This document shows positions 1 through 64,000 of a DNA stretch of 64,000 bases, in pieces. Each line of letters opens with the position of its first letter. The stretch's first letter is position 1. The notes under the pieces are model-generated. The model was not told where the DNA came from. It did no database searches and saw nothing but the letters and a program-made list of their open reading frames with translations. The position numbers and the translations under genes were made by a program. Source of the stretch: Candidatus Tenderia sp. (GTDB taxonomy: Bacteria; Pseudomonadota; Gammaproteobacteria; Tenderiales; Tenderiaceae); NCBI GenBank assembly GCA_031416075.1, contig JANOSY010000090.1:1-64000 (forward strand). The letters are read 5' to 3'.

Positions 1-462
1 GGTATCTGCCGTTTAGCCAGGCTGGCGGCGCCCTGCTGTTTCACCTGTTGTCCAAACTGTACGAGCACACCAGCGTAATCATCACCACAAACCTGAGCTT
101 CTCGGAATGGTCCAGCGTCTTTGGCGATGCCAAGATGACCACGGCGCTACTGGATCGGCTTACCCACCACTGCCACATCGTCGAGACGGGCAATGACTCA
201 TACCGGTTCCAGCACAGCAGCGTGGCTGCAAAGTCACGCATCAAAATGCGCGAGCAAACACGCAAGGGAGGCAAGCTAAGAACAAGTGATGAGGAGATCT
301 AATTGGGAATAGGGGGGGAAGTTCGCTATTGGATACATCCTTTGTGAATTTCCCCGTACTTATTTGATAGGCTTATCCATAGCTGTTGATTAAAAAAACA
401 GCGCCCGGTCTTGGGTCAATATTCAATCGGCAGGATGGGTCAATATTCACTCAGCGCTAACA
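1..462 (+). mobile_element. Right end of IS21-family insertion sequence
   Basis: istB followed by two copies of TGGGTCAATATTCA (412-425, 436-449) and terminus ...CGCTAACA at 462; reverse complement TGTTAGCGCTGAGTGAATATTGACCCA is a typical IS21-family end. Adhesin-like sequence starts immediately after. Confidence 0.85.
3..302 (+). CDS. istB: IS21-family helper ATPase IstB, C-terminal part (5' end outside window)
   Basis: Frame open from window start: [69 protein letters not shown], the typical IstB C-terminus. Confidence 0.95.
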
Positions 463-1506
463 CCCTGAACAATCGTGCCACCGGCAACAACCTCTGGACT
501 ATCGCCGGCAACAGCAGCGCCGTCAGCAATGTCGCCCGGTTCCTGAACATGCAGTGGCTCAATGGCGGCAGCGGCGATGACACCTTCACCCTCGGCAACA
601 GCGGCGTGGTGAGTGGCATCCTGGATGGCGGTAGCGGTAGCAACCGCCTCAATGGCCGGGCACAGGGAGACAACGACTGGTTAATCACGGATACACTGAG
701 CAGCGTCAGCCACGTCTTTGCCTTTCGTAACATGCAGCACCTTTATGGTGGCAATGGCGTCGACACCTTCACACTCAATGGCACCCCCAACGGCAACATC
801 AGTGGCAGCGTCAACGGTATGGCCGGTGATGATATTTTCAACATCAGCGTCGCCATCACCGGGCAGCTGCTCGGTGGTGAGGGCAACGACACCTTCAACA
901 TCAACAGTCATGATCTGAACATCGCCAGCATCGACGGCGGCACGGGCAGCAACACCCTGCGCGGGGCCAATGAGAGCAGCCGCTGGCAACTGACCGGCAG
1001 CCATAACGGCACCCTGATCACCGCACTGGGTGTAGGCGGCCTAGCCCTGAAAGAGATCACCTTTGCCAACATCAACCGCCTGCAGGGCGGCACAGCGGAT
1101 GATTGGTTTATGTTGAATGATGCTGGGAGTCTGGCAACACTCACCATCAATGGCGGTGACAACCGCTTACCCGGTAACACAGTACTGGCCGACACCGTAG
1201 ACCTCTCAACACTGACCGGCGGGTTACGCATTGTGCTCGGCGGCAGCGGCATCAGCAACATCGAAACGCTGCTGGGCAACAGCCATGAGAACACCGTACT
1301 GACAGGTGAAGACCGCGACAACAGCTGGCTGATTAACGGCATCAACAGCGGTGCGGTGGGCGGTATGCAGTTCAGCGGCATCACCCATCTGCAGGGCGGC
1401 GCGGCCAACGACAGCTTCGCCTTTTCAGATACATTGACAGCCCCGTTTGGTGGCAGGATAGACGGCGGTGCCGGTCGTGACACCATCAACTACAGCAACA
1501 TCAAAG
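463..1506 (+). pseudogene. Fragment of a paralogue of the giant RTX-like/FHA-like exoprotein, cut by IS21 at the 5' side and truncated at the 3' side
   Basis: Near-identical at DNA and protein level to about 11253-12527 of the 3009-aa gene, lacking one 246-bp repeat unit. The ORF-track start (411) lies inside the IS end and the tail after 1506 is unrelated. Confidence 0.85.
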
Positions 1507-1579
1507 CGAGATGTAAAACAGCGGTTGCGCCATGCTTTATAAATGTGTGAGTCTATGGCGGATTTACCAGAGGCTGGCC

Positions 1580-2095
1580 ATGATCAATCTTAAACGTAGT
1601 GGTACATTTACACTGTTAATTACATTGCTGCTGCTGGGCGGCTGTAAAGGTGAGGAGGATAATATGTTGTTTCAAGCTGAAAATTACTGTCTCTTTTCTG
1701 CCATGGAGGGGACGTTGACCTTTCAGGGTAAACCCGCCGCAGGGGCTAAGGTGGTGAGGCAGATCGAGGTTGATAAAAAAGAGAAGCCCGATGTTGTGAT
1801 TGCAGATGATGAAGGTAGGTTTTCTTTTTCAACGATAAACCGGAAGGTTCGTCAGTCGTTTTTAACGGAGTTTGTGGTTCGTCAGGAGCTTTTTGTTCAT
1901 TATCAGGGACAGGAATATAAAATTTGGCATATGTCTAAAGGGGGCGGGCCTGAGTATGAGGAGTTTGGTGGCAATAAATTGGTTAACGTAAGATGTGAAA
2001 TAACTGATGAACTTTCTTATGGTGTTGAGATCGAGAATGGACTCTTGGTTACATCGTGCGTCTGGGATGGCATTAATAAAGCGGAGGTGAATTAA
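1580..2095 (+). CDS. Lipoprotein, DUF6795-like; probable immunity protein for the adjacent lipase
   Basis: Lipobox LLLLGGC; LFSAMEGTLTFQGKPAAGAKVVR...ADDEGRFSF pattern; stop directly abuts lipase ATG; AGAGG upstream of ATG 1580. Confidence 0.65.
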   Translation: MINLKRSGTFTLLITLLLLGGCKGEEDNMLFQAENYCLFSAMEGTLTFQGKPAAGAKVVRQIEVDKKEKPDVVIADDEGRFSFSTINRKVRQSFLTEFVVRQELFVHYQGQEYKIWHMSKGGGPEYEEFGGNKLVNVRCEITDELSYGVEIENGLLVTSCVWDGINKAEVN

Positions 2096-3238
2096 ATGGA
2101 AATTAAACCAATCACAGCCGCTGAGTTGGCAAGGGATGTGTATAGGGTGCGAGAGCCTATTGAGTTGAAAAGGTTCTTATCCAATAAAATCTTTGCCCCC
2201 GACCCCAAAAGCAAAACCATGCTCAAGGCCGAGGTAGGCGGACGCCTGATCACCGTTACGGATGGTTTTGCGGTGTGCGCCCGTGGTGGTAAGGGGTATG
2301 AACATGATCTGTTTCTGATCTTTCGTGGCACGGAACGTCTGGCGGACTGGATCAGTAATCTTCGTTTGGGGAATGAGCGTTCCGTGACCGGGCTACCGGT
2401 CCACATCGGTTTTAACCACGCCTTTACCAGTATGCTCACACAGTTGCGAACCTTTATCAGCACCAACCTGAAGGGGGTTAACCGCATCCACTGTATCGGT
2501 CACAGTCTGGGCGGTGCCGTGGCAACACTGGCGGCTGACTGGGTGAAATCCCATACGAGCCTGCGTATCATGCTCTATACCTTCGGTGCACCACGGGTTG
2601 GGTTTGAGTTTTTTTCAAAACAGCTGACACGAAAACTGAAGATATCCAACATCTACCGTGTCTACCATGATAGTGACCCGGTACCGATGGTGCCTGTTTA
2701 TCCCTATTCACATACCCCGCTGCCGGGGTATGGCTACAGTTTTGTTACAGGGCAAATATTGAGTCCCGCCCTTCATAAAGTTGATTCCTACGTTAACTCA
2801 GCGCGTAACAAAGAGTGGGATAAAATAATGTACTCAGCACCATTGAGCAGCAACGAGCAGCTCATTCAACAGTGGCTGATCTCAGACAAACCCATCAGCC
2901 CACTCAACCCCAAGACGTGGGAGTTCATCGATGTCAGCTTACAGTGGGTGCTGAAAGGGATCATGGTAGGCGCACTTGATACCCTGCAGTCGCATGCCAT
3001 GAGCCTCTCCACCCTGGCAGACAGAATCGCCTTGATACTGCACAAAGGTATCGACCTTGCCAAAGATACCGGGATCTGGGTATTGCGAGTGATGCGTAAA
3101 ATGATGCAGGCGTTGGGTATGAAAGTTGTCGACTCAGTTGAGCAGTTAACACGGGCCTTTATGCGGACCATCCTTGAGCGGTTGATGCGTAAAATGGCAG
3201 AGGCAGCCGCACAGGCGTTGCGTGGTATTATCGGATAA
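2096..3238 (+). CDS. Class 3 lipase (Lipase_3), Tle-like phospholipase effector candidate
   Basis: FRGT, VHIGF, GHSLGGA nucleophile elbow, YTFGAPRVG and DPVPMVP motifs; no signal peptide; helical C-terminal extension. Confidence 0.85.
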   Translation: MEIKPITAAELARDVYRVREPIELKRFLSNKIFAPDPKSKTMLKAEVGGRLITVTDGFAVCARGGKGYEHDLFLIFRGTERLADWISNLRLGNERSVTGLPVHIGFNHAFTSMLTQLRTFISTNLKGVNRIHCIGHSLGGAVATLAADWVKSHTSLRIMLYTFGAPRVGFEFFSKQLTRKLKISNIYRVYHDSDPVPMVPVYPYSHTPLPGYGYSFVTGQILSPALHKVDSYVNSARNKEWDKIMYSAPLSSNEQLIQQWLISDKPISPLNPKTWEFIDVSLQWVLKGIMVGALDTLQSHAMSLSTLADRIALILHKGIDLAKDTGIWVLRVMRKMMQALGMKVVDSVEQLTRAFMRTILERLMRKMAEAAAQALRGIIG

Positions 3239-3357
3239 ATTTCAGAATAGTGCCGGATCGTTAATAAAACGATTAAATAGATCTCTAAAAAACAAAACAG
3301 CCATCAAACAACCAATCACCCCACGCGCACCTTATTATAAAGACGAGACCACCAATC

Positions 3358-4686
3358 ATGACCCACACCACACAACATAGCAGCCCACGCACCCTCGCCA
3401 CGCTCCTGCTCACAGCGTTCATACTACTATTACAGGCGTGTGGCGGCGGTGGTGGCGGCCCCGCCCCTACTTACACCGTGGGCGGTAGTATCACGGGCCT
3501 GGGCAACAGCCCCGTTGTTTTGCAAAATAATGGCACAGAATCACTCAGCATCAGTGTGGATGGCAGCTACCAGTTCCCCACTGCCCTGAACCAAGGGGTC
3601 AATTACTCCATCACTGTGCTTACCCAACCCACGGGTTACAACTGTGGTGTCAGTAACAGTACAGGCACTGTAGGCCAGCAGAACATCACTACTATTGCAG
3701 TCACCTGTACCGCACTGCCCACGTATACTATTGGTGGCACTGTTACCGGCCTGGGCAGCAACCCAGTCATATTACAAAATAACAGTAGCGAACAGCTTAG
3801 CGTCAGTGCTAATGGCAGCTACCAGTTCCCCACCGCCCAACTCGAAGGGAGCAGCTACAGCGTCACCGTTCATACTCAACCCAGCGGTTACAGCTGTAGT
3901 GTCAGCAGCAACACCGGTACCGTCGCGCAACAAAACATCACCACCATCACCGTTAATTGTGGCGTCACCGCCACCGGGTATTACACCGGTAGTGCTGATG
4001 TTAAAGCCGACAACAATACCAGCAACCTCAACATCCCCGACCTACGGGCCATGGTCAACGGCAACCGCCTCATGCTCATGAGTCTGGGACAACAGCTACT
4101 CTATGATGGCACCATCACCATCACCGGCAGCAACTACAGCGGCAGCGTCACCCTCTACAAAAGTGGTGCACGCACCAGTACCACTCCGGTCGCCGTCAGT
4201 GGCACCATCACCAGCGCCTCCAGAATCACAGGCACACTGGCAGGCAGTGGCGCGGGTAATGGTACGTTTGATGTGCTGTACAACACATCAGTGAACGCAC
4301 AGGCGGCATCGTTGGCGCGGGTGGTGAATACGGTGACGAGGAGTTATTGGGGAGGGGCATTTTATCTGCCATGGGCAGCGGATACGGCAACTTTGTTTAA
4401 AGTTGTTGACGGAGGCGGAATAGAGCATGTAGGTACCGCTATTCGTGGTTATTTTGCTAGTTGCCGGTTTGAGGGAAATAATATAACGCCGGTTGTAAAT
4501 AGTAGCCTCTATCAGTTCGATATCACATACTCCACTTGTGATGAGATAGCTCGTCGATCAAACTATACTGGCTTGGTCACTAACCTATCTGTTACCACAG
4601 CTCCTGCTGATGGGGATTTGCTGCTTGTGGCATTTTCCAATGGTGAGTCGGCAGGTTTTGCAGAGTTTGTATACAGAGAATACTAA
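3358..4686 (+). CDS. Surface lipoprotein with two 84-aa Ig-like beta repeats
   Basis: Lipobox LLLQAC followed by GGGGGG; repeats YTVGGSITGLG..VVLQNN..GSYQFPT..TQP.GY.C.V..GTV..NITTI.V.C starting at 3472 and 3724. Confidence 0.75.
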   Translation: MTHTTQHSSPRTLATLLLTAFILLLQACGGGGGGPAPTYTVGGSITGLGNSPVVLQNNGTESLSISVDGSYQFPTALNQGVNYSITVLTQPTGYNCGVSNSTGTVGQQNITTIAVTCTALPTYTIGGTVTGLGSNPVILQNNSSEQLSVSANGSYQFPTAQLEGSSYSVTVHTQPSGYSCSVSSNTGTVAQQNITTITVNCGVTATGYYTGSADVKADNNTSNLNIPDLRAMVNGNRLMLMSLGQQLLYDGTITITGSNYSGSVTLYKSGARTSTTPVAVSGTITSASRITGTLAGSGAGNGTFDVLYNTSVNAQAASLARVVNTVTRSYWGGAFYLPWAADTATLFKVVDGGGIEHVGTAIRGYFASCRFEGNNITPVVNSSLYQFDITYSTCDEIARRSNYTGLVTNLSVTTAPADGDLLLVAFSNGESAGFAEFVYREY

Positions 4687-4728
4687 AAAATTAAGCCGTT
4701 GATTCTAAAAATCATATAGGAGGTATAC

Positions 4729-5106
4729 ATGGAATTAGTTGATCTTTTTTTGGCTCCTGAGGACCTGTTTCGTTTAGGTAATGCCACAAGTCCAAGGCTT
4801 ACCCATATTAGAACACCAAAAGATATAAATACAATTAATATGAATGGAATCACAGTTGTTGTGGCAAATGGAAAAGGGATCTCCTTGGCAACAAAGGATA
4901 GATTAAACAAGAGTCCTGTTGATGGCTGGGTCTGGAAGATTGCCAAGGGAACGCAAATACCCCGTGGATTGAAGTTACTAAATGACAGGCCGGGGCATTA
5001 CAGTATTTGCCCTCAATCAAACATGCCGCTGGATGAGTTTGTTGGTTTGCTATCCAAGTTAGCGATGAAGTGTCAGAAAACATTTAAGAAGCAGATTATA
5101 GGATGA
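4729..5106 (+). CDS. Tse2-like ADP-ribosyltransferase-fold toxin
   Basis: LFR...GISL...IAKGTQIPRGLKLLND...HYSICP..M matches the Tse2 pattern (LYR...GTSV...IPDGTDIPPDLKV..D...HYTIMP..M); strong RBS AGGAGG. Confidence 0.7.
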   Translation: MELVDLFLAPEDLFRLGNATSPRLTHIRTPKDINTINMNGITVVVANGKGISLATKDRLNKSPVDGWVWKIAKGTQIPRGLKLLNDRPGHYSICPQSNMPLDEFVGLLSKLAMKCQKTFKKQIIG

Positions 5107-5321
5107 TAAAAAAACGAGAATTAGACATTAAGTTGTATGACTGGGAGGCAAGATACGTTATTGAATCTATTTCAAAAGAGATGGAGCGACTTAAAGTGAT
5201 TGCTGAAAAATCAAGCGACGAGGATGAAGCATCAGATGCGGGAAATGATTATCTAGAAATTTCCGGATTGAAAGAGCGCTTGGAGGGGTTGGTGAAAAAC
5301 ACGTTCGGTGATCATTTTTGA
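5103..5321 (+). CDS. Small acidic helical protein, probable cognate immunity/antitoxin (Tsi2-like)
   Basis: 72 aa, acidic, predicted helical hairpin; ATGA overlap with the toxin stop. Confidence 0.6.
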   Translation: MIKKRELDIKLYDWEARYVIESISKEMERLKVIAEKSSDEDEASDAGNDYLEISGLKERLEGLVKNTFGDHF

Positions 5322-5548
5322 AATATATGTTTCTCATAGAAATAGCGACTCATAGATTTCAGAAGAGTGTCCATAGATGAAATGTGCTTATCAAAGTTAT
5401 GAACTGAAAACCACTACACGATTCTTAGCGTTAAAAACATGTTGCCACAAGAGAAGCGACGTCGCATATAAACAGATCAATACACAATTTCATATATAGC
5501 GGGCCAGAGAGTGAAACTCTGATCATTCAAAAGGGCAAGGTAACATAA

Positions 5549-8500
5549 ATGAGCAGACAAAAAAACGCAATGGCCCATACAGCGTCACTTGGTTTACGGG
5601 TCGTGCTGGTTAAACAGGTACTGCTGCTCATCTCCATATTCTGCACATCCTCTCTTTACGCCGGACCCGAAGGCGGCGTAGTCACTGGCGGTGCAGGTAG
5701 CATCAGCCAGAGTGGTCTTACCACCACCATCCAGCAGAACAGCCAGAACATGGCCATTGACTGGCAGGGCTACAACGTTAACAGCAATGAACGTGTGCAG
5801 TACATTCAGCCTAACTCATCGTCCCTGTCTCTTAACCATATTCTCAGTAACTCAGCCTCCACCATCCGTGGCCGCATCGACGCCAATGGTCAGGTGATTT
5901 TGGTTAACCCCAACGGCATATTCTTCACCTCAGAATCGGTCATCAACGTCGGCGGTATCATCGCCTCCGCCCTTGATATTAAAACCAGCGACTTCATGAA
6001 CAGAGACTACCTGTTTAACGAAGTGATCGGCGGTACTGGCAACAGCGACGGTGTGGTGATCAATCGTGGCACCATCAATGCCGCCCTCGGCGGCAATGTA
6101 GCGCTACTTGGTAAGCGGGTAGAAAACAGTGGCCTCATCGCCGCCAATCTTGGTTCAGTGGCATTGGCCGCAGGCAAGCGGGCGGTATTGAGTTTTGATA
6201 ACGCCGGACTGTTGGGTGTAAGTGTTAGCGAAGCCGTATTACAAAACGAACTGGGGCTAGACCCCGCCGTACTCAATAGCGGCACCATTCAGGCACAGGC
6301 CGGGCAGGTACTGCTGACGGGCAGTGTTAGCCAGAATCTGTTTACACAAGCCGTCAACAGCGGCGACATAGAGCAGGCCCGCAGTGTGGTGGTGAACAGT
6401 GATGGCAGCTTTGACTTGGGTGGCGGTGCTGATGTGGTGAACAGTGGCAGTGTTGATGTATCAAATATAATCAGCACCCCAATCACTGATGCTACTTCCG
6501 CTGGGCACATCGTTATGCTCGGTGAAAACATCACTAGCAGCGGCAGGTTAAACGCCGATGCTGATCGGGGTAATGGCGGCGAGATAGAGTTGCATTCAAA
6601 CAATACTACCCGGCTCACCAACAACAGTATTACCACTGCACGGTCCAGCAGTTACGGTACAGGGGGAACAGTAACATTGTTGGGTGAGCGTGTGGGTCTG
6701 TTTGATAACAGTCAGGTTGATGCGTCTGGTGATACAGGCGGTGGCACTATATTGGTGGGTGGTGATTATCAGGGCAGCAATCCCACCATTAAAAATGCCA
6801 ACTACACCTTTGTGGGACCGGATGCCAACATCAACGCCGATGCAGTTACCCACGGTGATGGCGGCAAGGTGATTCTCTGGGCGGATAATAGTACGCAATT
6901 TTACGGCGACATCATGGCGCGTGGTGGCAGTGAACGGGGTAATGGTGGTTTTGCGGAGGTATCGGGTAAGCAGGGGTTGGTGTATCAGGGGTTGGCGAAT
7001 TTGACGGCGGCACATGGAATGTATGGTCTGTTATTGTTGGACCCGAAAAATATAACAATTAGCACAGATCCAAAAATTGACAGCTTTCCCGTTCCTAACG
7101 ATTATAGCGATTTTGCAATTAACCGCAGCAAAACCACCACCTTAAACAACAAAGATCTCTCCAACCAATTGGCACTGTCGAGCGTGCGCCTCCAGGCCAA
7201 CAACGACATCAACATCACCGCCAACATCACTAAAGCGGAAACTACCAGCACCACCGACCCCTTGGATGGTGGAGCGCTGACACTACATGCAGGCCGTTCG
7301 ATTACGATGGCGGCGGGGGTTGCTGTTGAGCTTGATGGTAGGGATTTTGTGGCAGTGATAAACCATTCAAGTGCAGATAAAGATCATAGAGATACGGAGC
7401 TGGCTCATTTCACTATGGCTGGTGGCTCCAGCATTAAAACAAATGGTGGCAACATCAGCATCACTACAGGTGCTAAAGACGATATCGGCAACTTCACCCT
7501 GCAGAGCCTCAACAGCTCCGGCGTCGCCGGTGTGGATAATAGCGCCGGTGGCAACGCGGGCAGCATTACCCTCATCAACAACGCTGGCAGTTCGGCGGGC
7601 AGCAGCAGTGTTCAGGGCAACATCATTTTTAATGCGCCGGTGACTGCCCAGGGGGGCGCAGGGGGTATCGGGGCCAATGGCGGTAATGGTGGGCAGATCA
7701 CTATCACGGCTAAAAACAGCAACAATGATTTTGGTGGCAGCAATAAAGAGAACATCACCGTCAATGCCGACGCCCTGATCAGCGCCAACGGCGGTAATGG
7801 TGGCACAGGCACTGCCAACGGCGGCGGTGCCGGGGCCATCGCTCTGACGGCGGATAAGACGATCACGCTCAACAGCAATATAGAAGCCCAAGGTGGCGGC
7901 GGTCAGGGCGGTGGTGTGACAGGCAATGGCAATGCCATTGTGCTGGATGCCAACACCATTACCACCGAGGGCGCACGGGAGGTGAATGCCACGGGGACAA
8001 CAGGCAGCACAACGGGCAACATCACCTTTGCCAGAAACAGCACCAATGTTAATACACTCAACCTTGGTGGTGATCTGACACTGGTGGCTGGCGAGGGAGG
8101 CAATGTACACCTGCGTTCTGACATCAACTACAACGGCATTGCCAGCGGCAGCGGCACACTCCTTCTGCGTGCGGGCAATGACATCAATGTGTATGGCAAT
8201 ATTGGTGACAGCAATACCGGCTCTGCCGACAGACTCAACATTATACTTAACGCCAACAGCGATAACAGTGTCGGCGGCAACGTCACCATTCATAAATATA
8301 CCAATGCAGACACCACCCTCACTACCGGCGGAGGGCTGTTTAATGTGACCGGTGTTGATTACATTGCCGACTCCACTTCAAGCAGATCAGTACTCATCAA
8401 CACTGGTGCTGGCATGGCCACACTGAACATCAGCGGCAGTGCCACCCTGGGCCGGATGCAGGTGGCAGGATTGAGTATCACAACAGCGGGAAAAGATGGC

Positions 8501-11500
8501 AGCAACCCCAGCATTCAACAGGGCAGCACCAATGCCAACGACACCCTGACCGTCACCGGTGCCGCCAGTTTTACCTCCACCGCCAGCGATGGAAAGATCA
8601 TCCTTAGCAACAGTAACAATCTGCAAGGCGACATCAATCTGAACAGCAGTGGCGGCTACCAGGGCGACATCACCCTCAACAACAGCGCCACCACTACAAC
8701 ACTCAACAACGTCAGCGTGGCCGGTAACCTGACCGTCAATGCCAACCGCCACCTGACCGTGAAGGGCAGTGTCATCGGCAAAGGCAGTGATGGCATCGAC
8801 ACCAACCCCAGCAACCCTACCACCACCACCCTGGCACTCAACTTTGGTCAGGGCGGTAGTAACAGCACCTTCACCGCCAACGGCGCCATCGCTGCCGGGA
8901 ATATTAATAGTATGGGTGATGACATCGTCAACATCACCCTGCAGGGGGGCGCGGGCAATGACACCTTCACCCTGAATAGCAGCGGCACACTCACCACCCT
9001 TAACGGCGGCGCCATCACCCTGAATGGGGCCAGTGGCAATGATACGTTTAATATTCACACCGCCATTGCCGGCAGTGTGAACGGTGGTGATGGCGATGAT
9101 GTTTTTAATTTGAATGCCACGGGGCTGGCCATTACCAGCATTAATGGTAATGGTGGTGACAATACGTTGAGTGGTGCCGCCGAGAATACCGAGTGGTTGA
9201 TCAGTGGCAGCGATGCGGGGAAGATCACCACCAGCGGTAATAACACCGTTAACTTCAGCGGCATTAAAAACCTCACCGGTGGCAGTGGCGATGACAGCTT
9301 TACCTTGGGTAGCGGCGGCAGCATCACCGGCACCCTTGATGGCGGGGCTGGGGAGAACTCACTGACGGCGCGTGATGCAAATAACGTCTGGTTAGTGGCG
9401 GCAGTGAGCAGCATCAGCAGCGTTGACAACGCCACCCGCTTTAGCAACATAAAAACACTCAACGGTGGCAGCGGTAACGACGCATTCACCCTGACCGGTG
9501 CGTTTGCCGGAGAGATCCATGGCAACGGTGGCAGTAATACCCTGCAGGCCACCAACAGCTCCAACAGCTGGGCGATTGGTGCAGTGAATCAACTGAATAC
9601 CACCCTGACCTTCAGCGACATTCAAACAGTGATCGGTGGTACTGCCGTGGATACCTTTACCATCAGTGATAACTTTGGTGGCACCCTCAGGGGTGGTGAT
9701 GGCAACGATGTTTTTAATATTGCCGCGTCTCTTACTGGCGTGTTGCAGGGGGAGGGCGGTGATGATGTTTTTAACCTGAATGCCACGGGTCTCTCCATCG
9801 CCAGCATCGATGGTGGTGTTGGCAGTAATACCTTGCGTGGTGCCAATGATCTGCTTGCCGACTGGTTGATCAGTGGCAGTGATGCCGGTCGGCTCACTAC
9901 AACAGGTGGTGGCGTGGTTAACTTCACCAACGTTAAACACCTGACTGGTAACAGCGCTGCTGACAATTTCACCCTGGGCAGTGCAGGGGTAGTGACCGGC
10001 ACCCTGAATGGTGGAGGCGGTGCCAACAGACTCAGCGCACGTAATAGCGACAACGTCTGGTCAGTGGCCACAGTGGGCGGCACCAGCAGCGTTAACAACG
10101 CCACCAGCTTTACCAACATACAGACCTTAAACGGTGGCACCGGTAACGACACCTTCACCCTGACCGGTGCGTTTGCCGGTGTGATTAGTGGCAATGGTGG
10201 CAGCAACACCCTGCAGGCCACCAACAGCACCAACAGCTGGGCGATTGGTGCAGTGAATCAACTGAACACCACCCTGACCTTCAGCGACATTCAAACAGTG
10301 ATCGGCGGCACAGGGGTGGATACCTTTACGATCACTGATAACTTTGCAGGCACCCTCAATGGTGGCGATGGCAACGATACTTTTAACATAGCGGCCTCCA
10401 TCAGCGGACAGCTTAACGGTGGCACGGGTGACGACAGCTTTACCCTCAACGCCCTCGGCCTCACCATCGCCGATCTCATCGGTGGTGGTGGCAATGATAC
10501 TCTGCGCGGTGCCAATGAGATTGCCAGCTGGAGCATCAGTGGCAGCGATGCAGGCAGACTCACCACCACTAACGCGGGCAGCGTGAATTTCAGCGGCATC
10601 AAAAACCTGACCGGCGGCAGCGCCGCAGACACCTTCACCCTCGGCGACGCCGGTTCCGTCACTGGCACCGTTGATGGTGGTGCAGGCAGCAACAGCCTCA
10701 CTGGCCGTGCAACCGGAAACCAGCTTTGGACCATTATCACGGGTAACAGCAGCGCCACCTACGTCAACCGGTTTTTTAATATACAGACGCTCAACAGTGT
10801 TGCCGGTGACGACACCTTTACCCTCAGCAGCGACTACAGCGGCACCATTAATGGTGGGACGGGCAACGATACTTTTACCCTTTCTAGTCTGATCCCTTCT
10901 TACAGTGGCACACTCAATGGCGGGGCGGGCAATGATATCTTTAACATCGGCACCCGCGTCACCGGCACCCTCAATGGTGGTGACGGGAATGACACCTTCA
11001 ACATCAACGCCGCCGGATTGACCATCGCCACCCTCATCGGTGGTGATGGCTTCGATATCCTGCGTGGCAACAACGCCACTGCCACCTGGTTAATCAGCGC
11101 CCTGGACAGTGGTTCAATCACCAGCACCTTGGCAGACAACATCACCTATAGCGGCATCGAACATCTGCAGGGTGGCAGTGGCGACGATACCTTTACCCTT
11201 GAGGTGGCCGGGGGCGTGACCGGCAGCATCGACGGTGATGGTGGCAGCAATACCCTGAACGGTCGCGCCACCGGCAACAACCTCTGGACCATCGCCGGCA
11301 ACAGCAGCGCCGTCAGCAATGTCGCCGAGTTCCGGAACATGCAGCGACTCAACGGTGGTAGCGGCGTCGACACCTTCAACATCAGCAGCGATTTTATCGG
11401 CACCCTCAATGGTGGTGCCGGGGCCGATATCTTCAACATCAATGCCACTGGTTTGAACATCACCAGCCTCATCGGCGGTGAAGGCCTCGACACCCTGCGC

Positions 11501-14500
11501 GGTGCCAACGAGACCGCCACCTGGAACATCAGCGGCATGGACAGCGGCACACGCAACACCACCACGACCCTCGCCTTCAGCAGCATTGAAAACATCAGCG
11601 GCGGCAGCGGTGATGACACCTTCACCCTCGGCAACAGCGGCGTAGTCAGCGGCACCCTGGATGGCGGCACTGGCAGCAACCGCCTCAATGGCCGGGCACA
11701 GGGAGACAACGACTGGTTAATCACGGAGACACTGAGCAGCGTCAGCTACGTCTTTGCCTTTCGTAACATGCAGCACCTCTATGGTGGCAATGGTGTAGAT
11801 ACCTTCACCCTCAATGGCACCCTCAACGGCAACATCAGTGGCAGCGTCAACGGTATGGCCGGTGATGACATTTTTAACATCAGCATCGCCATCACCGAGC
11901 AGCTGCTCGGCGGTGAGGGCAACGACACCTTCAACATCAACAGCAATGATCTGAACATCGCCAGCATCGACGGCGGCACGGGCAGCAACACCCTGCGTGG
12001 GGCCAATGAGAGCAGCCGCTGGCAACTGACCGGCAGCAATAACGGCACCCTGATCACCGCGTTCGATGTCAGCGGTCTGGCCCTGAAAGAGATCACCTTT
12101 GCCAACATCAACCGCCTGCAGGGCGGCACGGCGGATGATTGGTTTACGTTGAATAATGTTGCAAGTCTGGAAACACTCACCATCGATGGTGGTGATAACG
12201 GCTTGTTGGGCGATACGGTGGATCTATCAACATTGACGGGCGCACTGCGGATAGTGCTGGGTGGCAGCGGCATCAGCAACATCGAAACGCTGCTGGGCAA
12301 CAGCGATCCCGACACCGTCCTGGTAGGGGAAGAGCGCGACAACAGCTGGCTGATCAACGGCATCAACAGCGGTGCGGTGGGCGGCATGCAGTTCAGCGGC
12401 ATGACCCACCTGCAGGGCGGTGCGGCCAACGACAGCTTCGCCTTTTCAGATACATTGACCGCCCCGTTTGGTGGCAGGATAGACGGCGCTGCCGGTCGTG
12501 ACACCATCAACTACAGCAACCTCAAAGAGGTGGTGGTGACAGTGGGCAACGCCTTTGATACTGGCACCGGCTCCAGGATCAGCAGCATCGAAGGGGTGGT
12601 GGGCGGCCTCGGCAGCACACTCAAGGGCACCGACTATGACTCACTCTGGACTCTGAATAGTGGCGGTGGTAGTGGTGGCACTGTTAAGTACCAGACCATT
12701 GGCAATAACCCGGAGCAGGTGACCCTCTTTTTTGATGGCTTCTCGACACTGCTCGGTGGTGCGGGTAGTGACACCCTTAACTTCAACGTGGCCGGCACCA
12801 TGAATGGCGCACTGCACTTTAATGGTGGTGCGGGCAGCAACAGCGTCCAACTGACCGGCGGTGGCAACGGCTACAGCGAAACTTATCGTGTCAACGATAC
12901 ACAGGGCGAGTTTGCCTTTAGCAGCGGTGATAACCGCTACACCCTGGCCCTGAGCAATGTCACCTCGATCCGTGACGACGTGACCGCCCCCCTGACGGTC
13001 TACGGCACTGCCGCCAACGATACCTTTGTACTCAACAGTGGGACGTTTGCCGTCAATGGCGCACTGCCAGTCCAGTACAGCAATAAAAACAGCATCACCT
13101 TTGATGGGGTGACCGGCGATGCCGATGTGATCACCGTGCAGGTGGACCTGACCCTGCCGGGAACGGTGACCTTCAGCGCCGCCACGGTCACCAGCACGCC
13201 GGGGGCCACCGTCACCGCCGATACCTTGACACTCAACCGGGTGAATGGGGCAGGCACAGCCACCGACCGCCTGCAGAGTGATGTGAAAAATATGCAGCTG
13301 ATCAACAGCGGTGGTCTCTATCTGGAGAACCGGGGCGACCTGAACCTGACACAGCTGAGCACTACAGGCGCGGTGGACCTGCTGGTGAATGGCAATATCA
13401 ACAGCACTGCCCCCCTAGTGGCGGACCATGCACTGACCCTGACCGCCGCAGGCAACATCAGCCTGACTAATGCCACCAATACCCTGCGCGGTCCCCTGGG
13501 ACTGAAAGCAACCACCGGCAAGGTGACCCTGAATAATGGCAGCAATACCACCCTGGCCCGTGTTGACGCCAGGAGCGTGGCACTGGATGTGGCGGGGGAT
13601 CTGGTCAGCAGCGACGGCATCCACGTCACAGGCAATAGCCGCCTCTCAGCCACACAAGCATTGACCATCACCGGCAGCAACGACTTTGCCAGCGTCGAAC
13701 TCACCGCCAACACCATTGAACTGCACGACAGCAACAGCATTGATGTGACCCGCGCACAGGCCAGCCGCAGCATCGCCATCCATGCCGAAGGCACTATTGG
13801 CACCGGCAGCCTGAGCGCACCACAGGTGGCGCTGACCAGCAATGGTGGTCAGATCATCGACACCAACGGCAACGCCGACAACATCATCGCCGACAAAGTG
13901 ATACTGCGCGCCAGCAGCGGCATTGGCCTGACAGATACAGCGGGGCTGATCGATGGACTGGAGACACGGACCGCGATCCTCGACGTCATCAACCAGAACG
14001 GCAATATAGGTATCAACAACCGTGGCAAGGTACAGGTCAACACTCTGGTCACCCAAGGCAACATCGCCTTTAAAAATGAGCAGAGTGTATCGGTAGACAA
14101 AATCGACGCCGGTTATGAGAGCGGCGTTGTGACGATCGATATCAGCAACGGCTCACTGTATGGATATGCTGCCATTCCTACCGAAACCCCCACACAACGC
14201 AGCTACAAAACCACCCCTGACATCATTGCCGACAGGGCAAGCATAAAAGCAACCGGCGACGTAGGTACGCAATATGAACCAGTGAGCGTGAGCATCAACC
14301 GCGAGTTTGCGCTGCTCTCCAACGTCGGCAGTGTTTACTACTACGGTGGCAAGCCTGCCAAGATCATCGATGACTCCAGCATCAAGGTCAGCGTCTTTAA
14401 CGACCTGGTCGGCCTCTCCGGACAGCAACTGATCACGGTAGAGAGCCTGGCAGAGATCGATCCTGCAATTTTTACTAACATTAAAAACTTTAGCTATGGC

Positions 14501-14578
14501 GACATCTCGGTGATGCTGCCCCTTGATCAGCTCTATGATGGAGAGGATGACGAGGAACGTGAAGAGGATGGGGTGTAG
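5549..14578 (+). CDS. Giant filamentous-haemagglutinin-family exoprotein (TPS/haemagglutination-activity N-domain) with RTX-like GGxGxDxF repeats, 3009 aa
   Basis: Signal peptide ending SLYA-GPEGGVV; IDWQGYNV, LVNPNGIFF, GGFAEVSG and LLLDP motifs; many GGxGxDTF repeats; acidic C-terminus. Confidence 0.9.
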   Translation: MSRQKNAMAHTASLGLRVVLVKQVLLLISIFCTSSLYAGPEGGVVTGGAGSISQSGLTTTIQQNSQNMAIDWQGYNVNSNERVQYIQPNSSSLSLNHILSNSASTIRGRIDANGQVILVNPNGIFFTSESVINVGGIIASALDIKTSDFMNRDYLFNEVIGGTGNSDGVVINRGTINAALGGNVALLGKRVENSGLIAANLGSVALAAGKRAVLSFDNAGLLGVSVSEAVLQNELGLDPAVLNSGTIQAQAGQVLLTGSVSQNLFTQAVNSGDIEQARSVVVNSDGSFDLGGGADVVNSGSVDVSNIISTPITDATSAGHIVMLGENITSSGRLNADADRGNGGEIELHSNNTTRLTNNSITTARSSSYGTGGTVTLLGERVGLFDNSQVDASGDTGGGTILVGGDYQGSNPTIKNANYTFVGPDANINADAVTHGDGGKVILWADNSTQFYGDIMARGGSERGNGGFAEVSGKQGLVYQGLANLTAAHGMYGLLLLDPKNITISTDPKIDSFPVPNDYSDFAINRSKTTTLNNKDLSNQLALSSVRLQANNDINITANITKAETTSTTDPLDGGALTLHAGRSITMAAGVAVELDGRDFVAVINHSSADKDHRDTELAHFTMAGGSSIKTNGGNISITTGAKDDIGNFTLQSLNSSGVAGVDNSAGGNAGSITLINNAGSSAGSSSVQGNIIFNAPVTAQGGAGGIGANGGNGGQITITAKNSNNDFGGSNKENITVNADALISANGGNGGTGTANGGGAGAIALTADKTITLNSNIEAQGGGGQGGGVTGNGNAIVLDANTITTEGAREVNATGTTGSTTGNITFARNSTNVNTLNLGGDLTLVAGEGGNVHLRSDINYNGIASGSGTLLLRAGNDINVYGNIGDSNTGSADRLNIILNANSDNSVGGNVTIHKYTNADTTLTTGGGLFNVTGVDYIADSTSSRSVLINTGAGMATLNISGSATLGRMQVAGLSITTAGKDGSNPSIQQGSTNANDTLTVTGAASFTSTASDGKIILSNSNNLQGDINLNSSGGYQGDITLNNSATTTTLNNVSVAGNLTVNANRHLTVKGSVIGKGSDGIDTNPSNPTTTTLALNFGQGGSNSTFTANGAIAAGNINSMGDDIVNITLQGGAGNDTFTLNSSGTLTTLNGGAITLNGASGNDTFNIHTAIAGSVNGGDGDDVFNLNATGLAITSINGNGGDNTLSGAAENTEWLISGSDAGKITTSGNNTVNFSGIKNLTGGSGDDSFTLGSGGSITGTLDGGAGENSLTARDANNVWLVAAVSSISSVDNATRFSNIKTLNGGSGNDAFTLTGAFAGEIHGNGGSNTLQATNSSNSWAIGAVNQLNTTLTFSDIQTVIGGTAVDTFTISDNFGGTLRGGDGNDVFNIAASLTGVLQGEGGDDVFNLNATGLSIASIDGGVGSNTLRGANDLLADWLISGSDAGRLTTTGGGVVNFTNVKHLTGNSAADNFTLGSAGVVTGTLNGGGGANRLSARNSDNVWSVATVGGTSSVNNATSFTNIQTLNGGTGNDTFTLTGAFAGVISGNGGSNTLQATNSTNSWAIGAVNQLNTTLTFSDIQTVIGGTGVDTFTITDNFAGTLNGGDGNDTFNIAASISGQLNGGTGDDSFTLNALGLTIADLIGGGGNDTLRGANEIASWSISGSDAGRLTTTNAGSVNFSGIKNLTGGSAADTFTLGDAGSVTGTVDGGAGSNSLTGRATGNQLWTIITGNSSATYVNRFFNIQTLNSVAGDDTFTLSSDYSGTINGGTGNDTFTLSSLIPSYSGTLNGGAGNDIFNIGTRVTGTLNGGDGNDTFNINAAGLTIATLIGGDGFDILRGNNATATWLISALDSGSITSTLADNITYSGIEHLQGGSGDDTFTLEVAGGVTGSIDGDGGSNTLNGRATGNNLWTIAGNSSAVSNVAEFRNMQRLNGGSGVDTFNISSDFIGTLNGGAGADIFNINATGLNITSLIGGEGLDTLRGANETATWNISGMDSGTRNTTTTLAFSSIENISGGSGDDTFTLGNSGVVSGTLDGGTGSNRLNGRAQGDNDWLITETLSSVSYVFAFRNMQHLYGGNGVDTFTLNGTLNGNISGSVNGMAGDDIFNISIAITEQLLGGEGNDTFNINSNDLNIASIDGGTGSNTLRGANESSRWQLTGSNNGTLITAFDVSGLALKEITFANINRLQGGTADDWFTLNNVASLETLTIDGGDNGLLGDTVDLSTLTGALRIVLGGSGISNIETLLGNSDPDTVLVGEERDNSWLINGINSGAVGGMQFSGMTHLQGGAANDSFAFSDTLTAPFGGRIDGAAGRDTINYSNLKEVVVTVGNAFDTGTGSRISSIEGVVGGLGSTLKGTDYDSLWTLNSGGGSGGTVKYQTIGNNPEQVTLFFDGFSTLLGGAGSDTLNFNVAGTMNGALHFNGGAGSNSVQLTGGGNGYSETYRVNDTQGEFAFSSGDNRYTLALSNVTSIRDDVTAPLTVYGTAANDTFVLNSGTFAVNGALPVQYSNKNSITFDGVTGDADVITVQVDLTLPGTVTFSAATVTSTPGATVTADTLTLNRVNGAGTATDRLQSDVKNMQLINSGGLYLENRGDLNLTQLSTTGAVDLLVNGNINSTAPLVADHALTLTAAGNISLTNATNTLRGPLGLKATTGKVTLNNGSNTTLARVDARSVALDVAGDLVSSDGIHVTGNSRLSATQALTITGSNDFASVELTANTIELHDSNSIDVTRAQASRSIAIHAEGTIGTGSLSAPQVALTSNGGQIIDTNGNADNIIADKVILRASSGIGLTDTAGLIDGLETRTAILDVINQNGNIGINNRGKVQVNTLVTQGNIAFKNEQSVSVDKIDAGYESGVVTIDISNGSLYGYAAIPTETPTQRSYKTTPDIIADRASIKATGDVGTQYEPVSVSINREFALLSNVGSVYYYGGKPAKIIDDSSIKVSVFNDLVGLSGQQLITVESLAEIDPAIFTNIKNFSYGDISVMLPLDQLYDGEDDEEREEDGV
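9485..10305 (+). repeat. Near-identical internal direct repeat (about 150 bp; 9485-9636 and 10154-10305; period 669 bp)
   Basis: TTCACCCTGACCGGTGCGTTTGCCGG...TTCAAACAGTGATCGG occurs twice within the adhesin gene. Confidence 0.85.
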
Positions 14579-14590
14579 GTGATCCGCTGC

Positions 14591-14606
14591 TGGCATAGCA
14601 ATTGCT
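14591..14606 (+). promoter_or_regulatory. Sigma54 (-24/-12) promoter of fliK
   Basis: TGGCATAGCAATTGCT matches TGGCAC-N5-TTGCW, 35 bp before the fliK ATG. Confidence 0.75.
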
Positions 14607-14641
14607 GTTCCTGGTATGTATAAAATCTTACGATCAGATGG

Positions 14642-15868
14642 ATGTTAACTATGCAGCTGAGCCTACAGGCTATTCCTTTAGTATTGAACGCCTCTCCAGC
14701 GGCTGGGGCTGGATCTTCTCTGAAGACACAACCTGTTGATAATGCTGGTGATGTTGTCGGGGCTGACTTCATTGACTCCTTGAAGGAGTCAATTCAGGAG
14801 TTGGCGCGGGGTGAGATTGCGCCACTGTTGGCACTCGATCAGGCCCAGCTGTTGGCAACGGTTGAGCAATATCTTGCTGGCGAGGCGGGGTTGTCGGGCG
14901 GCAAGGGCATGCCGCTTGAGGGTGTGGTTGCCGCTGATGACAGTGCTGAGTTAACGGCGAATCTGCGTGAGTTGATGGAGCGTTTACGGACGCTGTTGTT
15001 GAATGGCCCGTCCGTGGCCCCATCGGTCGCCGAACTGTCGGGGACGGCAGTGGCGACTGCAGTGGTTGACAGTGTGGCGGCCCAGGCATCCTTTGATCAG
15101 CGCCGACTGCTTGAGCGTTTTCAGTCACTGCCCGAGTTGCGGCGCTCAACAGAGGCTGTTGCTTTTGCCCCAGCGCAGCCGACGATCCTTTTGGATAGTC
15201 CTTTGAATAGCGCCTCCCTTACCCAGGGCGATGAGCTTGTATTGCAGTTGGGAAAGATGGCTGAATTGAGTGCGGTCGCCATGCCACTCAAGGAGGGGGC
15301 GTTGTTAGATGCGAAAGGTGCTGGCATTGATTTGAGTTCGTCATTGACAGCCACCACCACGCGCCAGCCGGGTTTATTGACAGGCAGTGCCGAGGCGCGT
15401 CCGGTTTCACCCACCTATATTCATGTGCCGTTAGGTAACACTCAGTGGCAGAGTGAACTTGGCAATCGTGTCACCTGGCTGGCGCGGGCCGGTGGGAATC
15501 AAAGTGCGGAGATACGTCTGAATCCAGCCAATCTTGGGCCGATTGAGGTCAAGATAATGATGAAAGATGACCAGGCCACTATTACCTTTAATGCACAGCA
15601 TGGTGTTGTACGCGACGCTATTGAGGCGAGCCTGCCACGGTTGCGGGAGATGTTTTTGAATAGTGGCATGCAGTTGGCCCAGGCTAATGTTTCAGACCAG
15701 CCATTTCAGGAGTCTCGCCAGCGCCAACAGTCTGAATCGGGGGAGGGTGATGGTCCTTTTCAAGAGTCGAACAGTCAAGCAGATGAGTCTGGTGAGCAGG
15801 CCTCTTCTGTTGCTTTGTCCCAGAGACGTACTACCGAGCTTGTTGAAAGTGTTGACCTGTATGTGTAG
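14642..15868 (+). CDS. fliK: Flagellar hook-length control protein
   Basis: C-terminal AEIRLNPANLGPIEVKI...VRDAIEASLPRLREM domain, ends VDLYV; upstream of fliL. Confidence 0.9.
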   Translation: MLTMQLSLQAIPLVLNASPAAGAGSSLKTQPVDNAGDVVGADFIDSLKESIQELARGEIAPLLALDQAQLLATVEQYLAGEAGLSGGKGMPLEGVVAADDSAELTANLRELMERLRTLLLNGPSVAPSVAELSGTAVATAVVDSVAAQASFDQRRLLERFQSLPELRRSTEAVAFAPAQPTILLDSPLNSASLTQGDELVLQLGKMAELSAVAMPLKEGALLDAKGAGIDLSSSLTATTTRQPGLLTGSAEARPVSPTYIHVPLGNTQWQSELGNRVTWLARAGGNQSAEIRLNPANLGPIEVKIMMKDDQATITFNAQHGVVRDAIEASLPRLREMFLNSGMQLAQANVSDQPFQESRQRQQSESGEGDGPFQESNSQADESGEQASSVALSQRRTTELVESVDLYV

Positions 15869-16188
15869 ACAAACACTGAATAAGCGTGCTTTTACACCCT
15901 TTGTTGGAGGGGGATTGACGTAATGTATTAACCGTTAAGCGCCCTTTGTTCATGGTTCGATAGGTTCACCACGCACAGAGGGCAGACTCAGATAGTCCCA
16001 CCGTTTTTGGAATGCAATTTTTAGCGGTTGCCCACCACTCCTTCTCCTAACTATCAAACCGAACTCCTTCCCCGTTTTACTCCTGCTGTTTCTGTAAAAC
16101 TGACATTTCTACGGCTAAAAAACCGTCAAATATATAACTCATGGTTTTGTTTGTATTTTAACTTATTGAAATATAAATATAAAATCAG

Positions 16189-16204
16189 TGGCACCCTTAT
16201 TGCT
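16189..16204 (+). promoter_or_regulatory. Sigma54 promoter of the fliLMNOPQR-flhB operon
   Basis: TGGCACCCTTATTGCT, consensus match, preceded by an AT-rich tract. Confidence 0.8.
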
Positions 16205-16247
16205 TTGTCTTGGATGTTACAAGTAACCGCTATTTGGAGATAAAGGC

Positions 16248-16766
16248 ATGGCCGCGAAGGGAAAACCGAAAGAAGAAGCCGCTGAGAAACCAGCCGGTGG
16301 TGGAAAGAAAAAGATGATCATCATGATTGCGGTGATTGTACTGGTTCTTGGTGGAGGCACAGTGGGTACGCTTTTTTTTACCGGGATGTTGGGCGGTGGT
16401 GCAGATAAAAAAGAGGACGCTGCAAAACATGAGGCACCGGCTGCTCATGATCCTATCTATTTTGCTTTCGAAAAACCGATTGTTGTCAATTTTGAGACGG
16501 AATCAGGGTTACGTTTTTTACAGGTTGGGGTAGAGCTGATGTCTTATGATCCGCTGGCTATTGAAGCGGTGAAGACACATATGCCTGTGATAAAAAACAA
16601 CGTAATTTTAATGTTTAGCAATCAGAGTTTTGAAGGATTGGCTGGCCGTGATGGCAAAGACAAACTACGTGAGCAGACGCTTAAAGAGATACAGGCAGTG
16701 ATGGAAAAATACTTTGGTAAGCCTGGTGTTGAAGAGGTTTATTTCACCAGCTTTGTTATGCAATAG
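16248..16766 (+). CDS. fliL: Flagellar basal body protein FliL
   Basis: N-terminal TM helix, VVNF...RFLQV, VEEVYFTSFVMQ. Confidence 0.95.
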   Translation: MAAKGKPKEEAAEKPAGGGKKKMIIMIAVIVLVLGGGTVGTLFFTGMLGGGADKKEDAAKHEAPAAHDPIYFAFEKPIVVNFETESGLRFLQVGVELMSYDPLAIEAVKTHMPVIKNNVILMFSNQSFEGLAGRDGKDKLREQTLKEIQAVMEKYFGKPGVEEVYFTSFVMQ

Positions 16767-16810
16767 AGCTGTTCTATATTCCAATGAGTCCTTCTACTAA
16801 AGGGTGATGT

Positions 16811-17812
16811 ATGTCGGTTAGTGATCTCTTATCCCAAGATGAAATTGATGCGCTCCTCCATGGCGTAGATGGTGGTGATGTTGGGGTGGAAGAGGATATT
16901 TTTGATGGTGAGGCCCGTTCATACGACTTCACCAGTCAGGATAGGATTGTTCGTGGCAGGATGCCGACTCTGGAGATGATTAATGAGCGGTTTGCACGCT
17001 ATTTCAGGACTAGTCTATTTAATATGTTAAGACGGTCGCCAGAGATATCTGTGGGTGGTGTACAGATGCTCAAATTTGCAGAGTATGTCCATAGTCTGTT
17101 TGTTCCTACCAGCTTAAATCTTGTCAATGTTCGTCCAATGCGTGGCACGGGACTGATAGTGTTTGATCCAAAACTGGTATTCATTATTGTCGACAATTAT
17201 TTTGGTGGAAGTGGCAAGTTTTATAACAAGATAGAGGGCCGTGAGTTTACTCAGACAGAATCCAGAATTATTGAGTTGATGCTGCAAAAAGTATTTGTTG
17301 ATATGCAGGAGGCGTGGTCTCCGGTCATGGAGGTGGAATACGCCTACCAGAGTTCAGAGGTGAATCCACATTTTGCCAATATCGTTAGTCCGACCGAGGT
17401 GGTTGTGATTAGCACTTTTCATATTGAGCTTGAGGGTGGCGGTGGAGATCTTCATGTCACCATTCCTTATTCAATGCTGGAACCTATTCGAGAGTTGCTT
17501 GATGCAGGGACAGTCAGTGACCGCACTGAGACAGATGAGCGGTGGACTACATCTTTGAAAGAGGATATCAAAACTGCTGATATTCATCTTAAAAGCACAT
17601 TGATTGATGTTGAAGTCACTCTTGAAGATGTCCTTGGAATGAAAAAAGGGGATGTCATTCCGTTTGAGTTTCCAGAGATGATCTCATTAACAACTGAAGA
17701 TGATGTGCCAATTTTTCGCGGTAAATTTGGTGTTTCCCACGGCTTTAATGCGATTAAAGTTATTGAGCTTGTTCAGAAAAGATTGCCTGTCGTAGCTAAG
17801 TTAGGAGTGTGA
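16811..17812 (+). CDS. fliM: Flagellar motor switch protein FliM
   Basis: LLSQDEIDALL, DRIVRGRMPTLEMINERFAR. Confidence 0.97.
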   Translation: MSVSDLLSQDEIDALLHGVDGGDVGVEEDIFDGEARSYDFTSQDRIVRGRMPTLEMINERFARYFRTSLFNMLRRSPEISVGGVQMLKFAEYVHSLFVPTSLNLVNVRPMRGTGLIVFDPKLVFIIVDNYFGGSGKFYNKIEGREFTQTESRIIELMLQKVFVDMQEAWSPVMEVEYAYQSSEVNPHFANIVSPTEVVVISTFHIELEGGGGDLHVTIPYSMLEPIRELLDAGTVSDRTETDERWTTSLKEDIKTADIHLKSTLIDVEVTLEDVLGMKKGDVIPFEFPEMISLTTEDDVPIFRGKFGVSHGFNAIKVIELVQKRLPVVAKLGV

Positions 17813-17814
17813 AA

Positions 17815-18216
17815 ATGAGTGATGAGATTGATGACGTAGATGCAGGTGACGATTGGGCTGCGGCATTGGCTGAGCAAGATGAGAGCGAAAACAAGGCTGT
17901 TGAGACTGCCAAGTTTGATGAATTCTCAGAGAGCAAAGGGAAGTATGTAGAGGGGAATGAGAATCTTGATATGATTCTTGATATCCCTGTAAACATCTCA
18001 ATGGAGATTGGTCGCACCAAGATAAGTATTCGTAATTTATTGCAGTTAAACCAGGGTTCTGTAGTAGAACTTGACAGATTGGCAGGAGAGCCAATGGATG
18101 TGCTGGTAAATGGAACATTGATTGCTCATGGTGAGGTGGTGGTTGTTAATGAGAAATTTGGCATTCGCCTGACGGATGTTATTAGCGCCCAAGAAAGAAT
18201 AAAGAAGCTCAGATAG
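17815..18216 (+). CDS. fliN: Flagellar motor switch protein FliN
   Basis: DDWAAALAEQ, LDIPVNISMEIG, GEVVVVNEKFGIRLT; AGGAG before ATG 17815. Confidence 0.97.
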   Translation: MSDEIDDVDAGDDWAAALAEQDESENKAVETAKFDEFSESKGKYVEGNENLDMILDIPVNISMEIGRTKISIRNLLQLNQGSVVELDRLAGEPMDVLVNGTLIAHGEVVVVNEKFGIRLTDVISAQERIKKLR

Positions 18217-18234
18217 CGATACTGGAGAGCGGTA

Positions 18235-18699
18235 ATGAATGGTAAAGGAATATCGATAAAAATCAATTTGAAATTTTCTATGTTATTGCTAATGACGTTA
18301 CTATTTTCTGGAATCTCTTGGGCGGCAGACCCTGTTGCCTCTTCACAATCGGCAATTGTTTACTCACCTGTTAACCAGGTAATAAAGATGGTCATTGGCC
18401 TGATGATTGTGTTGGGTATGATATTTGCGTTGGCGTGGGTAGCAAAAAATCACATGGGTTTTAATGCGTCATCCAATTCTGAGTTGAAACCACTGGCGGG
18501 GGTTTTGGTTGGGCAAAAGGAGCGTGTTGTTCTGGTCAAGGTAGGTGACAGACAGATTCTCATTGGTGTTGCACCAGGGCAGATAAACCTTTTACATGTT
18601 ATTGAAAAAGGGGATGAGGTTGTGATTAATAATGAGCCATCATTGAGCCCGTTTGCTGAAAAACTTAAACGAAGCCTAGGACGGTTTGATAAGTCATGA
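18235..18699 (+). CDS. fliO: Flagellar biosynthesis protein FliO
   Basis: TM helix then [13 protein letters not shown]...[13 protein letters not shown]; between fliN and fliP. Confidence 0.9.
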
Positions 18700-19442
18700 A
18701 AACTCTATCTATTCTAATATTTTTTATGTTTTACAGCATGGGTTCTATGGCGTCAGCAGCTGGCATAGATGCGCTTACAATGACCACTAATGCCAATGGG
18801 AGTGAGACATATACATTGAGTATTCAAGTGTTGTTGCTCATGACAATGATGGCATTTTTACCAGCAGCGCTTTTAATGATGACCTGTTTTACCCGTATTG
18901 TGATTGTGTTGGCTCTGTTGCGACAGGCTATCGGTACGATGTCAACACCGACAAATCAGATAATTATTGGTCTCGGACTTTTTTTGACGTTTTTTATTAT
19001 GGCACCGGTCTTTGATCGGGTGTATGACGAGGCGGCAAAACCCTATATGGATGGGGCAATGGAGGGTGATGTCGCACTTAAAATGGCACAGGTTCCCTTT
19101 AAGAGATTTATGATGGATCAGGTACGTGATACTGATCTGTCTCTTTTTGTAGATCTTTCCGGTGTGACTATTGATGAAGCTAACCTTGATTCTATTCCTC
19201 TGACAGTTCTTGTTCCTGCCTACGTAACAAGTGAGTTAAAGACAGCTTTCCAGATAGGGTTTATTATTTTTATACCCTTTTTAATTATTGATCTGGTCGT
19301 TGCCAGCGTACTTATGGCGATGGGCATGATGATGTTATCACCATTAATTGTTTCATTGCCCTTTAAAATCATGCTGTTTGTTTTGGTGGATGGCTGGGTT
19401 CTTGTTATTGGCACATTGGCATCCAGCTTTTACGTTACATAA
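18696..19442 (+). CDS. fliP: Flagellar export gate protein FliP
   Basis: [36 protein letters not shown]. Confidence 0.97.
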
Positions 19443-19453
19443 GGAGGAGCGCC

Positions 19454-19723
19454 ATGACCGAAGAGGTGGTATTGGATATTGGCCGAAATGCTATCCAGCT
19501 TGTTATTGTTCTGGTATCTGTTCTGTTGTTACCGGCATTGGCGGTGGGCTTGTTGGTAAGTGTTTTTCAGGCCGCTACGCAGATTAATGAACAGACGCTC
19601 AGTTTTATCCCGAAATTACTGGTTACATTTTTTGTCCTGATTATTGCAGGACCCTGGATATTAAATCTCCTGGTGAATTATATGAGGGCGCTTATTAATG
19701 ACATTCCCGGGTTGATTGGTTAG
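19454..19723 (+). CDS. fliQ: Flagellar export gate protein FliQ
   Basis: FQAATQINEQTLSFIPK. Confidence 0.97.
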   Translation: MTEEVVLDIGRNAIQLVIVLVSVLLLPALAVGLLVSVFQAATQINEQTLSFIPKLLVTFFVLIIAGPWILNLLVNYMRALINDIPGLIG

Positions 19724-19738
19724 CGCCGGGTTGTTTCT

Positions 19739-20515
19739 ATGAACATCCAACTTGATGATGTGGTGGCTCAGTTTATCTGGTATCTACTTCCTTTTGTGCG
19801 GCTGGCTGGTTTTGTCATGGTGGCTCCTATTTTTAGTACTGGTTTTGTGCCAAGGAGGGTTCGGGTTGGACTGAGTGTGATGCTGGCCTTGATTGTTATG
19901 CCCAATCTTACCCCTGATATGAGTTTTGACCCCGTCTCATTAGATGGGGTGATCATGTTGATACAGCAGATGATTATTGGAATTGCACTTGGGTTTGTGA
20001 TGCAGATTATCTTTGCCGCTATCGTTAACGCGGGGCAACTGGTAGGTATGCAGATGGGGCTTGGGTTTGCTCAAATGATGGACCCTACCAGTGGTGTGAC
20101 GGTGCCGGTAATTGGCCAGTTTTATAATCTTATGGGTGTGTTGCTGTTTTTGGCGATGAATGGCCATTTGGTATTAATTCAGGTGCTGGTTGACAGCTTT
20201 TCTATTCTTCCTGTTGCGGCGGGTGGGCTGCCCAGTTCGTCGTTAATCAATATTGCCTATTTTGGATCGTGGATATTTTCGGGGGCGGTGATGATTGCGC
20301 TGCCAGCCATTATTTCATTATTGATGATTAGCGTGGTGATGGGTGTAGTGACAAAATCGACGCCGCAGATGAATATTTTTGCTGTTGGTTTTGCAATTAC
20401 AATTATCGCCGGATTTATCATCATTTTGGTAACACTCTCTACTGCCTTTCCACAGATGGCCAGACTCTTTGGTGAAGGGTTTACATTTATGCGCGAGATG
20501 TTGATTCATGGCTGA
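19739..20515 (+). CDS. fliR: Flagellar export gate protein FliR
   Basis: QMGLGFAQMMDP, LFLAMNGHL, PQMNIFAVGF. Confidence 0.95.
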   Translation: MNIQLDDVVAQFIWYLLPFVRLAGFVMVAPIFSTGFVPRRVRVGLSVMLALIVMPNLTPDMSFDPVSLDGVIMLIQQMIIGIALGFVMQIIFAAIVNAGQLVGMQMGLGFAQMMDPTSGVTVPVIGQFYNLMGVLLFLAMNGHLVLIQVLVDSFSILPVAAGGLPSSSLINIAYFGSWIFSGAVMIALPAIISLLMISVVMGVVTKSTPQMNIFAVGFAITIIAGFIIILVTLSTAFPQMARLFGEGFTFMREMLIHG

Positions 20516-21686
20516 GTCGGATGGTGGCGAGCGTTCCGAGGAGCCCACGGAGAAAAAGTTACGCGAAGCGCGTGAAAAAGGGCAGGTAGCCCGTTCGCGG
20601 GAGTTGACGACGTTTGTGATGTTATTGGGCAGTTCGATTGGATTGTTGCTGTTTGGCAATATGATTGTTGAGTCCATGATGTCTGTGATGCGTAATAGTT
20701 TTACTACGCCGCGTGATCAGTTGTTTGATCCTGTTCATATGACACTTGCTTTTCGGGAGGCTGTTTCAACCTCACTATTAATGCTCTCTCCTTTTCTGGT
20801 GCTGATGGCTATTTCGGCAGTGGTTGGCTCTATTGCGGTTAGTGGCTGGAATTTTTCCATTCAGGCAGTATCCCCCAAATTTTCAAAACTCAACCCTTTG
20901 AGTGGCATGAAACGGATTTTTGGGTCACAGGGGCTGATGGAGCTGACTAAGGCATTGGCCAAGTTTTTTGTAATATCAGGTGCGGGCATTTTTGTGCTTT
21001 ACAATACTATTGACCAGGTGATGGGGTTGGGTAGTGAGCCTGTTACGCAGGCCATCGCTCATGCAGGGTCACTATTGGTCTGGACCTTTCTAGCGGTGAG
21101 CACGAGTACGTTGTTGATTGCGGCGATTGATGTTCCGTTTCAGATGTGGAACCACAAGCGTCAACTGAAGATGACGAAGCAGGAGGTGAAACAGGAGAAC
21201 AAGGATGTTCATGGTAGTCCTGAACTGAAGGGGCATATTAGACGTACTCAGATGGAGATGTCTATGAAACGTATGATGGAAGCTGTGCCCAACGCTGACG
21301 TGATTATTACCAATCCAACCCATTTTTCTATTGCGGTGAAGTATGACCCCGACAATATGCGTGCGCCTGTTGTGGTTGCCAAGGGTGCAGATTATGTTGC
21401 CTTTGAGATCCGGCGTATCGCTAAAGACAATAATGTCCCTATTTTATCTGCACCACCCCTGGCCCGTGCCATTTACCATACCACTGAAATTGATGATGAA
21501 ATCCCAGAAGGCCTATATCTTGCAGTAGCTAGGGTGTTGGCCTACATTTTCCATCTTAGACGTACGGCATCGAGTGTTAATCCAGATGATTTGAAGATGG
21601 TGGATATTACGATCCCTGAGGATATGCAGTATGACGTTGATGGCAAATCAAATAAGAATCAGCAGGCCGATTCTGGGGATAATTAG
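20508..21686 (+). CDS. flhB: Flagellar export switch protein FlhB
   Basis: EEPTEKKLREAREKGQV, NPTH autocleavage motif, APVVVAKG. Confidence 0.97.
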   Translation: MAESDGGERSEEPTEKKLREAREKGQVARSRELTTFVMLLGSSIGLLLFGNMIVESMMSVMRNSFTTPRDQLFDPVHMTLAFREAVSTSLLMLSPFLVLMAISAVVGSIAVSGWNFSIQAVSPKFSKLNPLSGMKRIFGSQGLMELTKALAKFFVISGAGIFVLYNTIDQVMGLGSEPVTQAIAHAGSLLVWTFLAVSTSTLLIAAIDVPFQMWNHKRQLKMTKQEVKQENKDVHGSPELKGHIRRTQMEMSMKRMMEAVPNADVIITNPTHFSIAVKYDPDNMRAPVVVAKGADYVAFEIRRIAKDNNVPILSAPPLARAIYHTTEIDDEIPEGLYLAVARVLAYIFHLRRTASSVNPDDLKMVDITIPEDMQYDVDGKSNKNQQADSGDN

Positions 21687-21831
21687 CGATTTTATGCGGC
21701 ATGTCCACGTTCCTGTTTTTTTTCTGCTGTTTGCATGGCCATTGTTTGAGACGTTGATTGCAGTCTCTGCTGTCTGGTTTATGCGTCTGTTTGATGACGC
21801 GGGCTTAACCGGTTTTAAAAGGGCTTAGGTT

Positions 21832-23937
21832 ATGGAAGGTGTCAAAATATTGCCGTCTCTATCACGGGTGATGCTGTCTGGTTTGGGCATCCCTACCGTT
21901 GTATTAATGTTGTTGGCAATGTTGATTTTGCCGTTGCCGCCCTTGGTCCTTGATGTTTTTTTCTCCTTTAGTATTGCGCTCTCCATGATTATTTTATTGG
22001 CGGCGGTGTATACCCAGCGGCCATTGCAGTTTGGTGCTTTTCCAACATTGATACTGTTGGCGACGTTGTTGCGGTTGGGATTGAATATTGCCTCCACCCG
22101 TGTGATTTTGCTGGAGGGACACAACGGTACGGATGCTGCTGGCCATGTGATTGAGGCGTTTGGTGAGTTTGTGATTGGAGGTAACTACGCAGTTGGTTTG
22201 GTGGTTTTTTCCATCCTTGTTATTATCAATTTTGTTGTGGTGACAAAAGGGGCGGGTAGAGTATCTGAAGTTGCGGCCCGTTTTACCTTGGATGCAATGC
22301 CAGGCAAACAGATGGCGATCGATGCTGATTTGAATGCAGGTCTGATTGGTCAGGAGCAGGCCCAGATACGTCGTATGGAGGTGATTCAGGAGGCCGATTT
22401 TTACGGTTCTATGGATGGTGCCAGTAAATTTGTACGTGGTGATGCGGTAGCAGGGATTCTTATCTTGTTTATCAATTTGATCGGTGGTTTGATTATTGGT
22501 CTGGTTCAGCACGATATGCCGTTTGCTGAAGCGGTCAGAAACTACACGATGCTGACCATTGGTGATGGTTTGGTGGCACAGATTCCCGCGCTGTTACTTT
22601 CAACCGCAACAGCCATTATTGTGACACGTGCCTCTAGTGAGCAGGATATGGGTGGCCAGATTATGAGCCAGCTTTTTAGTGATCCTCGTGTTTTAACAGT
22701 CACGGCGGCTATTCTTGGGCTGATGGGAATTATTCCGGGTATGCCTAATGTGGCGTTTCTCTCATTTGCGGCGTTGATTGGTGGTGCCGCCTGGCTGCTT
22801 TCTAAAAAGAAAGCCCAAGAGGTAAAAGAGAGAGAGGTGCTGCCGCAGACCAAAATGGAGCCTGCTGCAGAGAGCCGTGATCTGAGTTGGGACGATGTGC
22901 TGCCGGTTGACATCTTGGGACTGGAGGTGGGTTATCGATTAATCCCGATGGTGGATAAGAGCCAAGGTGGCCAATTGATGGCTCGAATTAAAGGGGTACG
23001 TAAAAAGCTTACCCATGAACTTGGTTTTTTGATTCCATCGGTACACATTCGTGACAATCTGGAGCTGACACCCAATGCTTACCGCATCTCTCTGCTGGGC
23101 ACTGTGATTGGTGAGGCGGAGATATACCCTGATCGTGAACTGGCCATTAATCCTGGTCAGGTTTATGGCGAGTTGCCGGGGATTGCCGGAAAAGATCCGG
23201 CATTTGGCCTGGAGGCGGTCTGGATCGATGCGAGTCAGCGTGATCAGGCGCAGACCCTCGGGTATACGGTGGTTGATCCTAGTACGGTTGTGGCGACCCA
23301 TCTTAGCCATATCATCACCGGGCACTCTTCAGAGCTGCTGGGGCGCGAAGAGGTACAACAACTATTGGATAGTTTGCGCAAAGCAGCACCAAAACTGATC
23401 GAAGGGTTTGTGCCGGAGCTGCTCTCTCTGGGTGTTGTGGTGAAAGTATTGCAAAACCTGCTGGAAGATCATATCCCGATCCGTGATATGCGCCGTATCG
23501 TCGAAACGTTGGCGGACGAAGGGAGCAGGAGTCAAGACCCCGCTGCTTTAACTGCCTTGGTCCGTGTCGCCTTGGGACGGTCTATTGTCCAGAAAATCAA
23601 TGGGATGGTAACCGAATTATCTGTTATCACCCTGGATCCATCATTGGAACAGATGTTGCAAGACTCTGTACGTAACGCAAGTAGTGGTGCGTTGGGATTG
23701 GAGCCGGGGCTGGCGGAAAAGATGTTTACAGCCTTGGGCGAAGCCGCCCAGCGTCAAGAGATGAAAGGTCAGCCAGCAGTGTTATTAGTGTCAGCGATTA
23801 TCAGACCCATTCTGGCACGGTTGATACGAGGGTCAATAGCGTCATTAAAAGTGCTCTCGTATAACGAGATCCCTGATGACAAGCAGATCAAGATTGTTGC
23901 AACAGTGGGTGGGCAGGCCTCTCTTGGGGGGCGCTAA
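21832..23937 (+). CDS. flhA: Flagellar export protein FlhA
   Basis: EVAARFTLDAMPGKQMAIDADL, FYGSMDGASKFVRGDA. Confidence 0.97.
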   Translation: MEGVKILPSLSRVMLSGLGIPTVVLMLLAMLILPLPPLVLDVFFSFSIALSMIILLAAVYTQRPLQFGAFPTLILLATLLRLGLNIASTRVILLEGHNGTDAAGHVIEAFGEFVIGGNYAVGLVVFSILVIINFVVVTKGAGRVSEVAARFTLDAMPGKQMAIDADLNAGLIGQEQAQIRRMEVIQEADFYGSMDGASKFVRGDAVAGILILFINLIGGLIIGLVQHDMPFAEAVRNYTMLTIGDGLVAQIPALLLSTATAIIVTRASSEQDMGGQIMSQLFSDPRVLTVTAAILGLMGIIPGMPNVAFLSFAALIGGAAWLLSKKKAQEVKEREVLPQTKMEPAAESRDLSWDDVLPVDILGLEVGYRLIPMVDKSQGGQLMARIKGVRKKLTHELGFLIPSVHIRDNLELTPNAYRISLLGTVIGEAEIYPDRELAINPGQVYGELPGIAGKDPAFGLEAVWIDASQRDQAQTLGYTVVDPSTVVATHLSHIITGHSSELLGREEVQQLLDSLRKAAPKLIEGFVPELLSLGVVVKVLQNLLEDHIPIRDMRRIVETLADEGSRSQDPAALTALVRVALGRSIVQKINGMVTELSVITLDPSLEQMLQDSVRNASSGALGLEPGLAEKMFTALGEAAQRQEMKGQPAVLLVSAIIRPILARLIRGSIASLKVLSYNEIPDDKQIKIVATVGGQASLGGR

Positions 23938-23979
23938 TATCAAGGCCTCAAACCTGTTTGAAAAAAGAGGTTGGAAATA

Positions 23980-25182
23980 ATGAAAATAAAGCGTTTTTTT
24001 GCTTCGGATGTACGTCAGGCCATGCGTATGGTCAAGGATGAGCTTGGTGAAGACGCTGTTATTTTATCTAACCGACGTGTGAACGGTGGTGTTGAGATTG
24101 TCTCAGCAATCGATTACGACGAGAGTATGTTGGCCGAATCAGAAGCAGCCTCACCCAACGTTGCTTCTGGCAAGGGGCAACAGAGTATCCACAAAGAGCA
24201 TATGACATTGCAGGATAATTATCAGCAGAACAGACCCCAGGTTGTCTGGAGCCAGGAACCAGCGCTGGTTGAGATGCGCAGTGAGCTTCAAAACATGCGC
24301 GGCTTATTGGAGAGCCAGTTGGCAAGCCTGACGCATAAAGAGCGGCAAAGTGACCACCCTTATCATTACGAGCTGCAGCGCCGGCTGGTGCGCCTTGGGT
24401 TGGGTACCACGTTGGTTGCAAGGTTGTTGAAAGAGCTCCCTAACGATGGACAGGTGGAGGAGTCATGGCGTCGTTTGTTGGGCAAAGTGGCTGTTAATGT
24501 TTCTGTGACTGATGATGACATTTTGACTCAAGGTGGCATTGTGGCTCTGGTGGGTGCAACGGGTGTTGGTAAGACTACAACTGTTGCCAAACTGGCTGCG
24601 CGTTACTCCATGCGTCACGGCAGCCGTAGTGTGGCGCTGATCTCAACAGATAACTTCCGTATTGGTGCCCATGAACAACTTAAAGCCTACTCAAGAATAT
24701 TGGATGTGCCGATACGTTTTGCCGATTCAGCGGAGTCCCTGCAGGCCGCGCTCGATTGTTTCTGTGACAAGCGCTTAGTATTGATTGATACAGCGGGTAT
24801 GAGCCAGCGAGACCTGCGTTTAAGTAAGCAGTTTGCGGTACTTAAAGGGGAGCGTGAGCGGGTTAAGCCCTATCTGGTGGTCTCTGCTACATCGCGTCTA
24901 TCCGGTCTGGAGGAGGTGGTGAGAGGATTCTCTGACATCAAACCACACGGCTGCATCATTACAAAAATGGACGAGAGCGTGAGCCTTGGCCATGTTCTTA
25001 ACATGGTGATACAGCATAAGTTACCGGTCTCCTATGTGAGTGATGGGCAGCGTGTGCCAGAAGACCTGCAGCCGGCACGGGCACATACACTCGTCAGTCG
25101 AAGTGTAGCGTTGATGCAGGAAAATACAGAGCTGCTGGATGAAGAGCTGCCTGGAGTATGGCTTGGGGAGGTTGGAGTTTGA
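23980..25182 (+). CDS. flhF: SRP-type GTPase FlhF
   Basis: MKIKRFFA, GATGVGKTTT, DTAG, TKMDE, GQRVPEDL. Confidence 0.95.
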   Translation: MKIKRFFASDVRQAMRMVKDELGEDAVILSNRRVNGGVEIVSAIDYDESMLAESEAASPNVASGKGQQSIHKEHMTLQDNYQQNRPQVVWSQEPALVEMRSELQNMRGLLESQLASLTHKERQSDHPYHYELQRRLVRLGLGTTLVARLLKELPNDGQVEESWRRLLGKVAVNVSVTDDDILTQGGIVALVGATGVGKTTTVAKLAARYSMRHGSRSVALISTDNFRIGAHEQLKAYSRILDVPIRFADSAESLQAALDCFCDKRLVLIDTAGMSQRDLRLSKQFAVLKGERERVKPYLVVSATSRLSGLEEVVRGFSDIKPHGCIITKMDESVSLGHVLNMVIQHKLPVSYVSDGQRVPEDLQPARAHTLVSRSVALMQENTELLDEELPGVWLGEVGV

Positions 25183-26048
25183 TGCAAATGCCTGGCTCAT
25201 TGACAGATCAAGCGGCGGGATTACGGCGTATAAATAGTCGCCGCCCAGTACAGGTTATTGCAGTCACCAGCGGCAAGGGTGGTGCAGGTAAGACCAATGT
25301 GGCGGTGAATATGGCTGTGGCCATGGCGGGAGATGGGAAGAAGGTAATGGTGATGGATGCCGATCTTGGTTTGGCAAATGTCGATATTATGTTCGGATTA
25401 CACCCCAAGTTTAATCTTTCTCATGTTATTAGTGGCGAGCGCACGCTTGAGGAGATTATTGTTACGGGCCCTGCGGGTGTACAGATTGTTCCAGCCTCGT
25501 CTGGAACACAGAATATGGCTGAATTAACACCCATGCAACATGCGGGCGTAATTCAGGCATTCAGCGAGATTGGCCAGGATCTGGATGTGCTGATTATTGA
25601 TACTGCCGCAGGTATTAATGATTCGGTCGTGAGCTTTATCCGCGCTGCTCAAGAGGTTATTGTGGTGGTCTGTGATGAACCCGCCTCAATCACTGATGCT
25701 TATGCGGTGATCAAGCTTTTGAACCGTGATTACGGTATACCAAGATTTAGGGTAGTATCAAACATGGCTCAGAGTATGCAAGAAGGACGTGAACTATTTA
25801 ATAAGATGGTCAGGGTGACAGACAAATATCTGGATGTGATCCTGGATTTTATGGGAACGGTGCCATACGACGAATACTTGAAAAAGGCTCTGCAAAAACA
25901 GAAAGCAGTGGTAGAAGCATACCCCAGAAGTAAATCTGCCATGGCATTCAAGAGTTTGGCGAAAAGAGCCGATAACTGGCCAATACCAAAAAATGCGGGA
26001 GGGCATCTGGAGTTTTTCGTCGAGCGGCTTATTCAAAATACACAATAA
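25182..26048 (+). CDS. flhG: MinD-like flagellar number regulator FlhG/FleN
   Basis: DQAAGLR, SGKGGAGKT, DADLGLAN, EPASITDAYA; TGATG overlap with flhF. Confidence 0.95.
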   Translation: MQMPGSLTDQAAGLRRINSRRPVQVIAVTSGKGGAGKTNVAVNMAVAMAGDGKKVMVMDADLGLANVDIMFGLHPKFNLSHVISGERTLEEIIVTGPAGVQIVPASSGTQNMAELTPMQHAGVIQAFSEIGQDLDVLIIDTAAGINDSVVSFIRAAQEVIVVVCDEPASITDAYAVIKLLNRDYGIPRFRVVSNMAQSMQEGRELFNKMVRVTDKYLDVILDFMGTVPYDEYLKKALQKQKAVVEAYPRSKSAMAFKSLAKRADNWPIPKNAGGHLEFFVERLIQNTQ

Positions 26049-26066
26049 TGACTAGAGGCAACCGCC

Positions 26067-26816
26067 ATGAATGGACTCGCGATGTATAGCAACATTATGC
26101 AGCCAAAGAAAAAAAACAGTAAAGATGAAGTGGTCGTTCAACATGCGCCACTGGTAAAACGTATCGCATACCATCTTATGTGTCGTCTACCGCCTAGCGT
26201 ACAGGCGGATGATCTGATTCAGGCCGGTATGATTGGTCTGTTAGAGGCGGCTCGAAACTATGACTCTACCCAAGGGGCCAGTTTTGAGACCTATGCAGGC
26301 ATTCGAATTCGTGGATCAATGCTTGATGAGATACGTAAAAATGACTGGGCACCACGCTCGGTGCATCGTAAGGCCAGAAAAGTGGCCGAAGCAGTACGAC
26401 AGATAGAAAGCTTGAAGGGACGTGATGCCCGTGATAACGAAGTTGCCGAGGCGCTGGAAATGTCGCTGGATGAGTATCACACAACACTACAGGCAGCCAG
26501 TGGTTATCTGATGTTGAGTTTTGACGATCTGGGTGCAGATGATGAAGCCGTTGCCACTTATCTGTCAGAGCCCGCGACAACCCCTTTTGATGGATTACAG
26601 AAAGATGATTTTAAACGTTCGTTAGCCGAAGCAATTGCAGGGCTTCCCGAACGCGAACGGTTAGTGATGACACTCTATTATGATGAAGAGTTAAACCTTC
26701 GGGAGATAGGGGCAGTTCTAGGCGTGAGTGAATCCCGTGTTAGCCAGATACATAGTCAGGCGTTGATTCGACTTCAAGCACGCCTTGGACAATGGACAAA
26801 TGAAATTAAAAACTAA
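26067..26816 (+). CDS. fliA: RNA polymerase sigma28 factor FliA
   Basis: DDLIQAGMIGLLEA, FETYAGIRIRGSMLDE, EIGAVLGVSESRVSQI. Confidence 0.97.
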   Translation: MNGLAMYSNIMQPKKKNSKDEVVVQHAPLVKRIAYHLMCRLPPSVQADDLIQAGMIGLLEAARNYDSTQGASFETYAGIRIRGSMLDEIRKNDWAPRSVHRKARKVAEAVRQIESLKGRDARDNEVAEALEMSLDEYHTTLQAASGYLMLSFDDLGADDEAVATYLSEPATTPFDGLQKDDFKRSLAEAIAGLPERERLVMTLYYDEELNLREIGAVLGVSESRVSQIHSQALIRLQARLGQWTNEIKN

Positions 26817-26832
26817 ATTGTCCAAGTTTACC

Positions 26833-26859
26833 TAAACTATTCCTTGTATGTGCAGATAA
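26833..26859 (+). promoter_or_regulatory. Sigma28 promoter upstream of cheY
   Basis: TAAA-N15-GCAGATAA (consensus TAAA-N15-GCCGATAA). Confidence 0.65.
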
Positions 26860-26944
26860 GAGTAGTGAGTGAGATTCTGATAGCGACAAAGTTATATGGT
26901 TTTATTTTTATTAAGGTTTCTAGGCTAAATGGAGGTTTCTAGTT

Positions 26945-27340
26945 TTGGATAAGAATATGAAAATCCTCGTTGTGGATGATTTTTCTACTATGCGCCGGAT
27001 TATCAAAAATCTATTAAGGGACCTTGGGTTTAACAATACCCAGGAAGCCGATGATGGACTGACGGCTTTGCCAAAACTGCAAGCCGGAGATTTTGATTTT
27101 TTGGTAACCGATTGGAATATGCCTGGGATGCAGGGAATTGACCTGCTCAAGGCGGTTCGAGCAGATGCAAAATTATCAACACTTCCTGTGTTGATGGTGA
27201 CAGCTGAGGCTAAAAAAGAACAAATTGTTGAGGCTGCTCAGGCTGGTGTTAATGGTTATATCGTTAAGCCATTTACCGCCGCCACATTGAAGGAGAAAAT
27301 CGATAAGATTTTTGAACGCATAGAAGCCAATAAAGGCTGA
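26945..27340 (+). CDS. cheY: Chemotaxis response regulator CheY (TTG start)
   Basis: [33 protein letters not shown]; GGAGG upstream. Confidence 0.97.
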
Positions 27341-27358
27341 TGAGCAGAAGGAATTACA

Positions 27359-28105
27359 ATGACTAATATGAAAATTTGTGATGCGGCTAGTCTTGAGTCT
27401 GCTAAAAGGTTGGTTGAGTTCATTGAGTGCGGAGATGAGCGTGCTGCGTTTGATGTGTTGGAAGAGCTTTCGGCAGTTCGTGAGAGTTCACTCTTTCAGG
27501 ATCTTGGTAAATTGACACGAGATTTACACAATACAATTAATGGCTTTCAGCTCGATTCAAAAATATCGTCAATGACTGAGAATGATATACCTGATGCCAA
27601 GGAACGTCTCAATTATGTAATAAGTATGACAGAAAATGCGGCCAATACAACATTGAGCGCTATTGAAACATCGATGCCTATTTCCGAAGAGCTACAGACA
27701 CGTGTTGAAAAACTTTATAGTAGCTGGGGTCGTTTTAGACAGCGCGATATGGCTGCGGATGAATTTAGATCACTTAATCATGAAATAGACGAGTTCTTCC
27801 AGTGGTTAACAGAAAATGTTCCAAGTCTTCACTCCAATCTCTCAGACATTATGATGGCCCAGGGGTTTCAGGATTTAACCGGACAAATAATCCGTCGTGT
27901 TATTGCGTTAGTACAAGAGGTTGAAGAAAGTTTAGTAGGACTGATTCGAATAACAGGACAGAAGATGAATACCGTGCAGCAGGTAGAAGAGAAAAAAACT
28001 CCGAATATCACTCCTACAGGACCTGTTGTCCCTGGTGTAGATAAAGGTGATGTGGTAAGTGGGCAGGATGATGTTGACGACTTGCTTTCGAGTTTGGGTT
28101 TTTGA
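27359..28105 (+). CDS. cheZ: CheY-P phosphatase CheZ
   Basis: AQGFQDLTGQII, QDDVDDLLSSLGF. Confidence 0.97.
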   Translation: MTNMKICDAASLESAKRLVEFIECGDERAAFDVLEELSAVRESSLFQDLGKLTRDLHNTINGFQLDSKISSMTENDIPDAKERLNYVISMTENAANTTLSAIETSMPISEELQTRVEKLYSSWGRFRQRDMAADEFRSLNHEIDEFFQWLTENVPSLHSNLSDIMMAQGFQDLTGQIIRRVIALVQEVEESLVGLIRITGQKMNTVQQVEEKKTPNITPTGPVVPGVDKGDVVSGQDDVDDLLSSLGF

Positions 28106-28116
28106 GGCTGACTTAG

Positions 28117-30279
28117 ATGGCAATCGATCTGAGCGACGAAATACTCCAGGATTTCTTGGTTGAAGCGGGTGAAATCCTTGAGACGCTGGGCGAGCAGCTT
28201 GTTGAGCTGGAGCAGCGGCCTGATGATCAAAATCTTCTGAACGCCGTATTTCGTGGTTTCCATACTGTAAAAGGTGGTGGTGGGTTTCTTAATCTAACAA
28301 CACTGGTTGCTGTATGCCACCGTGCTGAAGATGTATTTAATCTGTTGCGACAGGGTGAGCGGCAGGTGAACGCACAGTTGATGGATGTCATTCTCAAAGT
28401 GACTGACATTGTTAATGAAATGATGGACAGTGTTCGCTCTGGTGAAGATCCTGACCCCGCCGATCCTGTTGTGCTTGAAGCGCTTGATGCTATTATTCGT
28501 GGTGATGAGATTGGTGAGATGTCTGTTTCACCTCCAGCGGTTAAGATGATTTCTACTGTTCAGGCTGAAGATGTTATCGTGGGTAAAAACACGGGATCGA
28601 ACACCAGTGCATCGAGTAATAACGACGAGATTAACGATGATGACTTTGAGGCGTTGCTGGATCAATTACAGGGTAAAATTGAAACACCTCCCGTGTCTGC
28701 TGGTAATTTACAGAGCGGTAAGGGGCTCGCACTCTCCAATGATATTTCGGATGAAGAGTTCGAAGCGCTTTTAGATCAGATTGATAGTGATAAAAAAACA
28801 GACTCTCCAGCAGTAAAGGTTGTTCAAAAATCTCAGCCTGTCGTAGATAAACATGTGTCTAATAAGGATGAGATCAATGATGATGAGTTTGAGGCATTGC
28901 TGGATGATCTTAATTCAAAGAAAAATACTGCTGAAGTCGCTGCTGTTAAAAAAGAGCATTTAAAATCGGCGAGTATCGAAAAATCTGTTCCGGGAATATC
29001 TGTAGTATCGCCGCCACCCAAAAAAGTTACAGAGGTGGCGGCTAAGGTGGTTGCTGACCATGACCATGATACAAAACCTTCCAAGGATGCCCCGGCCGTC
29101 GTTGAGACGACGGTTCGTGTTGATACCAAACGGCTTGACGATATTATGAACCTTGTGGGTGAGCTGGTTCTAGTTCGCAACCGGATGTCAACACTGAAAA
29201 CCACTATGTCGGCTGACGATGAGGTGAGCAAAGCAATAGCTAATTTGGATATTGTCACTTCTGATCTCCAAGCGTCTGTCATGAAAACACGCATGCAACC
29301 GATCAAAAAAGTATTTGGGCGGTTTCCACGCGTGGTCCGTGATTTGGCGCGCAGCTTGAAGAAAGAGGTTAATTTGGAACTGATTGGTGAAGAGACCGAT
29401 CTTGATAAAAATTTGGTTGAGGCATTGGCGGATCCATTGGTGCATCTGATTCGTAATGCAGTTGACCACGGCATTGAGTGGCCCCATGAACGTGAGCAGA
29501 GCGGGAAACCGCGCGCAGGTACCATTGTTCTTTCTGCACAGCAGGAAGGTGATCATATTCTTCTGGTGATTGAGGATAATGGTAAAGGGATGGATCCCAA
29601 TTTTCTGCGTCAAAAGGCAGTTGAAAAAGGGATGATGGATGAGGATGGCGCGGCACGTCTTGATGACCGTGCTTGTTATAACCTGATTTTTGCGCCGGGC
29701 TTCTCTACCAAAACAGAAATATCGGATGTCTCTGGCCGAGGTGTTGGCATGGATGTGGTCAAAACCAGAATCAATCAACTTAACGGATCTGTTGAGATTG
29801 ACTCTGTTCTTGGCCGTGGCAGCCGTATTGTTATTAAACTACCATTGACCCTGGCAATTATGCCTACTTTGATGGTGGTGTTGGGCAAACAAATTTTTGC
29901 ATTACCGCTGGCTAATGTGAATGAAATTTTTGATATGGATTCCGCTAAACGTGGCAAGGTGGATGGTAAGGATGTTGTTATTATCCGTGATAAGGCTGTG
30001 CCACTGGTGAATCTCAGTCGCTGGTTGGCTAAAGACTATCCAGATTGCAAATCCGCTGATACGGGGCAGGGCTACGTTGTTGTTACGACCATCGGTAATA
30101 AAAATATCGGTTGTGTTGTTGATAATCTTGTCGGCCAGGAGGAGGTGGTGATAAAACCTCTGGGTGCAATGTTGCAGGGAACTAAAGGAATTTCTGGTGC
30201 AACGATTACTGGTAATGGTGGCATTGCTTTAATTCTTGATATGCCCGGACTTCTTGAAGCCTACGCCAATAAACTATAG
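28117..30279 (+). CDS. cheA: Chemotaxis histidine kinase CheA
   Basis: FRGFHTVKG Hpt, TVRVD, HLIRNAVDHG, SGRGVGMDVV, C-terminal CheW domain. Confidence 0.97.
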   Translation: MAIDLSDEILQDFLVEAGEILETLGEQLVELEQRPDDQNLLNAVFRGFHTVKGGGGFLNLTTLVAVCHRAEDVFNLLRQGERQVNAQLMDVILKVTDIVNEMMDSVRSGEDPDPADPVVLEALDAIIRGDEIGEMSVSPPAVKMISTVQAEDVIVGKNTGSNTSASSNNDEINDDDFEALLDQLQGKIETPPVSAGNLQSGKGLALSNDISDEEFEALLDQIDSDKKTDSPAVKVVQKSQPVVDKHVSNKDEINDDEFEALLDDLNSKKNTAEVAAVKKEHLKSASIEKSVPGISVVSPPPKKVTEVAAKVVADHDHDTKPSKDAPAVVETTVRVDTKRLDDIMNLVGELVLVRNRMSTLKTTMSADDEVSKAIANLDIVTSDLQASVMKTRMQPIKKVFGRFPRVVRDLARSLKKEVNLELIGEETDLDKNLVEALADPLVHLIRNAVDHGIEWPHEREQSGKPRAGTIVLSAQQEGDHILLVIEDNGKGMDPNFLRQKAVEKGMMDEDGAARLDDRACYNLIFAPGFSTKTEISDVSGRGVGMDVVKTRINQLNGSVEIDSVLGRGSRIVIKLPLTLAIMPTLMVVLGKQIFALPLANVNEIFDMDSAKRGKVDGKDVVIIRDKAVPLVNLSRWLAKDYPDCKSADTGQGYVVVTTIGNKNIGCVVDNLVGQEEVVIKPLGAMLQGTKGISGATITGNGGIALILDMPGLLEAYANKL

Positions 30280-30544
30280 ATCCTGCCTATGGCAAGGACC
30301 ATCAACTTGATTGCGTTTAATTAGGTTGGTAAATAGTTGTTTGGTGTTAGTAGCAGGAAGTTTTGTTTGATTGATCAGGTTGGATATGGAGTAGCCTTGA
30401 CAACTTTATTTACCAGTGTAAACGGACAGGATAGTGTTTTGTATGTCCTGGATTCATCCGTTATCTTATATCCCTTTTCGGTGTGCATTTTTCTGACCAA
30501 GCCATCTGTTTCTATACAGTTGCCGATAGGTCTGTATTAAAAAT

Positions 30545-31588
30545 ATGCCAGTCCGCGTTTTGATTGTTGATGATTCCGCATTTTTCAGACGACGTTTGAT
30601 AAAAATCCTTAACAGCGATAGACATATTGAAGTGGTTGGGATTGCTGCAAACGGTCGTGAAGCGATTGCTCAGGTAGCGGCTCTTTCCCCTGATCTAATC
30701 ACTATGGATATTGAGATGCCTGTGATGGATGGAATTGCTGCAGTGAAGCATATAATGCAGCGTCATCCTACACCGATTTTGATGTTCTCTGCCTTCACCA
30801 CAGCAGGTGCCAAATCGACCCTCGATGCTTTGGAGGCAGGGGCAATTGATTTTCTTTCAAAGCGCATGGAAGATATTGCTATTGATCGAGAAAGTGCAGG
30901 TCGCCAACTGTGCGCACGTGTCAGGTTAATTGCTGCCCGTAGTTTACGAACATTACCGACAAAGACTCCTGTTGGCGCTGTTGTGCCACCGCTACAGCGG
31001 AATGAAGTTAAACGTAAGGAGAGCTATAAGGCAGTGGTGATCGGCGCATCTACAGGTGGGCCAGTGGCTTTGCAGGAGGTTCTAATTAAACTGCCGAGTG
31101 ATTTTCCATTGCCGATTTTACTGGTTCAGCATATGCCAAGTACATTTACACCGACCTTTGCAAAAAGACTGGATATGCTTTGTGCGATTACGGTGAAAGA
31201 GGCGATGGATGGTGATTTGTTAAAACCAGGCACTGCCTATCTGGCACCAGGGGGAATGCAGATGTTATTGCAGGGCAAAGGGAGTGTGATGTCTATTCGC
31301 ATAGTCGAGAGTGTTATTTCGCAAACTTATAAACCAAGTGTTGATGTGACTTTTGGCTCTGCAGCCAAGTTATTGGGCGCTAATGTATTGGCCTTGGTTT
31401 TAACCGGTATGGGTGCGGATGGGCGCGAGGGTGCAAAACTGTTGAAGCGTGGTGGTGCGACGGTTTGGGCTCAAGATGAGGCATCGAGTGTTATTTATGG
31501 TATGCCCGGTGCTATAGCAGACGCTGGTCTGGCCGATAGAGTTGTTGCGTTAAAGGAAATCGGTTCGAATTTGCTGGATGCTGTTTAA
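30545..31588 (+). CDS. cheB: Chemotaxis methylesterase CheB
   Basis: Receiver domain plus GASTGGP, QHMP, LTGMGADG. Confidence 0.97.
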   Translation: MPVRVLIVDDSAFFRRRLIKILNSDRHIEVVGIAANGREAIAQVAALSPDLITMDIEMPVMDGIAAVKHIMQRHPTPILMFSAFTTAGAKSTLDALEAGAIDFLSKRMEDIAIDRESAGRQLCARVRLIAARSLRTLPTKTPVGAVVPPLQRNEVKRKESYKAVVIGASTGGPVALQEVLIKLPSDFPLPILLVQHMPSTFTPTFAKRLDMLCAITVKEAMDGDLLKPGTAYLAPGGMQMLLQGKGSVMSIRIVESVISQTYKPSVDVTFGSAAKLLGANVLALVLTGMGADGREGAKLLKRGGATVWAQDEASSVIYGMPGAIADAGLADRVVALKEIGSNLLDAV

Positions 31589-31591
31589 TAC

Positions 31592-32332
31592 ATGGATATT
31601 TTAACCCTCTTAGGATTGCTGATCGGTTTTGGCGCTATTATTGGCGGCAATATTCTTGAAGGCGGCCACACCAGTTCACTGCTGCAGTTGACTGCCTTTC
31701 TTATCGTGATAGGCGGTACGGTGGGTGCCGTTTTGATACAGACCCCTGTGCCTATCTTTATGCGGAGTTTAACGATGTCACTTTGGGTGTTAATGCCACC
31801 TAAGCTTGATCATAAAACGTCGGTTGACAAGATTATTAACTGGAGCAATATTGCGCGCAAGGAGGGTTTGCTGGGGCTGGAGGTTCTGGTGGAGGCGGAA
31901 AAAGATAGTTTTGCCAAAAAGGGATTACAGTTGCTTGTTGATGGCAGTGAACCGGATGTGATACGTAATATTCTGGAGGTAGAGCTGGGTGTAAAAGAGC
32001 ACTTTGATACTCAGGCAGCCAAGGTATTTGATGGGTTGGGTGGGTACTCGCCCACAATTGGCATTATTGGCGCGGTCATGGGGCTTATCCATGTGATGAA
32101 TAATTTGGCTGATCCTAGTAAGTTGGGGGCTGGCATTGCGGTGGCTTTTGTGGCGACGATTTACGGCGTCGGTCTGGCCAATTTAATCTTCCTTCCGATG
32201 GGCAATAAATTAAAAGCGATTGTTCATAATCAGACCCAATTTCGCGAGATGGTGATAGAGGGCATTATCTCTATTGCTGAGGGTGAAAATCCTCGCAACA
32301 TTGAAACGAAACTTGAGGGGTATCTCCCCTAG
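31592..32332 (+). CDS. motC: Flagellar stator A subunit (MotC/MotA family)
   Basis: ARKEGLLGLE, PTIGIIGAVMGL, AFVATIYG, GENPR. Confidence 0.9.
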   Translation: MDILTLLGLLIGFGAIIGGNILEGGHTSSLLQLTAFLIVIGGTVGAVLIQTPVPIFMRSLTMSLWVLMPPKLDHKTSVDKIINWSNIARKEGLLGLEVLVEAEKDSFAKKGLQLLVDGSEPDVIRNILEVELGVKEHFDTQAAKVFDGLGGYSPTIGIIGAVMGLIHVMNNLADPSKLGAGIAVAFVATIYGVGLANLIFLPMGNKLKAIVHNQTQFREMVIEGIISIAEGENPRNIETKLEGYLP

Positions 32333-32380
32333 TTGGTGTCATAAAAACAGTGTTTTCTGTAGTCTTGAATTTTCCGCTAT

Positions 32381-32396
32381 GGGCATGAATATTGCC
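32381..32396 (+). promoter_or_regulatory. Possible internal sigma54 promoter upstream of motD
   Basis: GGGCATGAATATTGCC has GG-N10-GC spacing within a 122-bp intergenic gap. Confidence 0.45.
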
Positions 32397-32454
32397 TTCT
32401 CACTACGGAAGGTATTAATTTGACACTCCTACAGGAGAGGGCGATTTAAGATTT

Positions 32455-33513
32455 ATGGCACGTAAGAAGAGACATGAGGAGCACGAAAATCACGAACGCT
32501 GGTTGGTCTCTTATGCCGACTTCATTACGCTTCTGTTCGCTTTTTTTGTTGTTATGTATGCGCTGTCATCGGTTAACGAGGGAAAGTATAGGGTTCTTTC
32601 AGACTCACTAGTCTCTGCGTTTAACAATCCACAAAAAGATCTTGATCCGATTAAGATGCCTGATCCGGTGCAAGCCCCAGCGGAGATTGTTATCGGCTTT
32701 CCTTCACCAATGAGTCTCAATAATCAAGATCGCCCGCCTATCATCCAAAAGAGGAGTGAGCCAGCTGAGCCACAGCCACCTGCTGCTGACTCTCCGGACC
32801 AAAAGAACCTGGATAATATTGCGGATCAGCTCTCTTTGGCGCTCAACAAAATGATTGAAAAAGATCTGATTAAGGTCAATAAAAACGGTGATGGCATTGA
32901 TGTTGAGATCAATAGTTCCATCCTTTTTAATAGTGGTAGTGCCCTTTTGCAGCCGCAGGCGGTGCCTGTTTTAACTGAGATTGCCAGGGTTGTGAAGGAT
33001 TTTCCCAATGCGCTTCGGGTTGAAGGGTATACAGATGATATTCCTATTGAGACGCCTATGTATGCCTCCAACTGGGAGTTGTCCGCTGGGCGCGCTGCCA
33101 GTGTAGTGCATCTTTTTAGTGATGAGAGGGTCGATCCTTTTCGTATGTCGGCGACAGGGTACGGTGAGTATCGCCCGATTGCGGCCAATACAACAGCGGC
33201 CGGGAGAAATGCAAATCGTCGTGTGGTGGTGATGATTCTTGCTCAGACAGCTGAACGGCCGATTGATCGGGGGACGCTACCAACATTAAAGGCAGCAGCA
33301 AAACCGGTAAGCAATGTCAATCTTGATGCCAAGACCCCTCTGTTGAGAGGCCGCAGTGCAGTTGGGGTGGATGGTGTGGTTGAAGAGAGACCGGTTCAGC
33401 AACAGAATGGTACAGCTGCTGGTGGTTCCATAGAGGCGATGGGAAATCTGCTGGAAGACATCTCACAACCACGTAGTGGTTCACCAAACTCACCGCCCAG
33501 GGGTGGACAATGA
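32455..33513 (+). CDS. motD: Flagellar stator B subunit (MotD/MotB family)
   Basis: HERWLVSYADFITLLFAFF; OmpA-like SNWELSAGRA...NRRV. Confidence 0.9.
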   Translation: MARKKRHEEHENHERWLVSYADFITLLFAFFVVMYALSSVNEGKYRVLSDSLVSAFNNPQKDLDPIKMPDPVQAPAEIVIGFPSPMSLNNQDRPPIIQKRSEPAEPQPPAADSPDQKNLDNIADQLSLALNKMIEKDLIKVNKNGDGIDVEINSSILFNSGSALLQPQAVPVLTEIARVVKDFPNALRVEGYTDDIPIETPMYASNWELSAGRAASVVHLFSDERVDPFRMSATGYGEYRPIAANTTAAGRNANRRVVVMILAQTAERPIDRGTLPTLKAAAKPVSNVNLDAKTPLLRGRSAVGVDGVVEERPVQQQNGTAAGGSIEAMGNLLEDISQPRSGSPNSPPRGGQ

Positions 33514-34295
33514 AAGTATGGGCTGTGGCAAATCAGAAGGGTGGTGTGGGTAAAACTACCACTGCGGTGACGTTGGGCGGGCTGCTTGCAGCGCGTGGTT
33601 ATAAAACGTTGCTGGTGGATATTGATCCACACGGTTCATTAACCTCCTATTTTGGGTATTCGGCAGATGCGGTGGAGCGTGGTGTTTATACGCTGTTCCA
33701 ACATCGTGAGAGTGATCCATCTATATTAATCAGTCCGACCCGTTTTGATAATCTGCAGATATTGCCAGCATCAATGGCATTGGCAACACTTGACCGGCAA
33801 CTGGGTACCCAAAGTGGTATGGGATTGGTATTACATAAAGCGTTAAAACAGCTGAGTGGTCGTTATGATTATGCATTAATTGATTGCCCGCCAGTGTTGG
33901 GCGTATTAATGGTGAATGCATTGGCTGCCTGTGACCATCTGCTTATTCCGGTACAAACGGAGTTTCTGGCACTTAAAGGGCTGGAACGGATGCTCAGAAC
34001 GCTCAGCATGATTACACGTTCACGTAATATTAAATTACCGTTCACCATCGTGCCCACTATGTTTGATCGGCGCACGCGGGCCTCTACCGAAGCGTTGCAG
34101 CAGTTGCAAAGTGAACATCAGAGTGATGTATGGTCTTCGGTGGTTCCGATTGACACCAAGTTTCGTGAGGCAAGCCGTGAAGGGGTGCCGCTCTCCATAA
34201 TGCTTCCTCAGGCGCGTGGTGCAGTTGCTTATAATCAGTTACTGGATGTTTTATTAAGTGGTGTGGACGGTGAGCGCCGGTCAGTGGCGCTATGA
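33510..34295 (+). CDS. ParA-family ATPase of the chemotaxis cluster (ParC-like)
   Basis: NQKGGVGKTTT, DIDPHGSL, DCPP, PVQTEFLA. Confidence 0.9.
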   Translation: MKVWAVANQKGGVGKTTTAVTLGGLLAARGYKTLLVDIDPHGSLTSYFGYSADAVERGVYTLFQHRESDPSILISPTRFDNLQILPASMALATLDRQLGTQSGMGLVLHKALKQLSGRYDYALIDCPPVLGVLMVNALAACDHLLIPVQTEFLALKGLERMLRTLSMITRSRNIKLPFTIVPTMFDRRTRASTEALQQLQSEHQSDVWSSVVPIDTKFREASREGVPLSIMLPQARGAVAYNQLLDVLLSGVDGERRSVAL

Positions 34296-34963
34296 GTATT
34301 GTTGACAAAAAGGTAGTGTGTCAGCTGATTGAGCAGGAGCTGGCCCTCAAGACTTATCTCGATGCCCTGTTGTTTGAGGATAGCTTGCAGATAGAGAGTG
34401 AGGTTTTATCTGACTCGACCTTGCAGACCACCACAGCGCCTGTTGAATTCGATGTAACACCACCCTCCGTAGTGTTGCCGGAGTGGAGTAACGGTGAGTT
34501 TGAGAGTCTACACTTCAAAGTGGCGGGTGGATTAATGCTGTCAGTGCCGTTGGCCTGTTTGAACGGAATTGTGCCGTGGCCCGGAAGATTAACGGCTGTG
34601 CCGGGGTATGCAGACTGGTTTTTGGGGCTGTTGGCAAGTCGTGGTTATCAGATAAAAATAGTGGATATAGCCAAATTTGTTATTCCTGAGAACCATCAAG
34701 CGCGTAGTCACTTGGTGGGGGGGGAGCGCCAGTTGAAACACATCATATTAGTTGATGATGGGAGGTTTGGTTTTGCGTGTGATGAGTTGGGTGGAATTCT
34801 TAAGTTGACTCAAAAACAGGTGCGCTGGCGTCATGGTAAATCTAGCAGGCCATGGTTGGCGGGGACCATTATAGAGCAGATGTGCGCACTGCTTGATGTG
34901 GACCGTTTTGTTGCAATGCTAAAGGAAGGGGTGCCTCAGGACGACATATCTGATGGAGATTGA
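34292..34963 (+). CDS. CheW-like domain protein (ParP-like)
   Basis: ALKTYLDALL N-terminus, CheW-like core, RPWLAGT...CALLDV; between parA-like gene and cheW. Confidence 0.8.
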   Translation: MSIVDKKVVCQLIEQELALKTYLDALLFEDSLQIESEVLSDSTLQTTTAPVEFDVTPPSVVLPEWSNGEFESLHFKVAGGLMLSVPLACLNGIVPWPGRLTAVPGYADWFLGLLASRGYQIKIVDIAKFVIPENHQARSHLVGGERQLKHIILVDDGRFGFACDELGGILKLTQKQVRWRHGKSSRPWLAGTIIEQMCALLDVDRFVAMLKEGVPQDDISDGD

Positions 34964-35052
34964 TCCAGTAGGATGTCCTGCGTTTTGTATGATGGAAAAA
35001 TTCCAAAAATAATCTCCAAACTGGGGCAAAAGATGAGCCGTGAGGGCTGGAA

Positions 35053-35529
35053 ATGAATCAGAGTGCAGCAGCTGAGAGTGATCAGATAACTCAATGGGTC
35101 ACTTTTCGTTTAGGCGAAGAGACCTATGGGGTGAATGTCATGCAAGTACAAGAGGTGCTGCGGATGACTGATATTGCCCCTGTTCCAGGTGCGCCAGATT
35201 ACGTACTTGGTATTATTAACCTGCGTGGTAATGTGGTGACGGTCATGGATACACGCAAGCGTTTTGGCTTAATGCCAGCGGAGGCGGATGACTCTACCCG
35301 TATTGTGATTATCGAAGCCGAAGATCAGGTGGTGGGGATTCTGGTGGATAGTGTTGCAGAGGTTGTCTATTTAAGTAACTCTGATATTGAGATGGCCCCA
35401 AATGTGGGCAATGAAGAGAGTTCACGTTATATTCAGGGGGTAGCAAACCGGAAGGAAGGGCTGTTGATTCTTGTCGATCTTAACCGTTTGCTTACTGATG
35501 ATGAATGGAAGGAGTTTTCCAATCTTTAA
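35053..35529 (+). CDS. cheW: Chemotaxis coupling protein CheW
   Basis: QWVTFRL..ETYGVNVMQVQEVL, GIINLRGNVVTV. Confidence 0.97.
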   Translation: MNQSAAAESDQITQWVTFRLGEETYGVNVMQVQEVLRMTDIAPVPGAPDYVLGIINLRGNVVTVMDTRKRFGLMPAEADDSTRIVIIEAEDQVVGILVDSVAEVVYLSNSDIEMAPNVGNEESSRYIQGVANRKEGLLILVDLNRLLTDDEWKEFSNL

Positions 35530-35582
35530 TATTTGAGATGCGGCGGTGCAGGCTGTTCGGCGCAGGGACGGAGGTTCCTATT

Positions 35583-35756
35583 ATGGCAGCGATTGATACC
35601 AATCCATTAACACCTGTCTGGCCGCAGAGGCCAATACGCAAGATAGACCCCGAAGATAAAGGGGCAGAGCGGCGTCCACGGCAGAAAAAAGATGATGATG
35701 TAGATGATAATAATAGAGGTGACGACGGGTTACCTCGGATCGATGAGTATGCATAA
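35583..35756 (+). CDS. Small hypothetical protein (57 aa) ending IDEYA
   Basis: GGAGG RBS before ATG 35583; fills the cheW-DUF2802 gap. Confidence 0.6.
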   Translation: MAAIDTNPLTPVWPQRPIRKIDPEDKGAERRPRQKKDDDVDDNNRGDDGLPRIDEYA

Positions 35757-35777
35757 GGATGAACCTGTAAGGAATAC

Positions 35778-36164
35778 ATGATAGATCTGGCGTTGCTTAC
35801 ATTGATTTTTGTGGTGTTGCTGACGATGGTGGTGCTGATGCTTTACAGAAAGCACCGGCAATTGCGTGATGCCATTGTGGAAAATGGTCGGCAGTTACAG
35901 CATCATCAGCAAGAGCTGGCGGCCCTTTATGCGGGGGCTGCGGGTGTTGGTTCCCATCTGGTCCGTCTTGAAAATCAGATTCATGGCCTGACAGACCGGC
36001 AGGAGAAACAGGAGACTCATGATCCTGTGGCTCAAAATTACCATCTTGCGATTGACCTAGTGCATCAGGGGGCTAGTGCCCGCCAGTTGGTAGAGCAGTG
36101 TGGCCTGTTGCATGAGGAGGCAGAACTGCTGGTGCGGCTGCATGGACCACGACTGCCGGAGTGA
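35778..36164 (+). CDS. DUF2802-family membrane-anchored protein
   Basis: N-terminal TM, coiled coil, Y.LA..LV..GA....LV..CGL...EAELL..LH. Confidence 0.85.
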   Translation: MIDLALLTLIFVVLLTMVVLMLYRKHRQLRDAIVENGRQLQHHQQELAALYAGAAGVGSHLVRLENQIHGLTDRQEKQETHDPVAQNYHLAIDLVHQGASARQLVEQCGLLHEEAELLVRLHGPRLPE

Positions 36165-36341
36165 TTAGCGCCGAGCGTTTTTACGATTGACCGCCCTGGA
36201 CGGCATTAAATTTACCCCCCCCGTTATAATCCTCCCGCCATTATGGTAGATATAAATTGCAATGGTTTTTATGCTCGTACTGTTTTTAGCCTTCTGCTGG
36301 ATATCAGTCCTGCCATTATAAAAATGGGGTATTACACTACT

Positions 36342-37991
36342 ATGTTTCAGATTTCACGGAAACTGAATTGCGTTTCGGTCGTTCTATTGGCCAATGTTTT
36401 AACCGCATGTGGCGGTGGTGTGGGGGAGCCGGCAGCACCTGTTGACAGTAATGTGAATGTTGGGACGGGGGGAGGTGCCACCTTGATTGTGCCCGCCAGT
36501 GCAAAGTTGCCGTGGCAGTTTGATACATCGTTAGTGATGATATTGCGTAATGCCAAAGGGGAAATACTGACCAACATCAGCTGTCAGGCGGTTAAACCAG
36601 CGGCACTGATGGTGGACAGTGACTGTTCGGGGGCGGTTGGTTTGCAGCTTGGCTCACAGGAGATCACCGTGACCTCGGGTACTATCAGCGCCACTGTGAC
36701 GTTACAGGTAACACCACAACGTCATTGGGCGGGGACCCGTGGTGTGACCTCCAGCTCAGGGTCTGGCGATTACAACCTGATGGTGACTCCGTCAGGCAAT
36801 GGGCTGACTTGGGGGGCTAATCCTTCCGGAGTATTGGGGCAGAATAAATCGGGGACTCAGTTGACCTTTTCAACGCTGCCGATTGCGGTCATGAACGCCA
36901 GCGGCGCACCATCATTGGACACTATATATATGGCCTCGGCAGGTGATAGCGCTGTGCTGGCGCTTTCTGAAGAGGGCAAGGTCTGGGGCTGGGGGGATAA
37001 TAGCGCTTGGGAGCTAACAGCTCAAAATCCCCAATTTTCGTTATTGCCAGTGCGGGTGCGTAACTCAGCCAATTCAGCAGATCTTGAGCGGGTGGTTCAA
37101 ACGGCCATTGGCGATAATAATGCCTTGGCCTTGCTGGATGATGGCTCGGTGTTGAGTTGGGGATATTACAGTGGCCAGACCATAGGGGCGTCAGCGCGTT
37201 ATCCAGGGTCTGTGATGCGTGCTGATGGGGCACTGTTGACAGGTATTGTCGGTATCAGTGCCGGTTGGAACTACTCATTGGCACTGGCGGCGGATGGACG
37301 TGTATGGGCCTGGGGGTACAACTCCGAAGGCCGCACGGGTACAGGGGCTGTCACACCGCCTATTGCGTTAGCCACTACGGTTAAACTTGTGGATGGTCGT
37401 GATCTTACCAATATTGTTGCTATTTCAGCGGGTTATAACTTTGGCATGGCGTTGACTCGAAATGGTGAGGTATATGCTTGGGGAGATAATCTGAGTGGTC
37501 AGTTGGGGCAGGGGTCTAAATTGTCTCAAATGATACCTTATGCTGTTCAGGTGAAGAGTGAGGGGGGCGCACCACTGTCTGACATCACCATGGTGGCGGC
37601 GGGTGGCAGACATGCGTTGGCGATGACCTCATCTGGAAAGGTATTGAGTTGGGGTTTGAATAATGACGGTCAGCTGGGGCGTGGTCCAAATATTGCTCAA
37701 GGTACGGGTAGCCGGGATCTACCGACTCAGGTAGTTGGTGAAGCTGCACTTGGTCAGCTTGAGGGTGTGGTATCGATTGCGGCAGGTTATAACCATAGCC
37801 TTGCCCTTAAATCCAACGGTGGGGTGCTGGTATGGGGGACCGGTTTCAGAGGCAATACAGGCCAGGGCGGGACGGTAGAAAACCCTTTCTATCAGCCAAC
37901 ACCAATACTGGTTAAAAATATGGAGGGGACGGGGCCGCTGGTGCTGACGCCATTGACCGCCTATCCAAATCTGTTGCAACGGTTCCGTTAG
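36342..37991 (+). CDS. RCC1/BLIP-II repeat beta-propeller lipoprotein
   Basis: Lipobox VLTAC-GGG; repeated ISAGxNxSLAL..DG.VWAWG.N..GQLG units. Start codon uncertain. Confidence 0.85.
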   Translation: MFQISRKLNCVSVVLLANVLTACGGGVGEPAAPVDSNVNVGTGGGATLIVPASAKLPWQFDTSLVMILRNAKGEILTNISCQAVKPAALMVDSDCSGAVGLQLGSQEITVTSGTISATVTLQVTPQRHWAGTRGVTSSSGSGDYNLMVTPSGNGLTWGANPSGVLGQNKSGTQLTFSTLPIAVMNASGAPSLDTIYMASAGDSAVLALSEEGKVWGWGDNSAWELTAQNPQFSLLPVRVRNSANSADLERVVQTAIGDNNALALLDDGSVLSWGYYSGQTIGASARYPGSVMRADGALLTGIVGISAGWNYSLALAADGRVWAWGYNSEGRTGTGAVTPPIALATTVKLVDGRDLTNIVAISAGYNFGMALTRNGEVYAWGDNLSGQLGQGSKLSQMIPYAVQVKSEGGAPLSDITMVAAGGRHALAMTSSGKVLSWGLNNDGQLGRGPNIAQGTGSRDLPTQVVGEAALGQLEGVVSIAAGYNHSLALKSNGGVLVWGTGFRGNTGQGGTVENPFYQPTPILVKNMEGTGPLVLTPLTAYPNLLQRFR

Positions 37992-38005
37992 CAGGTAGAA
38001 CCGTA

Positions 38006-38416
38006 CTACTCTGGCCGTTGCAGTGATGCAATTAGCGGGCAGTTAACCTCACCATGGGTGGCACAGCACTGTGCCACCAGCCGGGCGAGTACTGCTTCGA
38101 TACGTTGCAGATTGGCCAGCTTGTTGCGTACATCTTCGAGTTTGCGCTCTGCCAGCTCGCGCGCCTCACCGCAGTGGGCGCCATCCTCCAGTCTTAGTAA
38201 TTCAGCTATCTCGTCCAGGCTAAACCCAAGCTGTTGGGCTGATTTAATAAATCTCAGCCGTGCGATATCGGCATGACTATAACGACGGATGCCGCCGTAG
38301 GGTTTCTTTGGCTCCAGTAACAGCCCCTTGCGTTGATAAAAACGGATCGTCTCGACGTTGACCCCGGCCCGTTTGGCAAAGATGCCGATGGTTAACTGCT
38401 CTGAAGGGTTGCTCAT
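38006..38416 (-). CDS. merR: Hg(II)-responsive regulator MerR
   Basis: [28 protein letters not shown] and CC...CPLIASL cysteines. Confidence 0.95.
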
Positions 38417-38421
38417 CTTGC

Positions 38422-38452
38422 TTGACTCCGTACTTGACTACAGAGGTAACGT
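38422..38452 (+). promoter_or_regulatory. MerR operator / merT promoter
   Basis: -35 TTGACT, 19-bp spacer with dyad TCCGTAC-TTGA-CTACAGA, -10 TAACGT; closely resembles the Tn21/Tn501 merOP. Confidence 0.9.
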
Positions 38453-38487
38453 TATACCATCACACAGCGATGTAAACGGGGTTAGAT

Positions 38488-38838
38488 ATGGCGGAATCGG
38501 GCAAAGGTCGTGGTGCATTGGCAATGGAGGGCATGGCGGCGATACTCGCCTCCACCTGCTGCCTTGGCCCGTTGATACTGGTGACACTGGGCATCAGTGG
38601 CGCGTGGATCGCTAACTTGCGGGTATTGGAGCCGTATCGGCCGCTCTTTATCGCTGTGGCCCTGGTGGCTATGTTTTTGGCGTGGTGTCGTATCTTCCGG
38701 CCGGTGGTGGTGTGTAAGCCCGATGATCTCTGTGCGGTTCTGCAGGTACGACGCAGTTATAAAACTATCTTTTGGGGTGTGGCCGGACTGGTGCTGATGG
38801 CCATCGGCTTCCCTTATCTATTACCGCTGTTCTACTAA
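38488..38838 (+). CDS. merT: Mercuric ion transport protein MerT
   Basis: AAILASTCCLGPL, LEPYRPLFI, CKPDDLC, PYLLPLFY. Confidence 0.93.
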   Translation: MAESGKGRGALAMEGMAAILASTCCLGPLILVTLGISGAWIANLRVLEPYRPLFIAVALVAMFLAWCRIFRPVVVCKPDDLCAVLQVRRSYKTIFWGVAGLVLMAIGFPYLLPLFY

Positions 38839-38851
38839 CCGAGAGTTCGTT

Positions 38852-39136
38852 ATGAAAAAACTGTTTGTCATGATTGCGCTTGTTACAATGATCTCTCCTG
38901 TCTGGGCTGCTACTCAGACCGCCACACTGGCGGTGGAGGGCATGACCTGTGGAGCCTGTCCGTTAACGGTCAAGAGTGCACTCTCCAATGTGCCGGGTGT
39001 TACCCATGTGGAGGTGAGTCTGGATAGACGTGAGGCGCAGGTCAGTTATGACGACAATCGAGTCGATGTGAAGAGGCTGACGCAGGTGACGGAGGGGGCC
39101 GGTTACCCCTCTAAGGTAAAGGGGGGCAGTCGATGA
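38852..39136 (+). CDS. merP: Periplasmic mercuric ion-binding protein MerP
   Basis: Signal peptide PVWAATQT, GMTCGACPLTVK, AGYPS. Confidence 0.93.
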   Translation: MKKLFVMIALVTMISPVWAATQTATLAVEGMTCGACPLTVKSALSNVPGVTHVEVSLDRREAQVSYDDNRVDVKRLTQVTEGAGYPSKVKGGSR

Positions 39137-39354
39137 GCGGCGTGACCCTGGAATCGACCCTGACCTGCTCGCATTGTGGACACACCAAAATGGAGACCAT
39201 GCCGACCGATGCCTGTCAGTGGTTCTATGAGTGTGAAGGGTGCCAAACGGTGTTGAAACCAGAGGCGGGGGACTGCTGTGTCTTCTGCTCTTATGGCACC
39301 GTTCCCTGCCCGCCGATTCAGGAGCAGGGTAAAGGGGGAGGGTGTTGTGGTTGA
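39133..39354 (+). CDS. GDCCVxC-domain Cys-rich small protein
   Basis: TCSHCGH...MPTDACQWFYECEGC...GDCCVFCSYGTVPCPP; 11 Cys in 73 aa. Confidence 0.85.
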   Translation: MSGVTLESTLTCSHCGHTKMETMPTDACQWFYECEGCQTVLKPEAGDCCVFCSYGTVPCPPIQEQGKGGGCCG

Positions 39355-39373
39355 TGTTTGCGGGTTTAACCCT

Positions 39374-39661
39374 TTATAACGCTTCCGTTGGTGGCCGTTT
39401 ACCTGATAACGAGTAAGCAAAAGAGATGACCAGGGCAACGGATAGATAAAGCTCGCGGGGTATCTCGTCACCTTGCTCAATTTCTGACAGTGCCAGCACC
39501 AGTGGCAGATTCTCCTGGATGGGGATGTTGTGCTCTTTGGCAAGGGCGATGATCTCTTCGGCCAGACTGCCTTCACCCTTTGCCATCACCTTGGGGGCCT
39601 GTTTGCCACTTTCCCACTGGAGCGCTACGGCCTTGGCGGGCGGGGAGTTGTGTTGGCTCAT
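39374..39661 (-). CDS. Stand-alone FlhB C-terminal-like protein (EscU/YscU family)
   Basis: KAVAL...APKVMAKGEG.LAEEII.LAKEH.IP...EIPRELY..VA; no NPTH motif or TM domain. Confidence 0.9.
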   Translation of the reverse strand: MSQHNSPPAKAVALQWESGKQAPKVMAKGEGSLAEEIIALAKEHNIPIQENLPLVLALSEIEQGDEIPRELYLSVALVISFAYSLSGKRPPTEAL

Positions 39662-40896
39662 GCGTTTACATCCAGTACGATGGTGGGCAGTGGTTGGCGG
39701 TGGGGTTCGGGCGGCTGCCCCTGAAAACAGCGCAGCTCCCGGCTCTCAATGCCCGCCTCATGATAACGTTGGGCTAACTCTGTTAAATGTTGGCTGATAA
39801 GCGTCGTTGTCTCCATGCGCTCCGCCCAGAAGGTAGTGCTGATCTTTCCACCCTCCAGCTGTAACCGCACATGCATTGGGCCGAGTGACTCCAGTTCCAG
39901 CGCGATAGTGATGTTCCAGCGGAGTTGTTGCTCATCGTTGTTATTTTCACTTCGCTCCTCGTTGATCACACATTGAAACAGATCAACCCTCTCCTGATGA
40001 CGAATCGGTAACTCAAAGCTCCATGTGAGTGGGTTCTGGTCCGACGTAGAGAGTGACGCCAGCTGGTGCAGTTGAGTTCTGGCCAGCCCCCCCTCCACCT
40101 GTTTGCCTAGCTCCTGCAGGAGCGCGAGGGTATTATTGAGTGTGGCCAATGTCGCCTCTGCCTGCCCTTGGGGTTGTGGACGCCCCCCCGGTATGGCGGG
40201 TACTGGGATGGATATTGAAGGCAATATTGGGCGTGTGAGTGATGGCGAGGCCGCTGTCTGTGCAGACTCTTTCTGTATGCTGCTGAGCAGTTGTAACAAC
40301 AGGCTTTTAAGATCGTTACCCGGCGCGGGTGTGGTTTTGCTCTGGACCGTCTGTCGAAGTGCACTCTCCATAAACAGCCCCGACTCCTTAAAGGCCTGTT
40401 TAACGCCCTCAGCAGAGGCTATTTTTCCGCGATTGGGAAGTTGATCGAGGAACGCCTTTGCCAAAACCTGAATGGCCTGTGGCAATGGGACGGTACTGTT
40501 TTGTGGCTGGGCGATCCAGCTGATATTCGCCAGCAGTGGTGTTAGGCCCATTTGACGCGGCAGACTCTGCATCAGCGCCTGTTTAAGCACGGCGTCGGGC
40601 GAAGTGGTTTGACTGAGCACTTTTAAGAGTGGTGTATCACCAAGTTTGCTCACCTCCAGCTGAAGCTGTTGCCCAACAATGAGTGGTTGTGCGGTGTTGG
40701 CCTGAAGCTGGTGCGGTGCTGCCGGTTGGCTGGAAGATGAACGGTTGAGTGAGGGGAGTAGCTGTAGTAATACGTGGTTGCTGGCGAGCTGCTTAATTAC
40801 CACCGCCTGTAACAGCTGCCCAACACGCAGTGGTTGCGGTTGTGCCGTGGCAGCGGCTAGATTGGGCAAGGTTGAAGGGGGTCCATTAATTTTCAT
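39658..40896 (-). CDS. FliK-like (hook-length control C-terminal domain) protein
   Basis: ESGLFMES, WSFELP, LELESLGPMHVRLQL, ends VLDVNA; overlaps FlhB-like gene start. Start codon uncertain. Confidence 0.8.
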   Translation of the reverse strand: MKINGPPSTLPNLAAATAQPQPLRVGQLLQAVVIKQLASNHVLLQLLPSLNRSSSSQPAAPHQLQANTAQPLIVGQQLQLEVSKLGDTPLLKVLSQTTSPDAVLKQALMQSLPRQMGLTPLLANISWIAQPQNSTVPLPQAIQVLAKAFLDQLPNRGKIASAEGVKQAFKESGLFMESALRQTVQSKTTPAPGNDLKSLLLQLLSSIQKESAQTAASPSLTRPILPSISIPVPAIPGGRPQPQGQAEATLATLNNTLALLQELGKQVEGGLARTQLHQLASLSTSDQNPLTWSFELPIRHQERVDLFQCVINEERSENNNDEQQLRWNITIALELESLGPMHVRLQLEGGKISTTFWAERMETTTLISQHLTELAQRYHEAGIESRELRCFQGQPPEPHRQPLPTIVLDVNA

Positions 40897-41028
40897 GGGA
40901 TAAAGCGGGTCCGGATTTGGCCGATGAATCTGTATATTGCCAAGCTGGGCCAATATTGTATATGAGATTGTGCATAAAGCGATGGTGAGTGATTTTCAGT
41001 AATCTGTTTTCTTGTGGAAGTGATTGAA

Positions 41029-41943
41029 ATGCAAACACATACCCTGTGGTATATACAAAAAGATGGTGAGGTCCGCGGACCCTATCCACGGACGGTGATT
41101 GCCCAATATCTGCTGCTTAACCGGCTGCGTAAAGAGGACCAGGTCAGCACTGACCAGAAGCATTGGCAAGCCATTGCTGATGTAAAAGAGTTAGTGCCAG
41201 CCGCTGTTAAGGGAACGCTCAGTGGTGCTGTGAATCAGTATCTGGCCGATGTGGCAGCGCGTGATGATGAACATATACCCACATCAAAACAGAATACCGA
41301 GGATGTCACAAACCAATATCTACTGGATGTTGCCAAACGTAACGCCAGGGCGTTGAATGGCATAGAACCTGAGGATGTTGTTGAATATAATCGAAACAGA
41401 TCGAAAACTTCGTCATCAGAGCAGAAAAAAAAACCATTAACGATAGTCTTGGCAGTCACCGCCATACTCGCCACTGTTGGTGCCCTGGTTGCATTGGTAC
41501 TGAACTATACGCCTCAGGCCAACGGGCCGGAGGCAGAGTGTTCCGCAGCGCCAGCCGCCAATGTTAACTGGAGCAACTGTAGCCTGCAGGGCGCTGTGCT
41601 TGATAACAGCAATCTGCAACAGGCGGTAATGCGTAATGCAAATCTCACAGGCAGCACGTTGCAGCGGTCTGATTTACAGAATGCCGATCTGGCCTATGCC
41701 AACTTGAGTCTTGTCAATCTTGGTCAAGCGAATTTGCGCGGCGCACAATTGATGGGGGCAAAACTTAACGGCAGTGATTTAAGTGGCGCTGATTTAAGTG
41801 GTGCAGATCTTTCGTATGCAGATTTGAGCGGGGCCAACATGATGGGTGTCAACCTGGTCGGCACCAAACTTGATCAGACCCTGTGGCTAGACAAAACGGT
41901 CTGCGCACGTGGTTCAGTGGGGCAATGTTTGGCTGGGCGATAA
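41029..41943 (+). CDS. Membrane-anchored pentapeptide-repeat protein with N-terminal GYF_2-like domain
   Basis: WYIQKDGEVRGPY; central TM; A(D/N)LxG repeats bracketed by Cys residues. Confidence 0.85.
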   Translation: MQTHTLWYIQKDGEVRGPYPRTVIAQYLLLNRLRKEDQVSTDQKHWQAIADVKELVPAAVKGTLSGAVNQYLADVAARDDEHIPTSKQNTEDVTNQYLLDVAKRNARALNGIEPEDVVEYNRNRSKTSSSEQKKKPLTIVLAVTAILATVGALVALVLNYTPQANGPEAECSAAPAANVNWSNCSLQGAVLDNSNLQQAVMRNANLTGSTLQRSDLQNADLAYANLSLVNLGQANLRGAQLMGAKLNGSDLSGADLSGADLSYADLSGANMMGVNLVGTKLDQTLWLDKTVCARGSVGQCLAGR

Positions 41944-41957
41944 TATAATCTGATATC

Positions 41958-42007
41958 TGCACAGATCTGGCGCATTGGGTCGTGGTGTGATGCACAGTTT
42001 TTAGGCA
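41958..42007 (+). promoter_or_regulatory. Tandem NtrC-like enhancer sites
   Basis: TGCAC-N7-GCGCA (41958-41974) and TGCAC-N7-AGGCA (41991-42007), 33 bp apart, upstream of a sigma54 promoter; consensus TGCAC-N7-GTGCA. Confidence 0.65.
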
Positions 42008-42080
42008 TAGATGGATACTGTTCTGCTTTTCACCTTACCGTCTCCCCTGTTAGATCATGACGTTACTATTAATTTTAATG

Positions 42081-42096
42081 TGGCATGTGAATTGCT
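42081..42096 (+). promoter_or_regulatory. Sigma54 promoter of the redox operon
   Basis: TGGCATGTGAATTGCT. Confidence 0.8.
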
Positions 42097-42197
42097 GAGC
42101 CACTTTGGAGATACTGTTTTTATTAAATATGTGCGAGGTTGTGCGGTAGGTAAGTGATGACTGCAATGGGCTGTATGTAGTACAGCAAGTTTATGCA

Positions 42198-42231
42198 GGG
42201 CCAACGGTGGCCCATCTATGACAAAGGCGTC
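42198..42231 (+). promoter_or_regulatory. ANTAR (NasT/NasR-type) dual-hexaloop antiterminator RNA
   Basis: GGGCC-AACGGT-GGCCC and GAC-AAAGGC-GTC; both loops have A1/G4 and a C-G closing pair; the second hairpin overlaps the terminator 5' arm. Confidence 0.85.
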
Positions 42232-42271
42232 CACAGCATGGGGAGTTTTCCATGTGCTGGACGCCTTTTTT
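42223..42271 (+). terminator. Leader intrinsic terminator (attenuator)
   Basis: AAAGGCGTCCA...CATGG...CCATG...TGGACGCCTTT followed by T-run, about 46 nt before ATG 42318. Confidence 0.85.
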
Positions 42272-42317
42272 ATTGGTTTTTATAGCAGTTTTTAGTGATG
42301 AGGTGATTGTGGGGAAT

Positions 42318-43913
42318 ATGGCGGCGGCAGTAGATCAAGCAGCGTTAGCATTGCCCCCTGTTGTGATTGTAGGCAGCGGGCCAGTGGGGGTTCGTGTCGC
42401 ACAGGAGTTGTTGCGTCTGGACCCGCTGTTGCATTTGGTGATCTATGGCGACGAACCGTGGGAGCCCTATAACCGTGTGCGATTGACCCAGATGTTGGCA
42501 GGGCACTCCAGTTGGGCGGATATATTTCAATCGTTGCAGCTGCCCACAACCGGGAATATTGAGTGTCGTTACAACTGCGCGGTGGTTGCTATTGATCGCC
42601 ATGAGAAAACAGTGACGGATCTGTTAGGACGGCAGCAGCCATATTCGCGGTTGGTATTGGCAGTGGGATCACGCCCTCATGTGCCAACCATTCCTGGCAA
42701 GGCGCTGCACAATGTATTTACCTTCCGCAATATGTCGGACCTGAATGGCCTGCTGGCCCGCCGTATTGGTAGCCGTCGAATGGTGGTGGTAGGTGGGGGG
42801 CTGTTAGGGATTGAGGCCGCCCATGCACTACAGCGCAGCCATACGGATGTTTCGATTATTCAACATAGTGATCGTTTGATGGGGCGTCAGCTGGATGAGC
42901 ATGCTGCTGCCATGATGTGTGCTGAGGTTGAGTCTCTGGGAATCAATGTCTATCTCAACAGTGGTGTTCAGGCGATATTGGGTGAGCGTTTGGTCGAAGG
43001 GGTACGTCTGCGTGATGGCAGCGTACTCGATTGCGATACCGTAGTTTTTTGTACCGGCATAAAACCCAATGTGGAACTGGCGCGTGGTGCAGGGTTGCGA
43101 GTGGGGCGTGGTATTCGGGTAGATGATCTGTTGCAAACATCCAACCCGGCGATCTATGCAGTGGGTGAGTGTACTGAACATAATAATCAGATTTATGGTT
43201 TGGTTGCGCCGGGGCTGGAGCAGGCCTCGGTGGCGGCCCATAACATTGTTGGCCAGCACGCATTTTATCGTGGCAGTACGGCAGTGGCGCGACTCAAAGT
43301 AGTGGGCACAGCGCTGTTGAGCATTGGCGCAGTGGTAGAGGAGGAGATCCCTAGCCACTACCGCACAGCGGTTTATCAGAATGATGAAAAGGGTTACTAC
43401 CGTAAGTTGGTGATGGTGGGTGGTAGACTTCAAGGGGCGATTGCCATAGGTGAGTGGCCCCAGCATCAACGGGTACAAGAGGGTGTGGTGCACCATCGCC
43501 GTCTCTGGCCATGGCAGCTGATGCGTTTTAAACGGAGCGGTGAGTTGTGGACAGAGCAGCAGTCGCAGGATGTGCGTCAGTGGCCTGCCAATGCAATTGT
43601 CTGTAACTGCACCGGTGTCAGTCGTGGTGTATTAAGCGCAGCGGTCACCGGTGGCTGCACAACGGTTGAGATGTTAGTGCAGTGTACGGGGGCCTCTACG
43701 GTGTGTGGTGGTTGCAAGCCACGTTTGGCTGAGATGTTGGGCGAGTCTGCTGTGCCCATAAAAAACAGAGCAGGCAATCTGCTCATGGGGGCGTCGTTGC
43801 TGGCGATGTTGCTGGCCTTAATAACACTCTTGGTTAAACCCATTCCGTTTGTGACCACCGTGCAACAGGGGTGGCATATCAGTGATCTATGGAGTGCAAC
43901 GTTTTCAAAATAG
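42318..43913 (+). CDS. NirB-like FAD/NAD(P)H oxidoreductase + BFD-like [2Fe-2S] domain + TM helix; ends at an in-frame TAG
   Basis: IVGSGPVG, PYNRV.L, LVLAVGS, VVGGGLLGIEAA, IYAVGEC.EH, VCNC...CGGC; no siroheme/[4Fe-4S] domain. Confidence 0.85.
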   Translation: MAAAVDQAALALPPVVIVGSGPVGVRVAQELLRLDPLLHLVIYGDEPWEPYNRVRLTQMLAGHSSWADIFQSLQLPTTGNIECRYNCAVVAIDRHEKTVTDLLGRQQPYSRLVLAVGSRPHVPTIPGKALHNVFTFRNMSDLNGLLARRIGSRRMVVVGGGLLGIEAAHALQRSHTDVSIIQHSDRLMGRQLDEHAAAMMCAEVESLGINVYLNSGVQAILGERLVEGVRLRDGSVLDCDTVVFCTGIKPNVELARGAGLRVGRGIRVDDLLQTSNPAIYAVGECTEHNNQIYGLVAPGLEQASVAAHNIVGQHAFYRGSTAVARLKVVGTALLSIGAVVEEEIPSHYRTAVYQNDEKGYYRKLVMVGGRLQGAIAIGEWPQHQRVQEGVVHHRRLWPWQLMRFKRSGELWTEQQSQDVRQWPANAIVCNCTGVSRGVLSAAVTGGCTTVEMLVQCTGASTVCGGCKPRLAEMLGESAVPIKNRAGNLLMGASLLAMLLALITLLVKPIPFVTTVQQGWHISDLWSATFSK

Positions 43914-44291
43914 GTGACTGGGTTTACGTTGCTGGGTATGACCGTTTTGGCACTGCTGCTCTCGTTGCGGAAGCGGATTAAAAAATTTTCGTTTATCGAT
44001 TTTGGTTATTGGCGTGTACTACACTCTGTATTAGGAGCGTTATTGTTGATGTTGTTAATCCTGCATACCGGGTTACGTATGGGGGACAACTTTAATTTTC
44101 TATTGATGTTCTGTTTTGTTGCCATTGCACTGATCGGCGCGGTGGTGGGTATGGTGTCGGCGCTTGAGAGTGGTGGTGCCAGTATTGCATTGGGGCGTTG
44201 GCGTCGTTACTCGGGCTGGATCCATCTTGGTCTCTTCTGGCCGCTGCCGGTGCTGCTCGGTTTTCACATCCTCAGTAGTTACTATTTTTAG
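43914..44291 (+). CDS. Di-heme cytochrome b-like membrane domain, in-frame continuation of the previous ORF
   Basis: Same frame directly after TAG; hydrophobic helices with two His pairs 14 residues apart (HSVLGALLLMLLILH, HLGLFWPLPVLLGFH). Confidence 0.7.
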   Translation: MTGFTLLGMTVLALLLSLRKRIKKFSFIDFGYWRVLHSVLGALLLMLLILHTGLRMGDNFNFLLMFCFVAIALIGAVVGMVSALESGGASIALGRWRRYSGWIHLGLFWPLPVLLGFHILSSYYF

Positions 44292-44299
44292 GGGCGACG

Positions 44300-45652
44300 A
44301 TGAGATCGAGCAATATTAAATGGTGGATTGCTTGGTTGTTGCTGAGTTTAGGGGTGGCTGCTTACTACGGATATGCACTGATAAGTGAAGACAAGACTGC
44401 ACTGTTGCCAGGAACGACCAGCCACGGTCATTATCAGATAGAGTTGGCGTGTGGCAGTTGTCACGGGGAGGCATTTGCAGGTGGTGAGGCGTTACAGACA
44501 GCCTGTATCAACTGCCACGGCGATCAGATGAAGGCAGCGCGCGACTCACATCCACGGAGTAAATTTACCGATCCACGTAATGCCGACAGGGTTGCACTGC
44601 TGGACGCTCGTTACTGCATCACCTGTCATCGTGAGCATAAACCAGAGGTGACGGATGCGATGGGCGTGACGTTGCCAAATGACCTCTGTTTTATCTGCCA
44701 CAAAGATATAGCGCAAGAGCGCGCTAGCCATAACGATATCTCTTTTGACAGCTGTGCCAGTGCCGGTTGCCATAACTATCACGACAATCAGGCGCTGTAT
44801 GAAGCGTTCTTGGTTAAACATGGCAATGAGCCAGCCCATCTGACTCCTCAACGTGTTCCTGAACGTAATCTGCATCAATGGAATCTGGCGGTTGCATCTT
44901 CACCGGTAACAGCACTTGCAGCGGGAGATGCCGATGCCCCGGTCAACAGACAGCTAGCGGCGGATGAATTTCAACACTGGGTTGATTCCGGACACGCCAC
45001 GGCTGGTGTTAACTGTTCTGCCTGCCATCAGCAAGAGAATAAAAATTGGATCGACAAGCCAGGCGTAAAAATATGTGAGAGCTGCCACAAACAGGAGGTA
45101 TCGGGGTTTACGGCGGGTAAACACGGTATGCGCCTGGCACAGGGAATGTCACCCATGGTACCGGCCATGGCCCGGTTACCCATGAAGGCAAAAATTGCCA
45201 AGCAGCCACTCGATTGCAACAGCTGTCATGGCGCGCACCAAGGCGGGGTGAAAGAGGCGGTGGTTGATGCCTGCATGGGGTGTCATGACGATGAACATAG
45301 CAGACACTATCCAGACTCACCTCATGCGCAGCTGTGGCAGCAGGAGCAGGCAGGGTTGATAGCTGTGGGTAGCGGTGTCTCCTGTGCGACCTGTCACATG
45401 CCACGGGAGGAGGTGCGCCAACTCGGGGAGAGACATGTTGCCATTCAACACAATCAGAGCCTCAATCTTCGGCCCAACGAAAAAATGGTACGTAGTGTCT
45501 GTATGCATTGCCACGGCTATCAGTTTGCTATCAACGCACTGGCTGATGGCGCGTTAATAAAAAACAACTTCTCATCATCACCCACTGTAGAGGTGAAGAG
45601 TGCACAAATGGCGTTGGCACGTGATGAGAAGCGGGGGACAAGATCAAAATAG
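44300..45652 (+). CDS. Membrane-anchored multiheme cytochrome c (10 CXXCH + 1 CX4CH)
   Basis: CGSCH, CINCH, CITCH, CFICH, CASAGCH, CSACH, CESCH, CNSCH, CMGCH, CATCH, CMHCH; N-terminal hydrophobic anchor. Confidence 0.92.
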   Translation: MRSSNIKWWIAWLLLSLGVAAYYGYALISEDKTALLPGTTSHGHYQIELACGSCHGEAFAGGEALQTACINCHGDQMKAARDSHPRSKFTDPRNADRVALLDARYCITCHREHKPEVTDAMGVTLPNDLCFICHKDIAQERASHNDISFDSCASAGCHNYHDNQALYEAFLVKHGNEPAHLTPQRVPERNLHQWNLAVASSPVTALAAGDADAPVNRQLAADEFQHWVDSGHATAGVNCSACHQQENKNWIDKPGVKICESCHKQEVSGFTAGKHGMRLAQGMSPMVPAMARLPMKAKIAKQPLDCNSCHGAHQGGVKEAVVDACMGCHDDEHSRHYPDSPHAQLWQQEQAGLIAVGSGVSCATCHMPREEVRQLGERHVAIQHNQSLNLRPNEKMVRSVCMHCHGYQFAINALADGALIKNNFSSSPTVEVKSAQMALARDEKRGTRSK

Positions 45653-45698
45653 TGCTTTTGAGTGAGTCTGTTCATTCAACGTGTAGAAGGAGATAGCA

Positions 45699-46286
45699 AT
45701 GAACCATATGCGAAAAAAAGCGCTGGTCATGGGTGTCGTTAGCACAGTGCTGTTATCAGGGTGTGGTCAGCAAGCTGAAACCCCGGCAGCTGTTAATACA
45801 GCCATTACACCACAAAAAATGGCGGACGCCCTGCATGCAGTGATGGAGGCAGATCGAGCCGTCTATACCAAACTGGTGATCAACCGCTTGGTTAAAGAGG
45901 AGAAGGTGATTAAAGCCAGTGAGCACTGGCAGGATGATAAGGCGCTACCCCTGCCAGCACAGATGTTTCGTTTTGGTGCGGAGCGGGTTGCGGAAAGCAA
46001 CAGTGATTTCAGTTATTCGCTAATCTCATCCTGGCCGATCAATAAACAGAATGAGCCAAAAACAGAGTCAGAGGCGAGTGGGTTGAAGTTTATTGAAGAG
46101 AACCCCGGAAAAAATTTCTATAAAGAGGAATCTCTGGGCGGAAAAAATTATTACACCGCCATATATCCCGATGTTGCTGTTGCCCCGGCCTGTGTTGAGT
46201 GCCATAACGACCATAAAGATACACCTAAGAGTGATTTTAAAATTGGCGATACCATGGGTGGTGTGGTGATTCGTATACCACTATAA
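45699..46286 (+). CDS. DUF3365/Tll0287-like mono-heme c lipoprotein
   Basis: Lipobox LLSGC, PINKQNEP, CVECH, FKIGDTMGGVVIRIP. Confidence 0.8.
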   Translation: MNHMRKKALVMGVVSTVLLSGCGQQAETPAAVNTAITPQKMADALHAVMEADRAVYTKLVINRLVKEEKVIKASEHWQDDKALPLPAQMFRFGAERVAESNSDFSYSLISSWPINKQNEPKTESEASGLKFIEENPGKNFYKEESLGGKNYYTAIYPDVAVAPACVECHNDHKDTPKSDFKIGDTMGGVVIRIPL

Positions 46287-46314
46287 ATGTTTAAATACCG
46301 TGGCCTGTTAAGCG

Positions 46315-47168
46315 TCACGGGATTTTTGTAACGTTAAAATGGAGCAAAGCCATTCGATGATGTGCACCGCTTAAGCTTTCCATCCCAAGCGTTATCTTGA
46401 TATTGCGTAAATCCAGTTCAACATGCCAGCGCTGTTTATATAACTCAGCCAGGGATTTTCTCGGTATCTCTTTGTCAGGCAATAATATTGTTACCAATAC
46501 TTTTTTATCCGTTTTAAGTTCACGGATAGTTAGTTCACCAGGAAACTCTTCATATTGTGCCTTGTTCATCCAGTCCGGCATGATCTTGGGTTTTTTCCAG
46601 GCCACAACATGATCGCGTACACCTAGCTTCTGACCTCTTCTGAAATCAGTTTTACGCACAGCATGTTGTTGGAATACAACATCAACTCCGTTTGCTATCA
46701 GCATGGCAATCAGAAAATAGCTACAATAATAACGGTCGCTCAACACCACATCGCCAGGCTCAAAGCTCTCTAATAACTGCCGTAACAGAGCGTGTTCACT
46801 CGCCCCTTTGCCTTTAAATGCTTCCATGGCTGCATCGAGCATCACGCCACTGGACAAACAAATGACACCAACAATTCTGGCGATGGGAAAGCCTAATCCA
46901 GGCGCTTGACCGCGTTGCTGGGGATAAACGTCTTGATTGGCCGCGGTGTCTGGCAGGGTGATGGTGGTGCCATCGACCAGCTTTACGCGACGTCCTTGCC
47001 AGCGCCATGCGTTCGGTGTCTGTTCCGCAACCAAACGCCCCAATTGCTTTACCAGTACAGCTGTGGGCTGGTGAGTAGATTGAAAAAACTGTACGAGTCT
47101 GTCTTTTTGGCACAATGGCTAATGCGCTTCTGTTGATGGCCCGGTAATTTATGGTTAGGATGAGGCAT
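46315..47168 (-). pseudogene. IS4-family transposase remnant (internal deletion/frameshift, 3' truncated)
   Basis: ATG 47168 gives MPHPNH...DSYSFFNLLTSPQLYW*; another frame continues with VKLVDGTT, SDRYYCSY, LYKQRWHVELDLRNIK; similarity stops after LGMESLS. Confidence 0.85.
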
Positions 47169-47278
47169 GGCTGGCGACTCCAGATGGTTGCGAATTGTGT
47201 GGTAACAATTAGCTTATCATCTCGCCAGCCTTCTTATTTCTTCAATAGGTTAGTGGCTTTTCATGCGGTGCTATGGCT

Positions 47279-47295
47279 TAAGTAAGTGCCATTCG
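47279..47295 (-). mobile_element. Probable left terminal inverted repeat of the IS4 remnant
   Basis: Minus strand reads CGAATGGCACTTACTTA, resembling IS4-subgroup ends; no matching right IR seen. Confidence 0.6.
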
Positions 47296-47301
47296 GGCCT
47301 G

Positions 47302-48579
47302 TTACTGTTTTGCCTGTACTAATGTTAATGATAGTGCGGGCCAGTAGGTGATGATTAACAGCGCCACCAATAAGATGAAGAAGAACGGAATGGTGGCACG
47401 GCAGAGCTGTGTAACGGGCTTTTTGAAACGGTAGCTAGCAATAAAAAGGTTCATGCCAACAGGGGGGGTGAAGTAGCCGATTTGCATGTTGGCAAGAAAG
47501 ATGATGCCAAGGTGAATAGGGTGAATGTTGTAACCAAGTGCTACAGGTAAAAGAATGGGTGTCATGATGACGATGGCTGAAAATATGTCGAGCATGGTGC
47601 CGAGAATCAGCAGGAATATATTGAGTGCCAGCAGGAATGTCAGAGGGTCTTTGATGTGTTCGCGGATAGTCTCAAAGATTTTTGTGGGGACCTGTGCATC
47701 AATAAGGTAATTGGTTGAGGCTAGTGATAACCCGAGAATGATGAGGATAGCCCCGACGAGCACCATGGATTCACGCATGATTCCGGGCAGGGCTTTTAAG
47801 CTGATTTCACGCAGGATGAATACCTCTACAAGAAGTACATAGATGGCTGTGACAGCAGCTGCCTCAGATACAGCAAAATAACCACTGTATATTCCACCGA
47901 GCATAATAAAAGGCAGTGGCAGCTCCCATCTTGAATCAATTGCAGCAGCACGTAGTTCTTTCCAGGTGAATGGAGTGGTGGGTAGTGTGCGTCCTTGCCA
48001 GGCGCTCCAGCCACTTAGCATCAGGATCATAAGTATTCCTGGAAGAATACCTGCCAGAAATAGATCATCGATACTGAACGTTTCGCCGATGCCCATCTGT
48101 TGCGAAACGATGCCGTAGAGTATGAGCGGGAGTGATGGCGCGAACAGAACGCCTAGGCTGCCAGCACTGGTGATCAGGCCTAGATTGAAGTTGTCGTGGT
48201 AGCCCGCTTGTTTGAGCGCCGGATAGAGCAGTGCTCCGAGTGCAACAATGGTGACACCAGACGCGCCTGTGAATGCAGTAAAGAGTGCACAGGCGCTAAG
48301 CGCAACAATGGCAAGCCCTCCGGGCATCCAGCCAAGCAGCGCTTGAGTGAGGCGCACAAGACGGAGCGGGGCTTTGCTTTCACTTAACAGATAACCGGCA
48401 AAGGTGAAGAGTGGGATTGCCAGCAGGATGGGCATCTCTGCTAAACGGTAGAATTCGATGATGATGACAGACAGGTCGATCTCGGCACTGTAAAAACCAA
48501 TGAGCGCAGAGGCGGCGATAACGATAAATAGGGGGGTCCCTATGAGTGCCAGCAGTATCAGGGTTAATGCGATAATCAC
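47302..48579 (-). CDS. dctM: TRAP transporter large permease
   Basis: LLAIPLFTFAG, FTGASG, APSLPLILYG, IGYFTPPVGMNLF. Confidence 0.93.
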   Translation of the reverse strand: MIIALTLILLALIGTPLFIVIAASALIGFYSAEIDLSVIIIEFYRLAEMPILLAIPLFTFAGYLLSESKAPLRLVRLTQALLGWMPGGLAIVALSACALFTAFTGASGVTIVALGALLYPALKQAGYHDNFNLGLITSAGSLGVLFAPSLPLILYGIVSQQMGIGETFSIDDLFLAGILPGILMILMLSGWSAWQGRTLPTTPFTWKELRAAAIDSRWELPLPFIMLGGIYSGYFAVSEAAAVTAIYVLLVEVFILREISLKALPGIMRESMVLVGAILIILGLSLASTNYLIDAQVPTKIFETIREHIKDPLTFLLALNIFLLILGTMLDIFSAIVIMTPILLPVALGYNIHPIHLGIIFLANMQIGYFTPPVGMNLFIASYRFKKPVTQLCRATIPFFFILLVALLIITYWPALSLTLVQAKQ

Positions 48580-49070
48580 TTAACGTTCTGCTGTGGAATG
48601 GTCAACAGGGTGCTGAATGCATCTGTTAAGAATCGTAGTGCCATCAGGCCAAAGCCTATGGGGATGATGAGCTCGCAGATCCAGGCAGGCGCAGTAGCAA
48701 AGGCGGTTGTACCATCGTGATACTCCATGGCCACAAAGCGTATTGCGTGGTAGCAGATGATGGCGCAGATAGTGGCGCTGATCAAATTGGTCAAGGGGGT
48801 TAGGAAGCGTCTTGCGGTGGTCGGTAGCAGCTTTGAAAGTAGGTCAATTTTGATATGGTTGCCATCACGTGTGGCCGCTATTGCCCCCAATAGACCGATC
48901 CAAAGCACCATCACCCTGAGCAATGGATCGCTCCAGTCTATGCCGGTGCCCCAAACATTGCGCATGACGATTTGAGTGGTGGCAATGAGAATCATTGCGC
49001 CGAGCATCAGTGCTAACAAGCACTTTTCCAGGTAGGCGGCAAGACGTCCTAATGTAGTGATCAGCTGCAC
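48576..49070 (-). CDS. dctQ: TRAP transporter small permease
   Basis: QIVMRN, LWIGLLGA..A...HIKIDL; four TM helices. Confidence 0.9.
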   Translation of the reverse strand: MQLITTLGRLAAYLEKCLLALMLGAMILIATTQIVMRNVWGTGIDWSDPLLRVMVLWIGLLGAIAATRDGNHIKIDLLSKLLPTTARRFLTPLTNLISATICAIICYHAIRFVAMEYHDGTTAFATAPAWICELIIPIGFGLMALRFLTDAFSTLLTIPQQNVK

Positions 49071-50069
49071 TTAGCGATGGTTGGTTCGATATTCGTTGAG
49101 TGGGATTTGCAGCGCCTGGACTATCTCTTTGCTAATGATGTTCTTGTCGACCATCGCTTTCATTGCGCTGCCTACGGCGTTTTGCCACTGTTTTTGCTCC
49201 TCAGCACTAGGTTCCACAAACTGAATGCCTTGCTGTTTGAGTGCCTGCAGTGCCTGGGTATTGTCTTGACGGTTGATTTTATCAAGACGGGCGAATGTGG
49301 TTTGCATGACGCTGCTGAACGTTGCCTGGTCTTGAGCGCTAAGCTCTTCAAAGGCTTTGCGCTGAATGATTAAGGTGCCCACAAGGTACATAAGTGGTGT
49401 TGTGTTCAGGTGTTTTACTTTGGAATGCCACTGAAGAGCGATAGCTCCCATGGATGAGGCGGCCACGGTATCCACCATGCCGGTCTGCAAGCCGGTGAGC
49501 ACATCGGTGAGTGGTAGTGGGATGGGGGATATGCCGATGGCCTCGAAGGCGGAACGGCTGAATTGATCACCTTCAGGTGACCAGACTTTATACTGTTTCA
49601 GATCATTGATTTTGTTTAATGGTTTGGCAGACATTAAATAGGCAAAGCCGCCTTCGCCTAGGCCAAAGCTGATGTACCCGTTGTCGTGTAGTCCCGAGAT
49701 GATTTTTTTATCCAGCCGTTCACGGACGTAATCCACCTCTTCATAAGAACGAAAGGCCAGTGGCAGGCTGTAGACCTGTGCGTCAGGGTAAATCTCAGCC
49801 AGACCGCCACCGGTGATGGCTCCGCCTTGGAGCTGGCCGATACGCATTTTACGCAGCACGCTTTTATCATTACCCATGACTCCGCCAGGATAGAAGCGAA
49901 TGGTGACGCGTCCCTGGGTCTTTTTGTCGATTTCGGCAGCAGCATTTTTTAACTCCTCCATCCAGTGGGTGCCATCGGGTGCCACGGTGGCTATTTTAAA
50001 GTTTTTTGCTTGCGCCGGCTGCAATGTGATTAACAGCAGGCACAGGGCGAGTGATAGCCATTTATGCAT
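49071..50069 (-). CDS. dctP: TRAP substrate-binding protein (DctP/TatP)
   Basis: Signal peptide, KIATVAPDGT.W, YPGGVMG, VLTGLQTGMVD; GGAG before ATG 50069. Confidence 0.9.
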   Translation of the reverse strand: MHKWLSLALCLLLITLQPAQAKNFKIATVAPDGTHWMEELKNAAAEIDKKTQGRVTIRFYPGGVMGNDKSVLRKMRIGQLQGGAITGGGLAEIYPDAQVYSLPLAFRSYEEVDYVRERLDKKIISGLHDNGYISFGLGEGGFAYLMSAKPLNKINDLKQYKVWSPEGDQFSRSAFEAIGISPIPLPLTDVLTGLQTGMVDTVAASSMGAIALQWHSKVKHLNTTPLMYLVGTLIIQRKAFEELSAQDQATFSSVMQTTFARLDKINRQDNTQALQALKQQGIQFVEPSAEEQKQWQNAVGSAMKAMVDKNIISKEIVQALQIPLNEYRTNHR

Positions 50070-50073
50070 TAGA

Positions 50074-50922
50074 TTACTCCTCAAAATATTCGGCGGATGT
50101 GGCCAGTAGCTCATGGGCGGTCTCTTTGGCCAGTGTGTTGCTGAGTGTTAATGTATTAATAGTGGTTGTGGTGGCCAGCACTTCGTTAAGCAACTGGTCG
50201 TGCAGCTCTTTATCGAAGGTGAGACGTGCGTAATTGCGCGCCAGCTCCACTTTGGCGATCAGGTCTTGGCCTTGAGAGATGGCAATTGCCTGTTCAAAAT
50301 GGGCGCGACCTTTTTCTGGTTGCCCCCCCAGTGTGGGCGAGAGCTGGCTGTTGATGACGCCCAGATAGAGATGTGCACGGCCCCACTCGTAACGTTCATC
50401 AATGGCGACAATACGTAACATCACGGCCTCTACCTTAGGCAGGTCAGCAAGGGCATTCCAGTTGCCTTTGTTGGTCTGTATCCACGTGGCCCATGCGGTG
50501 CCGTAGGTGTACAGGTAAGCGATATCATCGGCATCTACGTTGGTGAGACTGTTTTGGAAATCGGCAAGAGTGCCAGCATCGTGTTTGCAGACGGCATGCT
50601 GGCGTTGGCACAACGCTGCTCTGGATTGCAGTTTGGCCTTGTTTGCAAGGCGCTGCGCTTGAGCGGGGGTCTGGGCAAACAGTCCGGCGTAAGCGCTGTG
50701 AAGAGTCGCGCTTGCTTTCAGTGTGGCGGCGTCATCAGGGCTTTGCAGCACCAAGCTATCAAGCATCAGCAGATAGGCAGGCACCCCTTGACGGACGGTT
50801 TCAGGATCGTCTTGAGACAGAATAGCGTTGCCGAGATTGTCGGCAAGGCGGTTGGCAGCCATGCTGGTGCAGCCGCTAATGGCAGCCAACAGAAGAATAA
50901 TAATTGATGTGCGAATAATCAT
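50074..50922 (-). CDS. TRAP-associated TatT component (TPR-like lipoprotein)
   Basis: Lipobox AISGC, DDPETVRQGVPAYLL, LGGQPEKGRAHFEQAI, NTLAK; first gene of the TRAP operon. Confidence 0.85.
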   Translation of the reverse strand: MIIRTSIIILLLAAISGCTSMAANRLADNLGNAILSQDDPETVRQGVPAYLLMLDSLVLQSPDDAATLKASATLHSAYAGLFAQTPAQAQRLANKAKLQSRAALCQRQHAVCKHDAGTLADFQNSLTNVDADDIAYLYTYGTAWATWIQTNKGNWNALADLPKVEAVMLRIVAIDERYEWGRAHLYLGVINSQLSPTLGGQPEKGRAHFEQAIAISQGQDLIAKVELARNYARLTFDKELHDQLLNEVLATTTTINTLTLSNTLAKETAHELLATSAEYFEE

Positions 50923-51099
50923 GTTAATAAAGGGGAATATGAGGTTTATCAGCAAGCCTGCTATCATAACAGCTTAATTTTATAGTGTTATATATTTTTA
51001 GCGAGTGGCCTTTAGGCTCTGGCGTAACAGGTATTTTGTAACTGTAATTAATCTGTGCCAACATAGGGTGCTTTTTAACTAACCTTAGAGAAATTTTTC

Positions 51100-51789
51100 A
51101 TGAAAAAATTGGTGGTAGCGGCAACAGTCGTATTATTTGCAGGGATGGGCCAGGTTCAGGCTGTTGAAGGGTTGGATACAGACCAGAAACGTCTTAGTTA
51201 CTTCCTGGGTATGCAGGTAGCACAGCAGATTAAGGGTGAGGGTGTGGCGCTGGAAGAGCCTGCCTTTATGATGGGATTCCGTGATATTTATGGTGGTGCG
51301 GCACCCAAATTATCACAGGAAGAGATTCAGGGTACCCTGACACGTATACAGCAGCAGCGGGTGGAGGTGAGCAAAAAAATCTCTGAAGCCAACAAGCGTG
51401 AAGAGCCTGTTTTTATGGCGGCTAACGCTAAAAAAAGTGGTGTCAAACAGACGGCCAGTGGATTGCAGTATAAGGTTATTAATCCTGGCAAGGGTAAATC
51501 GCCCAAGCTGACTGATGTGGTTGAGGTTCACTATCGCGGTACATTGATTGATGGCACTGAGTTTGATAGCTCAATCAAACGTGGTCAGCCAGCGACCTTC
51601 CCTGTGAATGGTGTGATTCAGGGGTGGCAGGAGGTGTTGCCGATGATGAAAGAGGGGGCTAAGTGGCAGATTGTTGTTCCCTCAAAACTGGCCTACGGTG
51701 AGCGTGGTGCGGGTGCCATGATTGGTCCTGATGCAACGCTGATTTTTGATATTGAGTTGTTGAAGATTAAGCCTAATACCCCTCAGTAA
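51100..51789 (+). CDS. FKBP-type peptidyl-prolyl isomerase (FkpA/Mip-like)
   Basis: Signal peptide, SYFLG, TASGLQYKV, VHYRGTLIDGTEFDSS, LAYGERG. Confidence 0.93.
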   Translation: MKKLVVAATVVLFAGMGQVQAVEGLDTDQKRLSYFLGMQVAQQIKGEGVALEEPAFMMGFRDIYGGAAPKLSQEEIQGTLTRIQQQRVEVSKKISEANKREEPVFMAANAKKSGVKQTASGLQYKVINPGKGKSPKLTDVVEVHYRGTLIDGTEFDSSIKRGQPATFPVNGVIQGWQEVLPMMKEGAKWQIVVPSKLAYGERGAGAMIGPDATLIFDIELLKIKPNTPQ

Positions 51790-52150
51790 TCAGCCAGTCG
51801 CTTTTTGCGCTACGGAGTGCGGTCTGCTCTGTAGCGCAGCGATAAAATACTTTGAGTGCGTAGTTGTGTGGACTCTCCTGCCAGAAGTAGGCGTCCCAGA
51901 TAGTATTAAGCATGGCTTTTGAGTATACCGGGCCGGTGGGTGCGGCCAGGGGATGGGTCATAACGGCCAGATGGAGTGCATGTTCGGCAGGCACGCCAAG
52001 GCGTGAGTTGATCACTGAGTCAAAACCGATCATGGCACGGCCGTAACAGAGCTCTTCGTGAGGGGTGGCTGGGGTCTGTTCAAAGGCTATCACATCGGCA
52101 GGTAGTGCCAAAAATAGTAATGCTAAAACTTTGCTGACGTACGTTCTCAT
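51773..52150 (-). CDS. Hypothetical exported protein
   Basis: 125 aa, signal-peptide-like N-terminus, GGAGG RBS, two Cys. Confidence 0.6.
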   Translation of the reverse strand: MRTYVSKVLALLFLALPADVIAFEQTPATPHEELCYGRAMIGFDSVINSRLGVPAEHALHLAVMTHPLAAPTGPVYSKAMLNTIWDAYFWQESPHNYALKVFYRCATEQTALRSAKSDWLITEGY

Positions 52151-52251
52151 GGATCACCTCCACGCCGTAGTTCTGAGTCTGTAAAACTCAGCGGTGCATA
52201 TATGAGGGTATCGACCCGTTTTTACTTTTTATAAAACAGATGGAGAGATAG

Positions 52252-52806
52252 ATGAGCCATTTAAAGGTTTTTTCGGTTGCTGAGCGGCAGTTGCTTGAAT
52301 CGTCCACGGTGCATGGCGAGATAGCGTCGAGACTTGCAGGGGTAGGTATCCGTTTTGAACGTTGGCAGGTGCATCAGCCATTGGCGGCGGCAGCGACGCA
52401 GGCAGAGGTGATAGAGGCCTACCAGATGCAGGTTGATGGTTTGATGGCTGAGTATGATTTTCAGTCGGTGGATGTGATTGCACTCCGTCCAGACCACCCG
52501 GAACGCCAAACATTGCGCCAAAAGTTTCTGGACGAACATACACATAGTGATTTTGAAGTGCGTTTTTTTGTGGCAGGCAGCGGGCTGTTTTATATCCATT
52601 CCGACGACAAGGTGTATGGCGTGATGTGTGAACAAGGGGACCTGATCAGCGTCCCGGCCGGCACCAAACATTGGTTTGATATGGGTGCAGAGCCAGATTT
52701 CAAATGTATCCGGCTCTTTACCTCGCCAGAGGGGTGGGTGGCGAGTTATAGCGGCGATGCAATTGCAAGCGCTTACCCCACGTTTGAGACGTTTTTGCAG
52801 CCATGA
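52252..52806 (+). CDS. mtnD: Acireductone dioxygenase
   Basis: KFLDEHTHSDFEVRFFV.G.G.F, GDLISVPAGTKHWFD. Confidence 0.95.
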   Translation: MSHLKVFSVAERQLLESSTVHGEIASRLAGVGIRFERWQVHQPLAAAATQAEVIEAYQMQVDGLMAEYDFQSVDVIALRPDHPERQTLRQKFLDEHTHSDFEVRFFVAGSGLFYIHSDDKVYGVMCEQGDLISVPAGTKHWFDMGAEPDFKCIRLFTSPEGWVASYSGDAIASAYPTFETFLQP

Positions 52807-53474
52807 TTAAGGCGATTCTTACCGATGTTGAGGGGACAACCTCATCTATTGCCTTTGTTAAAGAGCAACTGTTTTCGTATGCGCGTGCCCATATGGGTAA
52901 GTTTGTGCGAACCCATGCAGATGAATCTGAGGTGATAGCGCTGCTCGATGAGGTGTGTTCGGTGGCGGGTGAACCACTTGAGCAGGAGGCGCTGATTCAG
53001 CAGCTGTTGAGTTGGATTGATGAGGATAAAAAAATCACCGCCCTTAAGCGTTTACAGGGGATGATCTGGACGGCAGGTTATAGAAACGGCGATTTTACTG
53101 GTCATGTGTACGAAGACGCGGCCCGTAATTTACGTAGCTGGCATGAGGAGGGCGTTAAACTGTATGTCTTTTCATCGGGATCGGTGCAGGCGCAAAGGCT
53201 TATTTTTGGGTACAGCGATTTTGGTGATTTGACACCGCTGTTTAGTGGTTACTTTGATACGACAATGGGCAATAAACGTGACGTTGATGCCTATGTCAAA
53301 ATTGCTGGGCAGATCGGTCTGCCTGAGGGAGATATCCTGTTTCTCTCCGATACGGTTGAGGAGCTGGACGCGGCATTTACCGCAGGTATGCAGACGTTGC
53401 AACTGATCCGGGATGCCTCAGTGAATGTCTCGCACCACCGCTCTATATCGAGTTTTGATCAGGTAAATCTGTAA
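52803..53474 (+). CDS. mtnC: Enolase-phosphatase E1 (acireductone synthase)
   Basis: TDVEGTTSSI.FV, LK.LQG.IW, FSSGSV.AQ, LFLSD..EELDAA. Confidence 0.95.
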   Translation: MIKAILTDVEGTTSSIAFVKEQLFSYARAHMGKFVRTHADESEVIALLDEVCSVAGEPLEQEALIQQLLSWIDEDKKITALKRLQGMIWTAGYRNGDFTGHVYEDAARNLRSWHEEGVKLYVFSSGSVQAQRLIFGYSDFGDLTPLFSGYFDTTMGNKRDVDAYVKIAGQIGLPEGDILFLSDTVEELDAAFTAGMQTLQLIRDASVNVSHHRSISSFDQVNL

Positions 53475-53536
53475 ACCTGTGGGTGAGCGCAGGGCCACCC
53501 CCGTATCCGATGATAGGGGGGTGGCCCGCTGTTTTG

Positions 53537-54127
53537 TTAGCCGAAGTAGTCGGGTTCCATGCCCGGCTTCCACTTGATATTACAGCCCATGCTGGGTGTC
53601 TGGTCAGCGCTGATGGGACGGTTGGCCAGCAGTGCGTCAACCGCACTACGCAGGTCATTGCCTGTGACAGCAACCTCATTTTTGGGGCGACTGCTGTCAA
53701 ACTGGCCACGATAGGCTAGGTTCATCTCACCCTGACCACTGTTTTTAAAGAGGAAAAAATCCGGAGTACAGGCAGCTCGGTAGGCCTTGGCCACTGACTG
53801 TGTCTCATCGTAGAGGTAGGGGAAGGTATAACCGGCGCTTGCGGCCTCGGCGGCCATTTTTTCCGGGGCATCATCGGGATAGTTGGCAGCGTCATTGCTG
53901 TTGATGCCGACAATGGCCAAGCCCTGATCCTGATATTGCTGGTCAAAGTCGGCCAACGCCTGACGCAGGTGGATGACGTATGGGCAGTGGTTGCACATGA
54001 ATATAACAAGCAGCCCTTTGGCTGTTTTGAAATCATCACGACTGACCTGTTTGCCGTGAGCGTCCGGTAAGGTGAAGGGTGGGGCAAGGGTGCCCAGTTC
54101 CAGCATGGTTGAAAGGGTACGTGCCAT
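53537..54127 (-). CDS. Thioredoxin-family (AhpC/TSA-like) protein
   Basis: FMCNHCPYV, AACTPDFF, YRGQFD, PSMGCNIKW; AAGGAG before ATG 54127. Confidence 0.9.
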   Translation of the reverse strand: MARTLSTMLELGTLAPPFTLPDAHGKQVSRDDFKTAKGLLVIFMCNHCPYVIHLRQALADFDQQYQDQGLAIVGINSNDAANYPDDAPEKMAAEAASAGYTFPYLYDETQSVAKAYRAACTPDFFLFKNSGQGEMNLAYRGQFDSSRPKNEVAVTGNDLRSAVDALLANRPISADQTPSMGCNIKWKPGMEPDYFG

Positions 54128-54293
54128 CGATCTCTCCTTGAACTCTTGATATGAACAACTGCCTGATTCTACATCCTCAGCCGGATTGATTATATGGGCA
54201 ATCTTCAGATTGGGCGTTGAGCGGGAAGGGGCATGGATGAATAGTTTGTTAGAATCGTTCAACGTTGAGTCTATTGGGTACAAAGGAGTGGTG

Positions 54294-55274
54294 GTGGGAT
54301 TAAAACAGATGGTTGGTTGGTTGTTGGCGAGTTTGATCGGTATGAGCACGGCGACTCTGGCGGCGGAGACGCCCAGTTTTGAGCAGTGGCTAGCGGCGTT
54401 GAAGAGTGAGGCGTTAACAAAAGGGATCTCTACCAAAACCTTGGAGCGGGCGTTTGTCGGGGTGGCGCCGATTGAAAGAGTCGTCGAGCTGGATCGCAAG
54501 CAGCCGGAGTTTACCCGAACGCTGGATCAATATCTCAGCAACGCCATTTCTCAGCGCCGTATCGATCTGGGGCGTCAGAAACTGGTGGAAAATGCGGAGT
54601 TGCTGGCGCAGGTCTACCAAAAATATGGTGTGCCTCCCCACTATCTGGTCGCTTTTTGGGGGATTGAGACTGATTATGGCCGTTTTACCGGAGGCAACAA
54701 TGTGATCGCGGCCCTCTCCACCCTGGCCTATGATGGCCGTCGCAGCGCCTTTTTCCGCAGCCAGCTCTTGGATGCCTTGAAGATTATTGAAGATGGCAAT
54801 ATTGAGCCGGAGAAGATGCTCGGGTCGTGGGCTGGGGCGATGGGGCAGGCGCAGTTCATGCCGTCAACCTTCCGCCAGTATGCGATCGATTTTGATGGTG
54901 ATGGGCGAATTGATCTGTGGAATTCTAAGGCGGATGTATTTGCCTCAGCCGCGCACTACCTCTCCTCCGTAGGCTGGATTGATAAGCAGGGCTGGGGGCG
55001 TGAGGTGCAGCTGCCAGGTGAGTTTGATACCAAGTTATTCTCCCTGGATATCAAAAAGCCCCTGGTCGACTGGCGTGCCATGGGTGTGAGCACATTGAAG
55101 GTTGGGGATCTGCCACTTGCTGATCTTGAGGCGTCTCTGGTGCGGCCGGATGATGTGGACGGTGCCCGTGCTTTTCTGGTCTATGACAACTTTCATACTA
55201 TTCTTAATTGGAACCGTTCCAGCCGTTATGCTATCGCGGTAGGTACGTTGGCCGATGAACTTTCCCGTCCATAA
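54294..55274 (+). CDS. Lytic murein transglycosylase (MltB/SLT_2 family)
   Basis: WGIETDYG, GSWAGAMGQAQFMPS, DFDGDG..DLW, WNRS..YA. Start codon uncertain. Confidence 0.9.
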   Translation: MGLKQMVGWLLASLIGMSTATLAAETPSFEQWLAALKSEALTKGISTKTLERAFVGVAPIERVVELDRKQPEFTRTLDQYLSNAISQRRIDLGRQKLVENAELLAQVYQKYGVPPHYLVAFWGIETDYGRFTGGNNVIAALSTLAYDGRRSAFFRSQLLDALKIIEDGNIEPEKMLGSWAGAMGQAQFMPSTFRQYAIDFDGDGRIDLWNSKADVFASAAHYLSSVGWIDKQGWGREVQLPGEFDTKLFSLDIKKPLVDWRAMGVSTLKVGDLPLADLEASLVRPDDVDGARAFLVYDNFHTILNWNRSSRYAIAVGTLADELSRP

Positions 55275-55292
55275 AATCTGGTGACATTGACT

Positions 55293-57941
55293 ATGAGTAG
55301 CACGGCATTGAAGACCATCTACCTGAAAGAGTACACACCGCCCCCTTTTGTGATCGATCGGGTCAAGCTCCACTTTGAGTTGGGTGAGGAGCAGACCGTT
55401 GTCACCACGGCCATGACGATGCGCCGTGATGGTGGTGGTGACGGGACGTTGCGGCTGGATGGGCGCCATCTGCAGTTATCACTGGTCAAGCTTGATGGTC
55501 GGGTACTGACGGCGAAGCAGTACGAGGTTGATGAGGAGTCGTTGACTATCCCCATGGTGCCGGATAGTTTTGTGTTGGAAATTCAGACGCTTATAAAGCC
55601 ACAGGAGAATACTTCACTTGATGGCCTGTATAAGTCGAGTGGTAATTTCTGCACCCAGTGTGAGGCGCAGGGGTTCCGCAAGATCACCTACTACCTCGAT
55701 CGTCCCGATGTGATGACCTTGTTTACCACTACCATCGTTGCGGATAAGGCGAAATACCCGGTGCTGCTCTCCAATGGCAACTTGGTGGCCCAGAGTGAGT
55801 TGGGGGATGGTCGTCATAGCGCCACCTGGCAGGACCCGTTCAAAAAGCCGTGTTACCTGTTTGCCCTGGTGGCCGGGCAGCTGGAGTTTATCGAAGATAG
55901 CTTCATAACTATGAGTGGCCGTCAGGTAGCACTGCGTATCTACGTCGAGCGCCACAATCTGGATAAGTGCGACCACGCCATGCAGTCACTCAAACGGGCG
56001 ATGTGTTGGGATGAGCAGGTGTACGGCCGTGAATATGACCTGGATATCTACATGATCGTGGCGGTGGATGATTTTAATATGGGGGCGATGGAGAACAAGG
56101 GGCTTAATGTCTTCAACTCCAAATATGTGCTGGCGCGGCCGGATACGGCCACCGATGCCGATTTTATTGGCATTGAGAGTGTGATTGCCCATGAGTACTT
56201 CCATAACTGGTCGGGTAACCGAGTCACCTGCCGTGACTGGTTTCAGTTGAGTCTGAAAGAGGGTTTTACGGTTTTTCGTGATCAGGAGTTCACCTCTGAC
56301 CTCTTCTCGCGGGCGGTCAAACGGATTGATGACGTCAATCGGCTACGGAGCTACCAGTTTGCCGAGGATGGCGGGCCGATGTCACACCCGGTACGACCAG
56401 AATCCTATGTGGAGATCAATAACTTCTACACCCTTACGGTCTATGAGAAGGGGGCCGAGGTGGTGCGTATGATCTCCCATCTGGTGGGGGCGGCTGGGTT
56501 CCGTAAAGGGAGTGATCTCTACTTTGAGCGTCACGACGGCCAGGCGGTGACCACTGAAGATTTTGTGCAGGCGATGGAGGATGCCAATGGTATCGACTTG
56601 ACCCAGTTTAAACGGTGGTACGGCCAGTCCGGTACACCGTATCTCGACTGCTCATCAGAGTATGATGCGGCGGTGCAGCGGTTGACGCTGACCATCCGCC
56701 AGAGCTGCCCACCAACCCCAGGACAGGCGACAAAACTGCCGTTCCACATCCCTGTTGATATAGGGCTGTTAGCCCCTGACGGTGCCGATTACCCGTTGCA
56801 GCTGGCGGGGGAAGCCGCTGCCATGGGCACCTCCCGAGTGCTGGAGTGTAAGGACGAGGTGCAGAGTTTTCAGTTCATCAACGTAGCGCACCCGCCGGTG
56901 CCGTCGCTGTTGCGTCAGTTTTCAGCCCCGGTGAAGCTCAACTACCCCTACAGCAGTGAAGAGCTGGCCTTCCTGATGGCCCACGACAGCGACCCCTTTA
57001 ACCGCTGGAACGCCAACCAGCAGCTGGCACTACTTCTGTTACACGGTCTGATTGAGCAGAAGATCAACGGTGGGGCGTTTGATCTGCAGGCGTTAGGCAA
57101 CGGCTATCCACTCTACTCAGCGGCCTTTGGTCAGGTTCTGGCGGAGCAGGGGGGGGATCTCAATCTAAAAGCGATGGCCATGGCGCTGCCGACGGAAAAC
57201 TACATTGCCGAGACCCTGGCGGTTGTGGACCCGATAGCGATACACGAAGCACGCTGGTTGCTGCGTAGTGCGCTAAGCCGTGACCACGAGGCACTGCTAT
57301 GTGAGAACTATGAAAACCATCTGGAACAGGGGCGTTACAACGTTAAGCCAGAGAGTGTCGGGCGTCGTGCCGTGAAAAATACCGCATTGGGGCTACTCGC
57401 CACCGGTGATGGCAGCGGCATCATCGAGCTCTGTTACAGCCAGTTCAACAGTGCCGACAACATGACCGACGTGATGATGGCGTTACGTTGCCTGACTGAC
57501 ATTGATTGCGATGAGCGGCAGCAGGCGCTGGCGCAGTTCTACGATAAATGGCAGGGTGAACCCCTGATCGTCGACAAATGGCTCGCACTACAGGCGATGT
57601 CACGCCTGCCTGCAACACTGGCCGATATTAAGACGCTGATGAACCATCCGGCGTTTAATATCAAAAACCCTAACAAAGTCCGGGCGCTGATCTCCAGTTT
57701 TGTCAACGGTAACGCCTACCGTTTTCACAGTGCCGAGGGGTATATCTTTCTGGCCGACCAGGTGGTGACACTTGACCGGTTAAACCCACAGGTGGCGGCA
57801 CGACTGGTCGCCCCGTTGATACAGTGGTGTCGTTATGACGAGGCGCGTCAGTCGCTGATGTGTGCAGAGCTGACGCGGATTCTGGCGGTGCCAACACTCT
57901 CCAGTGATGTCCGGGAAGTGGTCTCAAAAGGGCTGGCCTGA
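55293..57941 (+). CDS. pepN: Aminopeptidase N
   Basis: TQCEAQGFR, GAMENKGLN, HEYFH...LKE, NPNKVRAL. Confidence 0.97.
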   Translation: MSSTALKTIYLKEYTPPPFVIDRVKLHFELGEEQTVVTTAMTMRRDGGGDGTLRLDGRHLQLSLVKLDGRVLTAKQYEVDEESLTIPMVPDSFVLEIQTLIKPQENTSLDGLYKSSGNFCTQCEAQGFRKITYYLDRPDVMTLFTTTIVADKAKYPVLLSNGNLVAQSELGDGRHSATWQDPFKKPCYLFALVAGQLEFIEDSFITMSGRQVALRIYVERHNLDKCDHAMQSLKRAMCWDEQVYGREYDLDIYMIVAVDDFNMGAMENKGLNVFNSKYVLARPDTATDADFIGIESVIAHEYFHNWSGNRVTCRDWFQLSLKEGFTVFRDQEFTSDLFSRAVKRIDDVNRLRSYQFAEDGGPMSHPVRPESYVEINNFYTLTVYEKGAEVVRMISHLVGAAGFRKGSDLYFERHDGQAVTTEDFVQAMEDANGIDLTQFKRWYGQSGTPYLDCSSEYDAAVQRLTLTIRQSCPPTPGQATKLPFHIPVDIGLLAPDGADYPLQLAGEAAAMGTSRVLECKDEVQSFQFINVAHPPVPSLLRQFSAPVKLNYPYSSEELAFLMAHDSDPFNRWNANQQLALLLLHGLIEQKINGGAFDLQALGNGYPLYSAAFGQVLAEQGGDLNLKAMAMALPTENYIAETLAVVDPIAIHEARWLLRSALSRDHEALLCENYENHLEQGRYNVKPESVGRRAVKNTALGLLATGDGSGIIELCYSQFNSADNMTDVMMALRCLTDIDCDERQQALAQFYDKWQGEPLIVDKWLALQAMSRLPATLADIKTLMNHPAFNIKNPNKVRALISSFVNGNAYRFHSAEGYIFLADQVVTLDRLNPQVAARLVAPLIQWCRYDEARQSLMCAELTRILAVPTLSSDVREVVSKGLA

Positions 57942-58777
57942 TGTCGCTTCAGGTCCGTGGCAATCTGCGGAAAATGGTGACACGTCTGGGGCCGCCGGTA
58001 GAGTACCTGTTACGCCTGGGCGAGCAGGAAGTGGAGTTGAATGAGTACATCGGCCGTGAAATATCCCTCAATTATTGTGGTGAAATCCACTGTGTACATT
58101 GTGGCCGCAAGAGCAGTAAAAGCTTTGGACAGGGGTATTGTTACCCCTGTTTTCGTGACCTGCCGGAGTGTGATAGCTGTATCGTCAAACCGGAGACCTG
58201 CCACTACGACGCCGGTACCTGCCGTGACCCGGCGTGGGGGCTGAAAAACTGTTTTCAGGATCACTATGTCTATCTCGCCAACTCATCGGGCATCAAAGTA
58301 GGCATTACCCGTGGCAGTCAGATTCCCACCCGCTGGATGGACCAGGGGGCGACCCAGGCATTGCCGATTGCACGAGTCAAAAATCGCCTGCAATCTGGCT
58401 TGGTGGAGGTGGCACTCAAGCAGCATGTGGCTGACCGTACCGACTGGCGCAAGATGTTGAAGGGGGCCTCTGAGCAGGTGACCCTGGCGCAGGTGCGTGA
58501 TGAGCTGCTGGCCCAATGCGCGTCGGAGATTGAGGGGCTGCAGCGACGCTTTGGGGCCGATGCGATTGTCCTGCTGGGTGATGCAGTGGAGCAGCCGATC
58601 GAATATCCGGTGGTTGATTATCCTGCCAAGATCACCTCTCTCAGCTTCGATAAAACTGAACGGGTGGTGGGGCGTCTGGAGGGAATTAAGGGGCAATATC
58701 TGATGTTGGATACCGGTGTTATTAATATCCGTAAATTTGGTGGGTATATGGTTGAGTTTACAGAGGTGGTGTCATGA
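57941..58777 (+). CDS. DUF2797-family Cys-rich protein
   Basis: C..CGR...SFGQGYCYPC, YLANSSGIKVGITR, RWMDQGA, GIKGQYL. Confidence 0.85.
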   Translation: MSLQVRGNLRKMVTRLGPPVEYLLRLGEQEVELNEYIGREISLNYCGEIHCVHCGRKSSKSFGQGYCYPCFRDLPECDSCIVKPETCHYDAGTCRDPAWGLKNCFQDHYVYLANSSGIKVGITRGSQIPTRWMDQGATQALPIARVKNRLQSGLVEVALKQHVADRTDWRKMLKGASEQVTLAQVRDELLAQCASEIEGLQRRFGADAIVLLGDAVEQPIEYPVVDYPAKITSLSFDKTERVVGRLEGIKGQYLMLDTGVINIRKFGGYMVEFTEVVS

Positions 58778-59430
58778 AGAGCGGCTTTTGGCTGGACCGT
58801 TGGCAGAAGGGTGAAATAGGCTTTCACCAGGGGCAGTTCAACGACTATTTAACACAATATTGGCAACGATTGGCACTGACCGGTGATGAGTCCGTGTTTG
58901 TACCACTGTGTGGCAAAAGTCTTGATCTGCTCTGGTTGCGTCAGCAGGGACACAATGTGATTGGCATTGAGTTGAGTGATCAGGCAGTGTTGTCCTTCTG
59001 GGAGGAGAATGGTTTGGAGTGCAGCTGTCAGCCAGCAGGTGGATTTATCAATTTCCAGGGGGATGGCATCGGCCTGCTGGTCGGCGACTACTTTGAGTTG
59101 ACACAGGCCCGCCTGAATGGAGTGACGGCGGTATTTGATCGTGCCGCCCTGATTGCGTTACCCCCTGAAATGCGGGCGGCTTATGTAGCGAAGATGGGAG
59201 AGCTGCTGCCGAGTGGTTCGCAAATTTTACTGGTGACCATGGAGTATCCGCAGCAGGAGATGTCTGGCCCCCCTTTCAATGTTTCAGGAGCGGAGGTTGA
59301 GGCGCTGTACGGTCCCTGTTTTGAGATAGAGCAGTTGGCCTCGGTTGCCGTTCTGGAGCATAACGAACATTTCCGCAAACGTGGTTTAACGGCATTGACG
59401 GAGCGTGTCTGGCAGCTGCGGCGGCGTTAA
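58774..59430 (+). CDS. tpm: Thiopurine S-methyltransferase
   Basis: FW..RW....IGFH, VFVPLCGKSLD, DRAALIALP, GPPF. Confidence 0.93.
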   Translation: MKSGFWLDRWQKGEIGFHQGQFNDYLTQYWQRLALTGDESVFVPLCGKSLDLLWLRQQGHNVIGIELSDQAVLSFWEENGLECSCQPAGGFINFQGDGIGLLVGDYFELTQARLNGVTAVFDRAALIALPPEMRAAYVAKMGELLPSGSQILLVTMEYPQQEMSGPPFNVSGAEVEALYGPCFEIEQLASVAVLEHNEHFRKRGLTALTERVWQLRRR

Positions 59431-59704
59431 TTGCGACGGGCAACTATCAATGACTTACCTTTTTTGTTGAATCTTTTTGAAGTTTATGGCCCCTCTGAAA
59501 GCCGCATTTTTATTGGGTGTATTTTTATAACGTATTGATTTTTATATAAAATAGACCGAATAATGATCTGTGTTAGACTGCCGTTACGGTCAATGAGGCA
59601 TCTGCCCGTGTATTGATTGGCCTCTTTGTGAATGTTAAGAGGCCGGTTTTTCAAACGCGTTAGCCAGGGTGGGCAAACAGCTGATTACTGTAAGAGGTGC
59701 CGGT

Positions 59705-60520
59705 ATGGCTACAACAGATAACAATCATCGACCCCCGGTGGGGTATTTAAAATCACTCTTTCTCGCAGCGGTGGTGGTTGTATCCAGCGTGACAGTGATC
59801 GCCTTTAGCCAGTCAGGCATGGCGTTGAGCAACAAAGGATCAGGTGTGAATGGCGACGATCCAGCGGCCTGTGACGTGGCGGTCGACGATGCTAACGTCC
59901 CCGGCCACTATAACCGGACCTACTTCACAACTACGGCCGCAGAGTTTACCCGCGACAATCCTCTGTTCTGGAACCCGTTGAGCAAAGCCTGGTTAACATC
60001 AGAGCAGATGTCACTGTTAAAACTGGCCTATGAGGTCGGTTTTGAAGATGGTGGCCATGAACATGCCGAGCTGGTGCAGGCGATTTTGATGCAGGAGACC
60101 ATTGCCGGTCTGTTGGGGCGGATGGGCCACATGACGGCCCCCGTGGGCAAACGTCCTTACGGTGTTATGCAGGTTAAGGTGACGGCATCCCGCGATGTGT
60201 TGAATGAGTACAGTGAGTTTGGCCAGTTTCGTGCCGATGAAGAGCTGATTGTTAAACTGCTCTCTGATGATGAGTTTAATATCCGGATCGCTTCAAAATT
60301 CCTGTTGCAGTTGAGCAATCGTGTTGGACTGACGGAGCGGGCCTTGGTGGCGTATAACATTGGATTGCGCTCCTCCTATCGGATTGATGCGCCACAATCA
60401 TTTAAATATGTTGTGCATACCAAGAGCCGTCTGGAAGATGTGGTCAGACCGTTTAACCATCGTTTTGGTGGGGAAACCCTGCGTTTGGCCACGGCTACTC
60501 AGGATGTGTCTGGCTCATAA
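59705..60520 (+). CDS. Membrane-anchored SLT/lysozyme-like transglycosylase candidate
   Basis: N-terminal TM; ILMQET (catalytic Glu position), YGVMQV, NI...L, AYNIG motifs. Confidence 0.6.
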   Translation: MATTDNNHRPPVGYLKSLFLAAVVVVSSVTVIAFSQSGMALSNKGSGVNGDDPAACDVAVDDANVPGHYNRTYFTTTAAEFTRDNPLFWNPLSKAWLTSEQMSLLKLAYEVGFEDGGHEHAELVQAILMQETIAGLLGRMGHMTAPVGKRPYGVMQVKVTASRDVLNEYSEFGQFRADEELIVKLLSDDEFNIRIASKFLLQLSNRVGLTERALVAYNIGLRSSYRIDAPQSFKYVVHTKSRLEDVVRPFNHRFGGETLRLATATQDVSGS

Positions 60521-61130
60521 TCCGTGCTGCCTCTTTGTGTGTGATGTTTTTCCACGGCAGTGGGATTAGCCCTGGCACATGCTGCATGTACTCCCGGTAA
60601 CGGTTGCCATGTTCGTCGATCAGACGTCGTTCCTCCAGGCGCGAGCCAACCACAAAATAACCGCTGATTAAAAGGGTAGTGAGCAGCTGTGCCAGATCCA
60701 TGTCGCGACTCCATAGCAGTATCAGGGCGCAGCTATACCAAGGGTGTCGGACATAGCGGTGTGGTGGCGAGATCACTAGCGCTGTCAGTGGGGCTGATGT
60801 TTGCGACCCTCGACAGGCGTGCCAGCCGCTGAACTCACCCAGATCGTAATAACGTAGCGTCCAGAGAAAACAGGCGAAGGCCGCCAAACTCATCAATCCT
60901 GCCAACCAACCCCATGGTCCGGGCCAGTGGATCACGGGTGTTCCTGTATATAGAGTGTGTAGCCAGATTTGGGGTAGCAGCGTGATGATGGCAATCAGGT
61001 TGTAGGTCAAGCGGTAGCAGTTTGATTGGGCAAACCGGCTCTTCACCATGGGGCTGGCAAGCAGTGAATGGAGCAGAAAATAGCCTAGCCAGCCGCCGCT
61101 GATCAACATCAAAACAGTGCTATTGTTCAT
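60495..61130 (-). CDS. NnrU / isoprenylcysteine carboxyl methyltransferase-family membrane protein (MddA-like)
   Basis: HSLLAS, YRL.YN, YVRHPWY, EERRL...G..Y.EY...VP.LIP. Confidence 0.75.
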   Translation of the reverse strand: MNNSTVLMLISGGWLGYFLLHSLLASPMVKSRFAQSNCYRLTYNLIAIITLLPQIWLHTLYTGTPVIHWPGPWGWLAGLMSLAAFACFLWTLRYYDLGEFSGWHACRGSQTSAPLTALVISPPHRYVRHPWYSCALILLWSRDMDLAQLLTTLLISGYFVVGSRLEERRLIDEHGNRYREYMQHVPGLIPLPWKNITHKEAARIMSQTHPE

Positions 61131-61156
61131 CTCACCCCTTATTGCAAAGATAGATT

Positions 61157-61867
61157 ATGAAATATTCTACCCCACTCCAGCGTGTCACCTTGATCAAACG
61201 CTATAAGCGCTTTCTGGGGGACGTTCTGCTGGAGGATGGCCGTGAGATGACCGTACATACCCCCAATACTGGCAGCATGTTGGGGTGTGCCGAGCCAGGA
61301 AGCCATGTCTGGATTCGTGACTCCGGCAGCGAGACCCGAAAATATCGCCACAGCTGGGAGCTGAGCGAACTGGCTTCGGGCACGTTGATTGGGGTGAATA
61401 CAGGGTTGGCCAACGCACTGGTGGTGGAGGCGATTCGCAATGGCGTAGTGCCCGAACTCAGTGGTTATGGTGGGCTGCGGACTGAAGTTGCCTATGGCCA
61501 GGAGCGTAGCCGTATCGATATTCTGCTGGAGAGCAGTGGTCAACCGCCCTGTTACGTTGAGGTGAAAAATGTGACGGCACGCCGTGGCGATCAGGCGATT
61601 TTCCCTGATGCAGTGACTGCACGGGGGACTAAACACCTGCGTGAACTGATGCAGGTGGTGGCGGATGGCGGGCGTGGGGTGATCTTTTTCTGTGTGCAGC
61701 GGGAGGATGTCGAGGCCTTTCGTCCGGCCTATGAGATTGATCCTCTCTACGCTGAGACCTTAAAGCAGGCCATCGCCGCTGGAGTGGAGGTGATGGCGTG
61801 GCGTGCCAACCTCACCCCTGAGGCGGTGGTGTTGCAGCAGCCGTTGCCGGTTCTGTTGGAGTGGTAG
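61157..61867 (+). CDS. sfsA: Sugar fermentation stimulation protein A (nuclease-like)
   Basis: RYKRFL.DV, HTPNTGSM, SRID.LL, VEVKNVT, FPDAVT.RG.KHL.EL. Confidence 0.95.
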   Translation: MKYSTPLQRVTLIKRYKRFLGDVLLEDGREMTVHTPNTGSMLGCAEPGSHVWIRDSGSETRKYRHSWELSELASGTLIGVNTGLANALVVEAIRNGVVPELSGYGGLRTEVAYGQERSRIDILLESSGQPPCYVEVKNVTARRGDQAIFPDAVTARGTKHLRELMQVVADGGRGVIFFCVQREDVEAFRPAYEIDPLYAETLKQAIAAGVEVMAWRANLTPEAVVLQQPLPVLLEW

Positions 61868-62540
61868 GTGGTTTTTTCTGTGTGCTCTTGGAAAAGCTGA
61901 TTTTTTCCGGAGCAATGGCGCCGCCGGAGATGATAAAGGTCATCGCCTCTTCCATGGTCCAGTCTGTGGATATCAGTTTTTCCACCGGTACAATCTCCAG
62001 ATAGCCCGAGGTTGGGTTGGGCGTGGTGGGTACGTAGACCGCCGCCAGCTCCTGGCCATTATGCTCATCAATCATGACCCGGGTGACAAATCCTACCGTT
62101 TTCATATGGGGCGAAGGAAACTCAATCAGTACCACGCGGTGTAGCTTATCCGGCTTTTGCTGCAGGACAGTCAGTAGTTTTTTGGTGGAGCCGTAGATAG
62201 TCTGCAACAGGGGGATCTTGTTAACCAGGATGTCGAGCCAGGAGAGCATTTTGACGCCAATCACACGGGTAGCAAACCACCCCAACAGATAGAGTGCTGC
62301 TATGGTAATGACAACCGCCAAGGCATGTTGAACCCAAGGGTGCAGCAGCCACTGGCTGAAATTCAGGCCGGGCAGATAGCGTTCTATGCCATCAAACAGT
62401 GCTTGAACCCAGGGTAAACCGGCCTTGGAGAGTTGGCGAAATATAAAATCAAAGACCAGCCATGTGATCCAGATTGGTATAGCGGTGATGACACCCGCGA
62501 TCAGGTAGCGCTGTATATGGGGAAATTGAATCTTTTTCAA
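61812..62540 (-). CDS. DUF502-family membrane protein
   Basis: IP....IY...K.L, VLIEFP, VYVPTTPNPTSGYL, FIISGG. Confidence 0.9.
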   Translation of the reverse strand: MKKIQFPHIQRYLIAGVITAIPIWITWLVFDFIFRQLSKAGLPWVQALFDGIERYLPGLNFSQWLLHPWVQHALAVVITIAALYLLGWFATRVIGVKMLSWLDILVNKIPLLQTIYGSTKKLLTVLQQKPDKLHRVVLIEFPSPHMKTVGFVTRVMIDEHNGQELAAVYVPTTPNPTSGYLEIVPVEKLISTDWTMEEAMTFIISGGAIAPEKISFSKSTQKKPPTTPTEPATAAATPPPQG

Positions 62541-62881
62541 TTGGGTAAAAACCTATCTACTGTATGTGACAAAATCAAGGTAGAGACAGTTGGATCATCT
62601 CTTGGCAGGATAGTGGCTAGGATACCCGTTTTGGGCGTGGAAATATATTGCTCCTGCGCCGTGCAGGCAGGTTGATGGCATTACCCTCCCATTTCCACTG
62701 CTTGTATAGTGGGTGTGGCTGTACCGTATGAGTAGAGGTGGATTATACCCGTCCCGTTTCACCTAATGCCGATGTTGGTCATGGGAGGTGGGGCGTTGGC
62801 ACTGTCTGCCTAAGTGGCGTATCTAAATGGTGTTTCGGGTATACTGCAACCACGTTTCACGCTCGGTAGAGCTAACTTTTC

Positions 62882-64000
62882 ATGAATCTGTTTTTTGCGG
62901 TACTTACCCCTTTTTTAGGTGCTGTGCTGGTGGCGTGGGCCTCCCGCTTTGGGCGTTCTCATGCCGCTTGGGCGGCAGGCGGCGTGGCGTTGACAGCGTT
63001 GGCCTGGTTGTCGCCGCTGCTGTCACAGCCGTTTGCTGGCACAACAGTGGTGCAGCGCCTTGAGTGGATGCCATCGGTGGGTCTTGATCTGGTCTTCCGC
63101 CTGGATGGGCTGGGGCTGCTGTTTGCCGGGCTAATCCTGGGTATCGGCCTTCTGGTGATCCTCTATGCCCGTTACTACCTCTCGGAACGTGACAGCATGG
63201 GGCGTCTTTACGCCTATATGCTGCTCTTTATGGGCTCCATGCTGGGGGTGGTGCTCTCTGAAAACCTGATCCAGCTGCTGATTTTCTGGGAGCTGACCAG
63301 TCTCTCCTCATTTCTGTTAATTGCCTATTGGCGCGAGCGCGAGATGGCGCGCATGGGCGCACGTATGGCGCTGGCAATCACCGGTGCTGGTGGCTTGGCG
63401 CTGTTGGGGGGGATCCTGCTGCTGGGCGAGATCACGGGCAGTTATGAACTGTCGGTGATCCTGGCGTCGGGAGACCTTATTCGTGGCCATTCACTCTATC
63501 TGCCCACACTAATATTGGTATTGCTGGGGGCGTTTACCAAGTCGGCCCAGTTCCCCTTCCATTTCTGGTTGCCTCATGCCATGGCGGCCCCCACTCCGGT
63601 GTCGGCCTATCTGCATTCGGCGACGATGGTGAAGGCGGGGGTATTTCTGCTGGCGCGCCTTTTTCCGGCGCTGTCGGGCACGTCGGAGTGGTCATGGCTG
63701 GTGGGTGGGGCGGGGCTGTGTACGCTGTTGCTGGGGGCGGTAGTTGCGCTGTTCAAACATGACTTGAAGGGGCTGCTGGCCTATTCCACTATCAGCCACT
63801 TGGGGTTGATTACACTGCTGTTTGGTATTGCCACCCCGATGGCCGTGGTGGCTGGGGTATTCCACATTATCAATCACGCCATCTTTAAGGCATCACTGTT
63901 TATGGCAGCGGGCATTATCGACCATGAGACCGGTACCCGCGATATGCGCCGTATGCAGGGGCTTTGGCAGTGTATGCCGTTTACTGCGACGTTGGCCATG
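62882..64000 (+). CDS. mrpA: Multisubunit monovalent cation/H+ antiporter subunit A (MrpA/PhaA), runs off window end
   Basis: Read directly from the sequence (not in ORF track): MNLFFAVLTPFLGA...RLDGLGLLFA...FWELTSLSSFLLI...GAFTKSAQFPFHFWLPHAMAAPTPVSAYLHSATMVKAG...NHAIFKASLFM. Confidence 0.92.
   Translation, partial: MNLFFAVLTPFLGAVLVAWASRFGRSHAAWAAGGVALTALAWLSPLLSQPFAGTTVVQRLEWMPSVGLDLVFRLDGLGLLFAGLILGIGLLVILYARYYLSERDSMGRLYAYMLLFMGSMLGVVLSENLIQLLIFWELTSLSSFLLIAYWREREMARMGARMALAITGAGGLALLGGILLLGEITGSYELSVILASGDLIRGHSLYLPTLILVLLGAFTKSAQFPFHFWLPHAMAAPTPVSAYLHSATMVKAGVFLLARLFPALSGTSEWSWLVGGAGLCTLLLGAVVALFKHDLKGLLAYSTISHLGLITLLFGIATPMAVVAGVFHIINHAIFKASLFMAAGIIDHETGTRDMRRMQGLWQCMPFTATLAM

Follow-up and report, generated by a model that had tools for sequence, protein, structure and literature searches.

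In the NADPH oxidases, electrons from a cytoplasmic nicotinamide and flavin donor pass two stacked b haems held on two helices and reach an acceptor beyond the membrane. In Bradyrhizobium, the narK-bjgb-flp-nasC genes are controlled by NasT and, in the available part of the report on that system (PMC4724949), the NAD(P)H flavoprotein Flp is proposed to feed the globin Bjgb in NO detoxification. ANTAR target RNAs are recognised, according to the accessible sections of another report (PMC7496416), by two stem-loops in which a terminal C:G pair closes a hexaloop that has A as its first and G as its fourth base. In this work, we have analysed a three-gene operon on the forward strand of contig JANOSY010000090.1 from Candidatus Tenderia sp. 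(positions 1-64,000; this whole stretch of 64,000 nt is called the window), which encodes in this order a flavoprotein with a membrane domain, an 11-haem cytochrome (MHC) and a DUF3365 haem lipoprotein (Table 1). Our results support the view that this is a conserved and, as the preliminary description of this DNA had surmised, apparently uncharacterised module: no curated NCBIfam family reaches its cut-off for the operon proteins, and the literature searched holds no published description of the module.

Table 1. Features of the operon and its surroundings, in window coordinates
Feature	Position	Strand	Basis or remark
NtrC-like palindrome TGCACA-N5-GGCGCA, doubtful	41958..41974	+	10/12 match; 123 nt upstream of the -24 element
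Sigma54-type -24/-12 element TGGCAT-N5-TTGCT	42081..42096	+	fits TGGCAY-N5-TTGCW, GG-N10-GC
Leader hairpin P1 GGGCC-AACGGT-GGCCC	42198..42213	+	C:G closing pair, hexaloop with A1 and G4
Leader hairpin P2 GAC-AAAGGC-GTC	42220..42231	+	3' half shared with 5' arm of terminator
Intrinsic terminator of leader, 16-bp-class stem followed by T6	42226..42271	+	fold prediction
Gene 1 up to and including the amber codon: FAD/NAD(P)H oxidoreductase of NirB type, BFD-type [2Fe-2S] and TM1	42318..43913	+	Pfam/TIGR domain matches
In-frame TAG	43911..43913	+	at least 95% conserved Gln (KQ) in homologues
Gene 1 after the amber codon: four TM helices that carry the two conserved His pairs, predicted di-haem b site	43914..44291	+	homologue alignment
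Gene 2: membrane-anchored undecahaem cytochrome c (MHC), N-terminal pentahaem part and predicted C-terminal HAO/ONR/NrfA-like hexahaem part	44300..45652	+	
Gene 3: mono-haem Tll0287-like (DUF3365 / sCache_haem) lipoprotein	45699..46286	+	PF11845 74.3 bits, cut-off 24.1
DDE transposase (IS4/IS5-type) ORF	46315..47115	-	at the place of a porin gene and nrtA in the closest relative

The product of gene 1 matches the Pfam families Pyr_redox_2 (190 bits), Rubredoxin_C and Fer2_BFD (39 bits, cut-off 26), and its CxC...CxxC cysteines of the BFD type are at least 95% conserved in the homologue alignment. Against the NirB model TIGR02374 it scores 390 bits, where the cut-off is 578, and the match covers positions 1-467 of 794; as to a sirohaem/[4Fe-4S] domain, no NIR_SIR family is among its Pfam matches and a membrane domain stands in that place. 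The two His pairs predicted for this domain were confirmed, with 13 residues between the members of each pair: all four His, lying in the motifs WR..H, HTG, H....WP.P and L...H, are at least 95% conserved among 119 homologues and could hold two haems b. Pfam DUF4405 reaches 17.9 bits in the window protein against a gathering cut-off of 26.7, and in relatives it is sub-threshold in six and over the cut-off in none of 15. The true start of the gene is likely ATG 42318, because the start in the ORF list, ATG 42252, falls within the 3' arm of the leader terminator. While the NirB-type FAD/NAD(P)H and BFD domains without sirohaem were thus correctly described beforehand, the continuation in frame into the membrane domain did not hold, since a TAG separates the two parts. 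In the homologues both parts are fused into one protein of about 660 aa, which has Gln at this position, and among the 24 carrier genomes the stop is seen only in this one; contigs of two runs, X1 (the likely source) and X2, span it and show no differences. As gene 1 carries this amber codon, the conduit is probably inactive in this organism, or at best split, and nothing here need be functional. Both the amber codon and the HAO/ONR/NrfA-like half of the MHC had been missed in the preliminary description.

The anchored cytochrome has the 11 haem motifs, none of them CXXCK, that had been counted in it: ten CXXCH and one CX4CH, with identical counts and likewise no CXXCK in 22 of the 22 homologues examined. 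The missing CXXCK is compatible with catalysis, as in HAO and ONR relatives the catalytic haem is attached by a CXXCH motif. In the predicted structure of the MHC (pLDDT 92.3), residues ~205-430 match HAO 4n4j (Z 7.6, rmsd 3.7, 190 aligned), and the same C-terminal half matches 6m0p (Z 7.5), 4qo5 (7.0), 6h5l (7.0), ONR 8rv0 (5.8) and NrfA (5.4-5.6), so that this six-haem half appears to have the HAO/ONR/NrfA fold, at values that fall in the 'middling' range (5-8) of the structure-comparison tool's own scale. About 140-210 residues are aligned across the HAO/ONR/NrfA matches, and multihaem cytochromes take the first 15 of the 18 places in this search. With Foldseek the match is weak (best E 4.7e-3); HMM searches match 4qo5 (4e-12), 6h5l and NrfA (2e-10). 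In the profile alignment, five haem motifs run collinear with those of Kustc0458, a reducing HAO-like protein (i-E 4e-9). This alignment pairs haem 7 of the MHC (C259-H263) with the haem-4 motif of Kustc0458, which we take to be that of the catalytic haem, and H333 with the His of its 'DH' pair, which presumably has a role there.

The third protein is the mono-haem lipoprotein that had been predicted, with a lipobox LLSGC, a single CXXCH and a DUF3365 match well over the cut-off. The C..CH motif is kept in at least 90% of 25 aligned sequences of the family, among which the lipobox Cys is not conserved; for Cys/His axial ligation as in Tll0287, no conserved Cys outside CXXCH was found in these 25 sequences. 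In the available part of a 2026 preprint (bioRxiv 10.64898/2026.02.01.703092), the role of the stand-alone sCache_haem proteins is called an open question. The one studied, from P. putida, is described there as a +123 mV redox protein with weak NO binding, and the stand-alone proteins as having no association with output proteins; about half of the family is fused to signalling domains, and one fused member binds NO in a sensor-like manner.

Conservation of the three-gene order had been set beforehand as a test of the module. The order flavoprotein-MHC-DUF3365 was found in 21 of 29 related loci and the MHC-DUF3365 adjacency in 26 of them, and these loci span Gammaproteobacteria and records labelled Verrucomicrobiota, Planctomycetales, Fibrobacteria and Sulfurovum. 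In 401 sampled gammaproteobacterial genomes, counted without regard to relatedness, the membrane domain occurs in 24 and the MHC in exactly those 24, adjacent to it. In several loci the neighbouring genes are unrelated ones, among them citrate synthase and tRNA synthetases. A model of the complex of the membrane domain with the MHC scored 0.72, while the best of three controls scored 0.00, on a scale whose calibration (58 of 80 solved complexes against 2 of 110 mismatched pairs) is only rough here, custom alignments having been used; model runs agree in at least 98% of contacts, with a partner pLDDT of at least 84. The modelled contacts put an MHC helix (residues 12-27), the segment FLPG (33-39) and the haem-1 motif (C51/H55) on TM5 and the periplasmic loops beside the outer His pair, which would set haem 1 against the di-haem membrane domain at its periplasmic face. 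Because the di-His pairs are conserved, co-occurrence and adjacency are strict (24/24) and a complex can be modelled, the architecture of a trans-membrane conduit, as originally suggested, is supported.

How is the operon controlled? Of the upstream signals claimed in the preliminary description, the sigma54 promoter and the ANTAR leader stand, and the NtrC-like sites are doubtful. The strict sigma54 pattern has three matches in the window against 0.40 expected, a number reached in none of 100 shuffles, and 16 of 23 loci carry a looser form of the motif in their upstream region (a raw count, without shuffle control). The NtrC-like sites are at chance level, with four such matches (10/12) in the window against 5.2 expected, and a site of equal quality lies upstream in only 3 of 16 related loci; rpoN and ntrC genes are both present in this genome. 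The leader of 191 nt folds with an MFE of -68 kcal/mol (z = -4.1). Its hairpins P1 and P2 have the two-hairpin form of ANTAR targets, and the terminator stem (42226-42265), after which T6 follows, begins with the 3' half of P2 (42226-42231). The motif [AG]CAA-N-G[GA][GC]GT[CT] with a terminator is kept in 10 of the 15 upstream regions of relatives that were scanned, so that the leader proved to be conserved, and a leader of the same two-hairpin/terminator type precedes nrtA of this genome. One ANTAR response regulator is encoded here; the family occurs in 23 of the 24 carriers against 123 of 400 genomes in the whole sample (raw genome counts, relatedness ignored), and 11 of the 24 have an ANTAR regulator gene no more than ~2.5 kb away from the cluster. 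These sequence features support the proposed membership of the operon in the nitrate/nitrite-assimilation regulon, in which nitrate or nitrite would be the inducing signal.

In the closest relative (L001), the cluster is followed by a porin gene and then by nrtA, where the window has the transposase ORF; Logan contigs break at 46397-46438, inside the region of this ORF. The genome encodes a canonical NirB elsewhere (944 bits, TIGR02374 cut-off 578), a NasA/NasC-like reductase and NarK, and canonical NirB is over the cut-off in 21 of the 24 carriers. After the cluster, a globin without signal peptide is found in 11 of 22 loci and a class-I cytochrome c with signal peptide in 8 of 22. Neither gene occurs in the window operon or in the two relatives nearest to it (L001 and L003), and tblastn with two globin queries gave no match in this genome.

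We propose, holding the chances to be about even, that the module is an NAD(P)H-driven electron-export complex of the nitrate regulon, with an accessory task in the detoxification or salvage of nitrogen oxides beside NirB. Electrons would pass from cytoplasmic NAD(P)H to FAD, to the BFD-type [2Fe-2S] cluster and to two b haems on the His pairs of TM3 and TM5, from there to haem 1 of the MHC, along its haems to the C-terminal HAO/ONR/NrfA-like hexahaem module and on to the periplasmic sCache_haem lipoprotein; in many relatives the class-I cytochrome c and a cytoplasmic single-domain globin may join this path. Transcription would start at the sigma54 promoter and pass the leader terminator only with an ANTAR (NasT-type) antiterminator on both hexaloop hairpins, a binding that would depend on nitrate or nitrite being present. 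The job of the complex would be to reduce NO, hydroxylamine and/or nitrite arising in nitrate/nitrite assimilation, with the periplasm as the site and, in carriers of the globin, the cytoplasm as well. A more far-reaching form of this proposal, which we advance tentatively and consider rather doubtful, is that the module is a hitherto unnoticed, widely distributed enzyme system of nitrate-assimilating heterotrophs: a trans-membrane reductase powered by NAD(P)H and independent of quinones, in which the HAO-like undecahaem subunit makes periplasmic ammonium from NO, hydroxylamine or nitrite. It would be a third kind of assimilatory or protective N-oxide reductase beside sirohaem NirB/NirA and NrfA, wired to the NasT regulon.

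The preliminary description had gone in another direction and proposed a siroheme-independent route of assimilation, that is, a periplasmic assimilatory reductase of nitrite (or of a nitrate-derived compound) that would give ammonium for uptake and be an NAD(P)H-powered alternative to NirBD. The nitrate-regulon leader and promoter speak for such an enzyme, as do the HAO/ONR/NrfA-like module (nitrite or hydroxylamine being the substrates that its relatives reduce), a supply of electrons that does not draw on the quinone pool, and the position of the cluster 6-8 kb from nirB in two genomes (G193 and G282). However, NirB is kept both here, together with the NasA/NasC-like reductase and NarK, and in 21 of the 24 carriers, so that there is no genome-level sign of replacement, the open catalytic haem of the MHC is only putative, and the frequent cytoplasmic globin is left without a role. 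We therefore consider this route unlikely; the module looks accessory, not a replacement, because NirB coexists with it, and with the globin added in half of the loci an accessory reducer of nitrogen oxides fits better.

It is also improbable, in our estimation, that the module is a non-catalytic wire by which NAD(P)H keeps periplasmic cytochromes c or sCache_haem reduced so as to serve other enzymes (peroxidases, or NO or N2O reductases that depend on cytochrome c) or reduces metals such as Fe(III), the latter to cover the additional iron that growth on nitrate requires. Outside its haem motifs the MHC has 11 conserved His, of distal type, for its 11 haems, and to judge from these all haems could be bis-His, which would make it a wire without a catalytic site. 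The class-I cytochrome c after many clusters and the redox character reported for the P. putida sCache_haem point the same way, and di-haem membrane proteins of the DUF4405-like and PepSY-like kinds work in extracytosolic electron transfer and in the handling of iron, as stated in the available part of a preprint (bioRxiv 10.1101/2024.03.13.584918). Nevertheless, neither a terminal reductase gene nor one for metal uptake regularly accompanies the cluster, its control appears to be through ANTAR/nitrate-type leaders, and the modelled C-terminal module appears nearer to catalytic HAO-type cores than to Mtr-type wires, of which 6r2q stands lower in the same structural search (Z 3.4). That the conduit merely poises the haem of an sCache_haem sensor of NO or redox state is very hard to credit: signalling fusions and a sensor-like NO binder are reported in that family, but the conserved module has no signalling output gene, the stand-alone proteins lack output partners in the part of the preprint available, and a flavoprotein plus thirteen haems would be a high price for poising a sensor.

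If our proposal of an accessory complex is true, many nitrate-assimilating bacteria own a dedicated NAD(P)H outlet to periplasmic nitrogen-oxide chemistry, which bears on how heterotrophs handle the NO and hydroxylamine formed in assimilation, on sinks and sources of NO, N2O and NH4+ that go unnoticed in sediments and waters, and on the function of stand-alone sCache_haem proteins. It would also be a bacterial, non-homologous counterpart of electron export of the NADPH-oxidase type, with a multihaem cytochrome at its end. The question is directly testable, since the module is compact, and the records that carry it include some named as cultivable strains (Microbulbifer yueqingensis, Luteolibacter sp. 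AS25) as well as Marinobacter MAGs.

Compared with described systems, gene 1 shares with the large subunit of NirB the two N-terminal dinucleotide-binding domains for FAD and NAD(P)H, the BFD-type [2Fe-2S] domain and the regulon context, but in place of the [4Fe-4S]/sirohaem domain it has a five-helix membrane domain with two His pairs. The tie to nitrate assimilation and the single-domain globin in 11 of 22 related loci recall narK-bjgb-flp-nasC of Bradyrhizobium; however, as far as the available account of that system goes, Flp is soluble and also serves NasC, whereas here the flavoprotein is fused to a predicted di-haem membrane domain and coupled to periplasmic c haems, and the window operon lacks the globin. 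The C-terminal six-haem half of the modelled MHC superposes on HAO, the IhOCC-like 4qo5, Kustc0458, ONR and NrfA, members of the HAO/ONR/NrfA/OcwA group (PMC9250108), to which the MHC adds an N-terminal pentahaem part and a membrane anchor, for 11 haems in total and without CXXCK; its donor would be an NAD(P)H flavocytochrome b, while theirs are quinol- or cytochrome-linked. The leader resembles those of NasR, NasT and EutV in its two hairpins, C:G closing pairs, A1/G4 hexaloops and the overlap of the second hairpin with the terminator, although the genes that it would control are not classical nas, nir or eut genes. Finally, the module follows the same electron-export logic as the ferric-reductase-type and the DUF4405/MsrQ/PepSY-like di-haem cytochromes, with a His spacing typical of such sites in the accessible accounts of them. 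In contrast to these and to NADPH oxidase, its flavin domain is NirB-like, carries a [2Fe-2S] centre and lies N-terminal to the membrane part, and its acceptor would be a multihaem cytochrome c instead of O2, Fe(III) or a flavinylated protein.

The + strand of the window between 41958 and 46286 carries one leader followed by three genes, and domain and motif searches bore out the operon of the preliminary description, which had named a NirB-type flavoprotein, an 11-haem cytochrome and a mono-haem DUF3365 lipoprotein. Gene 1 matches the Pfam families Pyr_redox_2 (190 bits), Pyr_redox, Rubredoxin_C and Fer2_BFD. Of the 794 positions in the NirB model it covers only 1–467, scoring 390 bits where the cut-off is 578. 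Judging from these domains and from the partial match to the model, its product is NirB-like as far as the NAD(P)H/FAD/[2Fe-2S] half goes, and has no sirohaem half. The ORF list places the start at ATG 42252, within the terminator's 3΄ arm in the leader, so translation is more likely to begin at ATG 42318.

Features of the operon, its leader and its 3΄ border, in window coordinates
Feature	Position	Strand	Remarks
sigma54 element	42081-42096	+	TGGCAT-N5-TTGCT; one of three strict matches in window, 0.40 expected
Leader hairpin P1	42198-42213	+	GGGCC-AACGGT-GGCCC
Leader hairpin P2	42220-42231	+	GAC-AAAGGC-GTC
Leader terminator	42226-42271	+	long; first bases common to P2
Gene 2, cytochrome	44300-45652	+	N-terminal hydrophobic helix, 10 CXXCH, 1 CX4CH
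Gene 3, Tll0287-like/DUF3365	45699-46286	+	74 bits, cut-off 24; lipobox; one CXXCH
DDE transposase ORF	46315-47115	-	3΄ of gene 3, opposite strand

Our results show conservation of the three-gene module. With the cytochrome as query, 29 related loci were recovered from contigs representing one genome per species, and their gene order was read by tblastn with the window proteins. The order flavoprotein, cytochrome, DUF3365 on the same strand, whose conservation the preliminary description had singled out for checking, is found in 21 of them, and the cytochrome is followed by DUF3365 in 26, the exceptions being L017 (a rearranged Crenothrix contig), L024 (contig end) and L029 (weak match); the NirB-like part is absent in four (L022, L025–L027). 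Record titles of the loci include Gammaproteobacteria (Marinobacter, Microbulbifer, Crenothrix and Chromatiaceae MAGs among them), Luteolibacter, Brevifollis, and Planctomycetales, Fibrobacteria and Sulfurovum MAGs. Among 401 genomes drawn evenly from the class to which the window belongs, 24 have the membrane domain that completes gene 1 and the identical 24 have the cytochrome, and no case of one without the other was found in this sample at the thresholds applied. The two adjoin in 23 carriers; in the remaining one, G371, the matches lie on separate contigs, both clipped by contig ends. The gene upstream of the cytochrome in L022 (3880-5988) and L025 (4791-5981) has a GPP34 domain (138–142 bits) in place of the NirB-like part, and the C-terminus of the L022 protein still matches the di-haem membrane domain, so that these loci appear to hold a variant of the module with a different cytoplasmic part. 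In the database protein P0178 (831 aa) the undecahaem cytochrome follows, in one chain, an N-terminal half of 12 helices that resembles a transporter; the fusion may be genuine or may stem from gene calling. When PLSDB plasmids were searched by tblastn for the Cupriavidus homologue P0070, only true nirB genes came back, with no full-length match in 109 records.

The membrane domain carries four His (WR..H, HTG, H....WP.P, L...H....Y) that are at least 95% conserved in an alignment of 119 of the best 120 gene 1 homologues, one having been left out for length. These residues lie on the third and fifth helices as two pairs with a 13-residue spacing, an arrangement to be expected where two b haems are stacked, each close to one face of the membrane, and we infer from it that the domain binds haem. 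Among 15 relatives, sub-threshold Pfam matches were to DUF4405 (6/15), DUF6713 (6/15) and cytochrome b561 (3/15). Because all are sub-threshold, we rejected filing the domain under DUF4405, a family for which a preprint reports haem b binding and proposes a role as membrane electron carrier (bioRxiv 10.1101/2024.03.13.584918).

The in-frame continuation of gene 1 into this domain, as originally described, holds for the frame itself, which is however interrupted: one hydrophobic helix is followed by TAG at 43911-43913 and then by four helices in the same frame to 44291. The nearest homologue (P0001, 679 aa, 96% identical) reads ...FSKQVTGF... against ...FSK-TAG-VTGF... in the window; nearly all of the best 120 homologues are single proteins of ~640–720 aa, and K and Q at the TAG place are at least 95% conserved in the alignment of 119. 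The window's genome alone among the 24 carriers has a stop within the membrane domain. Since assembled (Logan) contigs of two sequencing runs, X1 (the likely source) and X2 (another sample from that study), span the site with zero differences, the TAG codon is probably real in the source population, although X2 covers it with one 173-base contig of depth 2.7 and assembled contigs cannot reveal a minority allele there. Contigs of a third run, X3, also span the site, with 35 differences counted over the whole piece and not placed relative to 43911. No ribosome-binding site was found ahead of GTG 43914. We regard this copy as broken, through a change of CAG to TAG, or as split at best.

Co-folding of the window cytochrome with the membrane domain from L001, a relative with an intact gene (95% identical to that of the window in this domain), gave a score of 0.72 against 0.00 for the best of three controls, with at least 98% of contacts shared between runs and a partner pLDDT of at least 84. 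The tool's mark is reached by 58 of 80 solved complexes and by 2 of 110 mismatched pairs, figures that are a rough guide here, our own alignments having been used. On the cytochrome side the modelled interface comprises the N-terminal helix (residues 12–27), the conserved FLPG (33–39) and the haem-1 motif (C51, H55), and on the membrane side helix five together with those periplasmic loops that adjoin the outer His pair. The model lends support to binding of the cytochrome to the membrane domain and suggests that the N-terminal helix is an anchor and not a cleaved signal.

What kind of protein is the undecahaem cytochrome? All 22 homologues from the loci have 10 CXXCH, 1 CX4CH and zero CXXCK, and in a 64-sequence alignment all 11 haem motifs are invariant, together with 11 further His that are invariant or nearly so, five in the N-terminal part (haems 1–5) and six in the C-terminal part (haems 6–11). 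A model built from 23 sequences was poor (pLDDT 63; Foldseek gave nothing useful) and was replaced by one from the 64 sequences (pLDDT 92.3, pTM 0.89), with which Foldseek returned weak matches, HAO first at E 4.7e-3, and zero at E <= 0.001. A Foldseek-independent structure search aligned residues ~205–430, and multihaem cytochromes fill the first 15 of its 18 rows: Kuenenia HAO 4n4j (Z 7.6, rmsd 3.7, 190 aligned), Nitrosomonas HAO 6m0p (Z 7.5), 4qo5 (Z 7.0), the reducing HAO-like Kustc0458, 6h5l (Z 7.0), the octahaem nitrite reductase 8rv0 (Z 5.8) and three NrfA structures (Z 5.4–5.6). Since the tool rates Z below 8 as middling, weight was put on the consistency of this list and on sequence. 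The family profile matches 4qo5 (4e-12), NrfA and 6h5l (2e-10), the last collinearly across five haem motifs. In the alignment with octahaem 6h5l, the window haem 7 motif (C259–H263) pairs with the fourth motif, that of the catalytic haem in HAO-type enzymes, and H333 pairs with the His of the 'DH' after the sixth motif. OccP (922 aa), a literature lead on 'undecahaem' proteins, is a different protein (bioRxiv 10.1101/695007).

The preliminary description had placed the operon under nitrogen control through NtrC-like sites, a sigma54 promoter and an ANTAR attenuator (ANTAR being the NasT-type antiterminator family). The promoter was recovered as a strict element, and 16 of 23 loci have a looser form no more than 460 nt ahead of gene 1, a raw count taken without shuffle control; the window's genome encodes RpoN and NtrC. 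The two other strict elements of the window, at 14591-14606 and 16189-16204 (+), stand shortly before a FliK-like gene (14642-15868) and fliL (16248-16766), which head a flagellar/chemotaxis cluster running to ~36 kb; a second FliK-like gene is at 39658-40953 (-). The NtrC-like sites are doubtful: that at 41958-41974 matches 10 of 12 positions at a plausible distance, but the window holds 4 such matches against 5.2 expected, which is chance level, and among relatives 3 of 16 upstream regions have one against a background of 1.6% per 220-nt segment. Upstream of nirB in the same genome (L033 7740-7990, on contig C55) there is a sigma54-type TGGCGC-N5-TTGCT and a good NtrC-type palindrome, CGCACC-N5-GGTGCG, and no terminator leader, so nirB and the operon seem to be wired differently.

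The attenuator fared better. The leader folds much better than its shuffles (z = -4.1), and folding revealed two hairpins and a terminator that a simple terminator scan had missed. These agree with the published marks of ANTAR targets, namely two hairpins with C:G closing pairs, hexaloops with A1 and G4, and a second hairpin overlapping the terminator (PMC7496416). P2 with the terminator recurs in 10 of 15 upstream regions scanned; Rfam at gathering thresholds gave zero matches in the whole window. In the window's genome the same layout, with GATC-AATGGC-GATC, GGAC-AATGGC-GTCC and a terminator, precedes an nrtA-like gene that belongs to a nitrate ABC transporter (contig C47). The bare two-hairpin motif is not specific, since a loose scan for two hexaloop hairpins and a T-run gave 49 matches genome-wide; of these only the versions with AAxGGC loops, ahead of nrtA and the operon, resemble one another, and this likeness, with the conservation in relatives, carries the case for a putative ANTAR leader. 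By raw counts that ignore kinship, the ANTAR family is present in 23 of 24 carriers (G215 lacks it) against 123 of 400 class genomes, its gene lies within ~2.5 kb upstream of the cluster in 11 of 24 carriers and beside nirB in five others. In L004 (56-1375), L006 (1993-3261) and L010 (1950-3245), all on the - strand, proteins of ~420–440 aa with no Pfam family at E <= 0.01 are encoded just upstream of an ANTAR response-regulator gene and divergent from the operon; they are candidates for a sensor that works with the regulator.

In L001 an Alginate_exp-type porin gene and nrtA come after the operon; in the window, local REARRANGEMENT, their place is taken by the transposase ORF and a TRAP transporter. 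The L001 porin gene has no tblastn match in the window's genome, whose nrtA lies at the end of contig C47 adjoining an IS5 fragment, and Logan contigs of four runs break or branch at 46397-46438. Together these suggest that the operon 3΄ end was rearranged by way of an IS, or that the assembly was joined there across a repeat, so that the join downstream of the operon crosses a repeat and the true neighbourhood may differ. IS4/IS5-type transposase ORFs occur both at this end (46315-47300) and at the end of the nrtABC contig (L032 17659-17952). Elsewhere in the window, a mercury-resistance fragment of merR (-), merT and an HMA-domain (merP-like) gene (38006-39136) lies between the chemotaxis genes and the operon. 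A 3009-aa ORF with no Pfam family at E <= 1e-5 (5549-14578, +) occupies a region of higher G+C (0.54–0.59) and strong AT skew, and a 125-aa ORF (4729-5106, +) with a Tse2-type ADP-ribosyltransferase toxin domain (PF18648, 56 bits) adjoins a lipase-class-3 gene and a DUF6795 gene.

All parts of the operon come from known superfamilies, and what is new is their wiring. No NCBIfam model is matched above its cut-off by any of the three proteins, and in the databases gene 1 goes under no more specific name than 'NAD(P)/FAD-dependent oxidoreductase' or 'nitrite reductase large subunit'. Full-text literature searches, to which supplements and subscription journals did not belong, yielded no account of the cluster; one may have been published in those sources. 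The module should concern specialists of the nitrogen cycle and of multihaem proteins, an interest tempered by the question of its substrate and by the broken copy in this genome.

The siroheme-independent assimilation route first proposed is not supported by the gene content of the carriers. Contig C55 encodes a canonical NirB (809 aa, 944 bits), a NasA/NasC-like nitrate reductase and NarK, contig C47 an nrtABC-like transporter, and NirB is over cut-off in 21 of 24 carriers, the other three including one 72%-complete genome and one with a truncated match; in two genomes nirB lies 6–8 kb from the cluster. The module thus looks like an addition to sirohaem-based assimilation and not a substitute. 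Electron export from the cytoplasm would dissipate membrane potential and not build it, which suits a protective or assimilatory task and not respiration; flow the other way, in which NAD(P)+ would be reduced at the expense of periplasmic oxidation, was rejected on energetic reasoning.

We propose, at roughly even odds, that electrons from NAD(P)H would pass to the HAO-like cytochrome for the periplasmic reduction of NO, hydroxylamine and/or nitrite. The six extra His for the six C-terminal haems would fit five ligands plus one catalytic His as in NrfA, or equally an all-bis-His wire; a non-catalytic wire supplying other periplasmic partners or metals seems to us unlikely. A true periplasmic assimilatory nitrite reductase, to which the NrfA and 8rv0 matches would be agreeable, we hold to be just as doubtful, given the canonical NirB retained. 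A sensor-poising device is very improbable. The stand-alone sCache_haem protein of P. putida, from the family of gene 3 and the only such member studied to date, is a redox protein of +123 mV that binds NO weakly, and its authors call the stand-alone function open (bioRxiv 10.64898/2026.02.01.703092).

In many relatives our preferred reading, the NAD(P)H-fed reducer, would extend to cytoplasmic reduction through a globin. A flank scan of 115 of 170 listed ORFs at 22 loci, shorter and more distant ORFs having been dropped, showed the operon continued by a single-domain or truncated globin without signal peptide in 11 of 22 and by a class-I cytochrome c with signal peptide in 8 of 22. At L020 (8308-9615, the Fibrobacteria MAG) its last gene encodes a 436-aa protein with three globin domains in tandem. 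In Bradyrhizobium a NasT-controlled operon is reported to encode an NAD(P)H flavoprotein and a globin that together remove the NO arising from nitrate assimilation (PMC4724949).
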